A DNA stretch of 64,000 bases. Source: Candidatus Poribacteria bacterium. GTDB lineage: Bacteria; Poribacteria; WGA-4E; WGA-3G. The stretch covers positions 2,176,001 to 2,240,000 of the forward strand of contig OZ242029.1 of assembly GCA_965205015.1 (NCBI GenBank), read 5' to 3'. The translations under genes and the position numbers were made by a program. The notes beneath the pieces are model-generated. The model was not told the DNA's origin. It searched no databases and saw only the letters and a program-made list of their open reading frames with translations. Position 1 is the first letter of the stretch. The number at the start of each line of letters is the position of its first letter. Shown one piece after another: positions 1 through 64,000 of this stretch.

Positions 1-2
1 GG

Positions 3-3000
3 ATAAAGGATTTCACGCTAACCGATGCCCAGGCTGCAGCGATACGCCAGGCTTTAGGTGCCTCGGTGAAAATTGTCGATCATCTCGTGCCGATTACCTA
101 TAGCGATCCAGATAATACCGTGGTGATGCCTATCCTGCAAGGGATGTATGGCGACTACGGCATTCGGGCAATGGGGATTGATACGCTTTTCAACGTCGGT
201 TCCTATGCTGAACCCACACGGCTTAGAGTTGTTATGCCAGATCCCGACAAAGCAAGCGTTACAGCCGCCAGTATCGGCGACCGAAACGGGGATGGCGATG
301 CCAACGAACCCTACGAAAGCGGAACCATCTTCTCGAACACCACAGATGGTGTGATGTTGACTATCACCTTGGATAAGCGCACAGTCCACCCCGCAGCCAT
401 TAGGGTGGAATACATGGACGCAAACGGTGCCTGGCAGTCAATCGGCGAAGAAATGTTCGATGAAGGCGAAGGCGAAACAGGATCAACCTTTGAAGTCAGG
501 TGGGATGTCACCGATTTTGATGCGTTAGTGAGCGCGGGAGATTCTGTCATGGTGCGTGCAGTCGCAATGAATCGCCTTGGAATCTCCGATCCCGATCCAA
601 TGCAGTTCTCAATCAAGTTGGATGCGGGCGTGCATCCTGTTGACCTTGAGATTCTGGCACTCGTCCTCAACGCTGAATCCATTACGAAAACAAATCCAGA
701 TAGTGGTGCCCCACAAGGCACGGTCGTTATTGATGGATATACGCCACAACGGACATATCCAGAGACTGCCTCCCTCAAGTTGATGATTGGCGATGAAGTC
801 GTTGGCACAGCCGATACAGGTGTTCTCGCGACCGCAGAAGAGGTCGCAGCATTACAGCAGAATACCGACTTTATCACGGATCTCGTTGCGGTTGCAGCGG
901 AAGCGACAGCCATGGATGCGCTATCAGGGAAACCGATCTACTATCCAACCTATCTGAAATGGTCGGCTGAAGTAGATACAACAGCTCTGGAAGATACCAT
1001 CACAGCCGAGAGTGACGCCGCACGCGACGCCTCTAAGGATGACAGCCAGTATATGGTAACTGCGGTCGCAATGACCAGCGGTGGTGAGGAAAGAGCAGGA
1101 CGTCCAGGCGCAAAGACGCATCTATCGGTTGACAACGTTGACGATGTCGCCCCACTCGGGCCAACAACCATTGTCGCTGTCGCCGATGTCGCAGGGGCTA
1201 TTGAAGCTGACGCAGATGGCAACTACACAGTCGGTGGCATCGTTGATGAAACAGTTCCATCACCGATAGCAACGTATACCGCTGAACCGACTGCCGACCC
1301 GAGCACGTATGCCTCAATTCAGTTAGTTCAAGTCGATGCCGATGGCAACGAGACCATGATCGATGGTGAAGTCGGAATGCTGGACGTTACCACCGATGTC
1401 GGGATGCTTGGAAATGGCGCTTATATGATCCACGCCCTTGCAGTCGACGAAGCCGGTAATGTGCAAACCGATGAATCGCCACAAATCACGGTGAACGTGC
1501 TGAACTTCCGAGTCGCTGATGTCGCTCAGTTGAAAGTTACAGCCGTTGACGGTGTGGATGTTCTCAGAACGCCACAGGAACCGATTCCACTTCGGAGTTC
1601 ACTGACTTTCGGCTTTAATGTTGACAACGGTTCGTTAGATGCTGAAGAACTTAGCGGTTCTGTTGATGGCAGTGACGTGCCAAGCGAAAGTGCCGAAGAT
1701 CCTGAAAATACCTTCTCACTCATGGTAGATGTTTCAGAGGTACCCAACGACGGACTGTATACACCGAATGCCGTTGTTACCAAACGGAACGGTTCGGTGG
1801 GTTTCCCATTGAAAGAAATCAATCTGGATCGCACACCTCCAATGGTCGAAATTCAAACGCCTTCGGAAGACGCTACAGTCGCGAGTTTGCCAACCGTTCA
1901 TGCAACCTATAACGATGGTGACGGTAGTGGTACCGACAGCAACGGTAAGGAAGCCTTATCGTGGGCAACTACGGAACTATCTGCCGGTCCAACAGTCGGT
2001 ATAACACGCATCCACCCCGAAGCAGGGGATGTTGATGTCGCAGTCGATCAGGATGCTATTGAAACGGATAACGGCACGTTGGTCTATACCCGGACTGATA
2101 GACTCGGTGGTGGGGCGTATCGCGTAACCGTGCAAGTTGCCGATATACTCGGAAACGTCGGTAAAGCCTCCCGTGAGTTCGCTATCGAAGGGACTCCTGC
2201 AGACACAACACCGCCAGTCATCGCTGAAGTGGCTCCGTCTGGATCTATTAATGCCACCGACTTGGCTTCATCTGAATTTACCAAGGTCTCCGATGAAGAG
2301 GCTCTTATTAAGGTAAACCTTTCAGCGGTTGTGTCCGATGTCGAATCCAGCGTTGTAAGTGTGAAGTTCCGTGTAGATGACAAACCGTTTCTCTCTGTAC
2401 CGCGTATAAACATCAAAGAAGGTGCGCGAGTTGAGTTTGTCCTCGGACCAGGTACCCACACCGCAACAGTGTCCGCAACCAGCCAAGGCGGCACAACGGA
2501 ACATACGTGGACATTCGACATAATCTTTGATCAGGTCGCACCTACGATCACCTCCATTACGCCAACAGGAACTATCCGTGCTGGGCTCCCAACAATTTCG
2601 GTGAGTGCCAACGATGAATCAGGTGTTGATGAAATCAATCTTGTCCTGATGGATAGCAATGGGAAAGAGGTGAAAGGTGATACTCAAGATGATGGTGAAA
2701 GAGGTATTGAAGGTATCACACGCTTGGATTTCATGCCTGAAGAACCTCTCGATGAGGGAACTTACACGATTGAAGTCCGCGCAACCGATGCAAGCGGTAA
2801 CTCTGCCACAGCAAAGGGTGGTTTCACAATCGACTTTGATACTGCCGCTCCGGTTATCACGATGTCGTCTCCACAACAGGATGCACGACTCATATTGGAG
2901 AGCGGTGATGAAGCTCCGACGGTTTCGGTAACCTATACCGATTCCGAATCCGGTGTAAATGTTGAATCCATCGTCTTGGCAATTGAGGGACCTATATTCA

Positions 3001-3548
3001 AGTCTACCCGGAGTGGGGATACGATTAACCTAAAGCCCGAACAGAAGTCGGCAAGTCAGGTTATGTATACCCTTCCGCTGAATACAAATACCCCTCCAGC
3101 AGGCTGGATCGGGAAATACGTGGTAAGGCTTGAAGTGTCTGACAACGCGCATCTGGAGGGCAATGTCTCTGAAAAGAGTAGCGGTGCCCGTGAAGCGAAC
3201 ACGACAGTCCACGAGTTTAGTTTCTTTGTTGAGCACGACGGAGGTCCAATATTCGTAGCACCTCCAATGAACGTGCCCAATCCATTCACGGATAGAACCG
3301 ATATTTCCTTTGGGTTAGCTCGGCAGTCTATCGTGAGCATTGTTGTTTATGACATAACACTCCGTCCAGTTCGAGTGCTTATGGATAACGAGATGCGGGA
3401 TGCAGGCAAAAATGCGATCCGTTGGGATGGAACTAGCTCTAATGGTGAAGATTTAGCTCGAGGGGTCTACTTCTGTCAAATTATGGTGACAGATGGTGAA
3501 GATTTCGAGCCTGAATATGCCATTCTCAAAATCGCACTGACGCGCTAA
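3..3548 (+). CDS. Large acidic surface/secreted protein (5'-partial) with multiple Ig-like domains and a C-terminal FlgD-Ig / T9SS-type-A-like sorting domain
   Basis: Frame is open from position 3, so the GTG at 66 is internal. Repeated Ig-like motifs (DTTPPVI, D..GN, YTIEVRATDASGN). C-terminus NVPNPF..TDISF.L....VSIVVYD....VR.L......G...IRWDG....G..LARGVYF. Confidence 0.8.
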   Translation: MKDFTLTDAQAAAIRQALGASVKIVDHLVPITYSDPDNTVVMPILQGMYGDYGIRAMGIDTLFNVGSYAEPTRLRVVMPDPDKASVTAASIGDRNGDGDANEPYESGTIFSNTTDGVMLTITLDKRTVHPAAIRVEYMDANGAWQSIGEEMFDEGEGETGSTFEVRWDVTDFDALVSAGDSVMVRAVAMNRLGISDPDPMQFSIKLDAGVHPVDLEILALVLNAESITKTNPDSGAPQGTVVIDGYTPQRTYPETASLKLMIGDEVVGTADTGVLATAEEVAALQQNTDFITDLVAVAAEATAMDALSGKPIYYPTYLKWSAEVDTTALEDTITAESDAARDASKDDSQYMVTAVAMTSGGEERAGRPGAKTHLSVDNVDDVAPLGPTTIVAVADVAGAIEADADGNYTVGGIVDETVPSPIATYTAEPTADPSTYASIQLVQVDADGNETMIDGEVGMLDVTTDVGMLGNGAYMIHALAVDEAGNVQTDESPQITVNVLNFRVADVAQLKVTAVDGVDVLRTPQEPIPLRSSLTFGFNVDNGSLDAEELSGSVDGSDVPSESAEDPENTFSLMVDVSEVPNDGLYTPNAVVTKRNGSVGFPLKEINLDRTPPMVEIQTPSEDATVASLPTVHATYNDGDGSGTDSNGKEALSWATTELSAGPTVGITRIHPEAGDVDVAVDQDAIETDNGTLVYTRTDRLGGGAYRVTVQVADILGNVGKASREFAIEGTPADTTPPVIAEVAPSGSINATDLASSEFTKVSDEEALIKVNLSAVVSDVESSVVSVKFRVDDKPFLSVPRINIKEGARVEFVLGPGTHTATVSATSQGGTTEHTWTFDIIFDQVAPTITSITPTGTIRAGLPTISVSANDESGVDEINLVLMDSNGKEVKGDTQDDGERGIEGITRLDFMPEEPLDEGTYTIEVRATDASGNSATAKGGFTIDFDTAAPVITMSSPQQDARLILESGDEAPTVSVTYTDSESGVNVESIVLAIEGPIFKSTRSGDTINLKPEQKSASQVMYTLPLNTNTPPAGWIGKYVVRLEVSDNAHLEGNVSEKSSGAREANTTVHEFSFFVEHDGGPIFVAPPMNVPNPFTDRTDISFGLARQSIVSIVVYDITLRPVRVLMDNEMRDAGKNAIRWDGTSSNGEDLARGVYFCQIMVTDGEDFEPEYAILKIALTR

Positions 3549-3620
3549 GTAAATGGCAGTCTGCATATCGGGAATTGGACATCTGTCCAGTTCCCGATGT
3601 GGACACTGAAGGAGGATATA

Positions 3621-4619
3621 ATGTTAATGACAGAGCAAATCGCTAAATGGGTTTCCAAACAGGGCCCGAAATTGCTATGCGGTTTAATACCACTTTTCTT
3701 TCTTATCCTAACGGTGTCACCGGTCAGCTTTGCCGGGGTGAATGCCATGCCGCATTTACGGCTTGGTGCTGGTGCACGCTCGATCGGCATGGGGGGTGCT
3801 TTCACAGCTATCGCCGATGATGCCACCGCAACCGTTTGGAACCCAGCAGGACTCGGCTCCGCAGCGGATTTAAGTCTCAACTTTTCGACGCAGCAACTCG
3901 ATCTGGATAGGAGCCATAACTTCATCGCACTGACGAAAGCACTCGGTTCGGCAGGGTCTATCGGACTTGCTGTCACAAATGCCGGCGTGAGTGGTATCCC
4001 ACAATATAGTAAAAACGCGAAATATGGTGGCACATTCAACTATAGTGCCAACGCCTATTCCCTCTCCTACGGCATTGGTTTCGGAAACTTCGGTATCGGT
4101 TTAACTGGTCGCATGTTGGCAGATAACTTTGGCGTAGAAGGGGTTGAGAACCAGAGTGGGTTTGGCGGTGTAGATGTCGGACTCATGGGACATGCCTTGC
4201 ACATAGATGTCGGCGAAGAAAAGGTCCCGACTTTCCATTACGGACTCGCTGTGAAATATTTAGGGGCAGCCCTTGGTGAAGATACCGTGCCGATGGTGAT
4301 TAGCGTCGGTGCAGCCTATAACCTCTATGTAGGTAACGTTGTCACATTCGCAGCCGATCTCGAGCAAGAGATGGTCAATCTTGACGAGAGCGCGACAAGT
4401 CTAAGACTTGGTACTGAATATACCATTGTCACTTACAAATCCACCGCACTTGCTATCAGAGGTGGAGTCAGAGCGTCACGCGATACCCAAAATCTCTTCG
4501 GAGGATTTGGCGTAAACATCGGCGGTCTGCAGATTGACTATGCTATTCAAGATGGTATGGCGAGTGAAATTAACGGTGTCGGATCGACTCACTTTGCGTC
4601 CCTCTCTTATAGATTTTAA
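3621..4619 (+). CDS. PorV/PorQ-family (UPF0164/FadL-like) outer-membrane beta-barrel
   Basis: Signal peptide, motif GAGARSIGMGGAFTAIADDATATVWNPAGL, C-terminal aromatic YRF. AGGAGG RBS before ATG at 3621. Confidence 0.8.
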   Translation: MLMTEQIAKWVSKQGPKLLCGLIPLFFLILTVSPVSFAGVNAMPHLRLGAGARSIGMGGAFTAIADDATATVWNPAGLGSAADLSLNFSTQQLDLDRSHNFIALTKALGSAGSIGLAVTNAGVSGIPQYSKNAKYGGTFNYSANAYSLSYGIGFGNFGIGLTGRMLADNFGVEGVENQSGFGGVDVGLMGHALHIDVGEEKVPTFHYGLAVKYLGAALGEDTVPMVISVGAAYNLYVGNVVTFAADLEQEMVNLDESATSLRLGTEYTIVTYKSTALAIRGGVRASRDTQNLFGGFGVNIGGLQIDYAIQDGMASEINGVGSTHFASLSYRF

Positions 4620-4631
4620 AGGAGATAACTG

Positions 4632-5489
4632 ATGAAAATGATAAGAGGCACACTGAAGTTGGCACTAATTCTGTACATTTGCGCAGCACTCAGTGGAGTT
4701 TACGTGTTATCCGCATCTGCGAAAATCACACCCCATGACGGGGACGAAAGCACGACGCTCATCACCATTGTAAAAGGGGATACCCTCTGGGATCTCTGCC
4801 AGGAACACCTCAAGGACCCACTCCGGTGGCGCGAACTGAGCAAGTATAACGACTTCACTAACCCACACCTCATCTATCCCGGCGAAGAATTGCGTATTCC
4901 AATCGCTATGATGAAAGAGGTTAAGGAGATTGCTGAAGAAGAACTTGTCGCGCAGCAGGAGGCGCTTGAAAAACTAAGGGCGGAGTTAGCCGAATCCGAA
5001 GCGACGCGGGATAAACTCGAAGCAGAAATTAACGGACTCAACAAGAGTATGGACGAACTCAAGGCACAAATTGATGCACTTGAGGCAAGTCTAAAATCAC
5101 AAGAAAAGTTAATGGCTGCTGTAAGTCAATCTGGTGACGCAATCTCTTCGAGTATCAAGGAAGCCTTGGCAGCGAAAAAAGCGGCTATCATTGACAAGAT
5201 TGCCCACCTTGACGAGCGTCTCGCAGGCATCGAGAAGATGATCAAAGAGCACACAATGGCAGAGGCGGCAACACGCGAACTCATTGAATCCATCGAAGGG
5301 AACGTGAAGATGTTTTTGGCGAGTATTGAAGCCAACCAAAAGGCAATCAACGAAGTCAAAATGATACTTAAGGATGCCAAAGGTGTCCACGAGGAACTCT
5401 CCTCATCTAAACGCGCTCTGGTGTTTCTGACGACTGTGGCAGCAGGCGTCGGCTTGTTTGCTATCAACGCCATCGGTGGACGCGAATAA
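4632..5489 (+). CDS. LysM-domain protein with long coiled coil and C-terminal hydrophobic helix
   Basis: Signal peptide; LysM motif IVKGDTLWDL...W..L..YN....PHLIYPGEELRIP; heptad-rich central region; hydrophobic C-terminus. GGAG RBS. Confidence 0.8.
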   Translation: MKMIRGTLKLALILYICAALSGVYVLSASAKITPHDGDESTTLITIVKGDTLWDLCQEHLKDPLRWRELSKYNDFTNPHLIYPGEELRIPIAMMKEVKEIAEEELVAQQEALEKLRAELAESEATRDKLEAEINGLNKSMDELKAQIDALEASLKSQEKLMAAVSQSGDAISSSIKEALAAKKAAIIDKIAHLDERLAGIEKMIKEHTMAEAATRELIESIEGNVKMFLASIEANQKAINEVKMILKDAKGVHEELSSSKRALVFLTTVAAGVGLFAINAIGGRE

Positions 5490-5508
5490 GCGAAACCCAT
5501 CACCTTTT

Positions 5509-5547
5509 AGGCAGGGAGGGTGTTTCAAACACCTCCCTGCCTTTTTT
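5509..5547 (+). terminator. Rho-independent terminator
   Basis: AGGCAGGGAGG...CCTCCCTGCCT stem followed by a T-run, just after the LysM gene. Confidence 0.8.
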
Positions 5548-5582
5548 ATACAATTCGCTACGCAGCAAAGACCCTGTCCGTT

Positions 5583-5609
5583 GCTGGCGAGGTTTCAAAC
5601 CTCGCCAGC
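5583..5609. repeat. REP-like palindrome (GCTGGCGAGGTT family)
   Basis: GCTGGCGAGGTTTCAAACCTCGCCAGC; near-identical copy at 41610. Confidence 0.7.
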
Positions 5610-5635
5610 GGTGTGTGGGCAAAGGTCCTGGGTAT

Positions 5636-6256
5636 ATGTCATCAAGTATCGCTAAATATCCTCGGGGAAACACCCAAGCAAAAACACCACCCTTCACGCA
5701 GGCAATCAAACTTTACGGCGATAGAACGGGGAGTAAGGGGACCTTTAGATTCGCCGGTCTCGCGTGGATACAGGACACCAGAGTCGTTCTTGTACAAGGC
5801 GACGCACAAAGCCTGAACGATGCTGCGGAGTGGCGATGTTTTCTACGATTAACGACACTGGCACATCGCCTCAAAAAGCCTATTCTTCTATGGAATCTCC
5901 CCCTTGTACACATCGCGACAGTCCAACGTCGAACCTCATTAGAGTGTGCACAGGCAATTCAGAACGCTGAATTGGAACTCTTAAAATTGCCATACCCTAT
6001 CATCACAGTTTTCGATGAAGCTTATGACAGCACTTACGCGTATCCGGAACTTATATGGAACGACGGCGTTGTACTCGTGACACCACCGGATGCACAGTTT
6101 TCTGAACACGAAAAGGTGAAAATCGCACGGCACGCAACGGACATTGGATCCGCAATTTTGGAACTCCTCTGTCAAGCAGAAACGATTCCTGCCTCAGAAT
6201 TAATCAAAAATCGGCAAGAGTCCTTACGGCTTGCAGCGAAAAGCGGGAATAGTTAG
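5636..6256 (+). CDS. Divergent acetyl-CoA carboxylase carboxyltransferase alpha (AccA)-like protein, probably non-catalytic
   Basis: Colinear resemblance to AccA: LYGDR, AGLAWI, LRLTTLAHRLKKPI, AQAI...LLKLPYPIITV, ELIKNRQESLR. Lacks GHQKG, DTPGA and GEGGSGGA. Confidence 0.55.
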   Translation: MSSSIAKYPRGNTQAKTPPFTQAIKLYGDRTGSKGTFRFAGLAWIQDTRVVLVQGDAQSLNDAAEWRCFLRLTTLAHRLKKPILLWNLPLVHIATVQRRTSLECAQAIQNAELELLKLPYPIITVFDEAYDSTYAYPELIWNDGVVLVTPPDAQFSEHEKVKIARHATDIGSAILELLCQAETIPASELIKNRQESLRLAAKSGNS

Positions 6257-6282
6257 CAGTTTGGAATGCGTAAAGGACACGC

Positions 6283-6389
6283 AGCCTGCAACAACGGCGC
6301 AGGCGGATATGAGGAACGCATTTGATAGTTCCAACGCCCGTTGTTCCTCCGCAAGGTAAAATTAAAAATCCGCAAGGAACCATTAAAAA
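6283..6389 (+). repeat. Repeated structured leader element, copy A
   Basis: AGCCTGCAACAACGGCGCAGGCG is identical to 40542-40564; ends CCGCAAGG..AATTAAAAA directly before the ATG. Confidence 0.7.
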
Positions 6390-7013
6390 ATGTTTGAAGC
6401 GAAATTAAAACCTCGACTTGAAATGATCCTCTCTGTCATAGCAAATAAGATGGTCGCAATCGGTATTACAGCGAATATGGTGACACTCTTCGGGTTCCTC
6501 GTGAACCTCATCGCGACCTTTTACTTTGCAACAGGTCGTCTCGTCACCGGCGGAATTCTGATTCTGTTTGGGGGGAGTTTTGATATGATAGACGGGGCAG
6601 TCGCACGCGCACAGAGAAATTCACGCGCATCCGGCGCACTCTTGGACTCCGTCATTGATCGATACTCGGAAGGCTTCCTTCTCCTTGGAGCCCTTATCTA
6701 CTTTTACGGTTTGGAAAGTCTACTTGGGATAGTTCTCGCATTCAGCGCATGGTTCGGTTCAATACTCGTCAGCTATGTTAGGGCAAGGGCGGAGGGACTT
6801 CGGGTGACCTGCAAGGTAGGACTCATGCAACGACCGGAACGTATTATTTTACTCGGGGCTGGAACCGTGCTACAAGGGGCACTCTTACACAAACTTCCCT
6901 ACCTCCAAAGTACAGGCATGATTCTACTTTGTACACTCGGTATACTCACACTCACTTCACATATTACCGCTATCCACCGCCTTATCTTTTCGTATCAAGA
7001 GTTGAGCCGCTAA
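6390..7013 (+). CDS. CDP-alcohol phosphatidyltransferase
   Basis: Signature DMIDGAVAR...GALLDSVIDR; SYVRARAE; RPER. Confidence 0.9.
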   Translation: MFEAKLKPRLEMILSVIANKMVAIGITANMVTLFGFLVNLIATFYFATGRLVTGGILILFGGSFDMIDGAVARAQRNSRASGALLDSVIDRYSEGFLLLGALIYFYGLESLLGIVLAFSAWFGSILVSYVRARAEGLRVTCKVGLMQRPERIILLGAGTVLQGALLHKLPYLQSTGMILLCTLGILTLTSHITAIHRLIFSYQELSR

Positions 7014-7804
7014 CCGAGTCCAAGCACGGATATAATATCTAAGTTAAAAGGCTTTAACGCTAAGTTCACCGAAAAAACCAAAACAGCTACAACAAGCACC
7101 ACTTTAATCCATTTATCACCTTTTTCGACTGCCCAATGGCTGCCAATCCATGCCCCCGTAGCATTCCCTATTGCTAACGTCACACCTAAGCGCCAATCGA
7201 CCTGCTTTTCCATGATAAAAATGCCGAGGGCAAGCACGGTGTAAAAGAAGATAACTAAAACTTTAATCGCATTCGTCCGAACGAGATCAATACCCGTCAA
7301 AAGGCGCAGTGCCGTTATAACAAGCAGCCCCACGCCTGCTTGGATAAACCCACCATAAATTCCAATAAGAAAGAACGCAACCATCGCGAGGACTGTAGAA
7401 CCTGTACCCCTACTTTCAATCCTGTCCTTTAACCGTGCTGTCGGATTCAGCAGTGTTAACCCGAGCATAATGAGCATCACGGCTGCGAGGATAAATTGAA
7501 ACAGGGCTGCATCCGTACCAATCGCAATTTTAGCACCTATCCCCGCACCGATAACTGCAGGAACAGCGAGTAAGATGCCATACCGAAAATCAGAGACCCC
7601 CTTACGCCGGAAACCCATAATGGCGCTGAGGTTTTGGAAGAAAATAGCGATCCGATTTGTGCCGTTTGCTAATGTCGGATCCGAGGTGAGGAAGATAAGC
7701 ATTGGAAGTGCCAACAACGAGCCTCCCGCAGCGACTGTGTTTAAAAAACCTGCGGCAATGCCTGTACCAAACAGCAAGACCGTGTGCAAAAGGTTAAAAT
7801 CCAC
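7010..7804 (-). CDS. TauE/SafE-family sulfite exporter
   Basis: GFLNTVAAGGSLL, ANGTN, GIYGGFIQAGVG; multiple TM helices. Confidence 0.9.
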   Translation of the reverse strand: MDFNLLHTVLLFGTGIAAGFLNTVAAGGSLLALPMLIFLTSDPTLANGTNRIAIFFQNLSAIMGFRRKGVSDFRYGILLAVPAVIGAGIGAKIAIGTDAALFQFILAAVMLIMLGLTLLNPTARLKDRIESRGTGSTVLAMVAFFLIGIYGGFIQAGVGLLVITALRLLTGIDLVRTNAIKVLVIFFYTVLALGIFIMEKQVDWRLGVTLAIGNATGAWIGSHWAVEKGDKWIKVVLVVAVLVFSVNLALKPFNLDIISVLGLG

Positions 7805-7813
7805 TTTATGCCC

Positions 7814-8095
7814 CTATTGTTTCCCCTTTTTTGATGAATTGGAGAGTATTTGGCGATATTTCGCAAAACCGATGAGAGCGAGAGCAACAATATTACCGAA
7901 AACAATGGCACTTCCAAATCCCGCAATTACCAAAAAACTACCGATCCGAAGAATTCCATCTCCAAACGGACACTGCCAGTCTAAAATAAAAATAGCCACG
8001 ACAGGAATCAGCGTGCCAAGTATGAACCCTATTCCCGCAGCAGCACCAGCAACGTTCTGAAATTTTTTTACCATCGGTAGCTGCACTTCAAACAT
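7814..8095 (-). CDS. Small membrane protein (2 TM), unknown function
   Basis: 93-aa ORF with two hydrophobic helices inside a co-directional gene run. Confidence 0.55.
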   Translation of the reverse strand: MFEVQLPMVKKFQNVAGAAAGIGFILGTLIPVVAIFILDWQCPFGDGILRIGSFLVIAGFGSAIVFGNIVALALIGFAKYRQILSNSSKKGKQ

Positions 8096-8126
8096 CTGCG
8101 TTCTTCCGTTTCTACATCCATTTTCG

Positions 8127-9161
8127 TTAGGTGAGCCCTAAATACTTATCCCTGCCTTGTACGAGTGCCTCTATCTTTCGATCCACTACAGAACGTTGGA
8201 GCATCCAAAAACCGCAGTCCGGATGCACCCAGCCAATCCGTCCAGACCCCAACATTTTTTCCGCTGTTTCGATGCTGGCTGCCACCTCATCCGGAGTCTC
8301 AACCGGATTGACCTTTACATCAATCACGCCGATACCGAGGACAATATCTGATCTAATCTCCCTGAGTGCCTCAAGGTCTGCCTTGGGACGATGTTGCAGT
8401 TCTAAAACTAAGTGATCGCACCGGAGCGTGTTCAAGAAGTCCACCAGAGCACGCCAGTTCCCTTTTTGGATGACCTGACCGCCATAGTTGCCAAAGCAGA
8501 AGTGCACCGCTTTCTCTCCACTAAACGCATCAAGGACAATATTAATCGCTTCGGCGGCGCGAGGACCATCTTGTGGGTTACCCGGTATATTCGCCTCATC
8601 AATTTGAAGACACGCACAATCCAGTTCACGGACCTGTGTCGCTAATACTTCTGCCAAAGCGTTCAACAGAGCATCAAAGTCCCCATAATATTTGTCCAAC
8701 AGCGTCCGTGCGAGCATGTAAGGGCTCGTTACCGTAAATTTAATATCCTTTCCAGATACGCTCACTGCGCGCTCGCAATCAGAAACGACGTTTAACGTGC
8801 CTTCTCCCAGGGCATTCTCAACAACCCCTGCCGGTTTCGCACGGAACGACATCGTCTGCATCTGCCGAAAATCATGCCATTCTTGTCTCCCTACGTCCGA
8901 TCTCACGCCAGAAAGCGGACGGATGAAATAATCAATCATTCCGTTCGTATCTGGGTGGTTGGCATCAAAACGATAAAGTTCGCCATCTGTCGGTAGGTCA
9001 ATACCGTGTTGCCGCTGGATGTCTACGACGACCCGCGTCGCATCAAGCAGCGTCTGCTCTGTTGGCATTGACAGGAGCCAGGCGGGAACAGGATAAGAAC
9101 CCACGGTTGTCGTTAAAATTTCTGGTTTTTTTGTTGTATTCTTCACAGATTTAATTTTCAA
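8127..9161 (-). CDS. Cobalamin-independent methionine synthase II family (single catalytic barrel)
   Basis: TTVGSYP, TDGE, QIDE, Zn ligands HFC...E...PDCG. Confidence 0.85.
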   Translation of the reverse strand: MKIKSVKNTTKKPEILTTTVGSYPVPAWLLSMPTEQTLLDATRVVVDIQRQHGIDLPTDGELYRFDANHPDTNGMIDYFIRPLSGVRSDVGRQEWHDFRQMQTMSFRAKPAGVVENALGEGTLNVVSDCERAVSVSGKDIKFTVTSPYMLARTLLDKYYGDFDALLNALAEVLATQVRELDCACLQIDEANIPGNPQDGPRAAEAINIVLDAFSGEKAVHFCFGNYGGQVIQKGNWRALVDFLNTLRCDHLVLELQHRPKADLEALREIRSDIVLGIGVIDVKVNPVETPDEVAASIETAEKMLGSGRIGWVHPDCGFWMLQRSVVDRKIEALVQGRDKYLGLT

Positions 9162-10191
9162 CTAATTCAAAGGACTCAAGTTCAAAGACTGTATCGACAG
9201 TCACATCACCTCGAGTCTGCGATTGTGTAAATTTGATAATCCCAACATCCGGAGCGACCCATTTTTTTACGACAGTGATGTCAAGTGGAACATTCTGATT
9301 TTCAATATCGAATCCCCATCGAAAGGATTCTTGAACTTGGAAGACGTGTTCAAAAGTTCCAGCTGGCACCGTCACGGTCTCTTCTGAAATCACCTCAAAT
9401 TCGTCGAGTCCCCCGCCAATCGGAAAGAGTTCAGGGACTAATTGTGCCTGAAAGTTAACCTCCCATCTCTCGCCTGGGATGAGTGGGAATTGGTAGAGTG
9501 GGAGATACGGCACGAACAGAATCGTATCACCTGTGCCGGATGTGGTATTCTGCGCGTGCTGTACAATCGCTGAGACTTCACCCTTTTCATCAAGACTGGG
9601 GCCGAGGTAAGAATAGTTTACAACGTTCTCTAAACCTTCAGCCTTGCTCGATTTTTGGAGGACAAAACTTTCAATGGTTTCCCCACCGGCGCGTTGAATC
9701 TGAATGGTATCCACAATTTCGAAAGTAATCTCAGCACCGCTTGGGTCGCGATAATGCCAAACATTCCCCACAGCCAATGGATAATAGTTTCCGGGACGAG
9801 TCCGCCACACTTGGATATCCAGTGTGCTTCTCGTAGCATTTTCCCCATCGCTTACCGTAACTTCAATCTGGTATTTCCGTTCAATTTCCGGCGCGCGCCA
9901 GAGAGCACCCGAGGCGTTCTCTGTTAACTCACCACCGGTAACCGTCCACGTATATGATAGAGAGTGTCCTTCAATGTCGCCAGCTTCCAGGCGAATTGGC
10001 ACCGCTGCGCCTGGCGAAACTATATTTGATTCTGCTTCAAACACCAGAATGTACGGGGCAACGTTTATGCCGCTGGTTTCATCACCACCGCAACCTACCG
10101 CAACACCAACAAGCAAGAACCAAAGAATTTTCCAGACTGTCGTTACATTTTTCAAGGGCTGAGAGATTTCCCGCGTAAGACTTCCCGACAT
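9151..10191 (-). CDS. Lipoprotein with Ig/PKD-like domain and C-terminal TVPAGTF beta-rich domain
   Basis: Lipobox VAVGC; LSYTWTVTGG, VTVSDG; YYPLAVGNVWHY, VTVPAGTF, WVAPDVGIIK. Start uncertain. Confidence 0.65.
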   Translation of the reverse strand: MSGSLTREISQPLKNVTTVWKILWFLLVGVAVGCGGDETSGINVAPYILVFEAESNIVSPGAAVPIRLEAGDIEGHSLSYTWTVTGGELTENASGALWRAPEIERKYQIEVTVSDGENATRSTLDIQVWRTRPGNYYPLAVGNVWHYRDPSGAEITFEIVDTIQIQRAGGETIESFVLQKSSKAEGLENVVNYSYLGPSLDEKGEVSAIVQHAQNTTSGTGDTILFVPYLPLYQFPLIPGERWEVNFQAQLVPELFPIGGGLDEFEVISEETVTVPAGTFEHVFQVQESFRWGFDIENQNVPLDITVVKKWVAPDVGIIKFTQSQTRGDVTVDTVFELESFELVEN

Positions 10192-10892
10192 TGGGTTTCA
10201 CCGTTTCCTGTTACATTGTAAGCGAACGTATTCATCAGCCGGTCGTTCGCTGAATTATTGGGGGCAGAGCCATGAATAATCAGGGCATTAAAAAAGACCC
10301 CGTCCCCCGGTTCCATCTCGACGGCAACAGCGTCTTCTCGTTCTTGATAGTGACCGGGTAGAAACACCCCAAACGTCTGATGTTTCCGTTCGTGCTCTTG
10401 TAAACCCCAATCATGGCTACCGGGTACAAACTGAATGCACCCATTCTCAAGGTTTGCCTCACTGATAGCCAATTGACAATTAATCATAACGGGTTTGTTG
10501 TTATCATTTTTCCAGTAGGCGTAGTCTTGATGCCATGGAATGGCCGTTCCGTCGCCACCGGCTTTTGGAAGTAATTTACTATGATAGAGGGATATGTTTT
10601 CACCCATCAACGCTTCCAATATATCCAACACTGCATCAGAACGAAGCAGACGGTTCAGGGTCGGACTCACCAACTCACTATGCATCAACTGCTTGATACG
10701 CGGCGGGTGGTCCTCCGAATCGTAGACTTCCCAAGAAATTCCAACGCCATCAGCAGGTTGTTCTGCCATACGGTTATGTATATTTTCAACCTCGTCCTGA
10801 ATTCGCGCGATGTCTTCTGAAGAGACAAGCCCTTTTTTCAGGAAATAGCCGTTTTCCACGTAAAACTGCTGTTCTTTACTCGTAAGTCCCAT
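10152..10892 (-). CDS. Phytanoyl-CoA dioxygenase (PhyH) family protein
   Basis: WHQD...HGS iron triad, ENGCIQFVPGSH; AAGGAG RBS before ATG at 10892. Confidence 0.9.
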   Translation of the reverse strand: MGLTSKEQQFYVENGYFLKKGLVSSEDIARIQDEVENIHNRMAEQPADGVGISWEVYDSEDHPPRIKQLMHSELVSPTLNRLLRSDAVLDILEALMGENISLYHSKLLPKAGGDGTAIPWHQDYAYWKNDNNKPVMINCQLAISEANLENGCIQFVPGSHDWGLQEHERKHQTFGVFLPGHYQEREDAVAVEMEPGDGVFFNALIIHGSAPNNSANDRLMNTFAYNVTGNGETQCREVLRGKSLSP

Positions 10893-11196
10893 ACGATTTC
10901 TCCTTGATGCCATTTAGCACACCAACGTTCAGACTTTGGCACACCAAACTATATGGTACCGATTTCGCCTCCCAAATAAAGTGTGCTATTAAAGTATACA
11001 CCAAGTGTTCGGAAAAATCAAGCGTTTTCATTTCTCTATTTACTTAAACGCGCGCCGGCAAAAAAAGGTTTACTTCTGTTACAAATCTTGTTAAAATATT
11101 ATAATCTGAGTTGCTACCTAACGAATTATAGACGTTTGAATAGGTTTCAAACCCTCTCTTCACCCTGTAGGGGTGATATATCTATAGAGAAATGAT

Positions 11197-11550
11197 ATGG
11201 ATTATACGCTTGAAAATTGTCAAAAACTCGTGGACGACTGGATTCACACCTTTGGGGTCCGCTATTTTTCAGAGTTAACCAATACCACTATTCTCATGGA
11301 AGAAGTCGGCGAATTAGCACGAATTATGGCACGTCAGTATGGTGAACAGAGTTTCAAGGAGAATGAGAAAGACTTGGACCTTGGTGAAGAAATGGCTGAT
11401 ATCCTTTTCGTACTTATCTGTCTCGCAAATCAAACAGGGGTCAAACTTGAGGACGCCTTCAAAAAGTCAATGGAAAAAAAGACGCGTCGAGATAAAGAAC
11501 GGCACAGCGAAAACCCTAAACTTTCGGAAAACCGAGGATCAGATACCTAA
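11197..11550 (+). CDS. MazG-like nucleotide pyrophosphohydrolase (YpjD type)
   Basis: LMEEVGELAR, EEMADILFVLICLAN. Confidence 0.9.
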   Translation: MDYTLENCQKLVDDWIHTFGVRYFSELTNTTILMEEVGELARIMARQYGEQSFKENEKDLDLGEEMADILFVLICLANQTGVKLEDAFKKSMEKKTRRDKERHSENPKLSENRGSDT

Positions 11551-11569
11551 CCGCCGAAGGAGATGGACA

Positions 11570-14299
11570 ATGATGCTCCATAGAGGCAACCTACTTTTAA
11601 TCTTAAGCCTGCTTGTTATCATCGGTGGATGTGCAATTTTCCAAAAAAGTCCATCGACGCCGGTAATAGTTGATCCACTCGTTGAACGGAATCGCGAGTG
11701 GCGCGAGCAGGTTGAAATTGGCAATACTGAACTACAACGCAAAAACTTGCGCGCCGCGCTTACGGCTTATGAAACCGCTATTGCAATTCATCCGGACGCA
11801 AGCGAAGTACGACGCAAAATCGCTGAGATATATTTCCAACTCCAAGAGTACGAAAACGCAAGAGACGCATTTGTAGCATTTTTAGCACTCGAACCGAAAA
11901 ATATCGCAGCGCTGAACTATGCCGGATACATCTCTGAAAAATTGCAGGATTATGCGGCAGCCGCTGAATACTATGAGCGGGTCCTTAATGTTTCGGTGGA
12001 TAACCTCTACGCCTTGAATCACCTCGGTTTAGCCTACAAGCAGCTCCAACGTTTCGACGAAGCGATTGAAGTGCTCCATGCGGCATTGTCTTTTGATCCG
12101 AGATGTGAGCGTCCCGAAAGCGAAAACTTGCACAACTACTTGGGGTTAATTTACTTAGAGCGCGGTGAAATTGGTGAAGCCATTGCAGAACTACGGGAAT
12201 CGATTCGGTTATTTCCTAACGATATCTGGGCAAAGGAGCAACTCGCTACACTTTATGAGAACCAAAAACGTTATTTTGAAGCGCAGCTCCAATACCGACA
12301 GATTTTGGAAATTGATCCAGACAATCTCCTTGCCTTAACGCGGCTCCAAGCACTCGCCCAGCAGAACCTTGGTCCGATGGAGATTGTTGATGTGCCGCCT
12401 GTTACGCTTCTCGATCCGGATGTTGAACACATTATCGCGAATGCACCAGACGCAGGCGACTATCCTGATGCTGATACCTTAGTCCTCTTCAACCATTTCA
12501 GCCACGATGTTCTACCGACCGGACAGTCCCGCTATACAACGCATCAAGTCGTTAAAATTCTCACCGAAAGAGGCATCCAAAAATACGGTGATATCGCCAT
12601 TCCTTATCAACCCGCTGCGCAAAACATCGGTGTTAATATAGCAAGAACAATTACTGTGGACGGCACGGTGCTGCACCCTCCCACTGAAGCGTTTAACGAT
12701 GCAACACCACCGGGGTTATTGTCCCAAAATCTGTATTCCGACGCAATGTGGAAGGTCATCTCAATGGTCGGTCTCACACCAGGGGTCTGCATTGAGTACC
12801 AGGTAACACTTGAGGACAAAGTCCCTGGGGGCGAGACATGGATCACAGGGGGATACAACTTCCAAGCGACAGAGGCGACACTTCAGACGAGTTACGCCCT
12901 TCAAATGCCCAGTACGTGGCATCTTCAATGGAAAATTGCGAACGATACGTCAAATACAAACGCGCAGGAACCTGAGGTGTCCTACACAGAAAACGACACT
13001 GTTGTGTATATTTGGCGGTACGGCGAAACGCCCGCACTCACAATAGAGGAAGGCATGCCACATATTAATGACATCGCTCCGCGCTTGCGCTACTCTTCTA
13101 TTGCTAACTGGAACGATGTTTACATGTGGTATAAAGCACTCGCGAAAGGGAGATACACGCCGGATGCTAAAATCGAGGACAAAGTCCACCAGTTAACCCA
13201 GAATCTGACGACAGAAGCGGCAAAAATACGCGCGATCTACCATTTTGTCGCCACAAATATCCGTTACGTTGGTATTGAACTTGGGCAGAGTGCATATCAA
13301 CCCTCGCCTGCCGCTGAAGTCTTTCAAATGCAATACGGCGATTGCAAGGATAAAACAACGCTCCTGATTTCAATGTTAGATCTGGTGGGGATCAAGGCTT
13401 ACCCGGTTTTGATGAGCAGTGCACCCTACGAGCGGGTTGACACAACACTCCCCGCACTTAACCAATTTAATCACATGATCGCCGCAATCCCCACCGGAGC
13501 AAATGCTTATATTTGGTTAGATCCCTCCTCAGCGACGTGTAGCTACGGGGACCTCCCTTATAACGTACAAGGACGCACAGGATTTCTCATTTCCGACACA
13601 TACGGTGAATTTGTGGAAACCCCTGTTTTCCCATTCGACTCTAATAGACTTGTGAGCATGACAGATATAGCCCTAAACAACCAAGGCACTGTAGAAGGGA
13701 CACTCCACATTCAGACGAGCGGACAATATGACCTAAATACACGGTGGGCATATCAACAGATACAGCCTCGCGCCGTGAAAACCTCTTTGGCGACTGAACT
13801 CAGCCAACAATTTCCCGGTATTCAGATAGTATGGCACGAGATGTCCGACCTCAATGACCTCAATGTACCGGTGGAAATTAGGCTCGGCTTTCGCGTTGAG
13901 AATTACGCAACACCTTTACGCAACAACATGTTGATGCCTTTACCAATTGATGAATTTGGGGAGTACGCTGAGGCGTTTGCTAATGACCGACGCGTCTATT
14001 CATTGGACTTCGGTTATCCAACGCAAGTTGAGAAAACGATTCGTATCCAGATTCCAGATGGATGGAGTGCCGCTCTACCGGAAGACAGTCATCATACTAT
14101 GGAGAGCGCGGAATTTACTCGACAGTATCGGCAGGTTGAGAATATCATTACCTATCGACTTCTGTTTACTCTTAAAGATAGGGTTCTCCCAGCAGTCGCA
14201 TATCCAGCGGCAAAATTGCTTTTTACTTCGCTTGCGAGTGAAGATGGCAGTCATTTGCTGCTAAATATGGGGAGTTACAGTCGCATGTCAAAACGGTAA
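11570..14299 (+). CDS. Lipoprotein with TPR repeats, DUF3857, transglutaminase-like core and DUF3858
   Basis: AAGGAG RBS and lipobox IIGGC after ATG at 11570; TPR array; NIRYVGIE, YGDCKDK, FNHMI, WLDP catalytic motifs. Confidence 0.85.
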   Translation: MMLHRGNLLLILSLLVIIGGCAIFQKSPSTPVIVDPLVERNREWREQVEIGNTELQRKNLRAALTAYETAIAIHPDASEVRRKIAEIYFQLQEYENARDAFVAFLALEPKNIAALNYAGYISEKLQDYAAAAEYYERVLNVSVDNLYALNHLGLAYKQLQRFDEAIEVLHAALSFDPRCERPESENLHNYLGLIYLERGEIGEAIAELRESIRLFPNDIWAKEQLATLYENQKRYFEAQLQYRQILEIDPDNLLALTRLQALAQQNLGPMEIVDVPPVTLLDPDVEHIIANAPDAGDYPDADTLVLFNHFSHDVLPTGQSRYTTHQVVKILTERGIQKYGDIAIPYQPAAQNIGVNIARTITVDGTVLHPPTEAFNDATPPGLLSQNLYSDAMWKVISMVGLTPGVCIEYQVTLEDKVPGGETWITGGYNFQATEATLQTSYALQMPSTWHLQWKIANDTSNTNAQEPEVSYTENDTVVYIWRYGETPALTIEEGMPHINDIAPRLRYSSIANWNDVYMWYKALAKGRYTPDAKIEDKVHQLTQNLTTEAAKIRAIYHFVATNIRYVGIELGQSAYQPSPAAEVFQMQYGDCKDKTTLLISMLDLVGIKAYPVLMSSAPYERVDTTLPALNQFNHMIAAIPTGANAYIWLDPSSATCSYGDLPYNVQGRTGFLISDTYGEFVETPVFPFDSNRLVSMTDIALNNQGTVEGTLHIQTSGQYDLNTRWAYQQIQPRAVKTSLATELSQQFPGIQIVWHEMSDLNDLNVPVEIRLGFRVENYATPLRNNMLMPLPIDEFGEYAEAFANDRRVYSLDFGYPTQVEKTIRIQIPDGWSAALPEDSHHTMESAEFTRQYRQVENIITYRLLFTLKDRVLPAVAYPAAKLLFTSLASEDGSHLLLNMGSYSRMSKR

Positions 14300-14325
14300 T
14301 AACTCTCTGGTCATTTCCAGTCCCG

Positions 14326-14350
14326 GTAGGTGCGGTTTCTAACCGCACCT
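14326..14350 (+). repeat. GTAG-type REP palindrome between convergent genes
   Basis: GTAGGTGCGGTTTCTAACCGCACCT; near-identical copy at 33174. Confidence 0.75.
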
Positions 14351-14365
14351 GATCGCCAGAAAGGG

Positions 14366-14968
14366 TCAACCCTTGACGTATTTCCAACCATCAACCAAGA
14401 CAGGAAGCCCGCGAATTAGGCACATCGCAACAACCACTGTAGATAGAATCACGCCTGCCAATTCCAGTCCGATGATCATTTCCGGGAAGGCACCTGAGTT
14501 TTTGAAGGCAATGACACCACCGAGATAAAGAAAGGCGAGGGTTTTCATAATACCATAAACACCACGGCTCGCCCGTGAACTGGTAAGCGCACGGGTCCAT
14601 TTCGAGGACATCATCGTGTTTTCACCAAAGGCGGTTTTGCCTTCCGCAAAGGCGGCACTCCGCAAACCATCTGTGAAAAAGCCACGGGCAATCACGATAA
14701 CTGGAATCCAGAACGGAATTAAACCCACAACGGCGAAGTATACCCAGAAGATACATTCGACAATCCGATCGCCAACTATGTCGAATAACGCACCAAAATC
14801 AGAAGTCTGATTCAGGCGTCGAGCGACGTAACCGTCAACCGCATCAAGAAATAGGATTAGACCTATGAGTCCCACGAGCAGAATGTCTAAATAAACGTGA
14901 ACACCAAAGAGGGAGATCACAACAAAAACCAATATCAGACGGAAGAGTGTAATCAAATTTGCAATCAT
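14366..14968 (-). CDS. CDP-alcohol phosphatidyltransferase (PgsA-like)
   Basis: ANLITLFR; DAVDGYVARRLNQTSDFGALFDIVGDR. Confidence 0.9.
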   Translation of the reverse strand: MIANLITLFRLILVFVVISLFGVHVYLDILLVGLIGLILFLDAVDGYVARRLNQTSDFGALFDIVGDRIVECIFWVYFAVVGLIPFWIPVIVIARGFFTDGLRSAAFAEGKTAFGENTMMSSKWTRALTSSRASRGVYGIMKTLAFLYLGGVIAFKNSGAFPEMIIGLELAGVILSTVVVAMCLIRGLPVLVDGWKYVKG

Positions 14969-15119
14969 TTTTTTACCTCCGGAAATCTGTGGGCATTTAT
15001 GAGTCTCTGTGATTTTCAGGTTAAGTATATTTTTTCAAGTGGCACTCCTCTAATTAATAGTAACATACCGTATCACCAAAAGCAACACCAATTTTGCAAA
15101 CGAAAGGAATACTTATTCG

Positions 15120-16730
15120 ATGGATCAAAATAGAAAACCGAACATCGTCCTCATCCTGAACGATGATATGGGCTTTTCTGACTTAGGTTGCTACGGCGGC
15201 GAAGTTCACACCCCGAATCTGGATCGGCTTGCCGCAGGCGGGCTGAGGTTCACACAATTTTACAACACCGCCCGTTGTTGTCCATCCCGTGCTTCCATGC
15301 TTACCGGGCTACACCCGCACCAAACTGGGGTCGGACACATGATGGGCGATGATGGATTAGAAGGCTACCGTGGCGACTTGAACGATCGCTGTATCACGAT
15401 TGCTGATGCCGTCCGTTCGGAGGGTTACGGCACCTATATGAGCGGAAAGTGGCATATCTCTCGGCATGCCGGCGCTGATGGACCTAAGCATAGTTGGCCC
15501 TGCCAGCGGGGGTTTGACCAATACTACGGTATTATCACCGGTGCCGCAAATTTTTGGAAACCGAACACGCTGACGCGCGATAACACACGCATCCGACACA
15601 ACGAACTCCCTGAAGGTTACTTCCTCACAGATGCTATCAGCGACGAAGCAACGACCTTTATCCGCAATCACACCGAAAAGAACCCCGACAGTCCGTTTTT
15701 CACCTACGTCGCTTACACGGCACCGCATTGGCCCCTGCATGCCCACGAAGAAGACATCGCCACCTACGATGGACGTTTCGCTGCCGGATGGGACGAACTC
15801 CGAGAGGAAAGACTCTCGCGGATGCGGGAGATGAAGATTTTGGATGAAGCATGGCAACTTACGGCGCGCGATCCCTCACAGCCGCCTTGGCGCGAAGCCC
15901 AATACAAGGAATGGAATCAACGCCGTATGGAGGTTTACGCCGCGCAAATCACCCGTATGGATGCAGGTATCGGAAAAATTATCAATACGTTGGAAGAAAC
16001 GGGTGAACTCGACAACACGCTCATCCTGTTTTTAGCCGATAACGGCGGTTGCGCCGAAGAACTCGGAGGACCACCCGCAATACGCGACAGCGATTCACTC
16101 ATCAGTACTGAGACGACCTCCGATGGACAACCCATCTATCGTGGCAACGATCCGAGCATCATGCCCGGTCCCGAGACCACCTATCAAAGTTACGGGGTGC
16201 CGTGGGCAAATCTCTCCAATACGCCGTTCCGAGAATACAAACATTGGGTGCATGAAGGCGGTATCGCTACGCCACTGATTGCCCATTGGCCAGATGCTAT
16301 AAAGTCGGCGGGAGAGTTGCGCCATCAACCCGGACAATTGACGGACATCATGGCGACATGTCTTGAAGCTTCAGGGGCAACCTACCCTGAAGAACACGAC
16401 GGGAAACCAATTTTGCCGTTAGAAGGGACAAGCTTAGTACCGATTTTCGATGGGAAGGATAACGGGAAAGAGGTGCTTTATTGGGAACACGAAGGCAATT
16501 GTGCAGTCCGTCAAGATAAATGGAAACTCGTCTGCAAGTTCCCCGGCGATTGGGAACTCTACGACGTGGAAGCCGAGCGGACAGAGATCAACGATCTCGC
16601 TGCTCAGCATCCGCAAAAACTAAATGAACTTGTTGGGCTTTACCGTGACTGGGCAGATCGTTGTTTCATCTATCCCTGGGATCGGCTCCAAGAGAAACGC
16701 AGACAGCAACGGAACACGTCTGAACTATGA
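15120..16730 (+). CDS. Arylsulfatase (Cys-type)
   Basis: PNIVLILNDDMG, CCPSRASMLTG, GKWH, APHWP, DNG, HEGG. Confidence 0.95.
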   Translation: MDQNRKPNIVLILNDDMGFSDLGCYGGEVHTPNLDRLAAGGLRFTQFYNTARCCPSRASMLTGLHPHQTGVGHMMGDDGLEGYRGDLNDRCITIADAVRSEGYGTYMSGKWHISRHAGADGPKHSWPCQRGFDQYYGIITGAANFWKPNTLTRDNTRIRHNELPEGYFLTDAISDEATTFIRNHTEKNPDSPFFTYVAYTAPHWPLHAHEEDIATYDGRFAAGWDELREERLSRMREMKILDEAWQLTARDPSQPPWREAQYKEWNQRRMEVYAAQITRMDAGIGKIINTLEETGELDNTLILFLADNGGCAEELGGPPAIRDSDSLISTETTSDGQPIYRGNDPSIMPGPETTYQSYGVPWANLSNTPFREYKHWVHEGGIATPLIAHWPDAIKSAGELRHQPGQLTDIMATCLEASGATYPEEHDGKPILPLEGTSLVPIFDGKDNGKEVLYWEHEGNCAVRQDKWKLVCKFPGDWELYDVEAERTEINDLAAQHPQKLNELVGLYRDWADRCFIYPWDRLQEKRRQQRNTSEL

Positions 16731-16755
16731 TAGGACTTACGCATGTTACGCTTTT

Positions 16756-16782
16756 GTAGCATAACCTGTTAGGTTGTGCCAC
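16756..16782 (+). repeat. GTAG-type REP-like palindrome
   Basis: GTAGCATAACCTGTTAGGTTGTGCCAC, between convergent genes. Confidence 0.55.
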
Positions 16783-16846
16783 GCGCGCGAAGACCAATCC
16801 TAATCATGGTAAATCAGATAAATCACAAAAAATCGCGGGTCAAAAA

Positions 16847-17941
16847 CTAAGCACACGGTAGCATCTTCAAACAGACCGGTGTCGGGACCTCTGCTACGGC
16901 TCCTGTCGCATTTAATTCACCCGTTTCGGCGTCAATTGCGAATGTAACAACCGTGTCGGTCTGCTGGTTAGCAGCAAAGAGGAAGGTCCCTTCCGGATTC
17001 AACCCAAAGTTTCGCGGGGTCTGACCTTGCGTTGATTCATAACCGATGGGAGTCAGCATTCCGGTCTCTGAATCAATTGTGCAAATCGCAATGCTATCAT
17101 GTCCTCGGTTCGATCCATACAAGAATTTCCCAGAAGGATGGACGTGAATATCGGCACAATGACTGGTGCCATCGAAATCGTCAGGAAGCGTTGAGACTGT
17201 CTGGAATTCAGCCAGCCTGCCAGCACTCGCGTCGTACCGAAAAGCGGTGAAAGTAGAATCTATCTCGTTAATCACGTATGCATATTGTCCGTTCGGATGA
17301 AAATCGAAATGCCGCGGTCCTGCACCCGGTTGCACACGTACCCACGGTTGCATATGAGGCGTGAGCGTTCCGTTTGCTGCATCTAATTGATAGATGAGAA
17401 CTTTATCAAGTCCCAAGTCAGGTGAGAAAGCATAACGATTGCCCGGAGCTATCATAATCGCGTGTGCGTGGGGTTCCATCTGCCGTTGCGGATTGATGCT
17501 GGATCCCTCATGCTGCACAAAATCAGAGGCTTCACCGAGCCTGCCATCCGACCCTATGGGGAAAGCCGTAACGCTTCCACCCCCGTAGTTTGCTACAAGC
17601 AGGCACTTACCGGTAGCATCCACACTCAAATGACACGGGGCACCACCGCCGGTGGCACGTTGATTGAGATAACTAATCTCCCCTGTCTCTTTATGGATGT
17701 AAAACGCCGTGACCGCACCACTATCTTCGCCTTCAAACTCGCCCAACTCGTTGACGGCATAGAGATACTGTCCACTCGGATGTATCTCCAAAAAAGACGG
17801 ATTCTCAATGCCTGTCATTTTGCTACTATATTCCAAGGCACCCGTCGCTCCGTCTAAGCGGTAGACGTAGATCCCTTCGCTATCTCCTTGTGTGTAGGTG
17901 CCGACATAAACGAAATAGTCTTGGCTTTTCTGTTGCGCCAT
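16847..17941 (-). CDS. pgl: Lactonase family beta-propeller (6-phosphogluconolactonase-like)
   Basis: YVGTYT, NPSFL, VANYGGG, PHAH, GAGPRH, SNRGHDSI, PRNF. Confidence 0.85.
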   Translation of the reverse strand: MAQQKSQDYFVYVGTYTQGDSEGIYVYRLDGATGALEYSSKMTGIENPSFLEIHPSGQYLYAVNELGEFEGEDSGAVTAFYIHKETGEISYLNQRATGGGAPCHLSVDATGKCLLVANYGGGSVTAFPIGSDGRLGEASDFVQHEGSSINPQRQMEPHAHAIMIAPGNRYAFSPDLGLDKVLIYQLDAANGTLTPHMQPWVRVQPGAGPRHFDFHPNGQYAYVINEIDSTFTAFRYDASAGRLAEFQTVSTLPDDFDGTSHCADIHVHPSGKFLYGSNRGHDSIAICTIDSETGMLTPIGYESTQGQTPRNFGLNPEGTFLFAANQQTDTVVTFAIDAETGELNATGAVAEVPTPVCLKMLPCA

Positions 17942-17975
17942 TATCTGAAATCTCCTTATTCAATAAATTAAAAAC

Positions 17976-19586
17976 TTATGAAACTTTGAAATGAATCGTT
18001 CTCTCTTCACTTTCACGATAACCGATGCGGATCGCTTTTGCGCGCACGGTGGTTTCGCCTGCTGACAGACGCAGGGGTTCAGTATAGAGGTGCCAGTGCG
18101 CATCATCCCCTTGCTCCGTTGTATAAGCAATTGATGCCCCTTGCGTCGAGCAGTGAAGTTGCAAAACGAGAGGTGCTGCCCACTCGCCAGCCTCGTGTAC
18201 CACCTCTGTACCCGAATGTTCGGCGTTCATCGGGATGAAAATAGGTGCTGCCGTTTGAGGTTGCGTGCCATTAGGGTACCACTGCGCAACCATCTGTTCC
18301 TCGGAGATATCCCCCATATCCCCGAATTCGGATTGCCATTGTGTCAGTGCGCCGCGCATCCTTTCCAGAACGTCGTGATGTCCGGTATCCTTCGCTAAAT
18401 TGTTGAGTTCATACCTATCGTTTTCAACATCGTAAAGTTCTTCAGCAGGACGCGGACATTGGAACATAACCGCCTGATCCCCCTCCAACTCACCTGCGGC
18501 ATACAACCGCCACATCTCCTGCATGATCGGGTGCCGATTCCGATAAGGAATCCAGAGCAGATACGGTTTTTCAGGATAATAATTTCTGATGTATTTATAC
18601 CGCTTATCGCGAACAGCACGGACCATATCGTAAGACTCGTCGTAACGGTCGCGGGTCGCAAAAATGTAGTCCCGTTCTATCTTCTCCGGTCCGAGAAACG
18701 GTTGTCCCTGTAAATGTTCCGGTGCTTGCACACCGCAAAGTGAGAGAACTGTTGGACCCAAATCAATCAGACTCACGAGTTGATCACTCACACTATCAGC
18801 AGAAAGCGAACCGGGCCACCGCACAATCAATGGAATACGAATACCAGCATCGTAGGGCCACCGTTTGCCGCGTGGAAGTCCTTCACCGTGATCGCTCCAG
18901 AGAAAGACGATGGTATTCTCCGAAAGTCCATCCTCTTCCAACTGATCGAGGAGTTCGCCGACACGGGCATCCGCAGTGGCAAGGTTATCATATTGACGCG
19001 CCAACGCCTGCCGTGCTTTCGGTGTATCCGGCAGATACGGCGGTAACTGAACATCATCCGGATTCGTAGTCGTGGTCAATGGACGATCCTCCCGTTCCCA
19101 CATACCGCTCTCGTGCGTAACCGTCGGATTGAAGACGGAAAAGAAGGGTTGTCCCCCCTCACGATTTCGCCAATGTCCGGTGTTATTACACTCGTCCCAT
19201 GCCGTGATTGGCGGTGTAAACTGATAATCCGTCTTGCTGTTATTCGTGCAGTAATAGCCCGCACCCCTGAGATATTCGGTGAACGTTTTTACATAAGGCG
19301 GTGGAACCGCAGAATATGGGGTCGGCATGTCAGGCGTGTTTTGGTTCGTGTGCGTTGTGCGCATGTGATGTGTACCAATGGAGGTCTGGTACATGCCGGT
19401 AATGATTGCAGAACGGCTCGGCGCACAGACACCGGCAGTCGAGAACGCATTCGGAAACCGACAACCGCCAGCAGCAAGCCGGTCGATATTCGGTGTCCGC
19501 GCGAGTGTATCCCCATAACAACCGAAACGCGGTGTTGTATCTTCCACAGAGATCCAAAGAATATTCGGGCGATCTGATGTGCTCAT
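17976..19586 (-). CDS. Sulfatase (Cys-type) with C-terminal Fn3-associated/CHB_HEX_C-like domain; paralogue 1
   Basis: PNILWIS.ED, CAPSRSAIITG, SDHG; C-terminal TQGASIAYT...W.LYTEPL...AKAIRIGY. Confidence 0.92.
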   Translation of the reverse strand: MSTSDRPNILWISVEDTTPRFGCYGDTLARTPNIDRLAAGGCRFPNAFSTAGVCAPSRSAIITGMYQTSIGTHHMRTTHTNQNTPDMPTPYSAVPPPYVKTFTEYLRGAGYYCTNNSKTDYQFTPPITAWDECNNTGHWRNREGGQPFFSVFNPTVTHESGMWEREDRPLTTTTNPDDVQLPPYLPDTPKARQALARQYDNLATADARVGELLDQLEEDGLSENTIVFLWSDHGEGLPRGKRWPYDAGIRIPLIVRWPGSLSADSVSDQLVSLIDLGPTVLSLCGVQAPEHLQGQPFLGPEKIERDYIFATRDRYDESYDMVRAVRDKRYKYIRNYYPEKPYLLWIPYRNRHPIMQEMWRLYAAGELEGDQAVMFQCPRPAEELYDVENDRYELNNLAKDTGHHDVLERMRGALTQWQSEFGDMGDISEEQMVAQWYPNGTQPQTAAPIFIPMNAEHSGTEVVHEAGEWAAPLVLQLHCSTQGASIAYTTEQGDDAHWHLYTEPLRLSAGETTVRAKAIRIGYRESEERTIHFKVS

Positions 19587-19609
19587 TTTTACTCCCTGTT
19601 TTTGACAGG

Positions 19610-19638
19610 ATTGTACCCCAAACAGCGGTTTAAGTCAA
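19610..19638 (-). promoter_or_regulatory. Sigma70-type promoter for sulfatase paralogue 1
   Basis: Minus strand TTGACT-17 bp-TACAAT upstream of the start at 19586. Confidence 0.6.
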
Positions 19639-19651
19639 TAGGGTCGTCTAA

Positions 19652-21011
19652 GTCACTTACCCCCATTTTTTTCTGAAGGTTTGTGGTGAAAGGTTTTTGT
19701 TGTAAAAAGTGTGAGAAAGTCAGTGGGTTTATGATAAAATACCTCCTTACGGCAACCGTTTGTAATCGAGTTTACAAAACATGTAAGGAGGTATTTTATG
19801 AAAAAGAGATACCCAAAACGGGTAAATCCAGAAACAATGATAGCACGTTTTGGAGAAATCTTCAAGTCTGTTGGTATGAAAAAACCGGTTTTTCGGAATC
19901 TGGTGTTGGTCTTGATAGCGATCAGTGTTGCCCCGACGTTTCGGATCAATGAAATTGCGTCGCGTTTGTCGCTCGTCGTCAAGCGGGAAAAGTCGAAACA
20001 GAAAAGGTTTCTGCGTTTCCTTGACACCCCGTTGCCTGTGGATGCGCTGAAACGTGCTTGGTTTGTGTCGGTTGTAGGTTGGTTTTCCAAGGATGCCAAC
20101 GCTCATCTGTATTTGCTCGTTGATGAGACGTCTCTGATTGCCGGGTGGAAAGCACTTGTTGTTTCGATCCCGTTTCGGCATCGTGCGATCCCTGTCTTTT
20201 GGTTCATCTATAGCGATCAACAGCTTCACGAGGGTATCTATAAGAGTCATAATGAAATCATCCAATACTTCTGTGTTCATGTTTATCAAGAGGCTTTAGG
20301 GGTCGTGTCGCGGCATCAACAACGACCTGTTCTGGTGTTTGACCGTGGTTTTGGGCGTGCGCGATACGTCATCAAGTTTCTCAAGGCACGGGATATTGCG
20401 TTCGTGATGCGTGTTGCGAGGCATGTCGGTATCAGGCATGATGGGAGTCTGAAGAAACTTGATGACCTTGAAGCGGGCTGGTATCCGTATATCCTTTATC
20501 AGTCGCAGGAGCAGATACCGCTTCAACTTTATATCCTCAGAGACGGTGCCTTTAAAGACCCGATGTATCTTATCTCAAATCGCCTCAGTGGACATCAGAT
20601 ACATCACTGTTACAAAAGACGCATGCAGATTGAACACGGGTTCCGAGATATAAAGTCGTGCTTCGGCTTTGGCAAACTCGTCTTGAAAAAACCGACACAA
20701 ACGCGTCTGGATGTTCTCTGGCTGTGTGCCTGCTTGGCTTATGGATTGGTGTTTATCAGTTATGAGAAGGTCGCCTCTACACACTGGCAGAAGGCACATA
20801 ATAGTAATAACAGAAAAACTTTTTCTGTTATTACTATTATCAAACGCGTGCTCACCGACTTATGGAACCAACATTTTCTCATCTCCTTTTTCACGCAGAT
20901 ACATTCCAGGGGCGATCCGCCTTGGGAAACCCTTGGAAACTGACTTTCTCGCATACAAACCTGATGGCATCAACTACAATCTACTCTCGAAAAAAAATGG
21001 GGGTAAGTGAC
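19652..21011 (+). mobile_element. Complete IS4-family insertion sequence (1360 bp)
   Basis: Terminal inverted repeats GTCACTTACCCCCATTTTTTT / AAAAAAATGGGGGTAAGTGAC; 10-bp direct repeat GGTCGTCTAA at 19642-19651 and 21012-21021. Confidence 0.92.
19798..20943 (+). CDS. IS4-family DDE transposase
   Basis: VDET, FDRGF, and Y(2)R(3)E(6)K motif YKRRMQIEHGFRDIK; AAGGAGG RBS. Confidence 0.9.
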   Translation: MKKRYPKRVNPETMIARFGEIFKSVGMKKPVFRNLVLVLIAISVAPTFRINEIASRLSLVVKREKSKQKRFLRFLDTPLPVDALKRAWFVSVVGWFSKDANAHLYLLVDETSLIAGWKALVVSIPFRHRAIPVFWFIYSDQQLHEGIYKSHNEIIQYFCVHVYQEALGVVSRHQQRPVLVFDRGFGRARYVIKFLKARDIAFVMRVARHVGIRHDGSLKKLDDLEAGWYPYILYQSQEQIPLQLYILRDGAFKDPMYLISNRLSGHQIHHCYKRRMQIEHGFRDIKSCFGFGKLVLKKPTQTRLDVLWLCACLAYGLVFISYEKVASTHWQKAHNSNNRKTFSVITIIKRVLTDLWNQHFLISFFTQIHSRGDPPWETLGN

Positions 21012-21027
21012 GGTCGTCTAAACATTT

Positions 21028-22374
21028 CAGGGGTATTCAGTTTTCGGTTTTTTCGTAATATTTTTCACATCTGTTAATATTATAAAATAAACAGATACAG
21101 CGTGACTTTTCCCGCTGTATCTGCTATACTTCACCGTAAAAAACCATCACATTTTTTGAGGTGAATCATGACAAGAAGTTCCTCTTGCCACTTACTTGAC
21201 ATATTAGCAGAAGTTCCGGATCCACGCCATAAAAAAGGGAAACGCTACAACTTGGGGTCTATCCTTGCGCTGCTCGTCATCGGTGTAATGTCGAATCATA
21301 AAGGGTATACGTCTATAGCGACTTGGGCACGGCATCAAGGGGCCCTGGCAAAAGCGTTAGGTTTCAAATCAGAGAAGACCCCGTGTGCTGGAACGCTTCA
21401 TAATCTTTTGAAGCGTCTTGACGTCGTGAGTCTCGAAGCCTTACTCACGAAATGGGTGTTTTCAAAACTTGAAAGTCTTCAAGTTTTGAAAACACAGGAT
21501 TTACAAGGGGTGGCGATAGATGGCAAAGAGTTATGTGGCTCCAAAGACCCAGAAACCCGATACCGCACACATTTACTCTCCGCTGTCTCTCATGAGTTAG
21601 GGATTACCCTTACACAGCGGGCTGTCAGTGGAAAAACAAATGAGATCCCCATCTCAACGCAACTTCTGAAAACCTTTGATGTCACCGGGAAAGTCATAAC
21701 AACAGATGCACTTTTGACCCAAAGAACCTTTTGTAAAGAGGTTCTCAAATATCACGCAAACTATGCAATGCCCGTCAAAGAGAATCACAAACAGATGTAT
21801 CACGACATTCGCGAACTCTTTGAACCGCTTTCGGAGACAGACACACCACACGTCCAAGCACGACGGTTTCAGAACCTACACACCGAGGCAGACGCACACC
21901 TTGATACCCACACAGACGTTGAAACATCACACGGGTTTATCACCACACGCACGCTAACAGCAAGCACACTCTTGACGGATTATATCAACTGGCCAGGACT
22001 CGCACAAGTGTATCAATACCAATCCAAGCGGGAGAATACCAAAACAGGCGAGACTACCTACCAGACGCAGTATGGCATCACGAGTCTTACACCACAAGAC
22101 GCATCCGCAGAAACTTTGCTCAAACTCCGACGCCAACACTGGACGATAGAAAACAAAGTCCATTGGGTGCGAGATGTCGTCCTCGGGGAGGACGCTTCAC
22201 AAGCAAGAACAGGGAGACTCCCACAAGTCATGGCTGCCCTACGCAACACTGCCCTGGCTCTCTTACGCTTTGACGGACACACAAAAATTGCGGAAACACT
22301 GCGATTTTTCGCTGCAAAACCTAAACTCGCAGTTAAACTCATACAGTGACAAAACTTAAAACTAAATACCCCTG
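21028..22374 (+). mobile_element. Complete ISAs1-family insertion sequence (1347 bp)
   Basis: Terminal inverted repeats CAGGGGTATTCAGTTTT / AAAACTAAATACCCCTG; 10-bp direct repeat CTAAACATTT at 21018-21027 and 22375-22384. Confidence 0.92.
21168..22349 (+). CDS. ISAs1-family transposase
   Basis: VPDPR..G.RY, AIDGK, KTNEIP, DALLTQ, VKENH, SHG, RQHWTIENKVHWVRDV..GED. Confidence 0.93.
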   Translation: MTRSSSCHLLDILAEVPDPRHKKGKRYNLGSILALLVIGVMSNHKGYTSIATWARHQGALAKALGFKSEKTPCAGTLHNLLKRLDVVSLEALLTKWVFSKLESLQVLKTQDLQGVAIDGKELCGSKDPETRYRTHLLSAVSHELGITLTQRAVSGKTNEIPISTQLLKTFDVTGKVITTDALLTQRTFCKEVLKYHANYAMPVKENHKQMYHDIRELFEPLSETDTPHVQARRFQNLHTEADAHLDTHTDVETSHGFITTRTLTASTLLTDYINWPGLAQVYQYQSKRENTKTGETTYQTQYGITSLTPQDASAETLLKLRRQHWTIENKVHWVRDVVLGEDASQARTGRLPQVMAALRNTALALLRFDGHTKIAETLRFFAAKPKLAVKLIQ

Positions 22375-22392
22375 CTAAACATTTAGGGTCAT

Positions 22393-24003
22393 TTAATTGT
22401 CTGAAACTGTGAATTTTAGAGATTTTTCATCGCTCTCTTTGTAACCGATTCGAATTGCTTTTGCTCTTATAACGGTTTCACCTTTCGGTAAACGCAAAGG
22501 TTCTGTATACAACTGCCATCGGACGTCTTCACCTTGTTCGGTTGTATACGCAATTGAGGCCCCTTGTGTTGAACAGTAGAGTTGCAGAAGCAGCGGTGCG
22601 TTCCATTCTCCATCTTCATGAGCAGGCTCCATGCCGGGGTTAGACGCGTTCATCGGAATGAAAAGTGGTGATGCCGTTTGTGGTTGTATGCCGTTAGGAT
22701 ACCACTTCGCCACCATTTGTTCTTCAGATATATTCCCCATATCCCCGAATTCCGATTGCCATGCTGTCAACGCTTCTTGCATCCGTTTAAGCACATTTGC
22801 ATGTGCTGCATTCTCTGCTAAGTTGTTGAGTTCATACTTGTCATTTTCCACATCGTAGAGTTCTTCAGTGGGGCACGGTGATTGGAACATCACCAATTGA
22901 TCTCCCTCTAATTTGCCTTCGGCATGAAGTCGCCACATCTCCTGCATCACGGGATGGCTATTGCGGTAAGGATCCCAGAGGAGATACGGCTTTTCGGGAT
23001 AATAATTTCGGATGTATTTATACTTTTTATCGCGCACAGCACGCAACATGTGATACGATAAATCAAGGCGGTCGCGCGTCGCAAAAATATATTCACGTTC
23101 TACTTTTTCTGGTCCAAGGAAGGGGTGTCCTTGTAGGTGCTGCGGGGCTTGAACACCACATAACGAAAGCACAGTGGGCCCGAGGTCAATCAAACTCACC
23201 AATTGATCACTTTCACTCCCTGGATTAAGTTCTTCGTGCCAACGCACAATCAACGGAATTCGAATCCCCGCATCATAGGGCCAACGTTTACCGCGAGGGA
23301 GTCCTTCACCGTGATCGCTCCAGAGAAAAACAATAGTATTCTCTGCGAGGCCATCTGCTTCCAGTTGATCTAACAACTCTCCGACACGTGCATCGGCAGT
23401 GGCGAGGTTATCGTACTGTCGAGCCAATGCCGCACGGGCTTTAGGTGTATCTGGTAAATAAGGCGGTAATTCCACGTCATCTGGATTCGTGGTCAGTGGT
23501 TGATCTTCCTTTTCCCACATGCCGCTTTCGTGTGTAACGATTGGGTTAAAAACGGAAAAGAAGGATTGCCCTGCCGCACGATTTCGCCAGTGCCCTTGAT
23601 TGCTATTGTCATCCCACGCTGTGATAGGGGGTGTAAACTGATAGTCTGTTTTGCTATTGTTGGTGCAATAATAGCCTGCTCCTCTCAGGTATTCGGTGAA
23701 GGTTTTCACATAAGGTGGAGGAACAACAGAATACGGGGTAGGTAAGTTAGGTGTACTTGGGTGTGTATGCGTTGTCCGATGGTGATGTGTTCCGATGGAA
23801 GTCTGATACATACCGGTGATAATAGCGGAACGACTTGGGGCACAGACGCCGGCTGTTGAAAAGGCATTTGGAAACCGACATCCGCCTGCAGCGAGGCGGT
23901 CAATATTTGGGGTGCGGGCGATTAAGTCGCCATAGCAACCGAAACGCGGCGTTGTATCCTCTAAAGATATCCAGAGGATATTCGGACGATCTGGGGTGCT
24001 CAT
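22393..24003 (-). CDS. Sulfatase (Cys-type) with C-terminal Fn3-associated domain; paralogue 2
   Basis: Colinear and highly similar to 17976-19586; start MSTPDRPNIL at 24003 with AAGGAAG RBS; CAPSR. Confidence 0.92.
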   Translation of the reverse strand: MSTPDRPNILWISLEDTTPRFGCYGDLIARTPNIDRLAAGGCRFPNAFSTAGVCAPSRSAIITGMYQTSIGTHHHRTTHTHPSTPNLPTPYSVVPPPYVKTFTEYLRGAGYYCTNNSKTDYQFTPPITAWDDNSNQGHWRNRAAGQSFFSVFNPIVTHESGMWEKEDQPLTTNPDDVELPPYLPDTPKARAALARQYDNLATADARVGELLDQLEADGLAENTIVFLWSDHGEGLPRGKRWPYDAGIRIPLIVRWHEELNPGSESDQLVSLIDLGPTVLSLCGVQAPQHLQGHPFLGPEKVEREYIFATRDRLDLSYHMLRAVRDKKYKYIRNYYPEKPYLLWDPYRNSHPVMQEMWRLHAEGKLEGDQLVMFQSPCPTEELYDVENDKYELNNLAENAAHANVLKRMQEALTAWQSEFGDMGNISEEQMVAKWYPNGIQPQTASPLFIPMNASNPGMEPAHEDGEWNAPLLLQLYCSTQGASIAYTTEQGEDVRWQLYTEPLRLPKGETVIRAKAIRIGYKESDEKSLKFTVSDN

Positions 24004-24034
24004 TATTGCTTCCTTTTGACAGTGATTTAATGTT

Positions 24035-24877
24035 TTAGTGCCAACACCCTTCTGTATACGCTTCACGATCAAATAACTTCTGGCGATGCGGGGTGGCACG
24101 TTCTATCCATTCCGCAGGGATTTCTTGCGTGTAACGGTGCGGTGGTCCCGCTTCCTTAAAGATGTCAATAGCGAAGATACGATAAAGCTGCGGAGAATCT
24201 ACAGGTTTCGCCTCCACCGCGTGGAAGATGCGGGCATCAATGTAGACCATGCTACCCGGTGGTAATTCAAGCCGTTTCTCTTCCAGCTTGCGTCCCGCTT
24301 CTCTGTCGAAATCACCCGCGAGCATCCGTTCAGGTGTTGCCGCTTTCGTCGGAGCGACCTTGTGGCTGCCCGCAATAACTTTGAGGTTCCGATCTCCGCG
24401 TGTAAAGCCGTTCGGATAGTACAGAATCTGTATATAGTAGTTATCGCGCTCGGCGAGGTTAACAGGGTTCTCATGTTTCCAGTGGTGATGGTCCTGATGG
24501 TATCCAAGTGGACCGATCCCACGGGGGGCGATGTTGAGTGCAGAATGGCAGAAATGGTACGCGTCGCCAATGGTGGCATGTATGAGTGCCGTAATGAAGG
24601 GATCATCAATGAGTCGATCGCTGTATTCACCGCGATCGTTCCATGGACGCGTAAAATAGGAGCGTGCCTGTTCCTCACCGTTACGCAACGCCTCGATAAA
24701 CTGGCGCGCCGGTTCAAAATGCTGCGTGATTTCCTCAATCAACCCTTCTCTACCGTCGTCCGTGAACACATCTGGATAAGCGATGTAGCCATTGTCATGA
24801 AAAGAATCGATATCCGCCTGCGACGGACCCGATAATCGGAAAAGCGAATCAAGTGCCGTAGTTGTTTCCATAGCCAT
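24035..24877 (-). CDS. PhyH-family dioxygenase
   Basis: F..NGY, YHQD, L.VIAGSH, FHAV. Confidence 0.8.
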   Translation of the reverse strand: MAMETTTALDSLFRLSGPSQADIDSFHDNGYIAYPDVFTDDGREGLIEEITQHFEPARQFIEALRNGEEQARSYFTRPWNDRGEYSDRLIDDPFITALIHATIGDAYHFCHSALNIAPRGIGPLGYHQDHHHWKHENPVNLAERDNYYIQILYYPNGFTRGDRNLKVIAGSHKVAPTKAATPERMLAGDFDREAGRKLEEKRLELPPGSMVYIDARIFHAVEAKPVDSPQLYRIFAIDIFKEAGPPHRYTQEIPAEWIERATPHRQKLFDREAYTEGCWH

Positions 24878-24919
24878 AACTCCTTACACAATTCGTAATT
24901 GCATTCCCTAAGTTTTGGT

Positions 24920-24948
24920 TTGACTTTTGGTTGATTTGACAGTATAAT
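24920..24948 (+). promoter_or_regulatory. Sigma70-type promoter for the toxin-antitoxin pair
   Basis: TTGACT-17 bp-TATAAT. Confidence 0.65.
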
Positions 24949-24995
24949 TCTACTATTCTTTAGGTTTCTGACGCTGTAAACCCTTAGTGTCTTAG

Positions 24996-25247
24996 GTGAG
25001 ATCAATAGGAGCAAAAAAAATCCAAAAACTTGACCGTATAACATTTAATCCAAATGTAATGGGAGGCAAGCCTTGTATCCGCGGCATGCGGGTCACTGTC
25101 GGAATGATCGTTGGTTTGGTTGCCTCTGGTTGTTCCAACGCCGAGATTTTGGATGCCTACCCCTATTTAGAAAAGGAAGACATTCGTCAATCCCTTTCCT
25201 ATGCCGCGTGGCGAGTTCAAGAGATTGAAGTGCCAATCGGCCCATAA
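24996..25247 (+). CDS. DUF433 antitoxin (VapB45-like)
   Basis: RITFNPNVMGGKPCIRGMRVTV..IV...A.G....EIL.AYP.L..EDI...L.YAA; start codon uncertain. Confidence 0.9.
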   Translation: MRSIGAKKIQKLDRITFNPNVMGGKPCIRGMRVTVGMIVGLVASGCSNAEILDAYPYLEKEDIRQSLSYAAWRVQEIEVPIGP

Positions 25248-25624
25248 TGAAAGTGCTAATTGATATGAATCTTTCTATGAAATGGGTTCCCGTTTTTGAA
25301 CAATACGGATGGAGTGCGGTTCATTGGAGGAATATAGGTGAGCCGCACGCGTCAGATAGCACCATTATGACTTGGGCGCGTGAGAACGGTTATGTTGTGT
25401 TCACCCAAGATCTTGATTTTGGCACATTACTTGCAACTACCTATGTTCAAAAACCCAGTGTGATTCAAGTTCGGATACAGAACGCCCTACCGGAAAACTT
25501 AGGACCTTGGTTAGCAGGAATTCTTCAGCAACACGAAGCCTTCTTAGAAAACGGTGCTTTGCTTACCATCACCGAGGATCGAACTCAAGTGCGTGTTCTC
25601 CCATTCAAAGCGGACAATTCATAG
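25247..25624 (+). CDS. DUF5615 PIN-like toxin (VapC45-like)
   Basis: MKVLIDMNLS, D..I..WA, VFTQDLDFG; TAATG overlap with the antitoxin. Confidence 0.9.
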   Translation: MKVLIDMNLSMKWVPVFEQYGWSAVHWRNIGEPHASDSTIMTWARENGYVVFTQDLDFGTLLATTYVQKPSVIQVRIQNALPENLGPWLAGILQQHEAFLENGALLTITEDRTQVRVLPFKADNS

Positions 25625-25629
25625 TCTCC

Positions 25630-27102
25630 TCACATCCGACTGTGTCCGTCACGTTGAAATCTCTCCAGCAACGCGGTTAACCCGTCCACGATCTCTGGGT
25701 ATTTGTTCCACAGATTGTTTGTCTCACTCGGATCCTCATAAATCTGATACAATTGCCCTGGCACATCCGATTTCGGACCCCCATCGCGCGGTGGAGGCCA
25801 CCCACCTGAACCCTGTGTCCCCAAGATCAACTTCCATGCATCGTGACGGATAGAAAAAACACCCGTGCTGGAGTGATGCACGATAGCCTCCCGCAACGGA
25901 CTCTCTATCACTTCACCTAACAGCGCAGGCAGGACATTACAACTATCCTGTCCGGCATCATCGGGGACCTCTGTTCCAACAATAGCCGCGCACGTCGCCA
26001 TCAGGTCCGTGAGACAGGTTAAGGCGTCGCTTTGCGTATTGGGTTCGATCACCCCAGGCCAGCGGGCAATCAGGGGTTCACGATGTCCACCTTCCCAGAT
26101 ATGTGCCTTATAGCCGCGCCAGTCGCCACACGACTTATGATCATAGAGGTGATACGGCATCGGACTGTTATCGCCTTGGATTCGGTCGCCAGGCAAGGCA
26201 CCGTTATCGCTCGTGACGAAGATAAGCGTCTCATCGGTTTTGCCAGTCCGCGCTAACGCATCCATCACCTCACCAACCATCCAGTCGACGAGCCATACCA
26301 GATCCCCCCGGGGACCTGCGCTGCTTTTACCACGTGCGAAATCAGGGACGACTGCCTCTGTACAAGGTTCATGCGGCGCGGAAGGCGTTAGATACAGGAA
26401 GAAAGGAGCATCTCCATCGGCTTGTCCCTCAATATATTCAACCGCCTTCTGCGCGATAATCGGATCGGCATCTTTGTGCTCCCACCCCGGGACCATCATT
26501 CCATGGCGGCTCGTAAACTCTGGCACGTCATGATAGACACTCGGAATCTCGACGAACCTATCATTCTCAATGAAACCGTAAGGGGGTTGACAGGTCGGAC
26601 AACCGGCGTTTCCATAGAAATAGTCAAAGCCGATATCTGTTGGACCCCCAGTCAATGGCGCGGTGAAGTCGATATGTTCTTCCAATTCACGTTCCGCGTT
26701 CTGCCACGGCAGCGGCGCATGGAAATCGAAATCGTAGCCTGGGACGGTCGAAAATTCAATACCTAAATGCCATTTACCGACGCATGCGGTGTTGTAACCC
26801 ACATCTTTCAGTAACCGAGGAACTGTTAGGCGTTCACGTTCGATGAGAGGTGGCTCATACCCGTAAAGCACACCATGTTTGAGGCGACTTCGCCAACAGT
26901 ACCGCCCCGTTAAGACCCCGTATCGTGTCGGCGTACAGACTGCAGAGGGAGAGTGCGCATCGGTGAAGCGGATTCCCTCCTGCGCAAGTTTATCCATATT
27001 CGGGGTGGGAATCTTTGAATCCGGGTTATAGCAGCCGACATCACCGTATCCCATATCGTCTGCCATGATAAAGACAATGTTTGGAGAACTGTGTATATCC
27101 AT
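25630..27102 (-). CDS. Arylsulfatase (Cys-type)
   Basis: PNIVFIMADDMGYGD, CTPTRYGVLTG, GKWHLG, SDNG, WEGGHR. Confidence 0.95.
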   Translation of the reverse strand: MDIHSSPNIVFIMADDMGYGDVGCYNPDSKIPTPNMDKLAQEGIRFTDAHSPSAVCTPTRYGVLTGRYCWRSRLKHGVLYGYEPPLIERERLTVPRLLKDVGYNTACVGKWHLGIEFSTVPGYDFDFHAPLPWQNAERELEEHIDFTAPLTGGPTDIGFDYFYGNAGCPTCQPPYGFIENDRFVEIPSVYHDVPEFTSRHGMMVPGWEHKDADPIIAQKAVEYIEGQADGDAPFFLYLTPSAPHEPCTEAVVPDFARGKSSAGPRGDLVWLVDWMVGEVMDALARTGKTDETLIFVTSDNGALPGDRIQGDNSPMPYHLYDHKSCGDWRGYKAHIWEGGHREPLIARWPGVIEPNTQSDALTCLTDLMATCAAIVGTEVPDDAGQDSCNVLPALLGEVIESPLREAIVHHSSTGVFSIRHDAWKLILGTQGSGGWPPPRDGGPKSDVPGQLYQIYEDPSETNNLWNKYPEIVDGLTALLERFQRDGHSRM

Positions 27103-27141
27103 TATAATTCCTGAAGAAAGTCTGGCGATTATAGATCGCGC

Positions 27142-28272
27142 CTATTGTAATTTCGCCTTTAATTCAGCGAGGTCTTTGTCAAGCGATGCCTCTTCAGCGT
27201 AGCTCGAAAATTCACGCTCTAATTTCGCATCCTGATATGCGACATCCACCTCAGCTGCCGTTTTCGCTAAAGTCGCTGCTTCGGTCGCATCCTGATCCAT
27301 CTTCGTAAGCGTTTCAAACGCCTTATTGTCCTGTATCTCTTTCAGCATTTCGCGAAGGTGTGCTTCTGCATTAACATTTCTGTGTTTCGCCACGACAGTT
27401 GTCTTTTTCCCCTCCGCTTCCATCGTTTTCTGCTGGAGATGCTCAAGGAGATCACTGAGGTCCCGAACGATCTGTTTCTGTTCTTCCCACCGTGTTTTAT
27501 ATTGATCCGCTAACCGTCGGTATTCGTTTCGTTTTTCCAAATCTTCGCGCGCCAAATCCTCGCGTCCGGCTTTAAGAGCAATGAGTGCCCGTTCCTGCCA
27601 CTGTTCTGCTTGGGCAACTGCACCTTCATAAGCCTCTTGAAACTGTTTTTCAACCCCAATAGAGGCAGCGACCTTCTCTTGTGCCTCCGAAAGCCGATTT
27701 TTCATCTCAACGATAACACGCTCTAATACGCGCTCTGGGTCTTCAGTTTCAATCTCAGTCTGTTCCGGTTCTGGTTCATATTTCACAACGACTGTCTCCG
27801 CGAACTTATCTCCGAGGCGTTGCTGTTTCTCCCCAAGGAACCAAAGTAGATCAAGGGGTTGAAGGATACCTGAGAATCGGCGAAGGAAAGCATCCTTGAA
27901 GGTACACGGCTTACCGTCTTTCAAACGAAGCACCTGTAGGGACAACAGTTTCTTCCCTATGCCTTGACCCTTCCTGAAACCATCTATGAAAAACAGACCG
28001 AATATCCACAAGGCAGCACTAAACAAAAAAGCAAAGACGCTGAGTCCCATGCCAGTTAATAGCGATCTGGATACATTGGAAGGGGCTGTAGGGAAATCGT
28101 CGGGGCCTGCAGGGAATATCGGGAAAAGCACGAATGTTGTTAGAAACGTTAGAAGAAGTACGAAACCTGATTGCACAGCACCTAAAAGCGCGATATCTAT
28201 AAAGAGTGCGTATAACCGTGTCATTCGGGATGCTAATTTAAATTTTTTTCCTGCAATTTTAATAGATTTCAT
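27142..28272 (-). CDS. RDD domain-PspA/IM30 fusion protein, copy 1
   Basis: RDD motifs R..A.FID, GQGIGKKLLSLQV, AFLRR, QRLGDKFAETVVV; then PspA EDPERVL, W..RA..AL..GREDLAREDL, ending LDKDLAELKAKL. Confidence 0.88.
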   Translation of the reverse strand: MKSIKIAGKKFKLASRMTRLYALFIDIALLGAVQSGFVLLLTFLTTFVLFPIFPAGPDDFPTAPSNVSRSLLTGMGLSVFAFLFSAALWIFGLFFIDGFRKGQGIGKKLLSLQVLRLKDGKPCTFKDAFLRRFSGILQPLDLLWFLGEKQQRLGDKFAETVVVKYEPEPEQTEIETEDPERVLERVIVEMKNRLSEAQEKVAASIGVEKQFQEAYEGAVAQAEQWQERALIALKAGREDLAREDLEKRNEYRRLADQYKTRWEEQKQIVRDLSDLLEHLQQKTMEAEGKKTTVVAKHRNVNAEAHLREMLKEIQDNKAFETLTKMDQDATEAATLAKTAAEVDVAYQDAKLEREFSSYAEEASLDKDLAELKAKLQ

Positions 28273-28325
28273 TTTCAAATCCTGAAAATTTTTTTGTGTT
28301 TACGTTACACACGTTCCGATAAATT

Positions 28326-29498
28326 TTACTTCTGCAATTTCGCCTTTAATTCAGCGAGGTCCTTGTCAAGCGATGCCTCTTCAGCATAGTTCGAAAATTC
28401 ACGCTCTAATTTCATATCCTGATATGCCACATCTACTTCAGCTGCTGCTTTCGCCAAGGTGGCCGCCTCGGTCGCATCCTGCTCCGTTTTTGCAAGCGCG
28501 TCGAGTGCTTTGCTGTCCTGTATCTCTTTTAACATCTCGCGCAGATGCGCTTCAGCGTCGATGTTTCTGTGTTGTGCCATGACAACAGTTTTTTTCCCCT
28601 CCGCTTCCATCGCTTTCTGCTGAAGATGCTCGAGGAGATCATTGAAATTTCGGACCATCTCTTTCTGTTCTTCCCACTGGTTTTTGTATTGATCCGCTAA
28701 CCGTCGATATTCGTTCCGTTTTTCCAAATCTTCACGAGCCAGATCTTCGCGTCCGGCTTCGAGAGATATAATCGCGCGTTCTTGCCACTGTTCAGCTTGG
28801 GAAACAGCACTTTCATAAGCATCCTGAAACTGTTTTTCAACACCGATAGAAGCGTTAACCTTCTCACGTGCTTCCGCAAGCCTGTCTTTCAGCTCAACGA
28901 TAATACCCTCTAAAACCCGCTCTGGGTCTTCAGTTTCAATCTCAGTCTGCTCCGATTCGGGTTCAAACTTCACAACAACCGTCTCTGCGAATTTATCTCC
29001 CATCCGCTGCCGTTTTTTTCCAAGTGTCCAGAGAGAATCCAGAGGTTGAAAGACGCTTGTGAGTCGGCGAATAAAAGAATCTTTGAAACTACACGGTTTA
29101 CCATCTTTCAATTTTAGCACCTGTAAGGACAGCAGTTTTTTGCCAAATCCCTGTCCATTTTTGAAGCCATCTATGAGAAACATGCTGGCTATCCACAAGA
29201 CGGTACCACTCTTCGCTAAAGTCTCGGGATTATTATGTCCCCACGGTCCGAACAGGAAAACTAAAAGCAATTGCGCGACAACCAATACATTTCTTGGGAG
29301 TTTCGTTTTAGGTCCTAATATCCACAGTAATGCACTGAGCAATCCAATCTGGACAAAACTGGGACTTACAGCTGCGAGAAGAAGGAATAAAGCGAGTAGG
29401 ATACTCGCTAAGAACATTCCATCAATGAAAAACGCGAACAATCGCGCAAATCGGGATGCCAATTTGAATTTTTTCCCTGCAATCTCAATAAACTTCAT
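28326..29498 (-). CDS. RDD domain-PspA/IM30 fusion protein, copy 2
   Basis: Same architecture as copy 1; PspA part very similar, TM region divergent. Confidence 0.88.
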   Translation of the reverse strand: MKFIEIAGKKFKLASRFARLFAFFIDGMFLASILLALFLLLAAVSPSFVQIGLLSALLWILGPKTKLPRNVLVVAQLLLVFLFGPWGHNNPETLAKSGTVLWIASMFLIDGFKNGQGFGKKLLSLQVLKLKDGKPCSFKDSFIRRLTSVFQPLDSLWTLGKKRQRMGDKFAETVVVKFEPESEQTEIETEDPERVLEGIIVELKDRLAEAREKVNASIGVEKQFQDAYESAVSQAEQWQERAIISLEAGREDLAREDLEKRNEYRRLADQYKNQWEEQKEMVRNFNDLLEHLQQKAMEAEGKKTVVMAQHRNIDAEAHLREMLKEIQDSKALDALAKTEQDATEAATLAKAAAEVDVAYQDMKLEREFSNYAEEASLDKDLAELKAKLQK

Positions 29499-29571
29499 CC
29501 TAAAACAGTCTCCTCGCTATACATATAGAGTCCGCAAGCGCAAAAAAGGATAGTCAAGTTATATTTTCTGT

Positions 29572-30177
29572 TTACGCTTTTTGTTCTACCATACTTGAGA
29601 GGATGCCGAGAATCTGGTCGCACTGTGCAATTGTGTAGACAGCCATATCAATATGCAGTTTTTGCCCCTCTAATTTGAGGAAAATCCAATCCGTGCCGGA
29701 GGTAGTCGTTCCATAGACGTATGGAATGCTATTTTTTCTTTCAGCGTTAAAGCGTTGCGCAGCGATCATCTCAGCAACGCATTGGCCCAATCCGAGTTTC
29801 ACGTCGGCATTTTTTGCTTCTACGAGCGCAATGACTGGTGCCTCTACGAAAAATTGCTCTGGCGACAAACTTATCAAAAAATCACACACCCCGGTTAAGT
29901 CATTTTCTGCATCAACGTTGAAATCAACACCCGAAAAGAGACTGATACGACGATCGAAGTGCTCGCGGAGTTCAAATAAGACATCGGTAATAATCAGCTC
30001 CGAGCGGGCCTTTTCTGTACCTATGGCAACGGCTAACGGCACCTTTTTTTTTAATTGCGTTGTAAGGTGTGAACTCGGCGTTATCGGCTCTATTTCAGAA
30101 AAGAGGTCTATAGACGCAACCCTTTCCAATTCAAACGCCATTCCAACGGATTCTAAAGTGAAATCGCTGTAAGCCAT
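29572..30177 (-). CDS. PD-(D/E)XK nuclease-fold / HsdR-N-like hypothetical protein (MAYSDFTL family)
   Basis: EKARSELII, G.CDF, VEAK, QCVAEM.AAQ.FN, TTSG..W.F. Confidence 0.65.
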   Translation of the reverse strand: MAYSDFTLESVGMAFELERVASIDLFSEIEPITPSSHLTTQLKKKVPLAVAIGTEKARSELIITDVLFELREHFDRRISLFSGVDFNVDAENDLTGVCDFLISLSPEQFFVEAPVIALVEAKNADVKLGLGQCVAEMIAAQRFNAERKNSIPYVYGTTTSGTDWIFLKLEGQKLHIDMAVYTIAQCDQILGILSSMVEQKA

Positions 30178-30198
30178 TTGATAGACCTCCCCAATGTG

Positions 30199-30228
30199 GT
30201 AGGACTGAGGTGCAAAACCTCGTCCTAC
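30199..30228. repeat. GTAG...CTAC REP-like palindrome
   Basis: GTAGGACTGAGGTGCAAAACCTCGTCCTAC. Confidence 0.65.
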
Positions 30229-30231
30229 AGA

Positions 30232-31296
30232 TCATAGAGTTGGCACTGTCACTGCCACCTCACGTCCACCAGCGTTCGAGGAATCAATAACGCCTTGAAT
30301 AATGACATTCGTGAGCATCACACCGTAAGGATCAATCGGCGACGGTTTCCCTTCACGAACAGCATCGATGAATGCCGTGTCTTCCTCATGGAACACGCTC
30401 ACCGATTCAAACGCCGTGAATTCTTGGTCAAAAATCTCACCATCTTTGTCGCCATAGACACGCACGCCGTCCTGCGGTCCGCGGACCTCGCCGATACCGA
30501 GGCGGAGTCCCGCCTTCTTGCCGAGGAAAATCGTCCCACCGAGTGAATCCATGTTCATACACCAGCACGTTTTGAAAACCATACGCGCCCCGTTCTCGAA
30601 AACCACCCAGCCGACACCGAAGTCTTCAACTTCGGTCTCTTTAAGTGCCGGGTTCCACGTGTTATGTAGACTCAGGTAGTTGGAGGTAATACCAGAAACC
30701 GCGACAGGCTTCGGATGCCCCATCAAATAGAGAGCCGTATCCAGTGCGTAAACACCGATGTCTGCAGACGCCCCTAAACCGGCGGTCGCCTTGCGGATAA
30801 AACTGCCGCCCGGATTCCCGCGCCGTCTATCTGCAACCGTTTCGACATAGTAAATATCGCCAAGGGTGCCAGCGTCAACAATCTCTTTCGCTTTAATGAC
30901 CTCTGGTGAATATCGGAGTTTCAAACCGATCATGAGGATTTTATCGTTTTCTTTTGCAGCACGCCACATTGAGGCGGCAGCGTCCAACGTCGCTTCCATC
31001 GGCTTCTCGCAGAAGACGTGTTTGCCAGCGTTCAGCGCGGCGACGGTCGGTGCCGCATGCACACCTGTCGGCGTACAGACGTACACCGCCTCAATCTCGT
31101 CCATTTTAAGCATTTCGTTGTAATCCGTGAACGTCCGCTTGATGCCCCACTGTTCTTGCGCACGTTCCAGGTTTGCAGGGACAAGGTCGGCGGCAGCGAT
31201 AATCTCAGCACCTTCAATCTCAGCAAGCGTTCGACAATGTGCTCCCGAGATACCGCCCGCCCCAATCAAGCCCAATTTAATTGTTCGCATTTCCAT
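30232..31296 (-). CDS. Gfo/Idh/MocA oxidoreductase
   Basis: GLIGAGGI, TPTGVH, GKHVFCEKP. Confidence 0.92.
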   Translation of the reverse strand: MEMRTIKLGLIGAGGISGAHCRTLAEIEGAEIIAAADLVPANLERAQEQWGIKRTFTDYNEMLKMDEIEAVYVCTPTGVHAAPTVAALNAGKHVFCEKPMEATLDAAASMWRAAKENDKILMIGLKLRYSPEVIKAKEIVDAGTLGDIYYVETVADRRRGNPGGSFIRKATAGLGASADIGVYALDTALYLMGHPKPVAVSGITSNYLSLHNTWNPALKETEVEDFGVGWVVFENGARMVFKTCWCMNMDSLGGTIFLGKKAGLRLGIGEVRGPQDGVRVYGDKDGEIFDQEFTAFESVSVFHEEDTAFIDAVREGKPSPIDPYGVMLTNVIIQGVIDSSNAGGREVAVTVPTL

Positions 31297-31372
31297 CTCC
31301 TTATTCGTATAATGTCTCCTTGATTTTAACGCATCTATGATTCAGAAGTCAAGAGAAATTCTACAACGCATG

Positions 31373-31401
31373 TTGACACAATTCCCTTCCTATGCTATAT
31401 T
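31373..31401 (+). promoter_or_regulatory. Sigma70-type promoter
   Basis: TTGACA-17 bp-TATATT with extended -10 TG. Confidence 0.6.
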
Positions 31402-31434
31402 TCAGACAGATTCTTAACATCTGAGGAGACTATT

Positions 31435-32466
31435 GTGAAAGCCGCTCAATTTTACGGTGGAAAAGACATAAGGGTTGAAACCGTTCCAGACCCAACGCCC
31501 GAAGAAGGACAAGTGTTGGTCCAAGTAGAAGCAGCAGGGATCTGTGGAAGCGACCTGCACGGGTACCATCATCAACCAGAGAAACCGCTATCGCCACGTA
31601 TTGGTGGACATGAATTGACAGGAGAGGTTGTTGACATAGGCACAGGTGTTACAACGCATGAAAAAGGCACACGCGTCGCCGTTGAACCGATCACGCCGTG
31701 TAACAACTGTCCCGAATGCTTCAACGGCTATTACAATATCTGCGGGAATCTACGGCACGGTGGCGGCGGTTTCGCGGAGTTCATGGTCGCCCGCACGCCA
31801 AACGTGTACACGTTACCCGATAGTGTCTCTGCTGAGGGCGGTGCATTGGCAGAGGTTTACGCAGTCGCCGTTCATGCCGTCAACAGAGCGATGGTATCCC
31901 CTGGAGACCGTGTCGCTATTATCGGAAGCGGTCCCGTCGGCTTAACGATCGCTCAGGTAGCCGATATCGCTGGGGCAACCTCTATCGCCATGCTCGGCAA
32001 GCCGGACGGTCCCATACAGATCGCACACGAGGCAGTCGGAGCCATGCCTATCAACGTAGATAAGACGGACGCTGTCGAGGCTATCGAGGAGTGGAGCGAT
32101 GGCAGAGGGGCGGATGTCGTCTTTGAGGCGGTTGGTGGGAGCGCGAATACACTGGAACAGGCGACAGAGATCGCCACGAAACGCGGACGCGTCTGTATGG
32201 TCGGTGGTCATCGGACACCGCTTACCTTTTCAGAACGGTTCGCACGGAGTCGAGAACTCACGGTCATCTGGTCGTTCTGCTACGGCAGACGGGGTGGGAA
32301 AACGGAGTTCCAAGTCGCCATCGACTTACTCGCTGCTGGTAAACTTGACCCGAATCCACTGATTACACATCGGTTCGACTTAGACGACGTCGCACAAGCG
32401 TTCGCAGTCGCAGCCGAACGCGATGAACACGGATCCGTCAAGGTTCTCGTCCTACCTAACAATTAA
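31435..32466 (+). CDS. Zn-dependent (MDR) alcohol/sugar dehydrogenase
   Basis: GICGSDLH, GHE, C..C..C...C structural Zn site, GSGPVG. Confidence 0.92.
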   Translation: MKAAQFYGGKDIRVETVPDPTPEEGQVLVQVEAAGICGSDLHGYHHQPEKPLSPRIGGHELTGEVVDIGTGVTTHEKGTRVAVEPITPCNNCPECFNGYYNICGNLRHGGGGFAEFMVARTPNVYTLPDSVSAEGGALAEVYAVAVHAVNRAMVSPGDRVAIIGSGPVGLTIAQVADIAGATSIAMLGKPDGPIQIAHEAVGAMPINVDKTDAVEAIEEWSDGRGADVVFEAVGGSANTLEQATEIATKRGRVCMVGGHRTPLTFSERFARSRELTVIWSFCYGRRGGKTEFQVAIDLLAAGKLDPNPLITHRFDLDDVAQAFAVAAERDEHGSVKVLVLPNN

Positions 32467-32512
32467 CGGAGGAGGTTTGTATAGCAAGTTTTAGCTTGCA
32501 AGCTACGCCAAA

Positions 32513-33148
32513 ATGGAAACTCTTAAACTACTCATATTTGTCGGAACAGAAGGAATTTACCACGATCATGCTGGGAACGGGCAGTTCTTGACACGCTTTG
32601 TCAATGACACCGATGAGATTCAAGCCGATTTCTCGCAAGACTACGATATACTTGCGAATGGACTTGACGGATACGACACCGTGCTCTTCTACACTGATGT
32701 TGGGGAACTCACGGAAGCACAGGAAGACGGTCTACTCGCCCATATCCGAACGGGCGGCGGGTTTTTTGGACTGCACACCGCAGCGGCTTCGTTCAGGAAA
32801 GCTCGTGGCTACCACGGTATGCTCAACGCGTTCTTCAACGGACACAGTCCCTATATGGACTTCACCGTTACTGTGACCGATCCGGATCATCCGATTACCG
32901 AAGGATTAACCGATTTTAAGGTGACGGATGAGCTCTATTATCTAAGGCACGAGCCCAGTATATCATACCATCTGATGCACGCCTATGACGAGACGAAAAA
33001 TGCGAGGCATGTCATGGCGTTTTACCATCCGTATGGCAAGGGCAGAGTGTTCTACTTCGCGCTCGGACACGATATGGCAGTCCTCGAGAATCCGAGTTTT
33101 CAGAGGATTATCTGCCGAGGCGCGCTGTGGGTTGGAAACCGGCTTTGA
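32513..33148 (+). CDS. ThuA-like domain protein
   Basis: YHDH, GGGFFGLH, HPIT, DELY, GKGRVFYFALGHD. Confidence 0.88.
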   Translation: METLKLLIFVGTEGIYHDHAGNGQFLTRFVNDTDEIQADFSQDYDILANGLDGYDTVLFYTDVGELTEAQEDGLLAHIRTGGGFFGLHTAAASFRKARGYHGMLNAFFNGHSPYMDFTVTVTDPDHPITEGLTDFKVTDELYYLRHEPSISYHLMHAYDETKNARHVMAFYHPYGKGRVFYFALGHDMAVLENPSFQRIICRGALWVGNRL

Positions 33149-33173
33149 AGGAAACAATGTTACCCCAGACCCG

Positions 33174-33198
33174 ATAGGTGCGGTTTCCTAACCGCACC
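33174..33198 (+). repeat. REP palindrome (copy of the 14326 element)
   Basis: ATAGGTGCGGTTTCCTAACCGCACC, between convergent genes. Confidence 0.7.
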
Positions 33199-33278
33199 GG
33201 ACTCGTGAGGAAATTACCGAATTAAATTGTTACGCTTCATGAAACCTCATCAGCGACATGAGTCGAGGTTCTAAAACC

Positions 33279-34607
33279 CTACACCATTTCACGTGCCGGA
33301 TAATGCGTATCCCCCGGCGATATATCCGTTGGGTCATTCGATACAGCCGTCTCCGGTGGCACCATAATCTGATTCTCGTTCACCGGATCATCGGTTTCCG
33401 TCCGCCATTGCTCCAAACGGTCTCGCATTTCTGCCAAAACGTCCGCGTAATCGGAGTTCTCCGCGAGGTTGTGTGCCTCCGACGGATCAAACACGACATC
33501 GTACAACCGTTCCGATTCAACCGGATCATCACCCCAACCGTGCTCCATCATAAAGGTCTTGCTAATGCTGTCATCGCAGTTCGGCAGTGCCCATTTTTCC
33601 GCAGCGTCATAACGGCGGATATATTTCCATCGCTTCGTTCGGATCGCGCGTTGGGGTTCGTAGCAGCAATGATAGTTGACTTCAGCGAAAATCGCATCGC
33701 GAACATCTTCCGCCTCACCGCGAACTAACGGAAGCACAGAATGCCCTTGGAGCCACGCCGGTGCTTCAATACCTGCCAACTCACAAATCGTCGGGAAGAG
33801 GTCAATCTGACTCACTAACCCGTCCACAACTTGTCCGCCACTAAAACCGCCGGGACCGCGAACAATAAGCATGATACCGATGCCGTGGTCGCTGAGATGA
33901 CACTTCATACGTGGGAAGGCCAGCCCGTGGTCGGTCGTGCATATCACAAGTGTGTTCTCGGTAAGCCCATTTTCCTCCAGCGCGTCAAAGACTATACCCA
34001 TTTTCCTATCAAGCGTCCGAGCCGCATCTATGTACTCCGCCATATCTTGACGAGTCACAGGTGTATCAGGGAACGGTGCAGGCGGTTTCACATAACGCGG
34101 GTCGGTTTTCGGTTCGCCATCCGGTGGTGGATCGAACCCCTTTGCTCGGCGATGCGTCTCACCAAATCCGACGTCTAAGAAAAAGGGACCATCATGTTTC
34201 TCCGAGATAAAATCGCGTGCGCGTTCTTCTGCCCCCGCACGCACGGTGCCTTCGGAGAGAAGCCGTTGATATCCTGTTTCCTTCAGATCTCGGACGACAT
34301 GCTGGAATCCTGCCAAGGCGGTGGTATATCCAGCCGCATTCAAGGTGTAGGTGATGAGGTGCTCTGGCACTGGGAGGCTCCAACCGCGGTTTGCCAACCC
34401 CCCCATACCGCAGCTATGTGCCCACTGTCCAGTGAGCAGTGCGGCGCGAGAGGGAGAACAGGTTGGATTCGCACAGAAGGCGTTTCGGAACACCACCCCT
34501 TCCTCCGCAAGTTTCTGGATATTCGGAGTCGGGATCGCATGCCCATAAGGTTGCACATACCGACCTGTATCGTGTGAATGAATGTACACTATATTGGGTT
34601 TGTTCAT
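33279..34607 (-). CDS. Sulfatase (Cys-type, sulfamidase-like)
   Basis: PNIVYIHSHD, CSPSRAALLTG, DHG.AFPR.K. Confidence 0.92.
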   Translation of the reverse strand: MNKPNIVYIHSHDTGRYVQPYGHAIPTPNIQKLAEEGVVFRNAFCANPTCSPSRAALLTGQWAHSCGMGGLANRGWSLPVPEHLITYTLNAAGYTTALAGFQHVVRDLKETGYQRLLSEGTVRAGAEERARDFISEKHDGPFFLDVGFGETHRRAKGFDPPPDGEPKTDPRYVKPPAPFPDTPVTRQDMAEYIDAARTLDRKMGIVFDALEENGLTENTLVICTTDHGLAFPRMKCHLSDHGIGIMLIVRGPGGFSGGQVVDGLVSQIDLFPTICELAGIEAPAWLQGHSVLPLVRGEAEDVRDAIFAEVNYHCCYEPQRAIRTKRWKYIRRYDAAEKWALPNCDDSISKTFMMEHGWGDDPVESERLYDVVFDPSEAHNLAENSDYADVLAEMRDRLEQWRTETDDPVNENQIMVPPETAVSNDPTDISPGDTHYPAREMV

Positions 34608-34638
34608 GTCGTAACCTTTAATATAAAGTTAATATAAA

Positions 34639-34662
34639 GTAGGCGCGCTTACGAAGCGCGCC
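34639..34662 (+). repeat. GTAG-type REP palindrome
   Basis: GTAGGCGCGCTTACGAAGCGCGCC. Confidence 0.65.
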
Positions 34663-34716
34663 GATTCTGCAAAAAACTTCTTTATTTCTCAAGAACTCTT
34701 GGACATAAGCCGGGAG

Positions 34717-34929
34717 TTACTCCGGCTGGAGGTGTGCCCGGGCAGCATCTTCCTCCAAAAGGTGCCAGTCTCGCGTAAGCATAGCTTCACTGAGCAAGGC
34801 GATTTCAGGAACTCGGAGTTCCTCGCTGAAAATTGTCGCAAACGTCTGTCTGAGTTTCGGCAACCGGTTTCGTCGAGTTAATTTCGCAGTGCTCTGTGCA
34901 TTGAGTGTCGTTTCAACAATTCTTGACAT
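34717..34929 (-). CDS. Small putative antitoxin-like protein (orphan, possibly degenerate)
   Basis: GGAGG RBS then ATG at 34929; C-terminal ALLSEAMLTRDWHLLEEDAARAHL resembles the SE..L.KDW..PEED.AW..L antitoxin motif. Confidence 0.55.
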   Translation of the reverse strand: MSRIVETTLNAQSTAKLTRRNRLPKLRQTFATIFSEELRVPEIALLSEAMLTRDWHLLEEDAARAHLQPE

Positions 34930-35081
34930 GGTACACCTCCTATGAACGTGTCGCTCCACCAAAACTAAGAGCGAATAGGAAAGACAATACATATCTGGGT
35001 AATGCTGTATAATCCCAGTATACTTTAAATGCGCAAAAATGTCAAGAAATTTTTTTAGTCCCATATCCATTCAGTTCTCTT

Positions 35082-35156
35082 GTAGGAGTGAGCTGTGCTC
35101 GCGACGCGCTGGCGCGTAGGCTGGATTGAATGCCTCTGAAAAATCCAAAACCCAAC
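35082..35156 (+). repeat. Cluster of two GTAG-type REP-like elements
   Basis: GTAGGAGTGAGCTGTGCTCGCGAC, and GTAGGCTGGATTGAA...AAACCCAAC (related to the 36249 element). Confidence 0.55.
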
Positions 35157-35301
35157 AACATACCCCTTAACTGCATTTAAATTGCGATTTTTGTGGGGCT
35201 TTGGTATCCTGTTGACAGATAAACAAAAATGCGTTTGATACAGACCTTGAGAGGGACAAACCTTTAGTTACCGAACACATCATTGAATAGAGGAGACACC
35301 C

Positions 35302-36237
35302 ATGGCACAACGAGAAACGCTACCTTTCGTAGAGTCGACAGGCAGTTTTGCAAATGCAAGATACCGAGGCACCCGTATGCCGCCACCAGAGTGGGTGGAA
35401 AATCCCGATGAACGGAAGAGCATGTATGTACGGGAATCGATCAAGGTTTACAACGGGCGTCTGTTGCAACCCCCTCCAAACCTGGAGGCGAACGGCTTCC
35501 AGTTGGTAGACGCAGATACACAGGTGAGAAATCTTCACGATCAGGATGCCGTAACGACGCGCTTCTACCAGGAGTGCACTGACCTCATCACAGCAATTAC
35601 AGGGTGCAGCGAAACACGGGTGATGCAACACCAATATCGAAATGGGTTCGGTGGACTTCCTAAGGGACACCCGCGTGGCGATAAACCAACGGCAAATGGA
35701 AGTGAAGGCACCTACGGTGGCATCCATTCAGATGTCAGTCCGTATTCCGAAGACGGGTTTGAAAAGATTGCCAACGGAAAGCACTTTCAGATGTACAATG
35801 TATGGCGGAGTACCGATCTGGAGAGAGACATTTACGTCATGCCACTCGCCATTTGCGACATGGCGACGGTTACAAGAGAGGATATAATTGCCGCCGATGC
35901 GTGGTCCCAGACAGAAACGCCGAGACGACTTGTCAGTTTGCGGCTTGTACATAGCCCGAATCAGCGGTGGTACTACTTTCCGCGGATGACACCCCAGGAG
36001 ACGCTGATTTTCAAGCAGTACGACACACGTCAAGAACAATCTAACATGCGCACAGCCTTCCACGGTGCAATAGACGATCCAACGACACCGGAAGACGCGC
36101 CGCTTCGTGAAACCATTGAAGTGCGCTTACTTGCCCTGTTCGATGAAGACACGGATCGGGAGACAAGAAAGGCAAGATTTCAAGCCGAGGTCCCCGAGAC
36201 CCACGCTGATGGCAACATCTCTGATTGGGTACAGTGA
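35302..36237 (+). CDS. CmcJ/NvfI (AsaB-like) Fe/2OG-type oxidoreductase
   Basis: L...GFQL, HSD, NVWRS, PLAICD, WYYFPRMTP.E.LIFKQYD, H.A..DP, RETIEVR. Confidence 0.85.
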   Translation: MAQRETLPFVESTGSFANARYRGTRMPPPEWVENPDERKSMYVRESIKVYNGRLLQPPPNLEANGFQLVDADTQVRNLHDQDAVTTRFYQECTDLITAITGCSETRVMQHQYRNGFGGLPKGHPRGDKPTANGSEGTYGGIHSDVSPYSEDGFEKIANGKHFQMYNVWRSTDLERDIYVMPLAICDMATVTREDIIAADAWSQTETPRRLVSLRLVHSPNQRWYYFPRMTPQETLIFKQYDTRQEQSNMRTAFHGAIDDPTTPEDAPLRETIEVRLLALFDEDTDRETRKARFQAEVPETHADGNISDWVQ

Positions 36238-36248
36238 TGACCAGTACC

Positions 36249-36350
36249 GTAGGGTGGGTTGAACGAAACTCAGAAAACCGATACGAGAGTTCCTAATCCA
36301 TCAAATCTAACAGAGGAACGTATATACCCAAAAACCAAGTGAAACCCAAC
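36249..36350 (+). repeat. GTAG-type REP-like element with long loop
   Basis: GTAGGGTGGGTTGAACG...GTGAAACCCAAC, between convergent genes. Confidence 0.55.
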
Positions 36351-36375
36351 TTCATCAGGAGTGTTTGATATCCAA

Positions 36376-37428
36376 TTAGCGATCTGCCGCCGCTTGTTTC
36401 GCCTTGTTGATCTCCGTCAACACATTCATGGCGTGCAGGGACTCCGCTTTATCGTATTGCGGGCACTGACGCAAACCGGCGGCAAGACAGCGATGGATGG
36501 CTTCAGCTTGGTAGAGAAATCCGTGTTGATTCGGAGAAGATCTCGTCATCGCTACAGATCCCGGCAACGGATACTCAAAGTAATGTAACGGAGCAGGTGC
36601 GTTTCGGGTCCTGTATTGCGAAGGCACGCCGTTGGGCGGTGGAATCCGGATAGAGATACGCGTCGGGCAATGTCCCGGACGCTCAAGCGTGATGCGTCCC
36701 GCTGTACCGACAAGTTCTGTCACCTCTGGGAGTTCCGAGGTGCGAGGCGGGAAGGTCAGTATCGCGTATTTGTCCTCACCGTAGTCCACAATTGCGCCAC
36801 CGGCATTGTTGACGACGACAGTGACCGATATCGGCACGGCAGAAGCCCCGAATGCCAGCGGTGCTGCTTGGACGGTATAGATCGGGTCGAAAAAATCGGA
36901 TTGTGTTAGCACAACCTCTCCAATCGTACCTGCCTCAATGGCGACACGGGCATGCTCCACGGCAGGAAAGAAACGGGTCCACATACCGTCCTGCATCATC
37001 ACATCCTGTTCCTCGGCTGCTGCATACATCTCTTGCGCATCGGAGAGGGTCTCGGTGAGAGGTTTCTCGCAGAGCACATGTTTACCTCCCTCAATGGCGA
37101 GAAGGGTATGTTCCTTGTGCAGTCGGTTGATCGTGCCGATGTATACAATATCTATGTCATCGGCTGCAACCATTTCCCTATAGTTCCCGTAAGCAGTCGC
37201 GACGCCATACTGTCTCGCGAACGCTTTCGCTCGGTCAAGGTCCCGTGCCGCCACGGCGGTTACAGTTGCGCCTTCGCAAGCGTGTAGAGCCTCTACCCAC
37301 ATCGCCGAGATGTTACCAGCACCGAGAATACCCCAACGTAACGGAAATGCGACATCTGCCGCATCTGTAACCCCTCGGCGGATGTCCAGTGGTGTTGAGA
37401 GGGGCATATTATTTCGCATCGAATTCAT
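36376..37428 (-). CDS. Gfo/Idh/MocA oxidoreductase (dihydrodiol/xylose dehydrogenase-like)
   Basis: RWGILGAGNI, GKHVLCEKP, MWTRFFP. Confidence 0.9.
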   Translation of the reverse strand: MNSMRNNMPLSTPLDIRRGVTDAADVAFPLRWGILGAGNISAMWVEALHACEGATVTAVAARDLDRAKAFARQYGVATAYGNYREMVAADDIDIVYIGTINRLHKEHTLLAIEGGKHVLCEKPLTETLSDAQEMYAAAEEQDVMMQDGMWTRFFPAVEHARVAIEAGTIGEVVLTQSDFFDPIYTVQAAPLAFGASAVPISVTVVVNNAGGAIVDYGEDKYAILTFPPRTSELPEVTELVGTAGRITLERPGHCPTRISIRIPPPNGVPSQYRTRNAPAPLHYFEYPLPGSVAMTRSSPNQHGFLYQAEAIHRCLAAGLRQCPQYDKAESLHAMNVLTEINKAKQAAADR

Positions 37429-37464
37429 AACGGTCTCCCTTCGTCAAAACGGATCCGGTTAACT

Positions 37465-38478
37465 TTATTCCCACGCGTCAAGGACAACTTTCCCACAGTC
37501 ATGTGTACACTGCAACGCCCACGCTTCCTGAATCTCGCTCATAGGGAAGGTGTGCGTGATGAATGTATCCAACGGATCCTTCACTTGTGTAATCATCCGC
37601 ATCATAGCAGGCGTGTCTGCGAGATTGTAATGCCGCGTGCCGTGTAATGTCAAGCCTTTATTGATAATACCGCTCCCCTGAATTTCCACGTCACCAATGC
37701 CGCCAATCAATGAAATGTGTCCTTTCGGGCGTGTTACGTCAATCAATAATCGGACGGCTGCGGAAGCCGCTGAGCATTCGATACCTTTGTCTACCCCTTT
37801 GCCCTCCGTCAAATCTTGAATCTGATCGGCGACATCCTCGTCTTGTGGATTGACGACTTCCGCCGCACCGAGTTTTTTCGCCAGGGCCGCTCGATACGGA
37901 TGGCTCTCAACTGCGATGACGCGCGCACCTCTATACACGGCGTTAATCACGCCACCCAGTCCGATGGGTCCCATTCCCGTAATCAGAACAGTATCAAACG
38001 CGTTGATGTTCATCAACCGCATGGCATTAGATGTCGAGCCAAGTCCACAACATGCCATTCCAGCGTGATGATAGGAAACCCCCTCCGGGATCGGCACCAA
38101 TAGCCAGTCCTGTTTAAGGACGTACTGCGCGAAAGTCGCCGTTACACCCGTCTGTCCGGTAGCATGTAGGATCTTGTTGTCGTCCGGGCAGTGGGCATAT
38201 TCACCTGTTAAGCAGAGATGACACTTTCCACAAGGGAAGTGTGGCATGACGACAACGCGGTCGCCTACCTTGACAGTGCCCTCTTGTGCGATTTCTACCA
38301 CTTCACCCGCGGCTTCGTGTCCGAAAGTGTCACTTTTATGTTCGCTTGTGAAGCCTTTGTATTCCGTACACATGGGGACCGAATGAATTTTGACAACGAC
38401 GAACTCACCCTTCGCAACTGGGTCGGGTTTATCGATTAAGCCTGCCCTTTCGGGACCGAATTTTGCAACAACTTTCAT
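37465..38478 (-). CDS. Zn-binding (MDR) dehydrogenase
   Basis: MCTE, GHEAAG, CGKC..C...C, GMGPIG. Confidence 0.9.
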   Translation of the reverse strand: MKVVAKFGPERAGLIDKPDPVAKGEFVVVKIHSVPMCTEYKGFTSEHKSDTFGHEAAGEVVEIAQEGTVKVGDRVVVMPHFPCGKCHLCLTGEYAHCPDDNKILHATGQTGVTATFAQYVLKQDWLLVPIPEGVSYHHAGMACCGLGSTSNAMRLMNINAFDTVLITGMGPIGLGGVINAVYRGARVIAVESHPYRAALAKKLGAAEVVNPQDEDVADQIQDLTEGKGVDKGIECSAASAAVRLLIDVTRPKGHISLIGGIGDVEIQGSGIINKGLTLHGTRHYNLADTPAMMRMITQVKDPLDTFITHTFPMSEIQEAWALQCTHDCGKVVLDAWE

Positions 38479-38500
38479 TCAAACCTCCGTTTTTTGAATA

Positions 38501-39886
38501 TTAGGCGTCGGTTTCTTCTGCCGTCTCATCTTCGTGCATAATTTCCTTTAACTTGAGTCCAATCCGAAAAGCGGCGAGACAGATGCCTACTGAAATCGCG
38601 AACAACCATTGATAACCGATATGGGGAGCGAGAAATCCGGCAAGAAGGGGCCCGAAACTCACGGGCATAAGGAGCGTGTTCATGAAACCGATGTAACTCG
38701 GACGGTTCCGAGGCGGCGCGATGTTCAACATGTATGCCATAAACCCCACCATCATGCCGTTTGACAATATACCCCCAACGATGAAGATTAGGAAAAAGGC
38801 GGGCATTTGTAATGAAGTCGGCAGTAGACTCGATGAAAAAGCAAGCGCAGGTGGAATACCCATCAATCCTGCCGTGATAATCAGCAACCATCGCACCCCA
38901 TACTTTTCGCCGATGTGTCCCCAGAGTGTGTTTGAAACGACTCCACTGAGTGCCGAACAGACGATGAAAAATCCCATCGTTGCTTCTGAAAACCCGAGTT
39001 CATTCAACGCGTAGGGCATATAAAAGGGGGATGCCATGCCAGAGAAATGTGCGAAGACCCGGAAGAGAATAAAACGCCGATAATTGATGTCTGTTCGCAG
39101 AAAATGTGCCCCGTGTTTTAAATGTTGCCACATCGGTTGACGCCTCGGATGGACGGGATGGATAGGCTCGCGCACGCCCAAGAAACTCACGAAAGAGAAG
39201 AACGCTGAAGTCACCGAGCAGACAAAGAGAAAGGCGTAGTTATACGGGAACCCCAGATCGGTATCCAGACGACAAACGGAACCGATAAAATACATCGTGA
39301 CCGTTTTGAAAGTTTGCGTAATGCCACCGAGTATACCCGTAAATTCGGATTCGTCCCCCAGCACCGCACGAACAAGAAATCCAACCCAGATGGCGAAAAA
39401 TCCACCGTATAGTTGTCGCAGGCTGAAGAAACGCGCACGCTGTTGCGGGGCTATCGCTTTGGAAACGATGTCCATGTACGGAAGGGTCGAAATCCCCATG
39501 GCGGAGGAGGATATGAAATAGAGACACAAAAAAGAGGCGGCAAGCAGCATCGGCTTTTGCTCACCAATTGTGATAGTGCAGAAAAAGACAGCGAGCCAAG
39601 CTAAAACGCGAACGCTCATACCGAGCACGTAAAACGGCATTTTTCGCGGACGATGTTCAAGCAGGTTCGACATCAGCAGTTGGGGCCACATCCACCCCGC
39701 CGTCATCATTGAACCCGTTAAACCCACCAGAATATCGGAGCCACTTAATTTATGGATAAAAGCAGGAAGGACCGTCGATGAATCCGCAAACGCTAAGTTG
39801 ATACGCATAAAAGTGCCTTGGAGCACCCCAAATCGGAAGTTACGCGTTTTGGTGTCGGAGTTAGAAACCCCTTCTACTTTAGGCAT
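38501..39886 (-). CDS. MFS transporter
   Basis: About 12 hydrophobic helices; WGHIGEKYG and IAP..RA/RPSY loop motifs. Confidence 0.85.
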   Translation of the reverse strand: MPKVEGVSNSDTKTRNFRFGVLQGTFMRINLAFADSSTVLPAFIHKLSGSDILVGLTGSMMTAGWMWPQLLMSNLLEHRPRKMPFYVLGMSVRVLAWLAVFFCTITIGEQKPMLLAASFLCLYFISSSAMGISTLPYMDIVSKAIAPQQRARFFSLRQLYGGFFAIWVGFLVRAVLGDESEFTGILGGITQTFKTVTMYFIGSVCRLDTDLGFPYNYAFLFVCSVTSAFFSFVSFLGVREPIHPVHPRRQPMWQHLKHGAHFLRTDINYRRFILFRVFAHFSGMASPFYMPYALNELGFSEATMGFFIVCSALSGVVSNTLWGHIGEKYGVRWLLIITAGLMGIPPALAFSSSLLPTSLQMPAFFLIFIVGGILSNGMMVGFMAYMLNIAPPRNRPSYIGFMNTLLMPVSFGPLLAGFLAPHIGYQWLFAISVGICLAAFRIGLKLKEIMHEDETAEETDA

Positions 39887-40017
39887 TCTTTCTTTAATTC
39901 CTATCCAAGTTTCTTGTATCTATAGAGGTGTCAGCCATCGGTTGGCAGTCTGCTCGCAGTGAGAACCAGAGAACATTGTCGATACTCTGGTAAATTCTAA
40001 AAATAAATAGACATCTT

Positions 40018-40158
40018 GTAGGGGCTGCCCTTGTGGCTGCCCGACCGCTGCCCTTGTGGCTGCCCGACCGCTGCCCTTGTGGCTGCCCGACCGCTGCCCT
40101 TGTGGCTGCCCGACCGCTGCCCTTGTGGCTGCCCGACCGCTGCCCTTGTGGCTGCCCG
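40018..40158. repeat. Tandem array of a 23-bp unit (5 full copies plus 1 partial) derived from a GTAG REP
   Basis: GTAGGG followed by (GCTGCCCTTGTGGCTGCCCGACC)n from 40024; identical units, no spacers. Confidence 0.9.
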
Positions 40159-40438
40159 CGACGCATCGGGTGCTGACTGCTGAAAGCGTAGCGACCTGAC
40201 TGCTGACGGCTACTCTATCTTTTGACATAATTTTTGCAATTAGGTTGAATTGAAATTGCCATCGTTTATTCGGCACGAAAACAAAATTTCCTTTACAGTC
40301 CCCCAAAGTTGTGCTAAAGTTCATATAAACTTTTTTCGCTATCAGGTTTTTTGAGTACTCTGGATATCCTTTTTAAAATCGGATCGCAAACCTGCAGCAA
40401 TACGCAGAAACACCCAAGCAAAGACACCAAGCAAAAAC

Positions 40439-40628
40439 ACGCAGGCGACTTTAGAGAAGGATACGTCAAAGTTCTAACCTATGTCGTTCTCCCGCAAGGA
40501 AAAATTAGGAATCTGAGCATCTTTTTTATCATCGGATTACAAGCCTGCAACAACGGCGCAGGCGACTCCAGAGAAGGGTGCGTCAAAGTTCTAACCCACG
40601 TCGTTCTCCCGCAAGGAAAAATTAAAAA
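40439..40628 (+). repeat. Repeated structured leader element, tandem copies B and C (117-bp period)
   Basis: GCAGGCGACT...AGAGAAGG..CGTCAAAGTTCTAACC..GTCGTTCTCCCGCAAGGAAAAATTA occurs twice; related to 6283. Confidence 0.75.
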
Positions 40629-41582
40629 ATGGAACCTCTTCGGATTGGATTTCTCGGTGCCGGCGGTTTCGCAAGGCACACCATTTATCCCGCACTACAT
40701 CTCGCCCCTGTCGCATTGCAAGCCGTTTGTGATGCCGACGAAGATCGCGCAAAAGACGCTGCTGGCAAATTCGGTACAGGAAGATATTACACCGATCGGC
40801 ACGAAATGTTTGAAAAGGAAGACCTCGAAGCAGTCATCATCTCCATGGGACCCGACCCGCGGCAGCCGCTTGTGCTTGAAACGCTGGAGGCAGGATACCA
40901 CGTCTTCGTTCCCAAACCCCCCGCACCATCGCTCGCAGAAACAATCACGCTGGCGGAAACTGCAGAACAGCAGGGTAAGACCCTGATGGTAAACTTCCAG
41001 CGCCGGTTCAGCCTCGGGGTGCGGGAGGCAAGAGAGATTATGCAGACCGAATCCTTCGGGCAACTCACGCAGCTCTTCTGCTCCTTCTGTAGTGGTAAGT
41101 ACCCGACAGTCAAAAGTTACCTGCTCGATTTTGCCATCCACCACTTCGATTTAGCGCGGCACATCGCTGGCGCGGATGTGAAAGAACTTAGCGTTTTTCA
41201 CAATGAAGTCGACGGGCAAGGTGCCTTTGCTGTCGCCGTAGAATATACAAACGGTGCTGTGGGAAGTTTACAGTTGACCAGCCAACGCTTGTGGCAGCGC
41301 AACTATGACTACATCGAAATCACGGGACAACATGAATACATCGTTTTAGACGGATTGTGGGGTGCCCAACACTTCACCGAATCCGGCAATACCTTCACCT
41401 CAAACTTCTCCGATCAGCGCAATGGCGAATTAACAGGCGATGGTATCAGTCTCACCGAGTTCGCCAACGCCATTCGTGAAGACCGAGAGCCAATATCCAG
41501 CATACACGACTGTGTTGGCACGATGCGGTTCTACGATGCGGTCCTTCAACGCAAAAAAGGCGTTATCTCCTTAGTCGATTAG
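40629..41582 (+). CDS. Gfo/Idh/MocA oxidoreductase
   Basis: IGFLGAGG, GYHVFVPKP (variant of EKP), FQRRF, DFAIH. Confidence 0.88.
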   Translation: MEPLRIGFLGAGGFARHTIYPALHLAPVALQAVCDADEDRAKDAAGKFGTGRYYTDRHEMFEKEDLEAVIISMGPDPRQPLVLETLEAGYHVFVPKPPAPSLAETITLAETAEQQGKTLMVNFQRRFSLGVREAREIMQTESFGQLTQLFCSFCSGKYPTVKSYLLDFAIHHFDLARHIAGADVKELSVFHNEVDGQGAFAVAVEYTNGAVGSLQLTSQRLWQRNYDYIEITGQHEYIVLDGLWGAQHFTESGNTFTSNFSDQRNGELTGDGISLTEFANAIREDREPISSIHDCVGTMRFYDAVLQRKKGVISLVD

Positions 41583-41609
41583 CCTGACCGAGACCCGCAC
41601 TCCCTATTC

Positions 41610-41637
41610 GCTGGCGAGGTTTCCCAACCTCGCCAAC
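41610..41637. repeat. REP-like palindrome (copy of the 5583 element)
   Basis: GCTGGCGAGGTTTCCCAACCTCGCCAAC, between convergent genes. Confidence 0.7.
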
Positions 41638-41660
41638 CCGCCGGTATACACGTATGACCC

Positions 41661-43115
41661 CTATTCGCTACTAATACGCTCCAAAACTCCGAGACACGTC
41701 TCCCCATTAACCAATCGATGATAATATCCGCTGACGCGTTCCATGAAGTCCCGGTTCCGCTCCAAACCGATCGCGGACGCAGTGCCGGCAGGCGACCACA
41801 ACGCCGCATTTGAGAGAATCGTCGATATCCGTTCCCCTACATCTGATTCGCTCGCGCCAAACGCGCCTTTCAGGATGTCCTGTATCGTCCGATCAGGATC
41901 CCGGATTTCGTATGCCTCACCCGTATCGGTGATACCTTGGTAGTCTTCAGGAGACGAGATTGTATGTGGGGTCAGAAACCGAAGGACCGTTGCGAAGGAA
42001 TACGCGAAGTCGGATTTGAAGCGTTCTGTGCTCGCATCATAGTTCGGTGATCGGACGATATCGGCGGCGCGTTCACGAAGTTTCACCGTTTCAATGATGT
42101 TAATCCTGGCATTGTCGTCTTTGACACGACGGATGCGTTCAATGAATTCCAATGAATAGGCCCGCGCATTTTTTCCAGCGATCGGGATGTCCGCCTCTAC
42201 AATCTGAGCGTATCCATCCATCAGACGCTCTAAGTGTGGCGCAAACGTTGGATGTGCCGCTGCTTCGTTGACATATTCAATACCAGAGAGGGTGCCTTTG
42301 TGTGTAATCCCCGGCACATGCACGGAATTCACCAAGAGCAACTTCCAGTCGTGATACGGTTCAATGCTCTCCTGACTCACAACAACGCCGTAGTCTTGAA
42401 GTTCACCGAACGGTACCCGCAACAGGTCGTCCGAATCCTCCAAGATAAGCGGTGTCGCTGGCATTGCCTCGGCGTACGTTATCAATGCATCTTGACTTTC
42501 GATCTGGGTACGCGCTTCCTCTTGAATCTCATCGGGTACAGCGTAGACCTGCGGCACAAGTCGGTCTCCCATTTCGTTGAGAAACCCTACCTTTGTTTCC
42601 AACCACGCCGCGTAAGCATCACTCCGTTTCGGATACGCATTGCAGAGAATATCGCGGATAATATCGCCGTTATTTCGGAGGTTATCGGTGTTGATAACAC
42701 AAAGCGTCGCCTCCGCACCGTGATGATGGAAATAGCGATGGAGGGTCTCTTCCAACACATCCATCGCCAATTCACCCTTGGCGATGCCGGCTTCAGTTAC
42801 GCCGATAAGGAGGAGATCCAACGGATGTTCTGTCTGTGCGTAAAACTGCTCGCGTCCTGCCTCTGTAGCGAGTGTCGTCGCACCAACGACGCTTGAGACC
42901 TGTTGGATGTCATGAACACCACGCATATCGAACGTGACAACGTGGTATATACCGTCTTGTTGGTTGAAGGCATCGGCTTTCTCAGTGCCACGCGGCTGAC
43001 CGACAAAGATGCCGCCGTCATAGAGGTTCCGTTGGTTGAGGATATGGACGAATTCGTGGGTTAAAGCGCGTTGCAAGCCGCCTGCTCCGATCGCCAGGAT
43101 TTTTACTGGAAGCAT
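41661..43115 (-). CDS. Mannitol dehydrogenase family, tagaturonate reductase (UxaB)-like, divergent
   Basis: IGAGG..RA, FNQQDG.Y, TEAG, L..NG..IR, F.N.MGDRLVP, KL.LVNSVH. Confidence 0.7.
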   Translation of the reverse strand: MLPVKILAIGAGGLQRALTHEFVHILNQRNLYDGGIFVGQPRGTEKADAFNQQDGIYHVVTFDMRGVHDIQQVSSVVGATTLATEAGREQFYAQTEHPLDLLLIGVTEAGIAKGELAMDVLEETLHRYFHHHGAEATLCVINTDNLRNNGDIIRDILCNAYPKRSDAYAAWLETKVGFLNEMGDRLVPQVYAVPDEIQEEARTQIESQDALITYAEAMPATPLILEDSDDLLRVPFGELQDYGVVVSQESIEPYHDWKLLLVNSVHVPGITHKGTLSGIEYVNEAAAHPTFAPHLERLMDGYAQIVEADIPIAGKNARAYSLEFIERIRRVKDDNARINIIETVKLRERAADIVRSPNYDASTERFKSDFAYSFATVLRFLTPHTISSPEDYQGITDTGEAYEIRDPDRTIQDILKGAFGASESDVGERISTILSNAALWSPAGTASAIGLERNRDFMERVSGYYHRLVNGETCLGVLERISSE

Positions 43116-43193
43116 CAGTTATTCTCCTTCTTTATGGGTATGCCCTTTCGGTATGTGGTGGTTGTATAAGACTTCCCTGCAACAAACCGCTCT

Positions 43194-44402
43194 TTACTGA
43201 CCGCCGACTGCTGACGGCTGACCGCCATCTTTTCCTAAAATATCATCATAGAGGGCTAAATAAGCGTCGGCGATGTGTTTCCAATCGTAGGGCTTAACGC
43301 GTTCAACACTCGCTTTGCCCATCTCAACACGACCTTCACCGGCATTAATCAGTTTGACGAGTGAGTGTGCAAGTCCATCAACATCACCCGCGTCGAAAAG
43401 CGTACCGTTAACGTCCTCCACCACGAGTTCATCAATGCCTTGAACGCGGCTCGCAACGATCGGCAATCCCGTCCCCATCGCCTCCAAAACGACAAGCGGC
43501 ATCCCTTCCGCGAGCGAGGGCAAGATGAAAACGTCAGCGTCGCGATACTTTTGTGGCAACTCGGCATACGGCACTGAACCTGCAAAGCGGATATGGGACG
43601 CGACGCCGAGATCTTCTGACAATCTTAGAAGTTCCCCTTGATACGGTCCATCGCCGACAATTTCAATTTCAAAGTTGTGTGCTGCGTTTTCAATAATGTG
43701 CGGGAGCGCGCGAATCAGAAATTGGAACCCTTTACGCGGTATAAGCCTCCCGATTGTGAGCACTCGGACTTTTTCGGGGCAAGCGTCGCGTTGAACCGGC
43801 TCAAAACGTCCTAAATCCAAACCGTCAGGGATCACATCCATTTTCACAATCGAGTCCGTCTCTCGTGCCAGTTCGCGTAAACCGTCGCTACACGCCACAA
43901 CCGCTGATGCGTTGCCCCAAATCGCTCGGATGATCGGTTTCAGGAGCAGATATAACCACCGATAATAGGGTGGATCCGGATTACGGCTCGGCACATCACG
44001 TCCCCCCAAAAACACAACATACGGCACGTTGCGGAGTTTCTGCAGAAGATACGCACCGCCACCCGCCGGGATACCAAAAAAGACCTGAACGATGTCGGGT
44101 TGAAACCGCTGCGCAAACCGCAATCCGTAGAGACTTGAACTTACGGCGTAAGTTAGCATTTCGTGGACCGCACACACATCACGGTTCTTCCGAAGTGCAC
44201 GCACGCGATGCACATAAAAACCCTCCACTTTCTCATCTATCGGACAATCACGAAACTGAGAAGTAATCAGATGCACTTCATGTCCCGCCGCCGCGAAGTG
44301 TTTACCTAAGAAGTAGCTGACCCAACCACCACCCCCACCAATCGGTGGAAATTCGTGATTGAACATCACAATTTTTTTCTTTTTAATTTTTCCTTTATTC
44401 AT
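43194..44402 (-). CDS. Glycosyltransferase family 4
   Basis: EFPPIGGG, GRL..RKG, PSLAEGMPLVVLEAMG.GLPIV. Confidence 0.92.
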   Translation of the reverse strand: MNKGKIKKKKIVMFNHEFPPIGGGGGWVSYFLGKHFAAAGHEVHLITSQFRDCPIDEKVEGFYVHRVRALRKNRDVCAVHEMLTYAVSSSLYGLRFAQRFQPDIVQVFFGIPAGGGAYLLQKLRNVPYVVFLGGRDVPSRNPDPPYYRWLYLLLKPIIRAIWGNASAVVACSDGLRELARETDSIVKMDVIPDGLDLGRFEPVQRDACPEKVRVLTIGRLIPRKGFQFLIRALPHIIENAAHNFEIEIVGDGPYQGELLRLSEDLGVASHIRFAGSVPYAELPQKYRDADVFILPSLAEGMPLVVLEAMGTGLPIVASRVQGIDELVVEDVNGTLFDAGDVDGLAHSLVKLINAGEGRVEMGKASVERVKPYDWKHIADAYLALYDDILGKDGGQPSAVGGQ

Positions 44403-45277
44403 GGCATCACAAACGACGTTACGAATTCAATAATCACACCCGCGATATCGATACCTGTGACCGACTCCAGTTCCTCGAAACCCGGGGATGGGTTGACTTC
44501 CAGGACAACGGGTCCCTCGTTTGTCTGGAGCAGATCGACCCCGGCTATCTTCAATTCCAGTGCTGCTGCCGCTTCTATAGCCAAGCGGATGTATTCATCA
44601 GGCAGTGTGATCGTTTCTCCAGACGCGCCTTTGTGAATATTCGCTCGGAATTCACCAGGGGGCGCGCTCCTTTTCATCGCCGCAATGACTTCATCCCCTA
44701 CGACAAGAACACGGATGTCAACGCCCCCTGCTTCCGCAATAAACGACTGGATGACGTAGTCCTGATGAAGATCGCACAGCGTATCTACAGCCGAAGTGAG
44801 CGATGTCGGCGTATCTAACAACATAACGCCTGTGCCGTGTGTGCCGTGAAACGGTTTTAAAATAAACGGATACTCCCCGACTTCCGCCACAGCGTCCTCT
44901 AAAAACGCTGCGGAGCCGACGGTGAGACTCGGTGGGATAGGTAAACCGTGTTGCGCAAGGATGCGCAGGGAGTGGAATTTGTGGCGTGCCGCTGCAATCG
45001 CTTTTGCCCGATTCACCACAGGCGTGCCGATCCATTCAAAATGCGCCAAGACCTCTTCGCCATATTGCGCTGTCGTCCGGCTGAGCCGTGGCACAATAAC
45101 ATCAAAATCTTCTGCCGGTTTCCCGTGATAGGTAATACGGTTACCGGTACCACCGATATGGAGATAGAAACCGAAGGGATCTAAAATTTCTGCGGTGTAT
45201 CCTGCAGTGAGGGCTGTTTCGCTAAGCCTGCGTGTGGAGTGGTTTTGAGGTCCCCGTGAGAGGATGCCGATTTTCAT
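44399..45277 (-). CDS. rimK: RimK-family alpha-L-glutamate ligase
   Basis: MKIGILSR...STRRL, G..G.GV, DIRVLVVG, FRANIHKG, EVNPSPG. Confidence 0.85.
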   Translation of the reverse strand: MKIGILSRGPQNHSTRRLSETALTAGYTAEILDPFGFYLHIGGTGNRITYHGKPAEDFDVIVPRLSRTTAQYGEEVLAHFEWIGTPVVNRAKAIAAARHKFHSLRILAQHGLPIPPSLTVGSAAFLEDAVAEVGEYPFILKPFHGTHGTGVMLLDTPTSLTSAVDTLCDLHQDYVIQSFIAEAGGVDIRVLVVGDEVIAAMKRSAPPGEFRANIHKGASGETITLPDEYIRLAIEAAAALELKIAGVDLLQTNEGPVVLEVNPSPGFEELESVTGIDIAGVIIEFVTSFVMP

Positions 45278-45325
45278 AGTGTGATGACAGAATCAAATCC
45301 TCTGCCGGTGGATAGGGATATAATG

Positions 45326-45859
45326 CTATCTGGATGCTGACGAGTTCCCACCTATGAGCAGCTCCAAGGGTTCCGTTGATTCTCGCAAAAGTTTCAGTGC
45401 CGCCTCTCCCCGACAACGACGTTCGTTTTGGAGTTCAGATACACGTGTTCTGAAGAGCAGCATCGTCTCAGCCACCCCCGGTTCGGTAACAGCGCCAGCA
45501 AGCACGCCTCGAATAATCAATTGGACATTTTTGAGCGCCGGGTTCTGTTGAACAGACAGGGTTGCGCACTCGTTAATCAGAGAGCGATACTCGTTTAGTA
45601 AATCGGGTCCTACAAGCGCATTGCTCTCTGTAATCAATGACTCAGCGTCCAAGACAAAACCGAAAGTTTGATCCTTCCCATTCTCATCAAAAATACTGTA
45701 GCGGTCATTGACAAACATAAAAATGTACTGATGATCACCTGCTAAAAAATCCTCGATGCAAAACCTTTTACCGTACCAATCTTTCGTCGGAACAATAGTT
45801 CCCTTCTCAAGACACTCATTATAATGAGATTCATCAGTTGTGTAATACGCATCAGCCAT
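45326..45859 (-). CDS. Hypothetical protein
   Basis: About 178 aa from the ATG (MADAYY), filling the gap between co-directional genes; no family securely recognised. Confidence 0.5.
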   Translation of the reverse strand: MADAYYTTDESHYNECLEKGTIVPTKDWYGKRFCIEDFLAGDHQYIFMFVNDRYSIFDENGKDQTFGFVLDAESLITESNALVGPDLLNEYRSLINECATLSVQQNPALKNVQLIIRGVLAGAVTEPGVAETMLLFRTRVSELQNERRCRGEAALKLLRESTEPLELLIGGNSSASR

Positions 45860-45990
45860 AGGATAGACCTTTCTATAACGATAGTAGGAGCGATGCTCCA
45901 ACGCATCGACAGGTTAGAATTTAGACGGATTAGAATTTACTAAAGCAAGATCCTTTTCTTTTTTTGATTCCTTCCGTCCTCAATTAGGTG

Positions 45991-47013
45991 TCAACCTTCA
46001 TTCCTTTTATACGTTGTGGTCAGAAAATCCGCCAACTCCTCAAACGTATCAAATATCCGATCACACAAGTTCTCAAAGAAGATACTCCGCGTCCCTGGGT
46101 AAACCGCATATACAGGCTTGTTATGGCGGGAAGCGTAGTTCATCTCGCTGAGAACGCCGGGCGATAATTTATCCGTCGGATAAATCACAACCACGAAATC
46201 GCTCTGGTGAACGAACTGATAATCCCGTGAGATTGTTCGCGTCTGAATCTGTTCAATCACTTCCTCACCCATTTCACTCACGCGTGGGGCATCAGCACTT
46301 TCATCTTTCGTGAGCGTAACGAGTTCCATGTCCTTAATCGTGAGCGGATCGAAGACAATGAAGGAACGGCTCAGCTTTTCCCCGATCTCGCGGATCTTCT
46401 CAATTTCCTTCGGCGTATCCCTCAGGAGCGTGATGGGGTAGCTGAGGTAAAATTTCGGTTTCGGTGAAAAGAGGAGTTCATAAAAATTCTCGAGGTTGTG
46501 CTGTCTCGCAACGGTGTAATGGGGTTTCTCCGTGAAATGTGCGAGTTGCCGCGTCAGGAACTCTTCTTCATCCAGCCAGACGTTGAGTGCCGCTTTTCCC
46601 ATCCCTTCCCATTGTGGTGTTTTTTCCATCCGTTCCGATATATCCGTGATGTTGTCGACAACGTTAATCAGCAGATCCGGTAGAAGAATGTCAATATCTT
46701 TAAAAGAAAATCCCTCAATGAGGCTCCCGCGCCACCGGAAACAGGCGTGTAATCCAATGACAGCATGCTCATAATCCTCGGCGCGCCGTGCGATTTCATA
46801 GAAAGCCGTGCGCCGTGCCAGTGATAAAACAGCAGGATCCGAATCGAGGACCTTGTCCGTAAAATGGACACGCGCCTCCGCAGCAACACGGTGCATCACA
46901 TCGCCGACATTGAAGAAACCGATATTCAACTTTCGTTTCATGCACAGTATCTTAAAATTCGCCATCAGCTCCTTACGCCCTGAACAACTGATACCAGTAC
47001 AAATAATTTTCAT
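45991..47013 (-). CDS. Archaeal-type adenylate-kinase-like P-loop domain fused to a nucleoside 2-deoxyribosyltransferase-like domain
   Basis: N-terminus: TGISCSGRK, NVGDVM, H..F, L.PD. C-terminus: FYLSYP, FDP, RD...V.QSDFVV, SPGV.SEM.YA....KPVY. Confidence 0.6.
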   Translation of the reverse strand: MKIICTGISCSGRKELMANFKILCMKRKLNIGFFNVGDVMHRVAAEARVHFTDKVLDSDPAVLSLARRTAFYEIARRAEDYEHAVIGLHACFRWRGSLIEGFSFKDIDILLPDLLINVVDNITDISERMEKTPQWEGMGKAALNVWLDEEEFLTRQLAHFTEKPHYTVARQHNLENFYELLFSPKPKFYLSYPITLLRDTPKEIEKIREIGEKLSRSFIVFDPLTIKDMELVTLTKDESADAPRVSEMGEEVIEQIQTRTISRDYQFVHQSDFVVVIYPTDKLSPGVLSEMNYASRHNKPVYAVYPGTRSIFFENLCDRIFDTFEELADFLTTTYKRNEG

Positions 47014-47157
47014 TTTTTTGATTATGTACTCCTGGGCGATGCCTCCGTTGTCGGCATCGATCCAGAATCGTTAAAAAACCTGCTTTAGGATATCAAGGGT
47101 TTGTTAACGATTGGAAATCTGCAAGGACAACGGACGCAGCAGCTCATATTTAATAGT

Positions 47158-47949
47158 TTAAAGATTCGCGAGTGCCTCCTGCTCTTCCTTTTGCCATGGA
47201 CGATGCGCCGGTGTATCCAGTTTCTTGGGCGGTCCGCCAAACACGAGAATATACGCTCTACGCGCCTCCGGTGTACTGTTCGACGCAGAATAGTGTAATG
47301 TCCGACAGTGATGGAAAGTCGCACCGCCTGCCGGTATCGGGCATGCCACTGCCTCTGATACGTCAACATCATCTGTCACCAACCCGTGTACCAGCGGATC
47401 GTTATCAATGTGTCGATGCCAACGCACCGCGCCTTTATGGGATTTCGGGATAAATTGGAGGCAGCCACTTTCAATTGTCGCCGTGTCGAGCGGAAGCCAA
47501 ACACTCAGGCTGTGTGGGAGCACCTCAGGATTCCAGTACGCTTCATCTTGATGCCACGGCGTTTCATTGCCGTAGTGCGCAGGCTTCAAAATCATGTGTC
47601 CACCGCCGCTCACCTTGTCAGTCGCTACGCTGAGCAATTTCGCGGCGAGCCGCTGGGCATTTCGGAAATAGACAGTCTCACGAAGTTCTGGAAACTGTGC
47701 CTCTGGACCTAACACTTGCGGCAACGTCTCACGTCCCTTGTGCGCACGTGGACCCGCAAGATCGAAATACCGTCCCTCCGCTTCGCCAGTCCGTTCCGTG
47801 AAGAGTTCATCGTAAATGCCTTTGAGCCATTCCACCTCTTCATCTGTGGTAATACGCGGAATACTCAGGTACCCGTTTTCTTGAAAGAAAACGACCTGTT
47901 CGTCAGTTACATCAACGTGCAAATTATCGTTGGATTTCATCGAATTCAC
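47158..47949 (-). CDS. PhyH-family dioxygenase
   Basis: FQENGY, TPWHQDEAYW, GCLQFIPKSH, LHYS. Confidence 0.9.
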   Translation of the reverse strand: MNSMKSNDNLHVDVTDEQVVFFQENGYLSIPRITTDEEVEWLKGIYDELFTERTGEAEGRYFDLAGPRAHKGRETLPQVLGPEAQFPELRETVYFRNAQRLAAKLLSVATDKVSGGGHMILKPAHYGNETPWHQDEAYWNPEVLPHSLSVWLPLDTATIESGCLQFIPKSHKGAVRWHRHIDNDPLVHGLVTDDVDVSEAVACPIPAGGATFHHCRTLHYSASNSTPEARRAYILVFGGPPKKLDTPAHRPWQKEEQEALANL

Positions 47950-49763
47950 CGAATTAAAAGGTCGTAAGGTAAAATTGTTACCACTTGTGTTCCATCTTCA
48001 AAACCAAACAGGTTTAGCCACGTAACGACATGTTGCCACTGCGCGCCAAACAAGGATAGCACCGGATGAGTCGCCGTCAATTCAAGCGGCATCCGAATCG
48101 AGCCCCCCATATCCTCGATCATCCGTTCCATGAGTTGCTCGAAAAAAGGTTTCTGCTTCGGCAACACGATAAGGTTAACCTCGTCATCGTCGGCAAAACC
48201 CGCCTGCGCTTTGGTGATAGACAGTGCAGTGTCAAGCCCACCGAATTCATCAACGAGCCCAAGTGCTTTCGCCTGTTTACCTGTCCAGACGCGCCCTTGT
48301 GCGATCTCATCGACTTCATCAAAGGATTTATCTCTACCTTCCGCCGCCTTACTGACAAAGTCCTTATACACCGTTTTCATCATCTTTTCGACGCGTTCCC
48401 GCTCGGTTGGTGTGAAACCGCCGTAGTCCGAATAGAGGGTGGCGTTCTGACCGTGTGCGATGATCTCCTTCGTCAAACCGATTTTGTTATAAAACCCCTT
48501 CATGTTCAGCTTACCACCGAACACACCAATTGAGCCTGTTAGCGTACTGGGGTGTGCGACGATTGTCCCTGCCGCCATCGCAATGTAATAGCCACCAGAC
48601 GCCGCGATATCACCCATAGAAACGACAACCGGCTTTTCGCGTTGTGTGAGCATCACTTCCCGCCAGATCAGATCCGATGCGAGCGCAGAACCCCCTGGAC
48701 TATTTACACGTAGCACAACTGCCCGAACGGTATCATCGGTGCGCGCTTTTTTGAACGCTGCCTTCAACTTGCTCGGCATAATTACCGACGTTGGCGGCAA
48801 TAACTGATTAATATCCGGTAAAATCGGTCCGTTGGCATAGATCAGCGCAATCTGATTTTCCGCTGTGCTTTTTGCACGCTGCGGTGGATTTAACAGATTC
48901 AGCAGCTGCATGAGTCCGGCGAGACTATTCATATCCGGCACATTTCGCTTGCGCTCGTAATCCGGTTTGACGACCTGAACATCTTCGTCTGGAAATGCTG
49001 TCTTTAAGGCATCAAGGAGTTCGTCATAGTATTGCAACGCGTCAACCAATTTCTCCCGCTGTGCCTCTTCCGCTGTGAACGGTCCGCTGTTTATCAAATC
49101 CGACACGTCTTCAACGGTGACACCGTCTCGGCTCTCCGCAATATGTGCCAGCAATTGGGCGTATAAATCGTCCAGCAACGCAGTCATCGACTCACGAAAC
49201 GCGTCAGACATGCCGTTCCGCATATAGGGTTCAACGCCGGATTTGTATTTTCCCATTGCCAACATATCGGCTTCGATGTCCAGCTTATCCAGCAGTCCCT
49301 TATAGAACAAGACTTCGGCGCGTAACCCCGTTAAGTTGAGACTTCCGGCAGGCATCAGGACAACGCGATCCATCGCAGCGGCGAGGAGATATTCGGCATT
49401 GCCACCGCTTTCGAGATACCCGATCGTCTCTTTTTCGGTTTCCCGAAATTCGTGAAGTTTATTGCGAATTTCTTGGAGCGTTGCCCACCCGATGCTAACA
49501 TTGTTTATTTTGAAGATAATCCCGGCAATGTCATCATCTGTTTTGAGCGTATCTAATTTTTTAAAAAGCCCGCGTAGCGTTTTCGTCGAGGAGGTTCCAA
49601 AGGTGTTGACTGTTTTGGTATCGGTGTAGGTGCCGCCCAGTGTGAACGCAACATATTTTTTAACGGGGGGAACGACTTCTTCCGTCGCCTGTTCCTCAGC
49701 GAATACCGGCGAGACGAGCACAAGCAACGCCAGTAGAAACGCGCATTTTTGTAAGAATCTCAT
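47946..49763 (-). CDS. sppA: Signal peptide peptidase SppA, two-domain (67K) type
   Basis: GKYKS, RVNSPGGSALAS, SMGDIAASGGYY, TGSIGV, IAQGRVWTG. Confidence 0.93.
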   Translation of the reverse strand: MRFLQKCAFLLALLVLVSPVFAEEQATEEVVPPVKKYVAFTLGGTYTDTKTVNTFGTSSTKTLRGLFKKLDTLKTDDDIAGIIFKINNVSIGWATLQEIRNKLHEFRETEKETIGYLESGGNAEYLLAAAMDRVVLMPAGSLNLTGLRAEVLFYKGLLDKLDIEADMLAMGKYKSGVEPYMRNGMSDAFRESMTALLDDLYAQLLAHIAESRDGVTVEDVSDLINSGPFTAEEAQREKLVDALQYYDELLDALKTAFPDEDVQVVKPDYERKRNVPDMNSLAGLMQLLNLLNPPQRAKSTAENQIALIYANGPILPDINQLLPPTSVIMPSKLKAAFKKARTDDTVRAVVLRVNSPGGSALASDLIWREVMLTQREKPVVVSMGDIAASGGYYIAMAAGTIVAHPSTLTGSIGVFGGKLNMKGFYNKIGLTKEIIAHGQNATLYSDYGGFTPTERERVEKMMKTVYKDFVSKAAEGRDKSFDEVDEIAQGRVWTGKQAKALGLVDEFGGLDTALSITKAQAGFADDDEVNLIVLPKQKPFFEQLMERMIEDMGGSIRMPLELTATHPVLSLFGAQWQHVVTWLNLFGFEDGTQVVTILPYDLLIR

Positions 49764-49853
49764 TGATTTTTCCTCTCTTTTGGCATCCAATTTGACTTCA
49801 CCATTCTACCATAAAACGGCAGGTGTGTCAAGTCGCAAATCCTTTGCCCTTTT

Positions 49854-52022
49854 TTATTCTCCAATCTGCCGGGCAATGAGCGTCAAATCCAAAATGTTGA
49901 CGATCCCGTCCCCATTGAGATCGGGCGAATCCTGCCCAAAACGCGAGGCGATAAACGTCATATCCAGGATATTTACAACACCGTCGGCATTGACATCAGC
50001 AGGCTCCCGCGCATTCTGCTCAAAACGCTCAGCGATAAACGTTAAATCTAAGGCGTTGACGACACCATCGCCGTTGGCATCCCACGGAACTTGTGAAGGT
50101 TCGGATGCCAGCTCCCACAGCAGAATAGTGCCGTCCCAACTTCCACTCGCAAACGTCCTGCTATCGGGTGAAAAGATTAACTGTGTTATATCTTTTGTAT
50201 GCCCTTTGAGAATAGCCATAGGCAATTCTTGCGGTTCGTCCGTCCGGAAGGTAGATGCATCCCACAGCAGAATTGTACCGTCCCAACCTCCACTCGCAAA
50301 CGTCTCACCATCCGGCGAAAATGCTAACGCACCCACCTCGCCTGTGTGCCCTCTGAGCGTCGAAAGCCGCTCAGCAGTGTCTGCATCCCATAGCTGAATC
50401 GGTCCATAAGTCCCGCTACTTGCCAAGGTTTTACTATCCGGCGAGAACGCCAATCCAAAGACATCATCCCTACGTCCGCCAACCCGCTCCTGTTTACCAA
50501 GCGTCGCGCGATGTTGCCCCGAAGCGACATCCCACAAAAGAACCGCACTGTCCCCACCACCACTTGCCAACGTCTTGCCATCCGGCGAAAACGCCAACTC
50601 AAAAATCCAGTGTATATGCCCTTCAAGGGTGGCTTGGCGTTCTCCAGTTGCTAAATCCCACAGAAAAATCACATCGTTTTCACTCGTACTCGCAAGGGTT
50701 CTACCGTCTGGAGAAAACGCCGCTGTCCCGAAGAAATCTGGCAACATGAGGAGCGTCTGTGCGCCACCAGTTGCATGCCAGAGATAAACCGTGCCTTCAG
50801 AACTTACCCTATTGATATAAGCTATACCATTCAGTAAAAACGCCGCGGCTCTAATCCAACGGTTATGTCCGGTAAAGACGGATTCCTGCTCTTGTGCTGT
50901 TTCTGCATTCCATAGACGGAGGATACCATCCTCACTTCCATTCATAAGCATGCTCCCATCTGGAGAAAAGTCAAGTGCCGTAATAATCCCTGGGTAGGCA
51001 TGGAGAACGGTCTTCAGTTGAATATCAACAGTGTTTGAGGTCTGCAGGGTATCAAGGCTCCACAAGCGAACCGTATTATCATCACCTACACTGGCAAGTG
51101 TTCTGCTATCCGGGGAGAACGCGACGGAATAGATGTGCCATCTATGTGCTGCGAGCGTCCCGCGCTGTTGTCCGGTGTCTGCATCCCACAAGCGCATTGT
51201 ACCGTTTCCACCCCCACTGGCAAGGCGTGTACCGTCGGGTGAGAACGCAACGGCAGAAACAAAATGTGTATGCCCAGTCAGACGCTCGCGATGTTGGTTC
51301 GTGTTCGTATCCCACAAACGAATTGTATTGGTGCTGTCGCCACTGACGAGGGTTGCACCCTCTGATGAGAATGCCAAAGCCCAGACTCGAGCTCCCCTAA
51401 AAATAATATCGTGTTCGCCAGTATTGACATCCCATAACCGAACCGTGCCATCCCGACTGCCACTTGCAAGTGTTCTACCATCCGGTGAAAACTTCACAGT
51501 TCTGAGGCCTTCCGTGTGTCCCGTAAAGGTCGCATGATGTTGGGCAGTTGTGGCATCCCACAACTGAACGATATTTTCATAATCCGCGCCACTCGCAAGC
51601 ATGCTGCCATCGGGGGAAAACGCGAGTGTTACGATCGGTCGTTCATGTCCTTTGAGTGTCGTCCGTAGCTCCCTGGTAGAGACATCCCACAGGAGAAGCG
51701 TCCCATCTGTCCCACCACCGACAAGGACTGTCCCATCCGGCGAATACGCACAGGACCGAGTGCCGCGCGTCCGATCCGTGAGCAGATCAATCTCTTGGTA
51801 TGTCTGGGCATCATAAAGCCAGATGCCTATCGAACTCGCTACGGCGATTTGGGTCCCATCTGGCGAGAACTGAACGTCAGTGGGACTGCCTTTACTCAGC
51901 CGCGCACTCGCACCTTCGGGTAAACGCCAGCGAGCGAAATCTACCGTGAAACCTTCGTGCGAAAACAGAACAAAAGTGGATAGCAGAGAGAGAATAAAAA
52001 AGAGAATCTTCGTTTTTTGCAT
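49854..52022 (-). CDS. Secreted WD40-repeat protein with C-terminal dockerin-like repeats
   Basis: Signal peptide; many GH...AFSPDG..LASG..D..WD repeats; three D.N.DG.VN.LDL repeats. Confidence 0.9.
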   Translation of the reverse strand: MQKTKILFFILSLLSTFVLFSHEGFTVDFARWRLPEGASARLSKGSPTDVQFSPDGTQIAVASSIGIWLYDAQTYQEIDLLTDRTRGTRSCAYSPDGTVLVGGGTDGTLLLWDVSTRELRTTLKGHERPIVTLAFSPDGSMLASGADYENIVQLWDATTAQHHATFTGHTEGLRTVKFSPDGRTLASGSRDGTVRLWDVNTGEHDIIFRGARVWALAFSSEGATLVSGDSTNTIRLWDTNTNQHRERLTGHTHFVSAVAFSPDGTRLASGGGNGTMRLWDADTGQQRGTLAAHRWHIYSVAFSPDSRTLASVGDDNTVRLWSLDTLQTSNTVDIQLKTVLHAYPGIITALDFSPDGSMLMNGSEDGILRLWNAETAQEQESVFTGHNRWIRAAAFLLNGIAYINRVSSEGTVYLWHATGGAQTLLMLPDFFGTAAFSPDGRTLASTSENDVIFLWDLATGERQATLEGHIHWIFELAFSPDGKTLASGGGDSAVLLWDVASGQHRATLGKQERVGGRRDDVFGLAFSPDSKTLASSGTYGPIQLWDADTAERLSTLRGHTGEVGALAFSPDGETFASGGWDGTILLWDASTFRTDEPQELPMAILKGHTKDITQLIFSPDSRTFASGSWDGTILLWELASEPSQVPWDANGDGVVNALDLTFIAERFEQNAREPADVNADGVVNILDMTFIASRFGQDSPDLNGDGIVNILDLTLIARQIGE

Positions 52023-52025
52023 TTT

Positions 52026-54296
52026 CTACTCCACCTCCTCAGAAAGATGACTCGCCACGGATGTCAAATCCAAAATATTGACGATCCCGTCACCGTTGAC
52101 ATCCGCTGGGGCTTGCGCCAAACGTGAGGCAACCAGCGTCAAATCCAGGATATTGACGACCCCATCACCGTTGACATCGGGTGAATCCTGTCCGAAACTA
52201 TTGGCAACCAGCGTCAAGTCTTGGACATTAATGATCCCATCACCGTTGACATCCCACGGCGTTTGTGAAACCGGCACTAACGACGACGCACGCTCGCCAG
52301 GTGCGAGATCCCAAAGAAGAATCGTCCCATCCCAACTCCCACTTACGAGCGTCCCACCATCTGATGTAAATGCTAAGGCAACGATGCCCTGCGTATGTCC
52401 TTCAAAAGCACGCTGGTAGCTACCGATGGCCACATCCCATAGGATAACTGTATTGTCCTTGCCACCACTCGCGAGCGTCTTACCGTCCGGGGAGAAGGCG
52501 AGGGAATAGACATCATCCGTATGCCCACCATTGAGGGTGAAGAGACGGCTCTCAGTCCTTAGATCCCACAACCGAATTCCCTGATAGCCGGCACTGGCGA
52601 GAATAGTTCCATCTGGAGAAAACGTTACAACTGTCCCCGCTCGCCAGTGGGGACGCACCTCTCCAAGCGTGGTTTTCAGTTCTCCAGTCTCTGGATCCCA
52701 CAATCGAACCGCTCCATCCCAACGACCACTGGCGAGGGTGCTGCCATCTGGTGAAAACGCCATGGAATAAATGGTTTCTGCGGATTCTTCAAAGATTGTT
52801 TGTTGTTGACCCGTGTGAGCATCCCATAACCGAATCGGCTCTGTTCTACCCCCACTGGCGAGGGTGCTGCCATCTGGCGAAAATGCCAACGTAAGGACTT
52901 CGTCAGTATGCGCTGTAAGAATCACCTGTGGTTGGGAATCAATAACCGATGGTGATTGCTCAGTATTTATGTCCCATAACCGAATCGTCTTATCGTCGCT
53001 CGCACTGGCGAAGATTTTCCCATTCGGAGAGAATGCCAATGCATTCACCTGCCTTGTATGCGCTTTTAACGCTGTTTCTGATCGTTGTGTATCTATATTC
53101 CACAACAAAATCGGGGCTTCCCAATCTCCACTGGCACGTCTGGAACCGTAAGTTCCACTCGCAAGCGTCTGACTGTCCGGAGAGAGTGCCATAGTAGTAA
53201 GATGATCCGTATGACCTTTCAGGTCAGTTTTTTGGAGTTGCACACCACTAACATCCCACGCTCGAATTGTCCCATCGCGATTGGCACTACTGAAAGTCGT
53301 GCCGTTCGAGGAAAATACAATATCAGCAACTTCAGTCGGATGCGCGCTGAGTGCCCTGATGTGTTGTCCAGTGCTCGCGTCCCATAAACCGACTTCACCG
53401 CGTCGACTGCCACTGATAAGGGTTTTTCCATCTGGCGAAAACGCAACCGCTGTGAGCCAATCCGAACTTCCCATCAAAGTTGAGAGTTGGCTTTTAGTGC
53501 GTATATCCCACGAACGAATTGTTCGGTCCCAACTCGCACTGACGAGTGTTTTTCCATCTGGCGAAAACGCAACCGCTTCAATTTCAGACGTGTGTCCTTC
53601 AAACGTCGCGAGGTGTTGGCTTGTGGTGACATCCCACAACTGAACTATGTAATTATTGCTTGTCAGTGGCAGCGCATGCCCCCCATTGGCAAGGATGCTA
53701 CCATCTGGCGAGAACGCGAGTGCCCTTGCCCGCCCCGTCTGCGCATCCAGGATTGCCTTGTGCTGCCCGGTTTCTATATCCCACAAACGAACGGATCCAT
53801 AACTACTACTGGCGAGCGTTTTTCCATCCCGTGAGAACGCTACTGCCCAGATACCATACGTATGCTGCGTAAGGGAAACTCTATGTTGCCCGGTTTCTAC
53901 ATCCCACAAACGGATTGTGGTGTCCCCGCTACCACTGGCGAGGCTCTTGCTATCCGGCGAGAACGCCACGCTCCAGACGGGCTGCGTATGTCCCGTAAGC
54001 AAGGCGACCTCTGCACCGGTCTGCGCATGATAGAGCCAAACACCGATAGAACCCGCTACAGCAACCAAGGTCCCATCGGGTGAAAATTTTATATCGTTGA
54101 TAGTCCCTTTCCCAATGCGGGCTTTCGCACCTTCAGGTAACCGCAATTGTGTATAATCTTCGGCATGAACGTTGGATGGAAGGAGGATGGCAGTTAACAA
54201 GAAAAGCAAACCGAGAAAACAGGTCTGAATAGCATCACGCAGATATACACGTGTAGAAAGTGCCCCTATGCGGAAACGCAATTGCTTAGCCTTCAC
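52026..54296 (-). CDS. Secreted WD40-repeat protein with C-terminal dockerin-like repeats
   Basis: LPEGAKARIGKG lead-in, about 14 WD40 repeats, three DVNGDG..N..DL repeats; GGAGG RBS before GTG. Confidence 0.9.
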   Translation of the reverse strand: MKAKQLRFRIGALSTRVYLRDAIQTCFLGLLFLLTAILLPSNVHAEDYTQLRLPEGAKARIGKGTINDIKFSPDGTLVAVAGSIGVWLYHAQTGAEVALLTGHTQPVWSVAFSPDSKSLASGSGDTTIRLWDVETGQHRVSLTQHTYGIWAVAFSRDGKTLASSSYGSVRLWDIETGQHKAILDAQTGRARALAFSPDGSILANGGHALPLTSNNYIVQLWDVTTSQHLATFEGHTSEIEAVAFSPDGKTLVSASWDRTIRSWDIRTKSQLSTLMGSSDWLTAVAFSPDGKTLISGSRRGEVGLWDASTGQHIRALSAHPTEVADIVFSSNGTTFSSANRDGTIRAWDVSGVQLQKTDLKGHTDHLTTMALSPDSQTLASGTYGSRRASGDWEAPILLWNIDTQRSETALKAHTRQVNALAFSPNGKIFASASDDKTIRLWDINTEQSPSVIDSQPQVILTAHTDEVLTLAFSPDGSTLASGGRTEPIRLWDAHTGQQQTIFEESAETIYSMAFSPDGSTLASGRWDGAVRLWDPETGELKTTLGEVRPHWRAGTVVTFSPDGTILASAGYQGIRLWDLRTESRLFTLNGGHTDDVYSLAFSPDGKTLASGGKDNTVILWDVAIGSYQRAFEGHTQGIVALAFTSDGGTLVSGSWDGTILLWDLAPGERASSLVPVSQTPWDVNGDGIINVQDLTLVANSFGQDSPDVNGDGVVNILDLTLVASRLAQAPADVNGDGIVNILDLTSVASHLSEEVE

Positions 54297-54306
54297 AACT
54301 CACCTC

Positions 54307-55488
54307 CTATTTTCCGATATACTTTGCAACGAGTGTCAAATCTAAAACGTTAACAACACCATCACCGTTAAGATCCGGTGATGCCTGCCCGAAACGCGAT
54401 GCAATAAACGCCAAATCCAAGACATTCACGACCCTATCGTTATTGACATCCCACGGAATACGCGCCAGAGAAGCCGTCAAAGATCTCAGCTGAATAGTGC
54501 CATCAAGACTCGCGCTTGCGAGGGCTGTGCCATCAGAACTATCGGTATCCGGTAGGAACGCTAAGGCAAAAACTGGAGCGGTATACGCTTCAAATATTGC
54601 CTGTAACTGCCCGGTGGATAAATCCCACATACGGATTGTGTTATCCCAACCCGCACTCACAAGGGGGCTCCCATTAACCCCATAGACATCCGACGCAAAC
54701 GCTAAGGCAAGCACCGGTGTGGTGTGGTTTTCAAAGGTAGCGAGGAGATTTCCAGTGTGTATATGCCACACACGAATGGTACTCCCCGCCTCCGAACTCC
54801 AATATCCGCCGCTCGCTAAGGTTTGATTGTCCGGCGAAAAAGCGAGTGCCAGAATTGAGTCGGTATGTGCAGAGAGATTGTGTCGGAGTTGAAAAGTTTC
54901 CAAATCCCATAATAAGATTGTCCCATAAAAGCTCGCGCTTGCCAGCGTCTTGCTATCGGATGAGAACGCTAACGTGGTGACCATATCCCGATGTCCACGA
55001 AGGACTGTGGCACGACGCATCTGTCCCCAGGTTAAATCCCACAAACGAATCTCCTTGAAACTTCCACTGGCGAGCATGTTACCATCCGGAGAGAATGCCA
55101 ACGCTACGACTGGATCGGTATGGCTTGTAAAATCTATTATGTTTTCACGGGTCTGTGTGTTCCAGAGGTGGATAGTAGAATCTTCATTCGCACTTGCAAC
55201 GATGCGGTTGTCGGGAGAGAACGCCAGGGTCGTCACGTGCCCCATTGACGACGGTAGCAGCGCAAGGGTTTCACCGGTATAGATGTCATACACGGTGATA
55301 CCGTTTACGCCTGCGACAGCGAGGTGTGTGCCATCAGGAGAGAAAGTTATAGCGTTTATTGCCGTTGTTGGACCGAGGGATGCCGCATCGCCTTCAAATA
55401 CCTGCCATTGCGTCACATCTTGGGCAAGGCTGCTCGGTAGGAACAAGACATAAACGAACAGATAGATAAAGATTCGGTGATGTTTCAC
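54307..55488 (-). CDS. Secreted WD40 protein (single propeller) with dockerin-like domain
   Basis: Signal peptide, about 7 WD40 repeats, two D.N.D.VVNVLDL repeats. Confidence 0.9.
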   Translation of the reverse strand: MKHHRIFIYLFVYVLFLPSSLAQDVTQWQVFEGDAASLGPTTAINAITFSPDGTHLAVAGVNGITVYDIYTGETLALLPSSMGHVTTLAFSPDNRIVASANEDSTIHLWNTQTRENIIDFTSHTDPVVALAFSPDGNMLASGSFKEIRLWDLTWGQMRRATVLRGHRDMVTTLAFSSDSKTLASASFYGTILLWDLETFQLRHNLSAHTDSILALAFSPDNQTLASGGYWSSEAGSTIRVWHIHTGNLLATFENHTTPVLALAFASDVYGVNGSPLVSAGWDNTIRMWDLSTGQLQAIFEAYTAPVFALAFLPDTDSSDGTALASASLDGTIQLRSLTASLARIPWDVNNDRVVNVLDLAFIASRFGQASPDLNGDGVVNVLDLTLVAKYIGK

Positions 55489-55495
55489 GGTTCAA

Positions 55496-55613
55496 TAGTC
55501 GTCGGTTGTCAGTACGGGTTTTCTACGAAAACCCTTTCAGTTTTCGGTTAAGAGATATTCGTTTAACAACACCCTCTTTTAACTGATAACTGACAACTGA
55601 AGACTGATGGCTA
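55496..55613. repeat. Heptamer-built imperfect palindromic intergenic element
   Basis: TAGTCGTCGGTTGTCAG...TCAGTTTTCGGTTAAGAG...CTCTTTTAACTGATAACTGACAACTGAAGACTGATGGCTA. Confidence 0.7.
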
Positions 55614-57101
55614 TTAAAGGATATATCTGCTCAGATCCTGATCTTTGACAATTTCCGACAATTCCGACCTGACGTACGCCGCATCAATCGTGATGTGCTT
55701 TTTTTCGAGGTTAGGTGCATCAAAAAAGAGGTTCTCGAAGAGTTTTTCCATAATCGTATGCAGACGGCGTGCACCGATATCCTCAACCGATTCGTTAACT
55801 TGAAAGGCAAGCGCAGCGATCTCGTCAATCGCATCATCGGTAATAGTCGCTTCAATACCTTCAGTACTTAACAATGCGGCATACTGTTTCACCAGCGCGT
55901 TCTTCGGTTCCGTCAGAATAGATTTAAAGTCATCCTTATTCAGACTTTTGAGTTCGACTCGGATCGGAAACCTCCCCTGTAACTCCGGAATAAGGTCAGA
56001 CGGGCTTGAGACATGGAACGCACCCGCGGCAATGAACAGGATGTGATGCGTACGGACGGCTCCGTATTTCGAGGTCACTGTGCTACCTTCGATAATAGGA
56101 AGGATATCCCGTTGCACCCCTTCACGCGAAATGTCAGGTCCATGCCGAGATTCCCTACCTGCAATCTTATCAATCTCGTCCAAAAAAACGATGCCAGAGT
56201 CTTCAACCCGTTGAATCGCTTCGGTGATGACCGCATCCATATCAATAAGTTTTTCGGATTCCTCCTGCATCAAGATAGTTCGCGCTTCAGAGACGGGAAC
56301 TCGCCGTTTCTTTGTCTGATTCGGTAGGATGTTACTGAACATATCCTTGAAATTGATATCCATCTCCTCAATACCGCCGGGTGAGAAAATTTCTACAAAA
56401 GGCATGTTCTGATGCTTCACATTGATTTCAACGGGTTTCTCCTCAAGTCTACCTTCGCGTAGCCACTCTCTAAATTTCTCTCTCGTCTTCAAATAACGTT
56501 CGCGCTCCTTCTCTCTGGCTTCCTCGGCTTCATCGTCCACGTCGGGACCCAGGTCAAATGGAAGTTGCAGGACACCATCATCGTCCTCCTCCGGTTCGTC
56601 GAGTGGATCGTCCTCTTGTAAACGGGGCCGTCGCTGGAGTGAACGTGGAACCGGAAAAATGCAATCAAGCAGTCGTTCTTCAGTTGATTCCTGTGCTTTT
56701 TCTTCAACCGCCTCCGTTTGCTCGGCTTTGACGCGGCTAATAGCGGTTTCGGTGAGATCGCGAATCATTGATTCAACATCTCGACCCACGTAACCGATTT
56801 CGGTATATTTTGATGCCTCTACTTTGATGAAAGGCGCGTCAACAAGGCGCGCCAGCCTACGGGCGATTTCGGTTTTTCCCACGCCCGTTGAACCGATCAT
56901 AATTATGTTTTTCGGCGACACTTCGTCTTGCATGTCTTCTGCCAACATCTGCCGCCGTGCGCGGTTGCGAAGCGCAATAGCAACACAGCGTTTCGCCTCA
57001 AACTGCCCAACGATATACTTATCCAATTCCTCAACGATCTGTCGAGGGGTCAGAGCGCCTGCTAAAGTGTTCTCCTCACGTTTTACTTTTGGTCTTTCCA
57101 A
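55614..57101 (-). CDS. hslU: ATP-dependent protease ATPase subunit HslU
   Basis: [44 protein letters not shown]-terminal DLSRYIL. Confidence 0.97.
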
Positions 57102-57119
57102 AGGTAAACCTCCGTAAAA

Positions 57120-57213
57120 TGGCTATCAGCTATCGGAAACCATCAGCGATCAGAAACGATACTCACACCAGAGTGCTCTACTGACTGCTGATGGAACCGA
57201 CCGCTGACGGCTA
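57120..57213. repeat. Heptamer-built imperfect palindromic intergenic element
   Basis: TGGCTATCAGCTATCGGAAACCATCAGCGATCAG pairs with CTGACTGCTGATGGAACCGACCGCTGACGGCTA. Confidence 0.7.
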
Positions 57214-57747
57214 TTTCTCTATCGTGTCAACTTCAATTCTCGCATTTGTGTAAATACAAATTTCACTCGTCAGTTGGAGTGCTTCTGAAATAATCTCTCG
57301 TGCGGTCAAGTCTGAGTATTTAAGCAGTGCCTTTGCTGCTGCTAAGGCAATGGAACCCCCGGAACCGATTGCCAGCACATCATCGTCAGGCGAAATTACG
57401 TCGCCGCTCCCAGAAATGAGATAACTGTCGTCGGCATCCGCGGCGATTAATAACGCGTCTACCTGTCTCAAAACCCTATCGCTACGCCATTCCCGCGCGA
57501 GTTCCACCGCTGATTTCTGAAGATTCCCACGATACTGCTCCAGTTTCTTCTCCAGATTCTCATAGAGGGTGATCGCATCCGAGGCGGAACCCGCGAAACC
57601 GATCAGCACCTTATCATTATGAATTTTGCGTACTTTACGGGCACCGTGTTTAATCGCCGTATCCCCTAAAGTGACTTGACCATCACCCCCGATAGCGACC
57701 TCACCATCACGGCGAACGGCTAAAATCGTTGTTGAACGGATACGCAT
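57211..57747 (-). CDS. hslV: ATP-dependent protease subunit HslV
   Basis: STTILAV, GDGQVTLG, GFAGS, AIGSGG, ICIYTN. Confidence 0.97.
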   Translation of the reverse strand: MRIRSTTILAVRRDGEVAIGGDGQVTLGDTAIKHGARKVRKIHNDKVLIGFAGSASDAITLYENLEKKLEQYRGNLQKSAVELAREWRSDRVLRQVDALLIAADADDSYLISGSGDVISPDDDVLAIGSGGSIALAAAKALLKYSDLTAREIISEALQLTSEICIYTNARIEVDTIEK

Positions 57748-57768
57748 GCCTATAATTTTCCTTTCTGA

Positions 57769-57850
57769 GAGCCATCAGTTTTCGGTTATCTGACCGGAGC
57801 CAGAGGCGTTCGGTAACGCCACATTCCTCTTAACTGATAACCAATAACTA
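57769..57850. repeat. Heptamer-built imperfect palindromic intergenic element
   Basis: GAGCCATCAGTTTTCGGTTA...CCTCTTAACTGATAACCAATAACTA; shares blocks with the 55496 copy. Confidence 0.65.
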
Positions 57851-58579
57851 TTTCCAGACATAAAATAGAAGAAAACTAAAAAACTGCAGGGCTCCCATAA
57901 AGATGCCACACCGTATGCCAGCGACCCCCGCGTGTTGCTCTCTCGGAAAACCACCGGATACCCCGAAAAAGTAAGGGCACAGCAGAAAAGTAACCAGAAG
58001 AGAGACCGGCATAAAAATCGGGACCGACCCAATCTCTGGTATCCGATCCACCTGTGTCGCATTCCACAACCACAAATGCGATTCCCCAAACGCGTAAATG
58101 ATGTTACTGCCCACCGCCGCACCGATACCGGTGGCACCCGCCGCCAGCAGCGCAGTTCCCATGGGACCAACTCTCGGATTACCAACCTCAGACGCGAAAT
58201 AGGTTTGGAAAATCGTTGTAAGCCGCTGATAACAGTACCCTGCCAGTGTCGCAAACACTATCCAATTCAGGATTATTCCAATCGGGGTCGTTAGATTCGC
58301 CAGAAAATCTGGACGTAGGTAGAAGATTAAACCCACTTTTCGCGAGAATAACCAGTCCATCGGCACGTATGTCAACGTCGTCGCAACCCCAAAAATGGAA
58401 CTACTTAAAAGTAGCGAAGCATCTTCGTCACTCTGCCAGATACAATAAACGTACAAAGAGGCTGCAATCAACACGTTTGGATAAAGCATCCAAATAGTCC
58501 CGATGCGACCTGCCATTAAGAACGTTAAAAGCGTTGTCCCTGTTACAGCAAAAACCACCTTGTCCGTTTTGATACCCAT
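57848..58579 (-). CDS. Polytopic membrane protein, unknown function
   Basis: 243 aa, about 7 hydrophobic helices, in an operon-like run. Confidence 0.7.
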   Translation of the reverse strand: MGIKTDKVVFAVTGTTLLTFLMAGRIGTIWMLYPNVLIAASLYVYCIWQSDEDASLLLSSSIFGVATTLTYVPMDWLFSRKVGLIFYLRPDFLANLTTPIGIILNWIVFATLAGYCYQRLTTIFQTYFASEVGNPRVGPMGTALLAAGATGIGAAVGSNIIYAFGESHLWLWNATQVDRIPEIGSVPIFMPVSLLVTFLLCPYFFGVSGGFPREQHAGVAGIRCGIFMGALQFFSFLLFYVWK

Positions 58580-58584
58580 ACGCC

Positions 58585-59778
58585 TCAGGTCCGCTTTTCC
58601 CCTTCAAACTGAATCACGAGTTGATCGCCGGTGAGTTTCGCTCCAGTCGTTTTCTTATTCGCGAGCGTCCGCGGCAATGCGATATGTTGCTTGAAACTCC
58701 CCACTGTGACGATTAACTCATCACCGTGTTTTGTCAATCCAATTTCCTCTTTGCTCAGAAACGGAAGACGCATAGACAACTGATACGCATCCGCCATTTT
58801 TTGGAATTGATACGGACGTTCTTCAGAGAACCGATCAGCCGGGTTAATCCCTGAATAGAGCGTGTCCGCCAACCGATGCAGTCCCTGTTCCCCTACAATT
58901 TCTTCCGTAAAGAGGTTCACCTTCCAAATCGGTACGTCCGAAAAATAGTCCATTGCCTCTTCAATATAGTGCTGTTGTGACCGCTGCCAAGCCTCAAAGT
59001 ATGCCGAATCAACACCGTCAGGAAAGATGCGATTGATAATGACAGCGTCAATACACAACCCGTAAAGGCAAAAATACATAAATGCCCGCTGTGTCTCTTT
59101 AATAACAATTTTTTCTGGATTCGTCACTAAGCGGACCGTCGTGATCTTCGGATCCGTTAGGACCCCATCAATCCCTTCCAATTTATCGAATAAATCCTGA
59201 ATATTCTGAAAGTAATTATCTCGGGGAATCGGGACGGAACTCACCCGTTCGATGACTGGGCCCGCAACTCTCGCAAGGTTGCGTTCCAATTTGAAAATGT
59301 GGCTCATGTACCACTCCAGCGTCGTCGGAATACTGACAAACCGGAGCGACTCACCCGTCGGGGCACAATCAAGGATAATCACATCATAACTTTTTTCGCG
59401 AACATATTGATTGATGTACAGAAGCGCGCAAATCTCCTCCATTCCCGGAAACACTGCTATCTCCTCTGCGACGAGGCTATCAAGTCCGGAACGGTTGAGC
59501 AACGAACGGATGTAACTGTACACATCATGCCAGTATTCAACAATTGCTTCTTGGACGTTAATTTCCTGTATCCAGAGGTTGTCTCTGATGTGGATCTGTT
59601 TCTCTGCGCGCTGGTGAACGAGTTTTTCGTGGTTATCAAACGCATCTCGGAGCGAATGCGCCACATCCAGTGAAATTACGATCGTTTTGTAACCGAGTTC
59701 TGCGAGTTTGATCCCCGTAGCCGCGGCAATCGTCGTTTTGCCGACACCCCCTTTACCTGTGTAAAGAATAATTCGCAT
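58585..59778 (-). CDS. ArsA/GET3-family ATPase with C-terminal HSP20-like domain
   Basis: GKGGVGKTT, SLD.AHSL.D, DCAPTG, VTNPEK; C-terminal ELIVTVG.FK.HIALP..L; start at MRIILYTG. Confidence 0.9.
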   Translation of the reverse strand: MRIILYTGKGGVGKTTIAAATGIKLAELGYKTIVISLDVAHSLRDAFDNHEKLVHQRAEKQIHIRDNLWIQEINVQEAIVEYWHDVYSYIRSLLNRSGLDSLVAEEIAVFPGMEEICALLYINQYVREKSYDVIILDCAPTGESLRFVSIPTTLEWYMSHIFKLERNLARVAGPVIERVSSVPIPRDNYFQNIQDLFDKLEGIDGVLTDPKITTVRLVTNPEKIVIKETQRAFMYFCLYGLCIDAVIINRIFPDGVDSAYFEAWQRSQQHYIEEAMDYFSDVPIWKVNLFTEEIVGEQGLHRLADTLYSGINPADRFSEERPYQFQKMADAYQLSMRLPFLSKEEIGLTKHGDELIVTVGSFKQHIALPRTLANKKTTGAKLTGDQLVIQFEGEKRT

Positions 59779-59884
59779 TGTTTTTAAATTCCTACATTTT
59801 ATTTTTTTCAGTTGGTCCAGATCGTTTATACTATAGTATAACACAAAAGACAGGAAATGTGCAAAGCAGAGAATTGTGAAAAAT

Positions 59885-59913
59885 TTGACAAACCGTCTCT
59901 TTCATAGTATAAT
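59885..59913 (+). promoter_or_regulatory. Consensus sigma70 promoter for rplM-rpsI
   Basis: TTGACA-17 bp-TATAAT. Confidence 0.8.
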
Positions 59914-60050
59914 ATTACTCGGTTGTGTTCGCAGTTGTGAAAATACCTTTCTGAGAAAGGCACACTCGAACAACAAACTACATAAAGCAACGGAAAGCAA
60001 GCCAAATTTGCCCGCGCACGGGCTGAATTCGGTTGAAGGGACAGGAAATC

Positions 60051-60488
60051 ATGGTACTGAAAACGAAAACCTATTTCCCGAAAACGGAAAAAGATATTAG
60101 ATGGTATGTGGTGGACGCCGAGGGACAAGTGCTCGGGCGTTTAGCCTCCCGGATCGCACAGGTACTGCGCGGAAAGAATGACCCGCGGTATACACCTCAC
60201 GCCGATTTAGGGTTTCGCGTTGCTGTTGTGAATGCGGAAAAAGTCGTCGTCACAGGCAATAAAAGGGAACAGAAAACCTATTTTAGGCATAGCGGCTACC
60301 CCGGCGGTGATAAATATCGAACCTTCGATGAACAGATGGCTCGCAAACCGGAGGTAATTATCACCAACGCTGTTAGGGGGATGCTCCCAAAGAATCACCT
60401 CGGTCGGCAACTGATGAAAGGGCTCAGAGTTTACGCTGGACCGACACACCCGCACCAAGCACAGGAACCGGAAGTCTTAACACTTTAA
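60051..60488 (+). CDS. rplM: 50S ribosomal protein L13
   Basis: WYVVDA.G.VLGRLAS, YTPH.D, RHSGYPGG, GMLPKN, HPHQAQ. Confidence 0.98.
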   Translation: MVLKTKTYFPKTEKDIRWYVVDAEGQVLGRLASRIAQVLRGKNDPRYTPHADLGFRVAVVNAEKVVVTGNKREQKTYFRHSGYPGGDKYRTFDEQMARKPEVIITNAVRGMLPKNHLGRQLMKGLRVYAGPTHPHQAQEPEVLTL

Positions 60489-60547
60489 GTTGAGTTGAGG
60501 CGTCGTCAACAGATGATGCTCCTACAACTACGGAGAGTACGAATAGT

Positions 60548-60943
60548 ATGGCTATTGAACAATTCTGGGGAACCGGCAGACGCAAAACCTCAGTCGCGCG
60601 TGTCCGAATCATTCCCGGTGGTGAAGCCGGCGTTACCGTTAACAAAAAACCGATTCAAGATTACTTTGAACGCGCAGACCATTGGCAGGCAGCACAACGC
60701 CCCATTGAGCACGTTGAGAAGGTCGGCGAATATGCCATCCACGTCAACGTAAAAGGCGGCGGAAAGACTGGACAGGCTGGCGCAATCTCACATGGACTTG
60801 CACGCGCACTCGTCAAAGCGGATGAATCCTTGAAGTCTTCATTGAAAAAAGCAGGATTTTTAACGCGCGATTCGAGAATGGTCGAACGGAAGAAGTACGG
60901 ACAGAAAGGGGCACGGGCACGCTTCCAATTCTCCAAGCGTTAG
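60548..60943 (+). CDS. rpsI: 30S ribosomal protein S9
   Basis: GTGRRKTSVARV, GGG..GQAGA, LTRD.R.VERKKYG, QFSKR. Confidence 0.98.
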   Translation: MAIEQFWGTGRRKTSVARVRIIPGGEAGVTVNKKPIQDYFERADHWQAAQRPIEHVEKVGEYAIHVNVKGGGKTGQAGAISHGLARALVKADESLKSSLKKAGFLTRDSRMVERKKYGQKGARARFQFSKR

Positions 60944-61100
60944 AATTGTTGAGGGCTTCGGACATTTACAGCAGTTAACGCAAGTCTCCATTTCTCGCTG
61001 GCAGGGTTTCAATCCTCTTTGGAAACCGCTTCTGGAGTGCCACGCGCGCATTCCTTCTCCGCCAGCAACAGCGTACCGTTAAATCATCAATTGGTTCTAA

Positions 61101-62462
<1,362 letters not shown>

Positions 62463-62531
62463 GTCAAAATTGAGGGAGGAGGGATCTCTGAATCCCGACA
62501 CCTGGCTTTACTAAAATTTCTGAATTTTAAT

Positions 62532-62560
62532 TTGACATCTGACTTAAAGTATGGTATTAT
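62532..62560 (+). promoter_or_regulatory. Sigma70 promoter of the tRNA pair
   Basis: TTGACA-17 bp-TATTAT with extended -10 TG. Confidence 0.75.
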
Positions 62561-62576
62561 TAAATGTTGTTAATTC

Positions 62577-62649
62577 GAGCCGTTAGCTCAGCTGGTAGAG
62601 CATCTGACTTTTAATCAGGTGGTCACAGGTTCGATCCCTGTACGGCTCA
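62577..62649 (+). tRNA. tRNA-Lys(TTT)
   Basis: Acceptor stem GAGCCGT/ACGGCTC, D-arm AGCTCAGCTGGTAGAGC, anticodon loop CTTTTAA, T-loop GGTTCGATCC; CCA not encoded. Confidence 0.96.
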
Positions 62650-62658
62650 CATTCTTTT

Positions 62659-62733
62659 GCCCCCGTCGTCTAGCCTGGCCAAGGACACCGCCCTTTCACG
62701 GCGGCGACACGAGTTCAAATCTCGTCGGGGGTA
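62659..62733 (+). tRNA. tRNA-Glu(TTC)
   Basis: Acceptor stem GCCCCCG/CGGGGGT, anticodon arm CCGCC-CTTTCAC-GGCGG, T-loop GTTCAAATC. Confidence 0.96.
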
Positions 62734-62766
62734 TCTCACTCAAAGCAACGCAAAAATAGTTCCTTT

Positions 62767-62804
62767 AAAAAAACAAGCCTCTGTTGCCAAGGGGCTTGTT
62801 TTTT
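62767..62804 (+). terminator. Rho-independent (bidirectional-type) terminator after the tRNAs
   Basis: AAAAAAACAAGCCTCT...AGGGGCTTGTTTTTT. Confidence 0.8.
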
Positions 62805-62817
62805 GTTACTTAATATT

Positions 62818-64000
62818 ATGAACAACGCGCGTATCACCCACTCGATTTTACTGCTGATCCTTCTCTGGACTGGCACCGGCATCTGCCAAACATCACGAGA
62901 TGACACCACTTTCTACGGCACGTTCGTTGATGCCCAAGATGGACACCCTATTCCGGAGGTTCTCGTCCGCCTTGCGCCTGAAAAAATTGAACGGGTCTAT
63001 CCCGATCAAGAGTTTGAACACGCAACCGTAACGGACACGAAAGGCACCTTTTCGCTCACCATTCCCAGCGAAAACCAAGCCTATCACGCCTTCTCACTCA
63101 TGGCACTCCACCCACAGTATTTGGCGAAGCGCTTACGGAAGGAGATGCCTCCCAGTAAAAGCGAATATAATTTGGGGGTGATTGCGTTGAAGCGGACGCT
63201 ACCCCTGCAAGGCAGCGTTTCTGGTGAGAAAAGTATCAGTGGACTTGTTGTGAACCTGAAGATGCACAACACGTCAGCCGACTTCTTTCGTGCCGCTGCA
63301 CCGATTGAACACGCTGTAAAGACCGATCCCACCGGCAATTTCCATTTTTCCGAGCTCTATCCAATCGAATACACCTTGACAATTTCTCGGGACGGTCTTA
63401 TCATAGCGTTTATAGCGTCCATTCATCCACAAAAACAGGCACAGATTTCTGTCCGTCTACCACAATTGAAGACCTTACGCGGCACAGTTGTCGATGCGCA
63501 CGAACGACCCATAGCGGGCGCACAGATCCACGCAACTCGGCACGCAGAAACGTCTCACGGGCACGGGGGTCTCCTCTCAGCAGCACAAACAAACGAGGCA
63601 GGTAACTTTCAGATGGAGGTCTTAGAGACTGAACCACGACTCCTTTCACTTGAAGTCAGCAAAAAAGGATACTTTTCGAGGGTATACGAGAACGTAGACC
63701 TCGGTAAGATGCCGTCAATTCTACCCCTAAAGAAAGGGGTGAGTATTAAAGGACGTGTGGTCCTCCCGCAGAATATACCCGCTGATGGACAGTATGCTGT
63801 GAAGGTGTTTCCCATAGAGGCACAGATGGAGCCAAGCCTGAACCCATTAGTATTATACAGACCGATTTTGTCAAGACACTTTCCGGTGACAGAATCCGCT
63901 TTTGTGGTTGACGGGCTTTTTGCGGAAAAATATACGCTTTATATCGTTGGAAATGGCATTGCGGCGGCTCGAATTGATGTAGATGCCGCAATGAATACCG
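62818..64000 (+). CDS. Secreted protein with carboxypeptidase-regulatory-like (CnaB/prealbumin-type) repeats, 3'-partial
   Basis: Absent from the ORF track, presumably because it has no stop in the window. My translation begins MNNARITHSILLLILLWTGTGIC; repeats G..VD....PI....V...TD..G.F. Confidence 0.75.
   Translation, partial: MNNARITHSILLLILLWTGTGICQTSRDDTTFYGTFVDAQDGHPIPEVLVRLAPEKIERVYPDQEFEHATVTDTKGTFSLTIPSENQAYHAFSLMALHPQYLAKRLRKEMPPSKSEYNLGVIALKRTLPLQGSVSGEKSISGLVVNLKMHNTSADFFRAAAPIEHAVKTDPTGNFHFSELYPIEYTLTISRDGLIIAFIASIHPQKQAQISVRLPQLKTLRGTVVDAHERPIAGAQIHATRHAETSHGHGGLLSAAQTNEAGNFQMEVLETEPRLLSLEVSKKGYFSRVYENVDLGKMPSILPLKKGVSIKGRVVLPQNIPADGQYAVKVFPIEAQMEPSLNPLVLYRPILSRHFPVTESAFVVDGLFAEKYTLYIVGNGIAAARIDVDAAMNT

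Follow-up and report, generated by a model that had tools for sequence, protein, structure and literature searches.

Genes A and B each join an RDD membrane domain to a PspA domain, and they probably encode integral-membrane PspA proteins (bacterial ESCRT-III-type) specific to Poribacteria, whose tethered cores would polymerise on the membrane. The two genes lie side by side in the window, by which we mean the whole 64-kb stretch of DNA that was analysed, and their parts are listed here.

28326..29498, minus strand: gene B, the upstream copy, an RDD-PspA fusion of 390 aa (ORF with Pfam RDD at 1.1e-9 and PspA_IM30 at 2e-20; AF2 mean pLDDT 79.5)
28965..29498, minus strand: B residues 1-178, RDD membrane domain (beta-hairpin 3-13; predicted TM helices 16-43, 47-61, 69-83 and 91-111; cytoplasmic core 112-178)
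29166..29453, minus strand: B residues 16-111, variable transmembrane region (from family conservation, identity to A and a dN/dS of 0.34)
28938..28964, minus strand: B residues 179-187, acidic flexible linker (pLDDT <50 at residues 181-188)
28329..28937, minus strand: B residues 188-390, PspA/IM30 domain, alpha1-alpha5 without alpha0 (from the Pfam profile, Vipp1 7o3w, Foldseek and VIA-align)
28273..28325, minus strand: spacer of 53 nt between B and A (from the gene coordinates with the A start at 28272)
27142..28272, minus strand: gene A, the downstream copy, an RDD-PspA fusion of 376 aa (ORF and Pfam; AF2 mean pLDDT 85.8)
27778..28272, minus strand: A residues 1-165, RDD membrane domain (beta-hairpin 3-13; two long predicted TM helices, 16-49 and 67-98, with a 17-residue loop between them; cytoplasmic core)
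27751..27777, minus strand: A residues 166-174, acidic linker (pLDDT <50 at residues 169-175)
27145..27750, minus strand: A residues 175-376, PspA/IM30 domain, alpha1-alpha5 without alpha0 (Pfam PspA_IM30 at 1.9e-21; modelled helices 179-234, 238-315 and 317-375)

Judging from the sequence, the most likely start codon of gene A is the ATG at 28272 (MKSIKIAG..., with AGGA 8 nt upstream) rather than the TTG at 28278, which gives a protein of 376 aa. Since a terminator-like site was looked for on the minus strand of the spacer and none was found, genes B and A are likely to be co-transcribed. The counts of promoters and terminators at the locus showed no excess over shuffles, and the upstream regions of the array, when compared across loci, were of two unrelated sequence types.

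The PspA domain lacks alpha0

An earlier reading of this DNA made without database searches (the sequence-only reading) had described two adjacent, co-directional RDD-PspA fusions, and both ORFs, at the positions it gave, pass the Pfam gathering scores for the two domains. For PspA_IM30 (PF04012, gathering score 33.9) gene A scores 77.2 bits (1.9e-21) and gene B 73.8 bits (2e-20), and for RDD (PF06271, gathering score 24.1) the scores are 53.1 bits for A and 39.2 bits for B over profile positions 2-136 of 137. The PspA_IM30 match in both proteins covers profile positions 20-217 of 220, in keeping with the earlier statement that the PspA part runs from an EDP motif to a LAELKAKL helix; in B it opens at the E-D-P motif (residues 190-192) and closes with the C-terminal LAELKAKL helix. 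Since the match only starts at profile position 20, alpha0, the N-terminal amphipathic membrane-binding helix, is missing in A and B, and the RDD domain with its linker occupies that end, as had been proposed. The same boundary was obtained with phmmer against PDB sequences, where residues 188-388 of B were aligned to Vipp1 residues 20/21-216/217 (7o3w, 8.2e-17), and with about 100 canonical PspAs (roughly 220-260 aa), whose alignment to the fusion begins at their residue 21 or 22. At the other end the Vipp1-type C-terminal extension (helix alpha6) is absent because both proteins end at alpha5 (B at 390 and A at 376), and the Vipp1 alignment stops at Vipp1 residue 216-217. According to excerpts of PMC12358876, alpha0 is the stalk that links the PspA core to the bilayer, and once it is removed, PspA alpha1-5 continues to form rods yet no longer takes up lipid.

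The AF2 models of A and B contain an N-terminal beta-hairpin, TM helices, a conserved cytoplasmic RDD core and an acidic linker followed by PspA helices alpha1-alpha5, with pLDDT >90 across the alpha1-alpha3 hairpin; the pTM values of 0.40 and 0.47 for the two models leave the domain orientation uncertain. Searches with the fusion gave Foldseek and VIA-align match lists that were taken up by the PspA part. Foldseek against the PDB returned 15 matches at E <= 0.001, of which those listed are Vipp1 or PspA, and E. coli PspA (4whe) was superposed at an rmsd of 1.8 over 118 columns. VIA-align ranked 4whe_A first (Z 12.5), with generic coiled-coil hairpins close behind (Z 11-12). Snf7, CHMP and Asgard ESCRT-IIIB appeared in Foldseek as weak matches only (E 0.2-1), and in VIA-align Snf7/CHMP scored Z 9.6-11.2, which is the range of generic helical hairpins. 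The hairpin that had been expected of the C-terminal domain is thus present in the models, and its closest structural matches are Vipp1 and PspA. In the NCBIfam scan both proteins stayed below the equivalog cut-offs for PspA/LiaH, scoring 68.5-68.7 bits against 242.95 (TIGR02977), 42.5-48.7 against 336 (NF007974) and 32.4-47.7 against 380 (NF045984).

The RDD domain and membrane topology

The models predict four TM helices in B and two in A, with short periplasmic loops of 3-17 residues. Residues 1-20 contain 6-7 K+R and 0-1 D+E, so the N-terminus is K/R-rich, and the TM2-TM3 loop of B carries K64, K66 and R69. The helix at 138-156, after the last TM helix, combines a mean hydrophobicity near 0 with a hydrophobic moment of 0.47-0.58, that is, it is amphipathic and not hydrophobic. 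The even predicted TM count, the K/R-rich N-terminus and the amphipathic post-TM helix together support the permanent anchoring that had been suggested before, with PspA on the cytoplasmic side. Since the topology would put both the N-terminus and the PspA domain on the cytoplasmic side, the PspA core is predicted to be held permanently at the inner face of the cytoplasmic membrane, and the tether would be placed at the alpha1 end from which alpha0 normally reaches the bilayer. Across the family the linker has a median length of 11 and a median net charge of -4.

Residues R16, R19, D26, D110, K120, R144, R145, D154, R165, D168 and K169 (B numbering) are kept in at least 98% of 140 family members, and on our reading of the alignment R19, D110 and D168 would be the R, D and D that gave the RDD family its name. 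The hairpin, the RDD core and PspA are equally conserved across these members (mean top-residue frequency 0.78-0.80), whereas the TM region has a mean top-residue frequency of 0.40 and 23% gaps. Because the cytoplasmic RDD core is so highly conserved, the alignment suggests that the RDD part does more than anchor the protein.

Divergence and recombination between the two genes

A and B are 67% identical overall; the figure is 82% for the PspA part and 73% for the cytoplasmic RDD core but falls to 21% across the transmembrane region, so the earlier view that the PspA halves are alike and the TM regions are not holds. It had also pointed to identical DNA blocks. There are indeed six identical runs of at least 20 nt where 2.3 are expected (P = 0.008), but the longest, of 32 nt, is within chance as judged by shuffles (P = 0.18), and identical blocks were therefore rejected as proof of gene conversion. 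Because of this the case for gene conversion rests on tree tests. In the AU test the B-type clade from the RDD columns was rejected on the PspA columns (delta lnL 79.5, p 2.3e-5), and the reciprocal was rejected too (delta lnL 134.3, p 1e-6). Since the RDD and PspA trees differ significantly, they point to recombination of membrane halves and PspA halves between the paralogs. Synonymous divergence (dS) of the two genes is higher for the RDD half, at 1.54, than for the PspA half, at 0.83.

The dN/dS values, which are crude pairwise Nei-Gojobori estimates with dS near saturation in some regions, are 0.04-0.12 for PspA, 0.03-0.12 for the RDD core and 0.12-0.35 for the TM region. All are <1, which by these estimates indicates purifying selection on both genes. 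For the variable membrane part, positive selection was considered and rejected; a dN/dS of 0.12-0.35 there speaks for relaxed purifying selection instead. The proposal that the two copies carry diversified sensor domains finds no support, since the variable part consists of TM helices with short loops and is not a sensor domain, and the RDD core is as conserved as PspA.

Range of the family and its chromosomal site

As far as our searches reached, the RDD-PspA family appears to be restricted to Candidatus Poribacteria. A fusion match at E <= 1e-60 was found in 104 of 175 Poribacteria genomes, and all 69 of the genome loci are from Poribacteria MAGs or from an 'uncultured bacterium'. The best 120 matches all have both Pfam domains, and the one named match among them is from Poribacteria. 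An exhaustive HMMER search against 1.84 billion representatives returned the fusion family (at least 42% identity) and then directly canonical PspAs, and the ESM Atlas holds a single RDD+PspA cluster whose commonest taxon is Poribacteria. Several candidates for related arrangements were discarded. Separate RDD and PspA genes in relatives without the fusion were rejected because L070 and L072, whose matches had seemed to begin within RDD, are ordinary stand-alone PspAs with alpha0. Among long representative matches taken up as possible other membrane-anchored PspAs, P0166, P0243 and P0259 look like VIPP1 with transit peptides, P0186 has an N-terminus that is not hydrophobic, and P0199 is a PspA-TIC20 gene model. 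Literature searches on PspA, RDD, ESCRT-III fusions and Poribacteria found no paper on an RDD-PspA fusion; the architecture web app of PMC11237479 could hold it, and the main text of that paper mentions 'RDD' 0 times.

The array is always at one syntenic chromosomal site. Of 69 loci, 67 have a GFO/IDH/MocA gene on the upstream side and 65 a sulfatase on the downstream side. The number of full-length copies varies: among 70 loci there are none in 1, one in 17, two in 35, three in 16 and four in 1, so that 52 of the 70 have at least two. In the window a PD-(D/E)xK gene (PADLOC PD_DExK, 1.4e-48) lies beside the array, as in 9 of 69 other loci, and a DUF433/DUF5615 pair is nearby. The phylum-restricted family with variable-copy tandem arrays, the recombination of halves between paralogs and the canonical soluble PspA of relatives, which is described below, go beyond what the sequence-only reading had noticed.

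Possible modes of action

The explanation that we consider probable is that the tethered cores polymerise on the membrane. By analogy with what is known of PspA and Vipp1, they would form carpets, spirals or coats in which the paralogs probably co-assemble, perhaps also with soluble PspA encoded elsewhere. PspB/C or LiaI are the recruiters of PspA/LiaH in other bacteria. Such a polymer would stabilise or reshape the membrane, and recruiters of this type would be unneeded. The conserved cytoplasmic RDD face probably has a role of its own besides anchoring, for example in regulation or ion handling. An anchor of 2-4 helices plus an RDD core on each subunit may be a poor fit for the narrow lumen of the PspA rod or the Vipp1 ring and, because it may exceed that lumen, the assembly could be unlike the known forms, or there could be none. 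In addition, given the conservation of the RDD core, PspA could instead be the accessory domain.

As had been reported for pspF, pspB and pspC, none of PspB, PspC, PspF or Lia-type domains was found in the 64-kb window among 61 non-overlapping ORFs of at least 60 aa, 50 of which were scanned for domains at E <= 1e-5. PspC (PF04024) was found in none of five related genomes, and each of the five has one stand-alone PspA ORF of 227-258 aa whose profile match begins at positions 3-11, so that alpha0 is kept. What was found in the five relatives fits the possible, if unlikely, alternative that the fusions form no polymer of their own and are fixed membrane seeds that capture or nucleate the soluble alpha0-bearing PspA, thereby replacing recruitment by PspB/C or LiaI. 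The fusion PspA domains are also closer to the poribacterial stand-alone PspAs (up to 126.6 bits) than to any canonical PspA of the global library, where 94 bits is the maximum. However, identity to the soluble PspA is 33-39%, so co-polymerisation cannot be taken for granted, and one to four full-length copies per locus with the whole of alpha1-alpha5 under strong purifying selection would be excessive for a seed.

A bolder form of the membrane-polymer explanation is that the tandem paralogs make a membrane-integral ESCRT-III-like heteropolymer, its polymerising halves kept compatible by recombination while the anchors diverge, that actively shapes or vesiculates the cytoplasmic membrane in sponge symbionts. 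We regard this as rather doubtful. If it is true, bacteria would have in this heteropolymer their own equivalent of the multi-subunit ESCRT-III of eukaryotes, and it would do more than mere membrane patching. A link to cell compartmentation in Poribacteria was dropped, since in excerpts of PMC5087111 the granules are seemingly not membrane-bound and phage shock proteins go unmentioned.

PspA is linked to the maintenance of the proton-motive force. RDD could then be the working part, a small cation/proton transporter or channel that PspA gates, clusters or protects, for example by making ion flux respond to the membrane state or to the proton-motive force. The R/D/D signature and the many charged core residues kept in at least 98% of the 140 members are what such a reading would predict, and according to excerpts of PMC5996927 the RDD protein of Halobacillus andaensis, the sole characterised member of its family, functions as a Na+(Li+,K+)/H+ antiporter for which conserved R and D residues are required. 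That is, however, the one experimental report on which transport by any RDD protein rests. Moreover, the TM helices, which are the expected transport path, are the least conserved part and differ in number (2 versus 4), and a separate stand-alone RDD gene is present in all five related genomes. We therefore consider a transporter improbable.

The zero to four full-length copies at one fixed site, the neighbouring PD-(D/E)xK gene and DUF433/DUF5615 pair, and an array that evolves much faster than its flanks (among the 40 loci listed, B orthologues are 48-86% identical as against 88-98% for the GFO gene) could also be expected of an anti-phage or conflict system, that is, fast-changing membrane effectors in a variable hotspot that act during infection. 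Against this, neither A nor B is matched in PADLOC or PHROGs, no relative was found on viral contigs and the dN/dS is <1 in every region. Because most genomes of the clade carry the family, and at a single syntenic position in the chromosome, it has the look of a vertically inherited housekeeping locus, and a role in conflict is very improbable. Finally, that the fusion is an artefact of assembly or gene calling, or that the genes are decaying pseudogenes, is effectively refuted by the counts, since against 11 split or truncated fragments there are 139 full-length ORFs with an uninterrupted fusion, from 69 of 70 loci and from independent assemblies that include complete chromosomes, and the dN/dS is about 0.1.

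Significance

Research on PspA, Vipp1 and ESCRT-III has focused on a soluble subunit that reaches the membrane via alpha0 and then polymerises. The RDD-PspA family is a natural experiment in which alpha0 has been deleted and a covalent multi-pass anchor put in its place, a design that purifying selection has maintained in roughly a hundred species-level genomes from a single phylum. It lets structural biologists ask what becomes of an ESCRT-III-type lattice when every subunit is fixed in the bilayer, and it is a test bed for the co-polymerisation of bacterial paralogs in the way of eukaryotic ESCRT-III subunits. For the poorly understood RDD domain, PspA would be the first clear functional partner. 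Poribacteria are dominant, uncultivated sponge symbionts, and RDD-PspA would be a lineage-specific trait of their envelope. The module-wise recombination between the tandem copies would also make a clean case of domain-level concerted evolution.

Comparison with known systems

The fusion resembles PspA, Vipp1 (IM30) and LiaH in the full alpha1-alpha5 core, in which alpha1 opens with E-D-P, alpha1 and alpha2+3 make the long hairpin and alpha5 is the C-terminal helix, and in the predicted cytoplasmic location, and it is 27-29% identical to the solved Vipp1 chains over about 200 residues. It differs from all three in having an RDD domain and an acidic linker at the end where they have alpha0 and in forming tandem arrays of paralogs, from Vipp1 in having no Vipp1-type C-terminal extension, and from PspA and LiaH in scoring below the equivalog cut-offs. 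Unlike the classical Psp and Lia systems, it was found without PspB/C/F or LiaI/F partners.

Compared by description, the PspA-PspC fusions are alike in that a single polypeptide carries PspA together with a membrane-spanning psp-related domain, which anchors PspA covalently. There, however, the anchor is PspC, a known partner of PspA, and the phylum is another one, whereas here the anchor is RDD, for which we know of no link to the psp system. According to excerpts of PMC11237479, there are Actinobacteria in which Snf7 is fused to a transporter of the RND family, PspA occurs fused to NlpC/P60 or PspAA, and such fusions are rare (<2% of the PspA homologues in that survey). These share with RDD-PspA the fusion of an ESCRT-III-superfamily domain to a further module, which in one instance is a multi-pass membrane protein, but as far as those excerpts go the partner domains and the lineages are different ones.

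With the RDD family the fusion shares a Pfam match that passes the cut-off, the conserved R/D/D, the membrane-spanning character and an N-terminal R at the start of TM1. It differs in being fused to PspA, in having hypervariable TM helices that number 2 or 4, and in that the segment past the conserved GKK loop is amphipathic, not hydrophobic.

The ESCRT-III paralog sets of eukaryotes and archaea co-polymerise. The fusion subunits differ from these in that they are predicted to be membrane-integral and in that no Vps4-type ATPase was found adjoining the array. What they have in common with them is that there are several paralogous subunits per organism and, in the fusions, the halves that would polymerise appear to be kept similar by recombination.

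Two tandem genes code for RDD-PspA fusion proteins

Two co-directional genes lie next to each other, separated by a 53-nt spacer on whose minus strand a scan found no terminator-like site.

28326-29498, minus strand: gene B, the upstream copy, an ORF of 390 aa
27142-28272, minus strand: gene A, the downstream copy, an ORF of 376 aa from the ATG at 28272

In the ORF list, A begins at a TTG (28278), six bases before this ATG. The ATG was taken as the start because A then reads MKSIKIAG, which resembles the MKFIEIAG of B, and because AGGA lies 8 nt upstream. The two proteins are 67% identical overall. That both are fusions of an RDD domain to a PspA/IM30 domain, as the sequence-only reading had proposed, is confirmed by Pfam because A and B exceed the gathering scores for RDD (53.1 and 39.2 bits, respectively, vs 24.1) and for PspA_IM30 (77.2 and 73.8 bits vs 33.9), and in both the PspA_IM30 match spans profile positions 20-217 of 220. 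The NCBIfam PspA and LiaH equivalogs gave only sub-threshold scores with A and B (68.5-68.7 bits vs 242.95), so neither A nor B is orthologous to the E. coli or Bacillus proteins.

AlphaFold2 models (mean pLDDT 79.5 for B and 85.8 for A) begin with a beta-hairpin at residues 3-13. This is followed in B by four TM helices (16-43, 47-61, 69-83, and 91-111) and in A by two long ones (16-49 and 67-98) joined by a 17-residue loop. After the TM helices come a small cytoplasmic core built from short helices and strands, a linker modelled with low confidence, which in the family is short and acidic (median length 11, median net charge -4), and helices equivalent to alpha1, alpha2+3, alpha4, and alpha5 of the PspA core. 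The PspA-like fold that was expected of this last part was recovered: the top PDB matches in Foldseek were Vipp1 and PspA assemblies, with E. coli PspA 1-144 (4whe) superposing at an rmsd of 1.8 over 118 columns, and a scan independent of Foldseek placed 4whe_A first (Z 12.5, rmsd 2.7, 122 aligned) with generic helical hairpins close behind. Both termini and the PspA domain are probably cytoplasmic because the number of TM helices is even, residues 1-20 are rich in K and R (K+R 6-7 vs D+E 0-1), the TM2-TM3 loop of B is basic, and segment 138-156 is amphipathic and not membrane-spanning, judging by its hydrophobic moment (0.47-0.58) and its mean hydrophobicity (near 0).

The RDD domain stands where helix alpha0 would be

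Ordinary PspA and Vipp1 carry an N-terminal amphipathic membrane-binding helix, alpha0, which had been said to be missing here and replaced by the RDD domain. This holds in the Pfam profile match, in phmmer, and in the multiple alignment. In phmmer against PDB sequences, B 188-388 aligned to Vipp1 residues 20/21-216/217 (8.2e-17) and B 188-311 to E. coli PspA residues 21-144. When 1.84 billion representatives were searched exhaustively with HMMER, the best 150 of 1469 matches included canonical PspAs (about 220-260 aa) that aligned to B 188/189-388 starting at residue 21 or 22 of their sequence. The canonical alpha0 (MGIF.R...) has no counterpart in the fusions in the multiple alignment, and their E-D-P motif is preceded by the C-terminus of RDD (...AETVVVK) and then the acidic stretch. 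In one family member of 389 aa, P0121, the linker and the start of alpha1 are duplicated internally, seen as an insert of about 45 residues in the alignment.

No PspB, PspC, PspF, or Lia domain was found within the 64-kb window, in agreement with the absence of recognisable pspF, pspB, and pspC noted before, and PspC was found in none of five related complete or near-complete genomes. Each of these five does have a stand-alone PspA ORF (227-258 aa, profile match from positions 3-11), as well as a weaker PspA-like ORF of about 300 aa and one stand-alone RDD gene.

The array and its neighbours

The genes form an array at a fixed chromosomal site, with a GFO/IDH/MocA oxidoreductase gene upstream in 67/69 related loci and a sulfatase gene downstream in 65/69. 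The RDD-PspA genes are far more diverged than the GFO flank, B-like copies being 48-86% identical and the upstream GFO 88-98% (among 40 loci listed). With the window included there are no full-length copies in one locus, one in 17, two in 35, three in 16, and four in one; thus 52/70 loci have two or more, some loci being cut by contig ends. The arrays hold 11 fragments to 139 full-length ORFs, which suggests that gene birth and death are ongoing. Split or truncated copies, for example an RDD-only beside a PspA-only piece, occur at L067 5977-7058, L009 10124-11268, and L012 5845-6885. Locus L048 of genome G005 has at 2093-4732 (+) an open frame of 879-886 aa with four RDD repeats and then a single PspA domain, and representatives P0122-P0125 (504-716 aa) have at least two RDD matches. 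Upstream of the first array gene (29499-29640 in the window, and the corresponding regions of L001-L036) two unrelated sequence types are found, that of the window being common to L009, L033, and L036, and no promoter could be assigned in these regions. Other genes of the window are as follows.

29572-30177, minus strand: PD_DExK ORF, 201 aa, between the GFO gene and B (PADLOC 'CRISPR-associated', 1.4e-48)
24996-25624, plus strand: DUF433 gene (83 aa) and DUF5615/PIN-like gene (125 aa), overlapping by one base, just past the sulfatase gene
19798-22349, plus strand: two adjacent DDE transposase genes (381 and 393 aa), among sulfatase genes
49854-55488, minus strand: three consecutive WD40 beta-propeller proteins (722, 756, and 393 aa), eukaryote-like repeat proteins

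The PD_DExK ORF, for which no Pfam match was found, is at the same position in only 9/69 related loci and is therefore a sporadic insertion beside the array. The DUF433 and DUF5615/PIN-like genes look like a toxin-antitoxin-type pair; DUF433 is present in 33/69 related loci and DUF5615 in 20/69.

Conservation and evolution of the two halves

An alignment was made of 140 family members, drawn from the window and 69 related loci. Conservation in it is equal across all PspA helices, the N-terminal hairpin, and the cytoplasmic RDD core (mean top-residue frequency 0.78-0.80) and much lower in the TM region (0.40; gaps 23%). Among the residues that at least 98% of the members share are R16, R19, D26, D110, G111, G119, K120, R144, R145, Q151, P152, D154, R165, D168, and K169 (B numbering). 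As had been noticed, the PspA halves of A and B are very similar (82% identical) and their TM regions unlike (21%), the RDD core being 73% identical; between orthologues the values are 71-96%, 43-92%, and 76-96%, respectively. In pairwise comparisons dN/dS is 0.12-0.35 for the TM region, compared with 0.03-0.12 for the other parts. This pattern of conservation and dN/dS indicates that A and B are both functional, with the TM helices under relaxed yet still purifying selection. It does not agree with the diversified sensor domains proposed earlier, since the loops on the periplasmic side are very short and it is the cytoplasmic surface of the RDD domain that is conserved.

Trees were made separately from the RDD and the PspA columns of 74 sequences from 31 loci. 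In the RDD tree the paralog types track array position (SH-aLRT: B-type 93, A-type 94, two other types 96 and 99), and the PspA tree differs from it. Holding the 30 B-type rows together in the PspA columns cost 79.5 log-likelihood units (AU p 2.3e-5), and forcing a clade from the PspA tree on the RDD columns cost 134.3 units (AU p 1e-6). The dS between A and B falls from 1.54 for the RDD half to 0.83 for the PspA half and 0.52 for the linker; orthologue dS also differs among regions, in both directions. The discordant trees, the AU tests, and the dS differences show that tandem paralogs have exchanged their halves or had them homogenised. The identical DNA blocks reported earlier stand in part: six identical runs of at least 20 nt exceed the 2.3 expected (P 0.008), but the longest, of 32 nt, is within chance under shuffling (P 0.18), and such runs alone are weak evidence of exchange.

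Taxonomic range

The best 120 of 659 database matches all had both Pfam domains, and the sole named one was Candidatus Poribacteria. When each prokaryotic species was scanned in one genome, with close peptide patterns that reach close relatives, 69 loci were returned, all in Poribacteria MAGs or 'uncultured bacterium'. Range is tested better by the exhaustive representative search: among the best 150 of its 1469 matches, proteins of at least 42% identity were followed next by canonical PspAs, and a very divergent fusion may exist elsewhere. When 30 representatives were scanned with Pfam, 10 had RDD and PspA_IM30 both at E <= 0.001, all of them close family, and Poribacteria was the sole named taxon among the ten clusters looked up. 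The ESM Atlas has one RDD+PspA cluster of 115 members, most commonly Poribacteria. Within the phylum, 104/175 species genomes had a match at E <= 1e-60; of the other 71, 17 had none at E <= 1e-5 and 54 had weaker matches only, which in five genomes examined were separate RDD proteins and alpha0-bearing stand-alone PspAs. Within the reach of these searches, the family is confined to one phylum. In poribacterial genomes without the fusion, stand-alone PspAs with alpha0 (L070 1471-2181, minus strand; L072 1438-2298, plus strand), 33-39% identical to the PspA domain of the fusion, directly adjoin a GFO/IDH/MocA-like gene of 360 aa. GFO also flanks the fusion array; this may be coincidental, as such genes are abundant in the phylum.

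Proposed role and comparison with known systems

From the predicted topology, the alpha1-alpha5 core would be tethered permanently to the cytoplasmic face of the inner membrane. According to section 6 of PMC12358876, PspA without alpha0 still makes rods of 235-290 Å, with no lipid uptake. Since the RDD domain is joined to the same end of alpha1 as alpha0, a membrane-bound polymer of the fusions is geometrically plausible; with a bulky anchor on every subunit it may take the form of rods, rings, carpets, or something new. The homogenised PspA halves suggest that the paralogs might co-assemble, and homology-driven conversion alone could give the same pattern. Rather than polymerising by themselves, the fusions could act as seeds for soluble PspA, or the RDD part could be a transporter regulated by PspA. 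The array could also be a conflict system.

The main text of a survey of PSP systems (PMC11237479) gives more than 98% of PspA homologues as PspA_IM30 alone and lists fusions of PspA with NlpC/P60 and PspAA and of Snf7 with an RND transporter; 'RDD' does not occur in that main text. In section 7 of PMC9239133, PspA proteins are described as having about 200-250 aa and no additional domains, and combinations of PspC+PspA are given for Firmicutes; 'RDD' is absent from the text and five supplementary files of that paper. Neither 'RDD' nor 'transmembrane' occurs in the review PMC7619361, and our literature searches found no paper on an RDD-PspA fusion. NCBI names one family member 'PspA/IM30 family protein'. 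The feature, a protein of the PspA/ESCRT-III type into which an RDD membrane domain is built, is real and well defined, and the function proposed for it is a putative one. Beyond the fusion itself, the analysis brings out its arrangement in tandem arrays, its syntenic location, the discordant evolution of its domains, its coexistence with a soluble PspA, and the evidence that argues against sensing.
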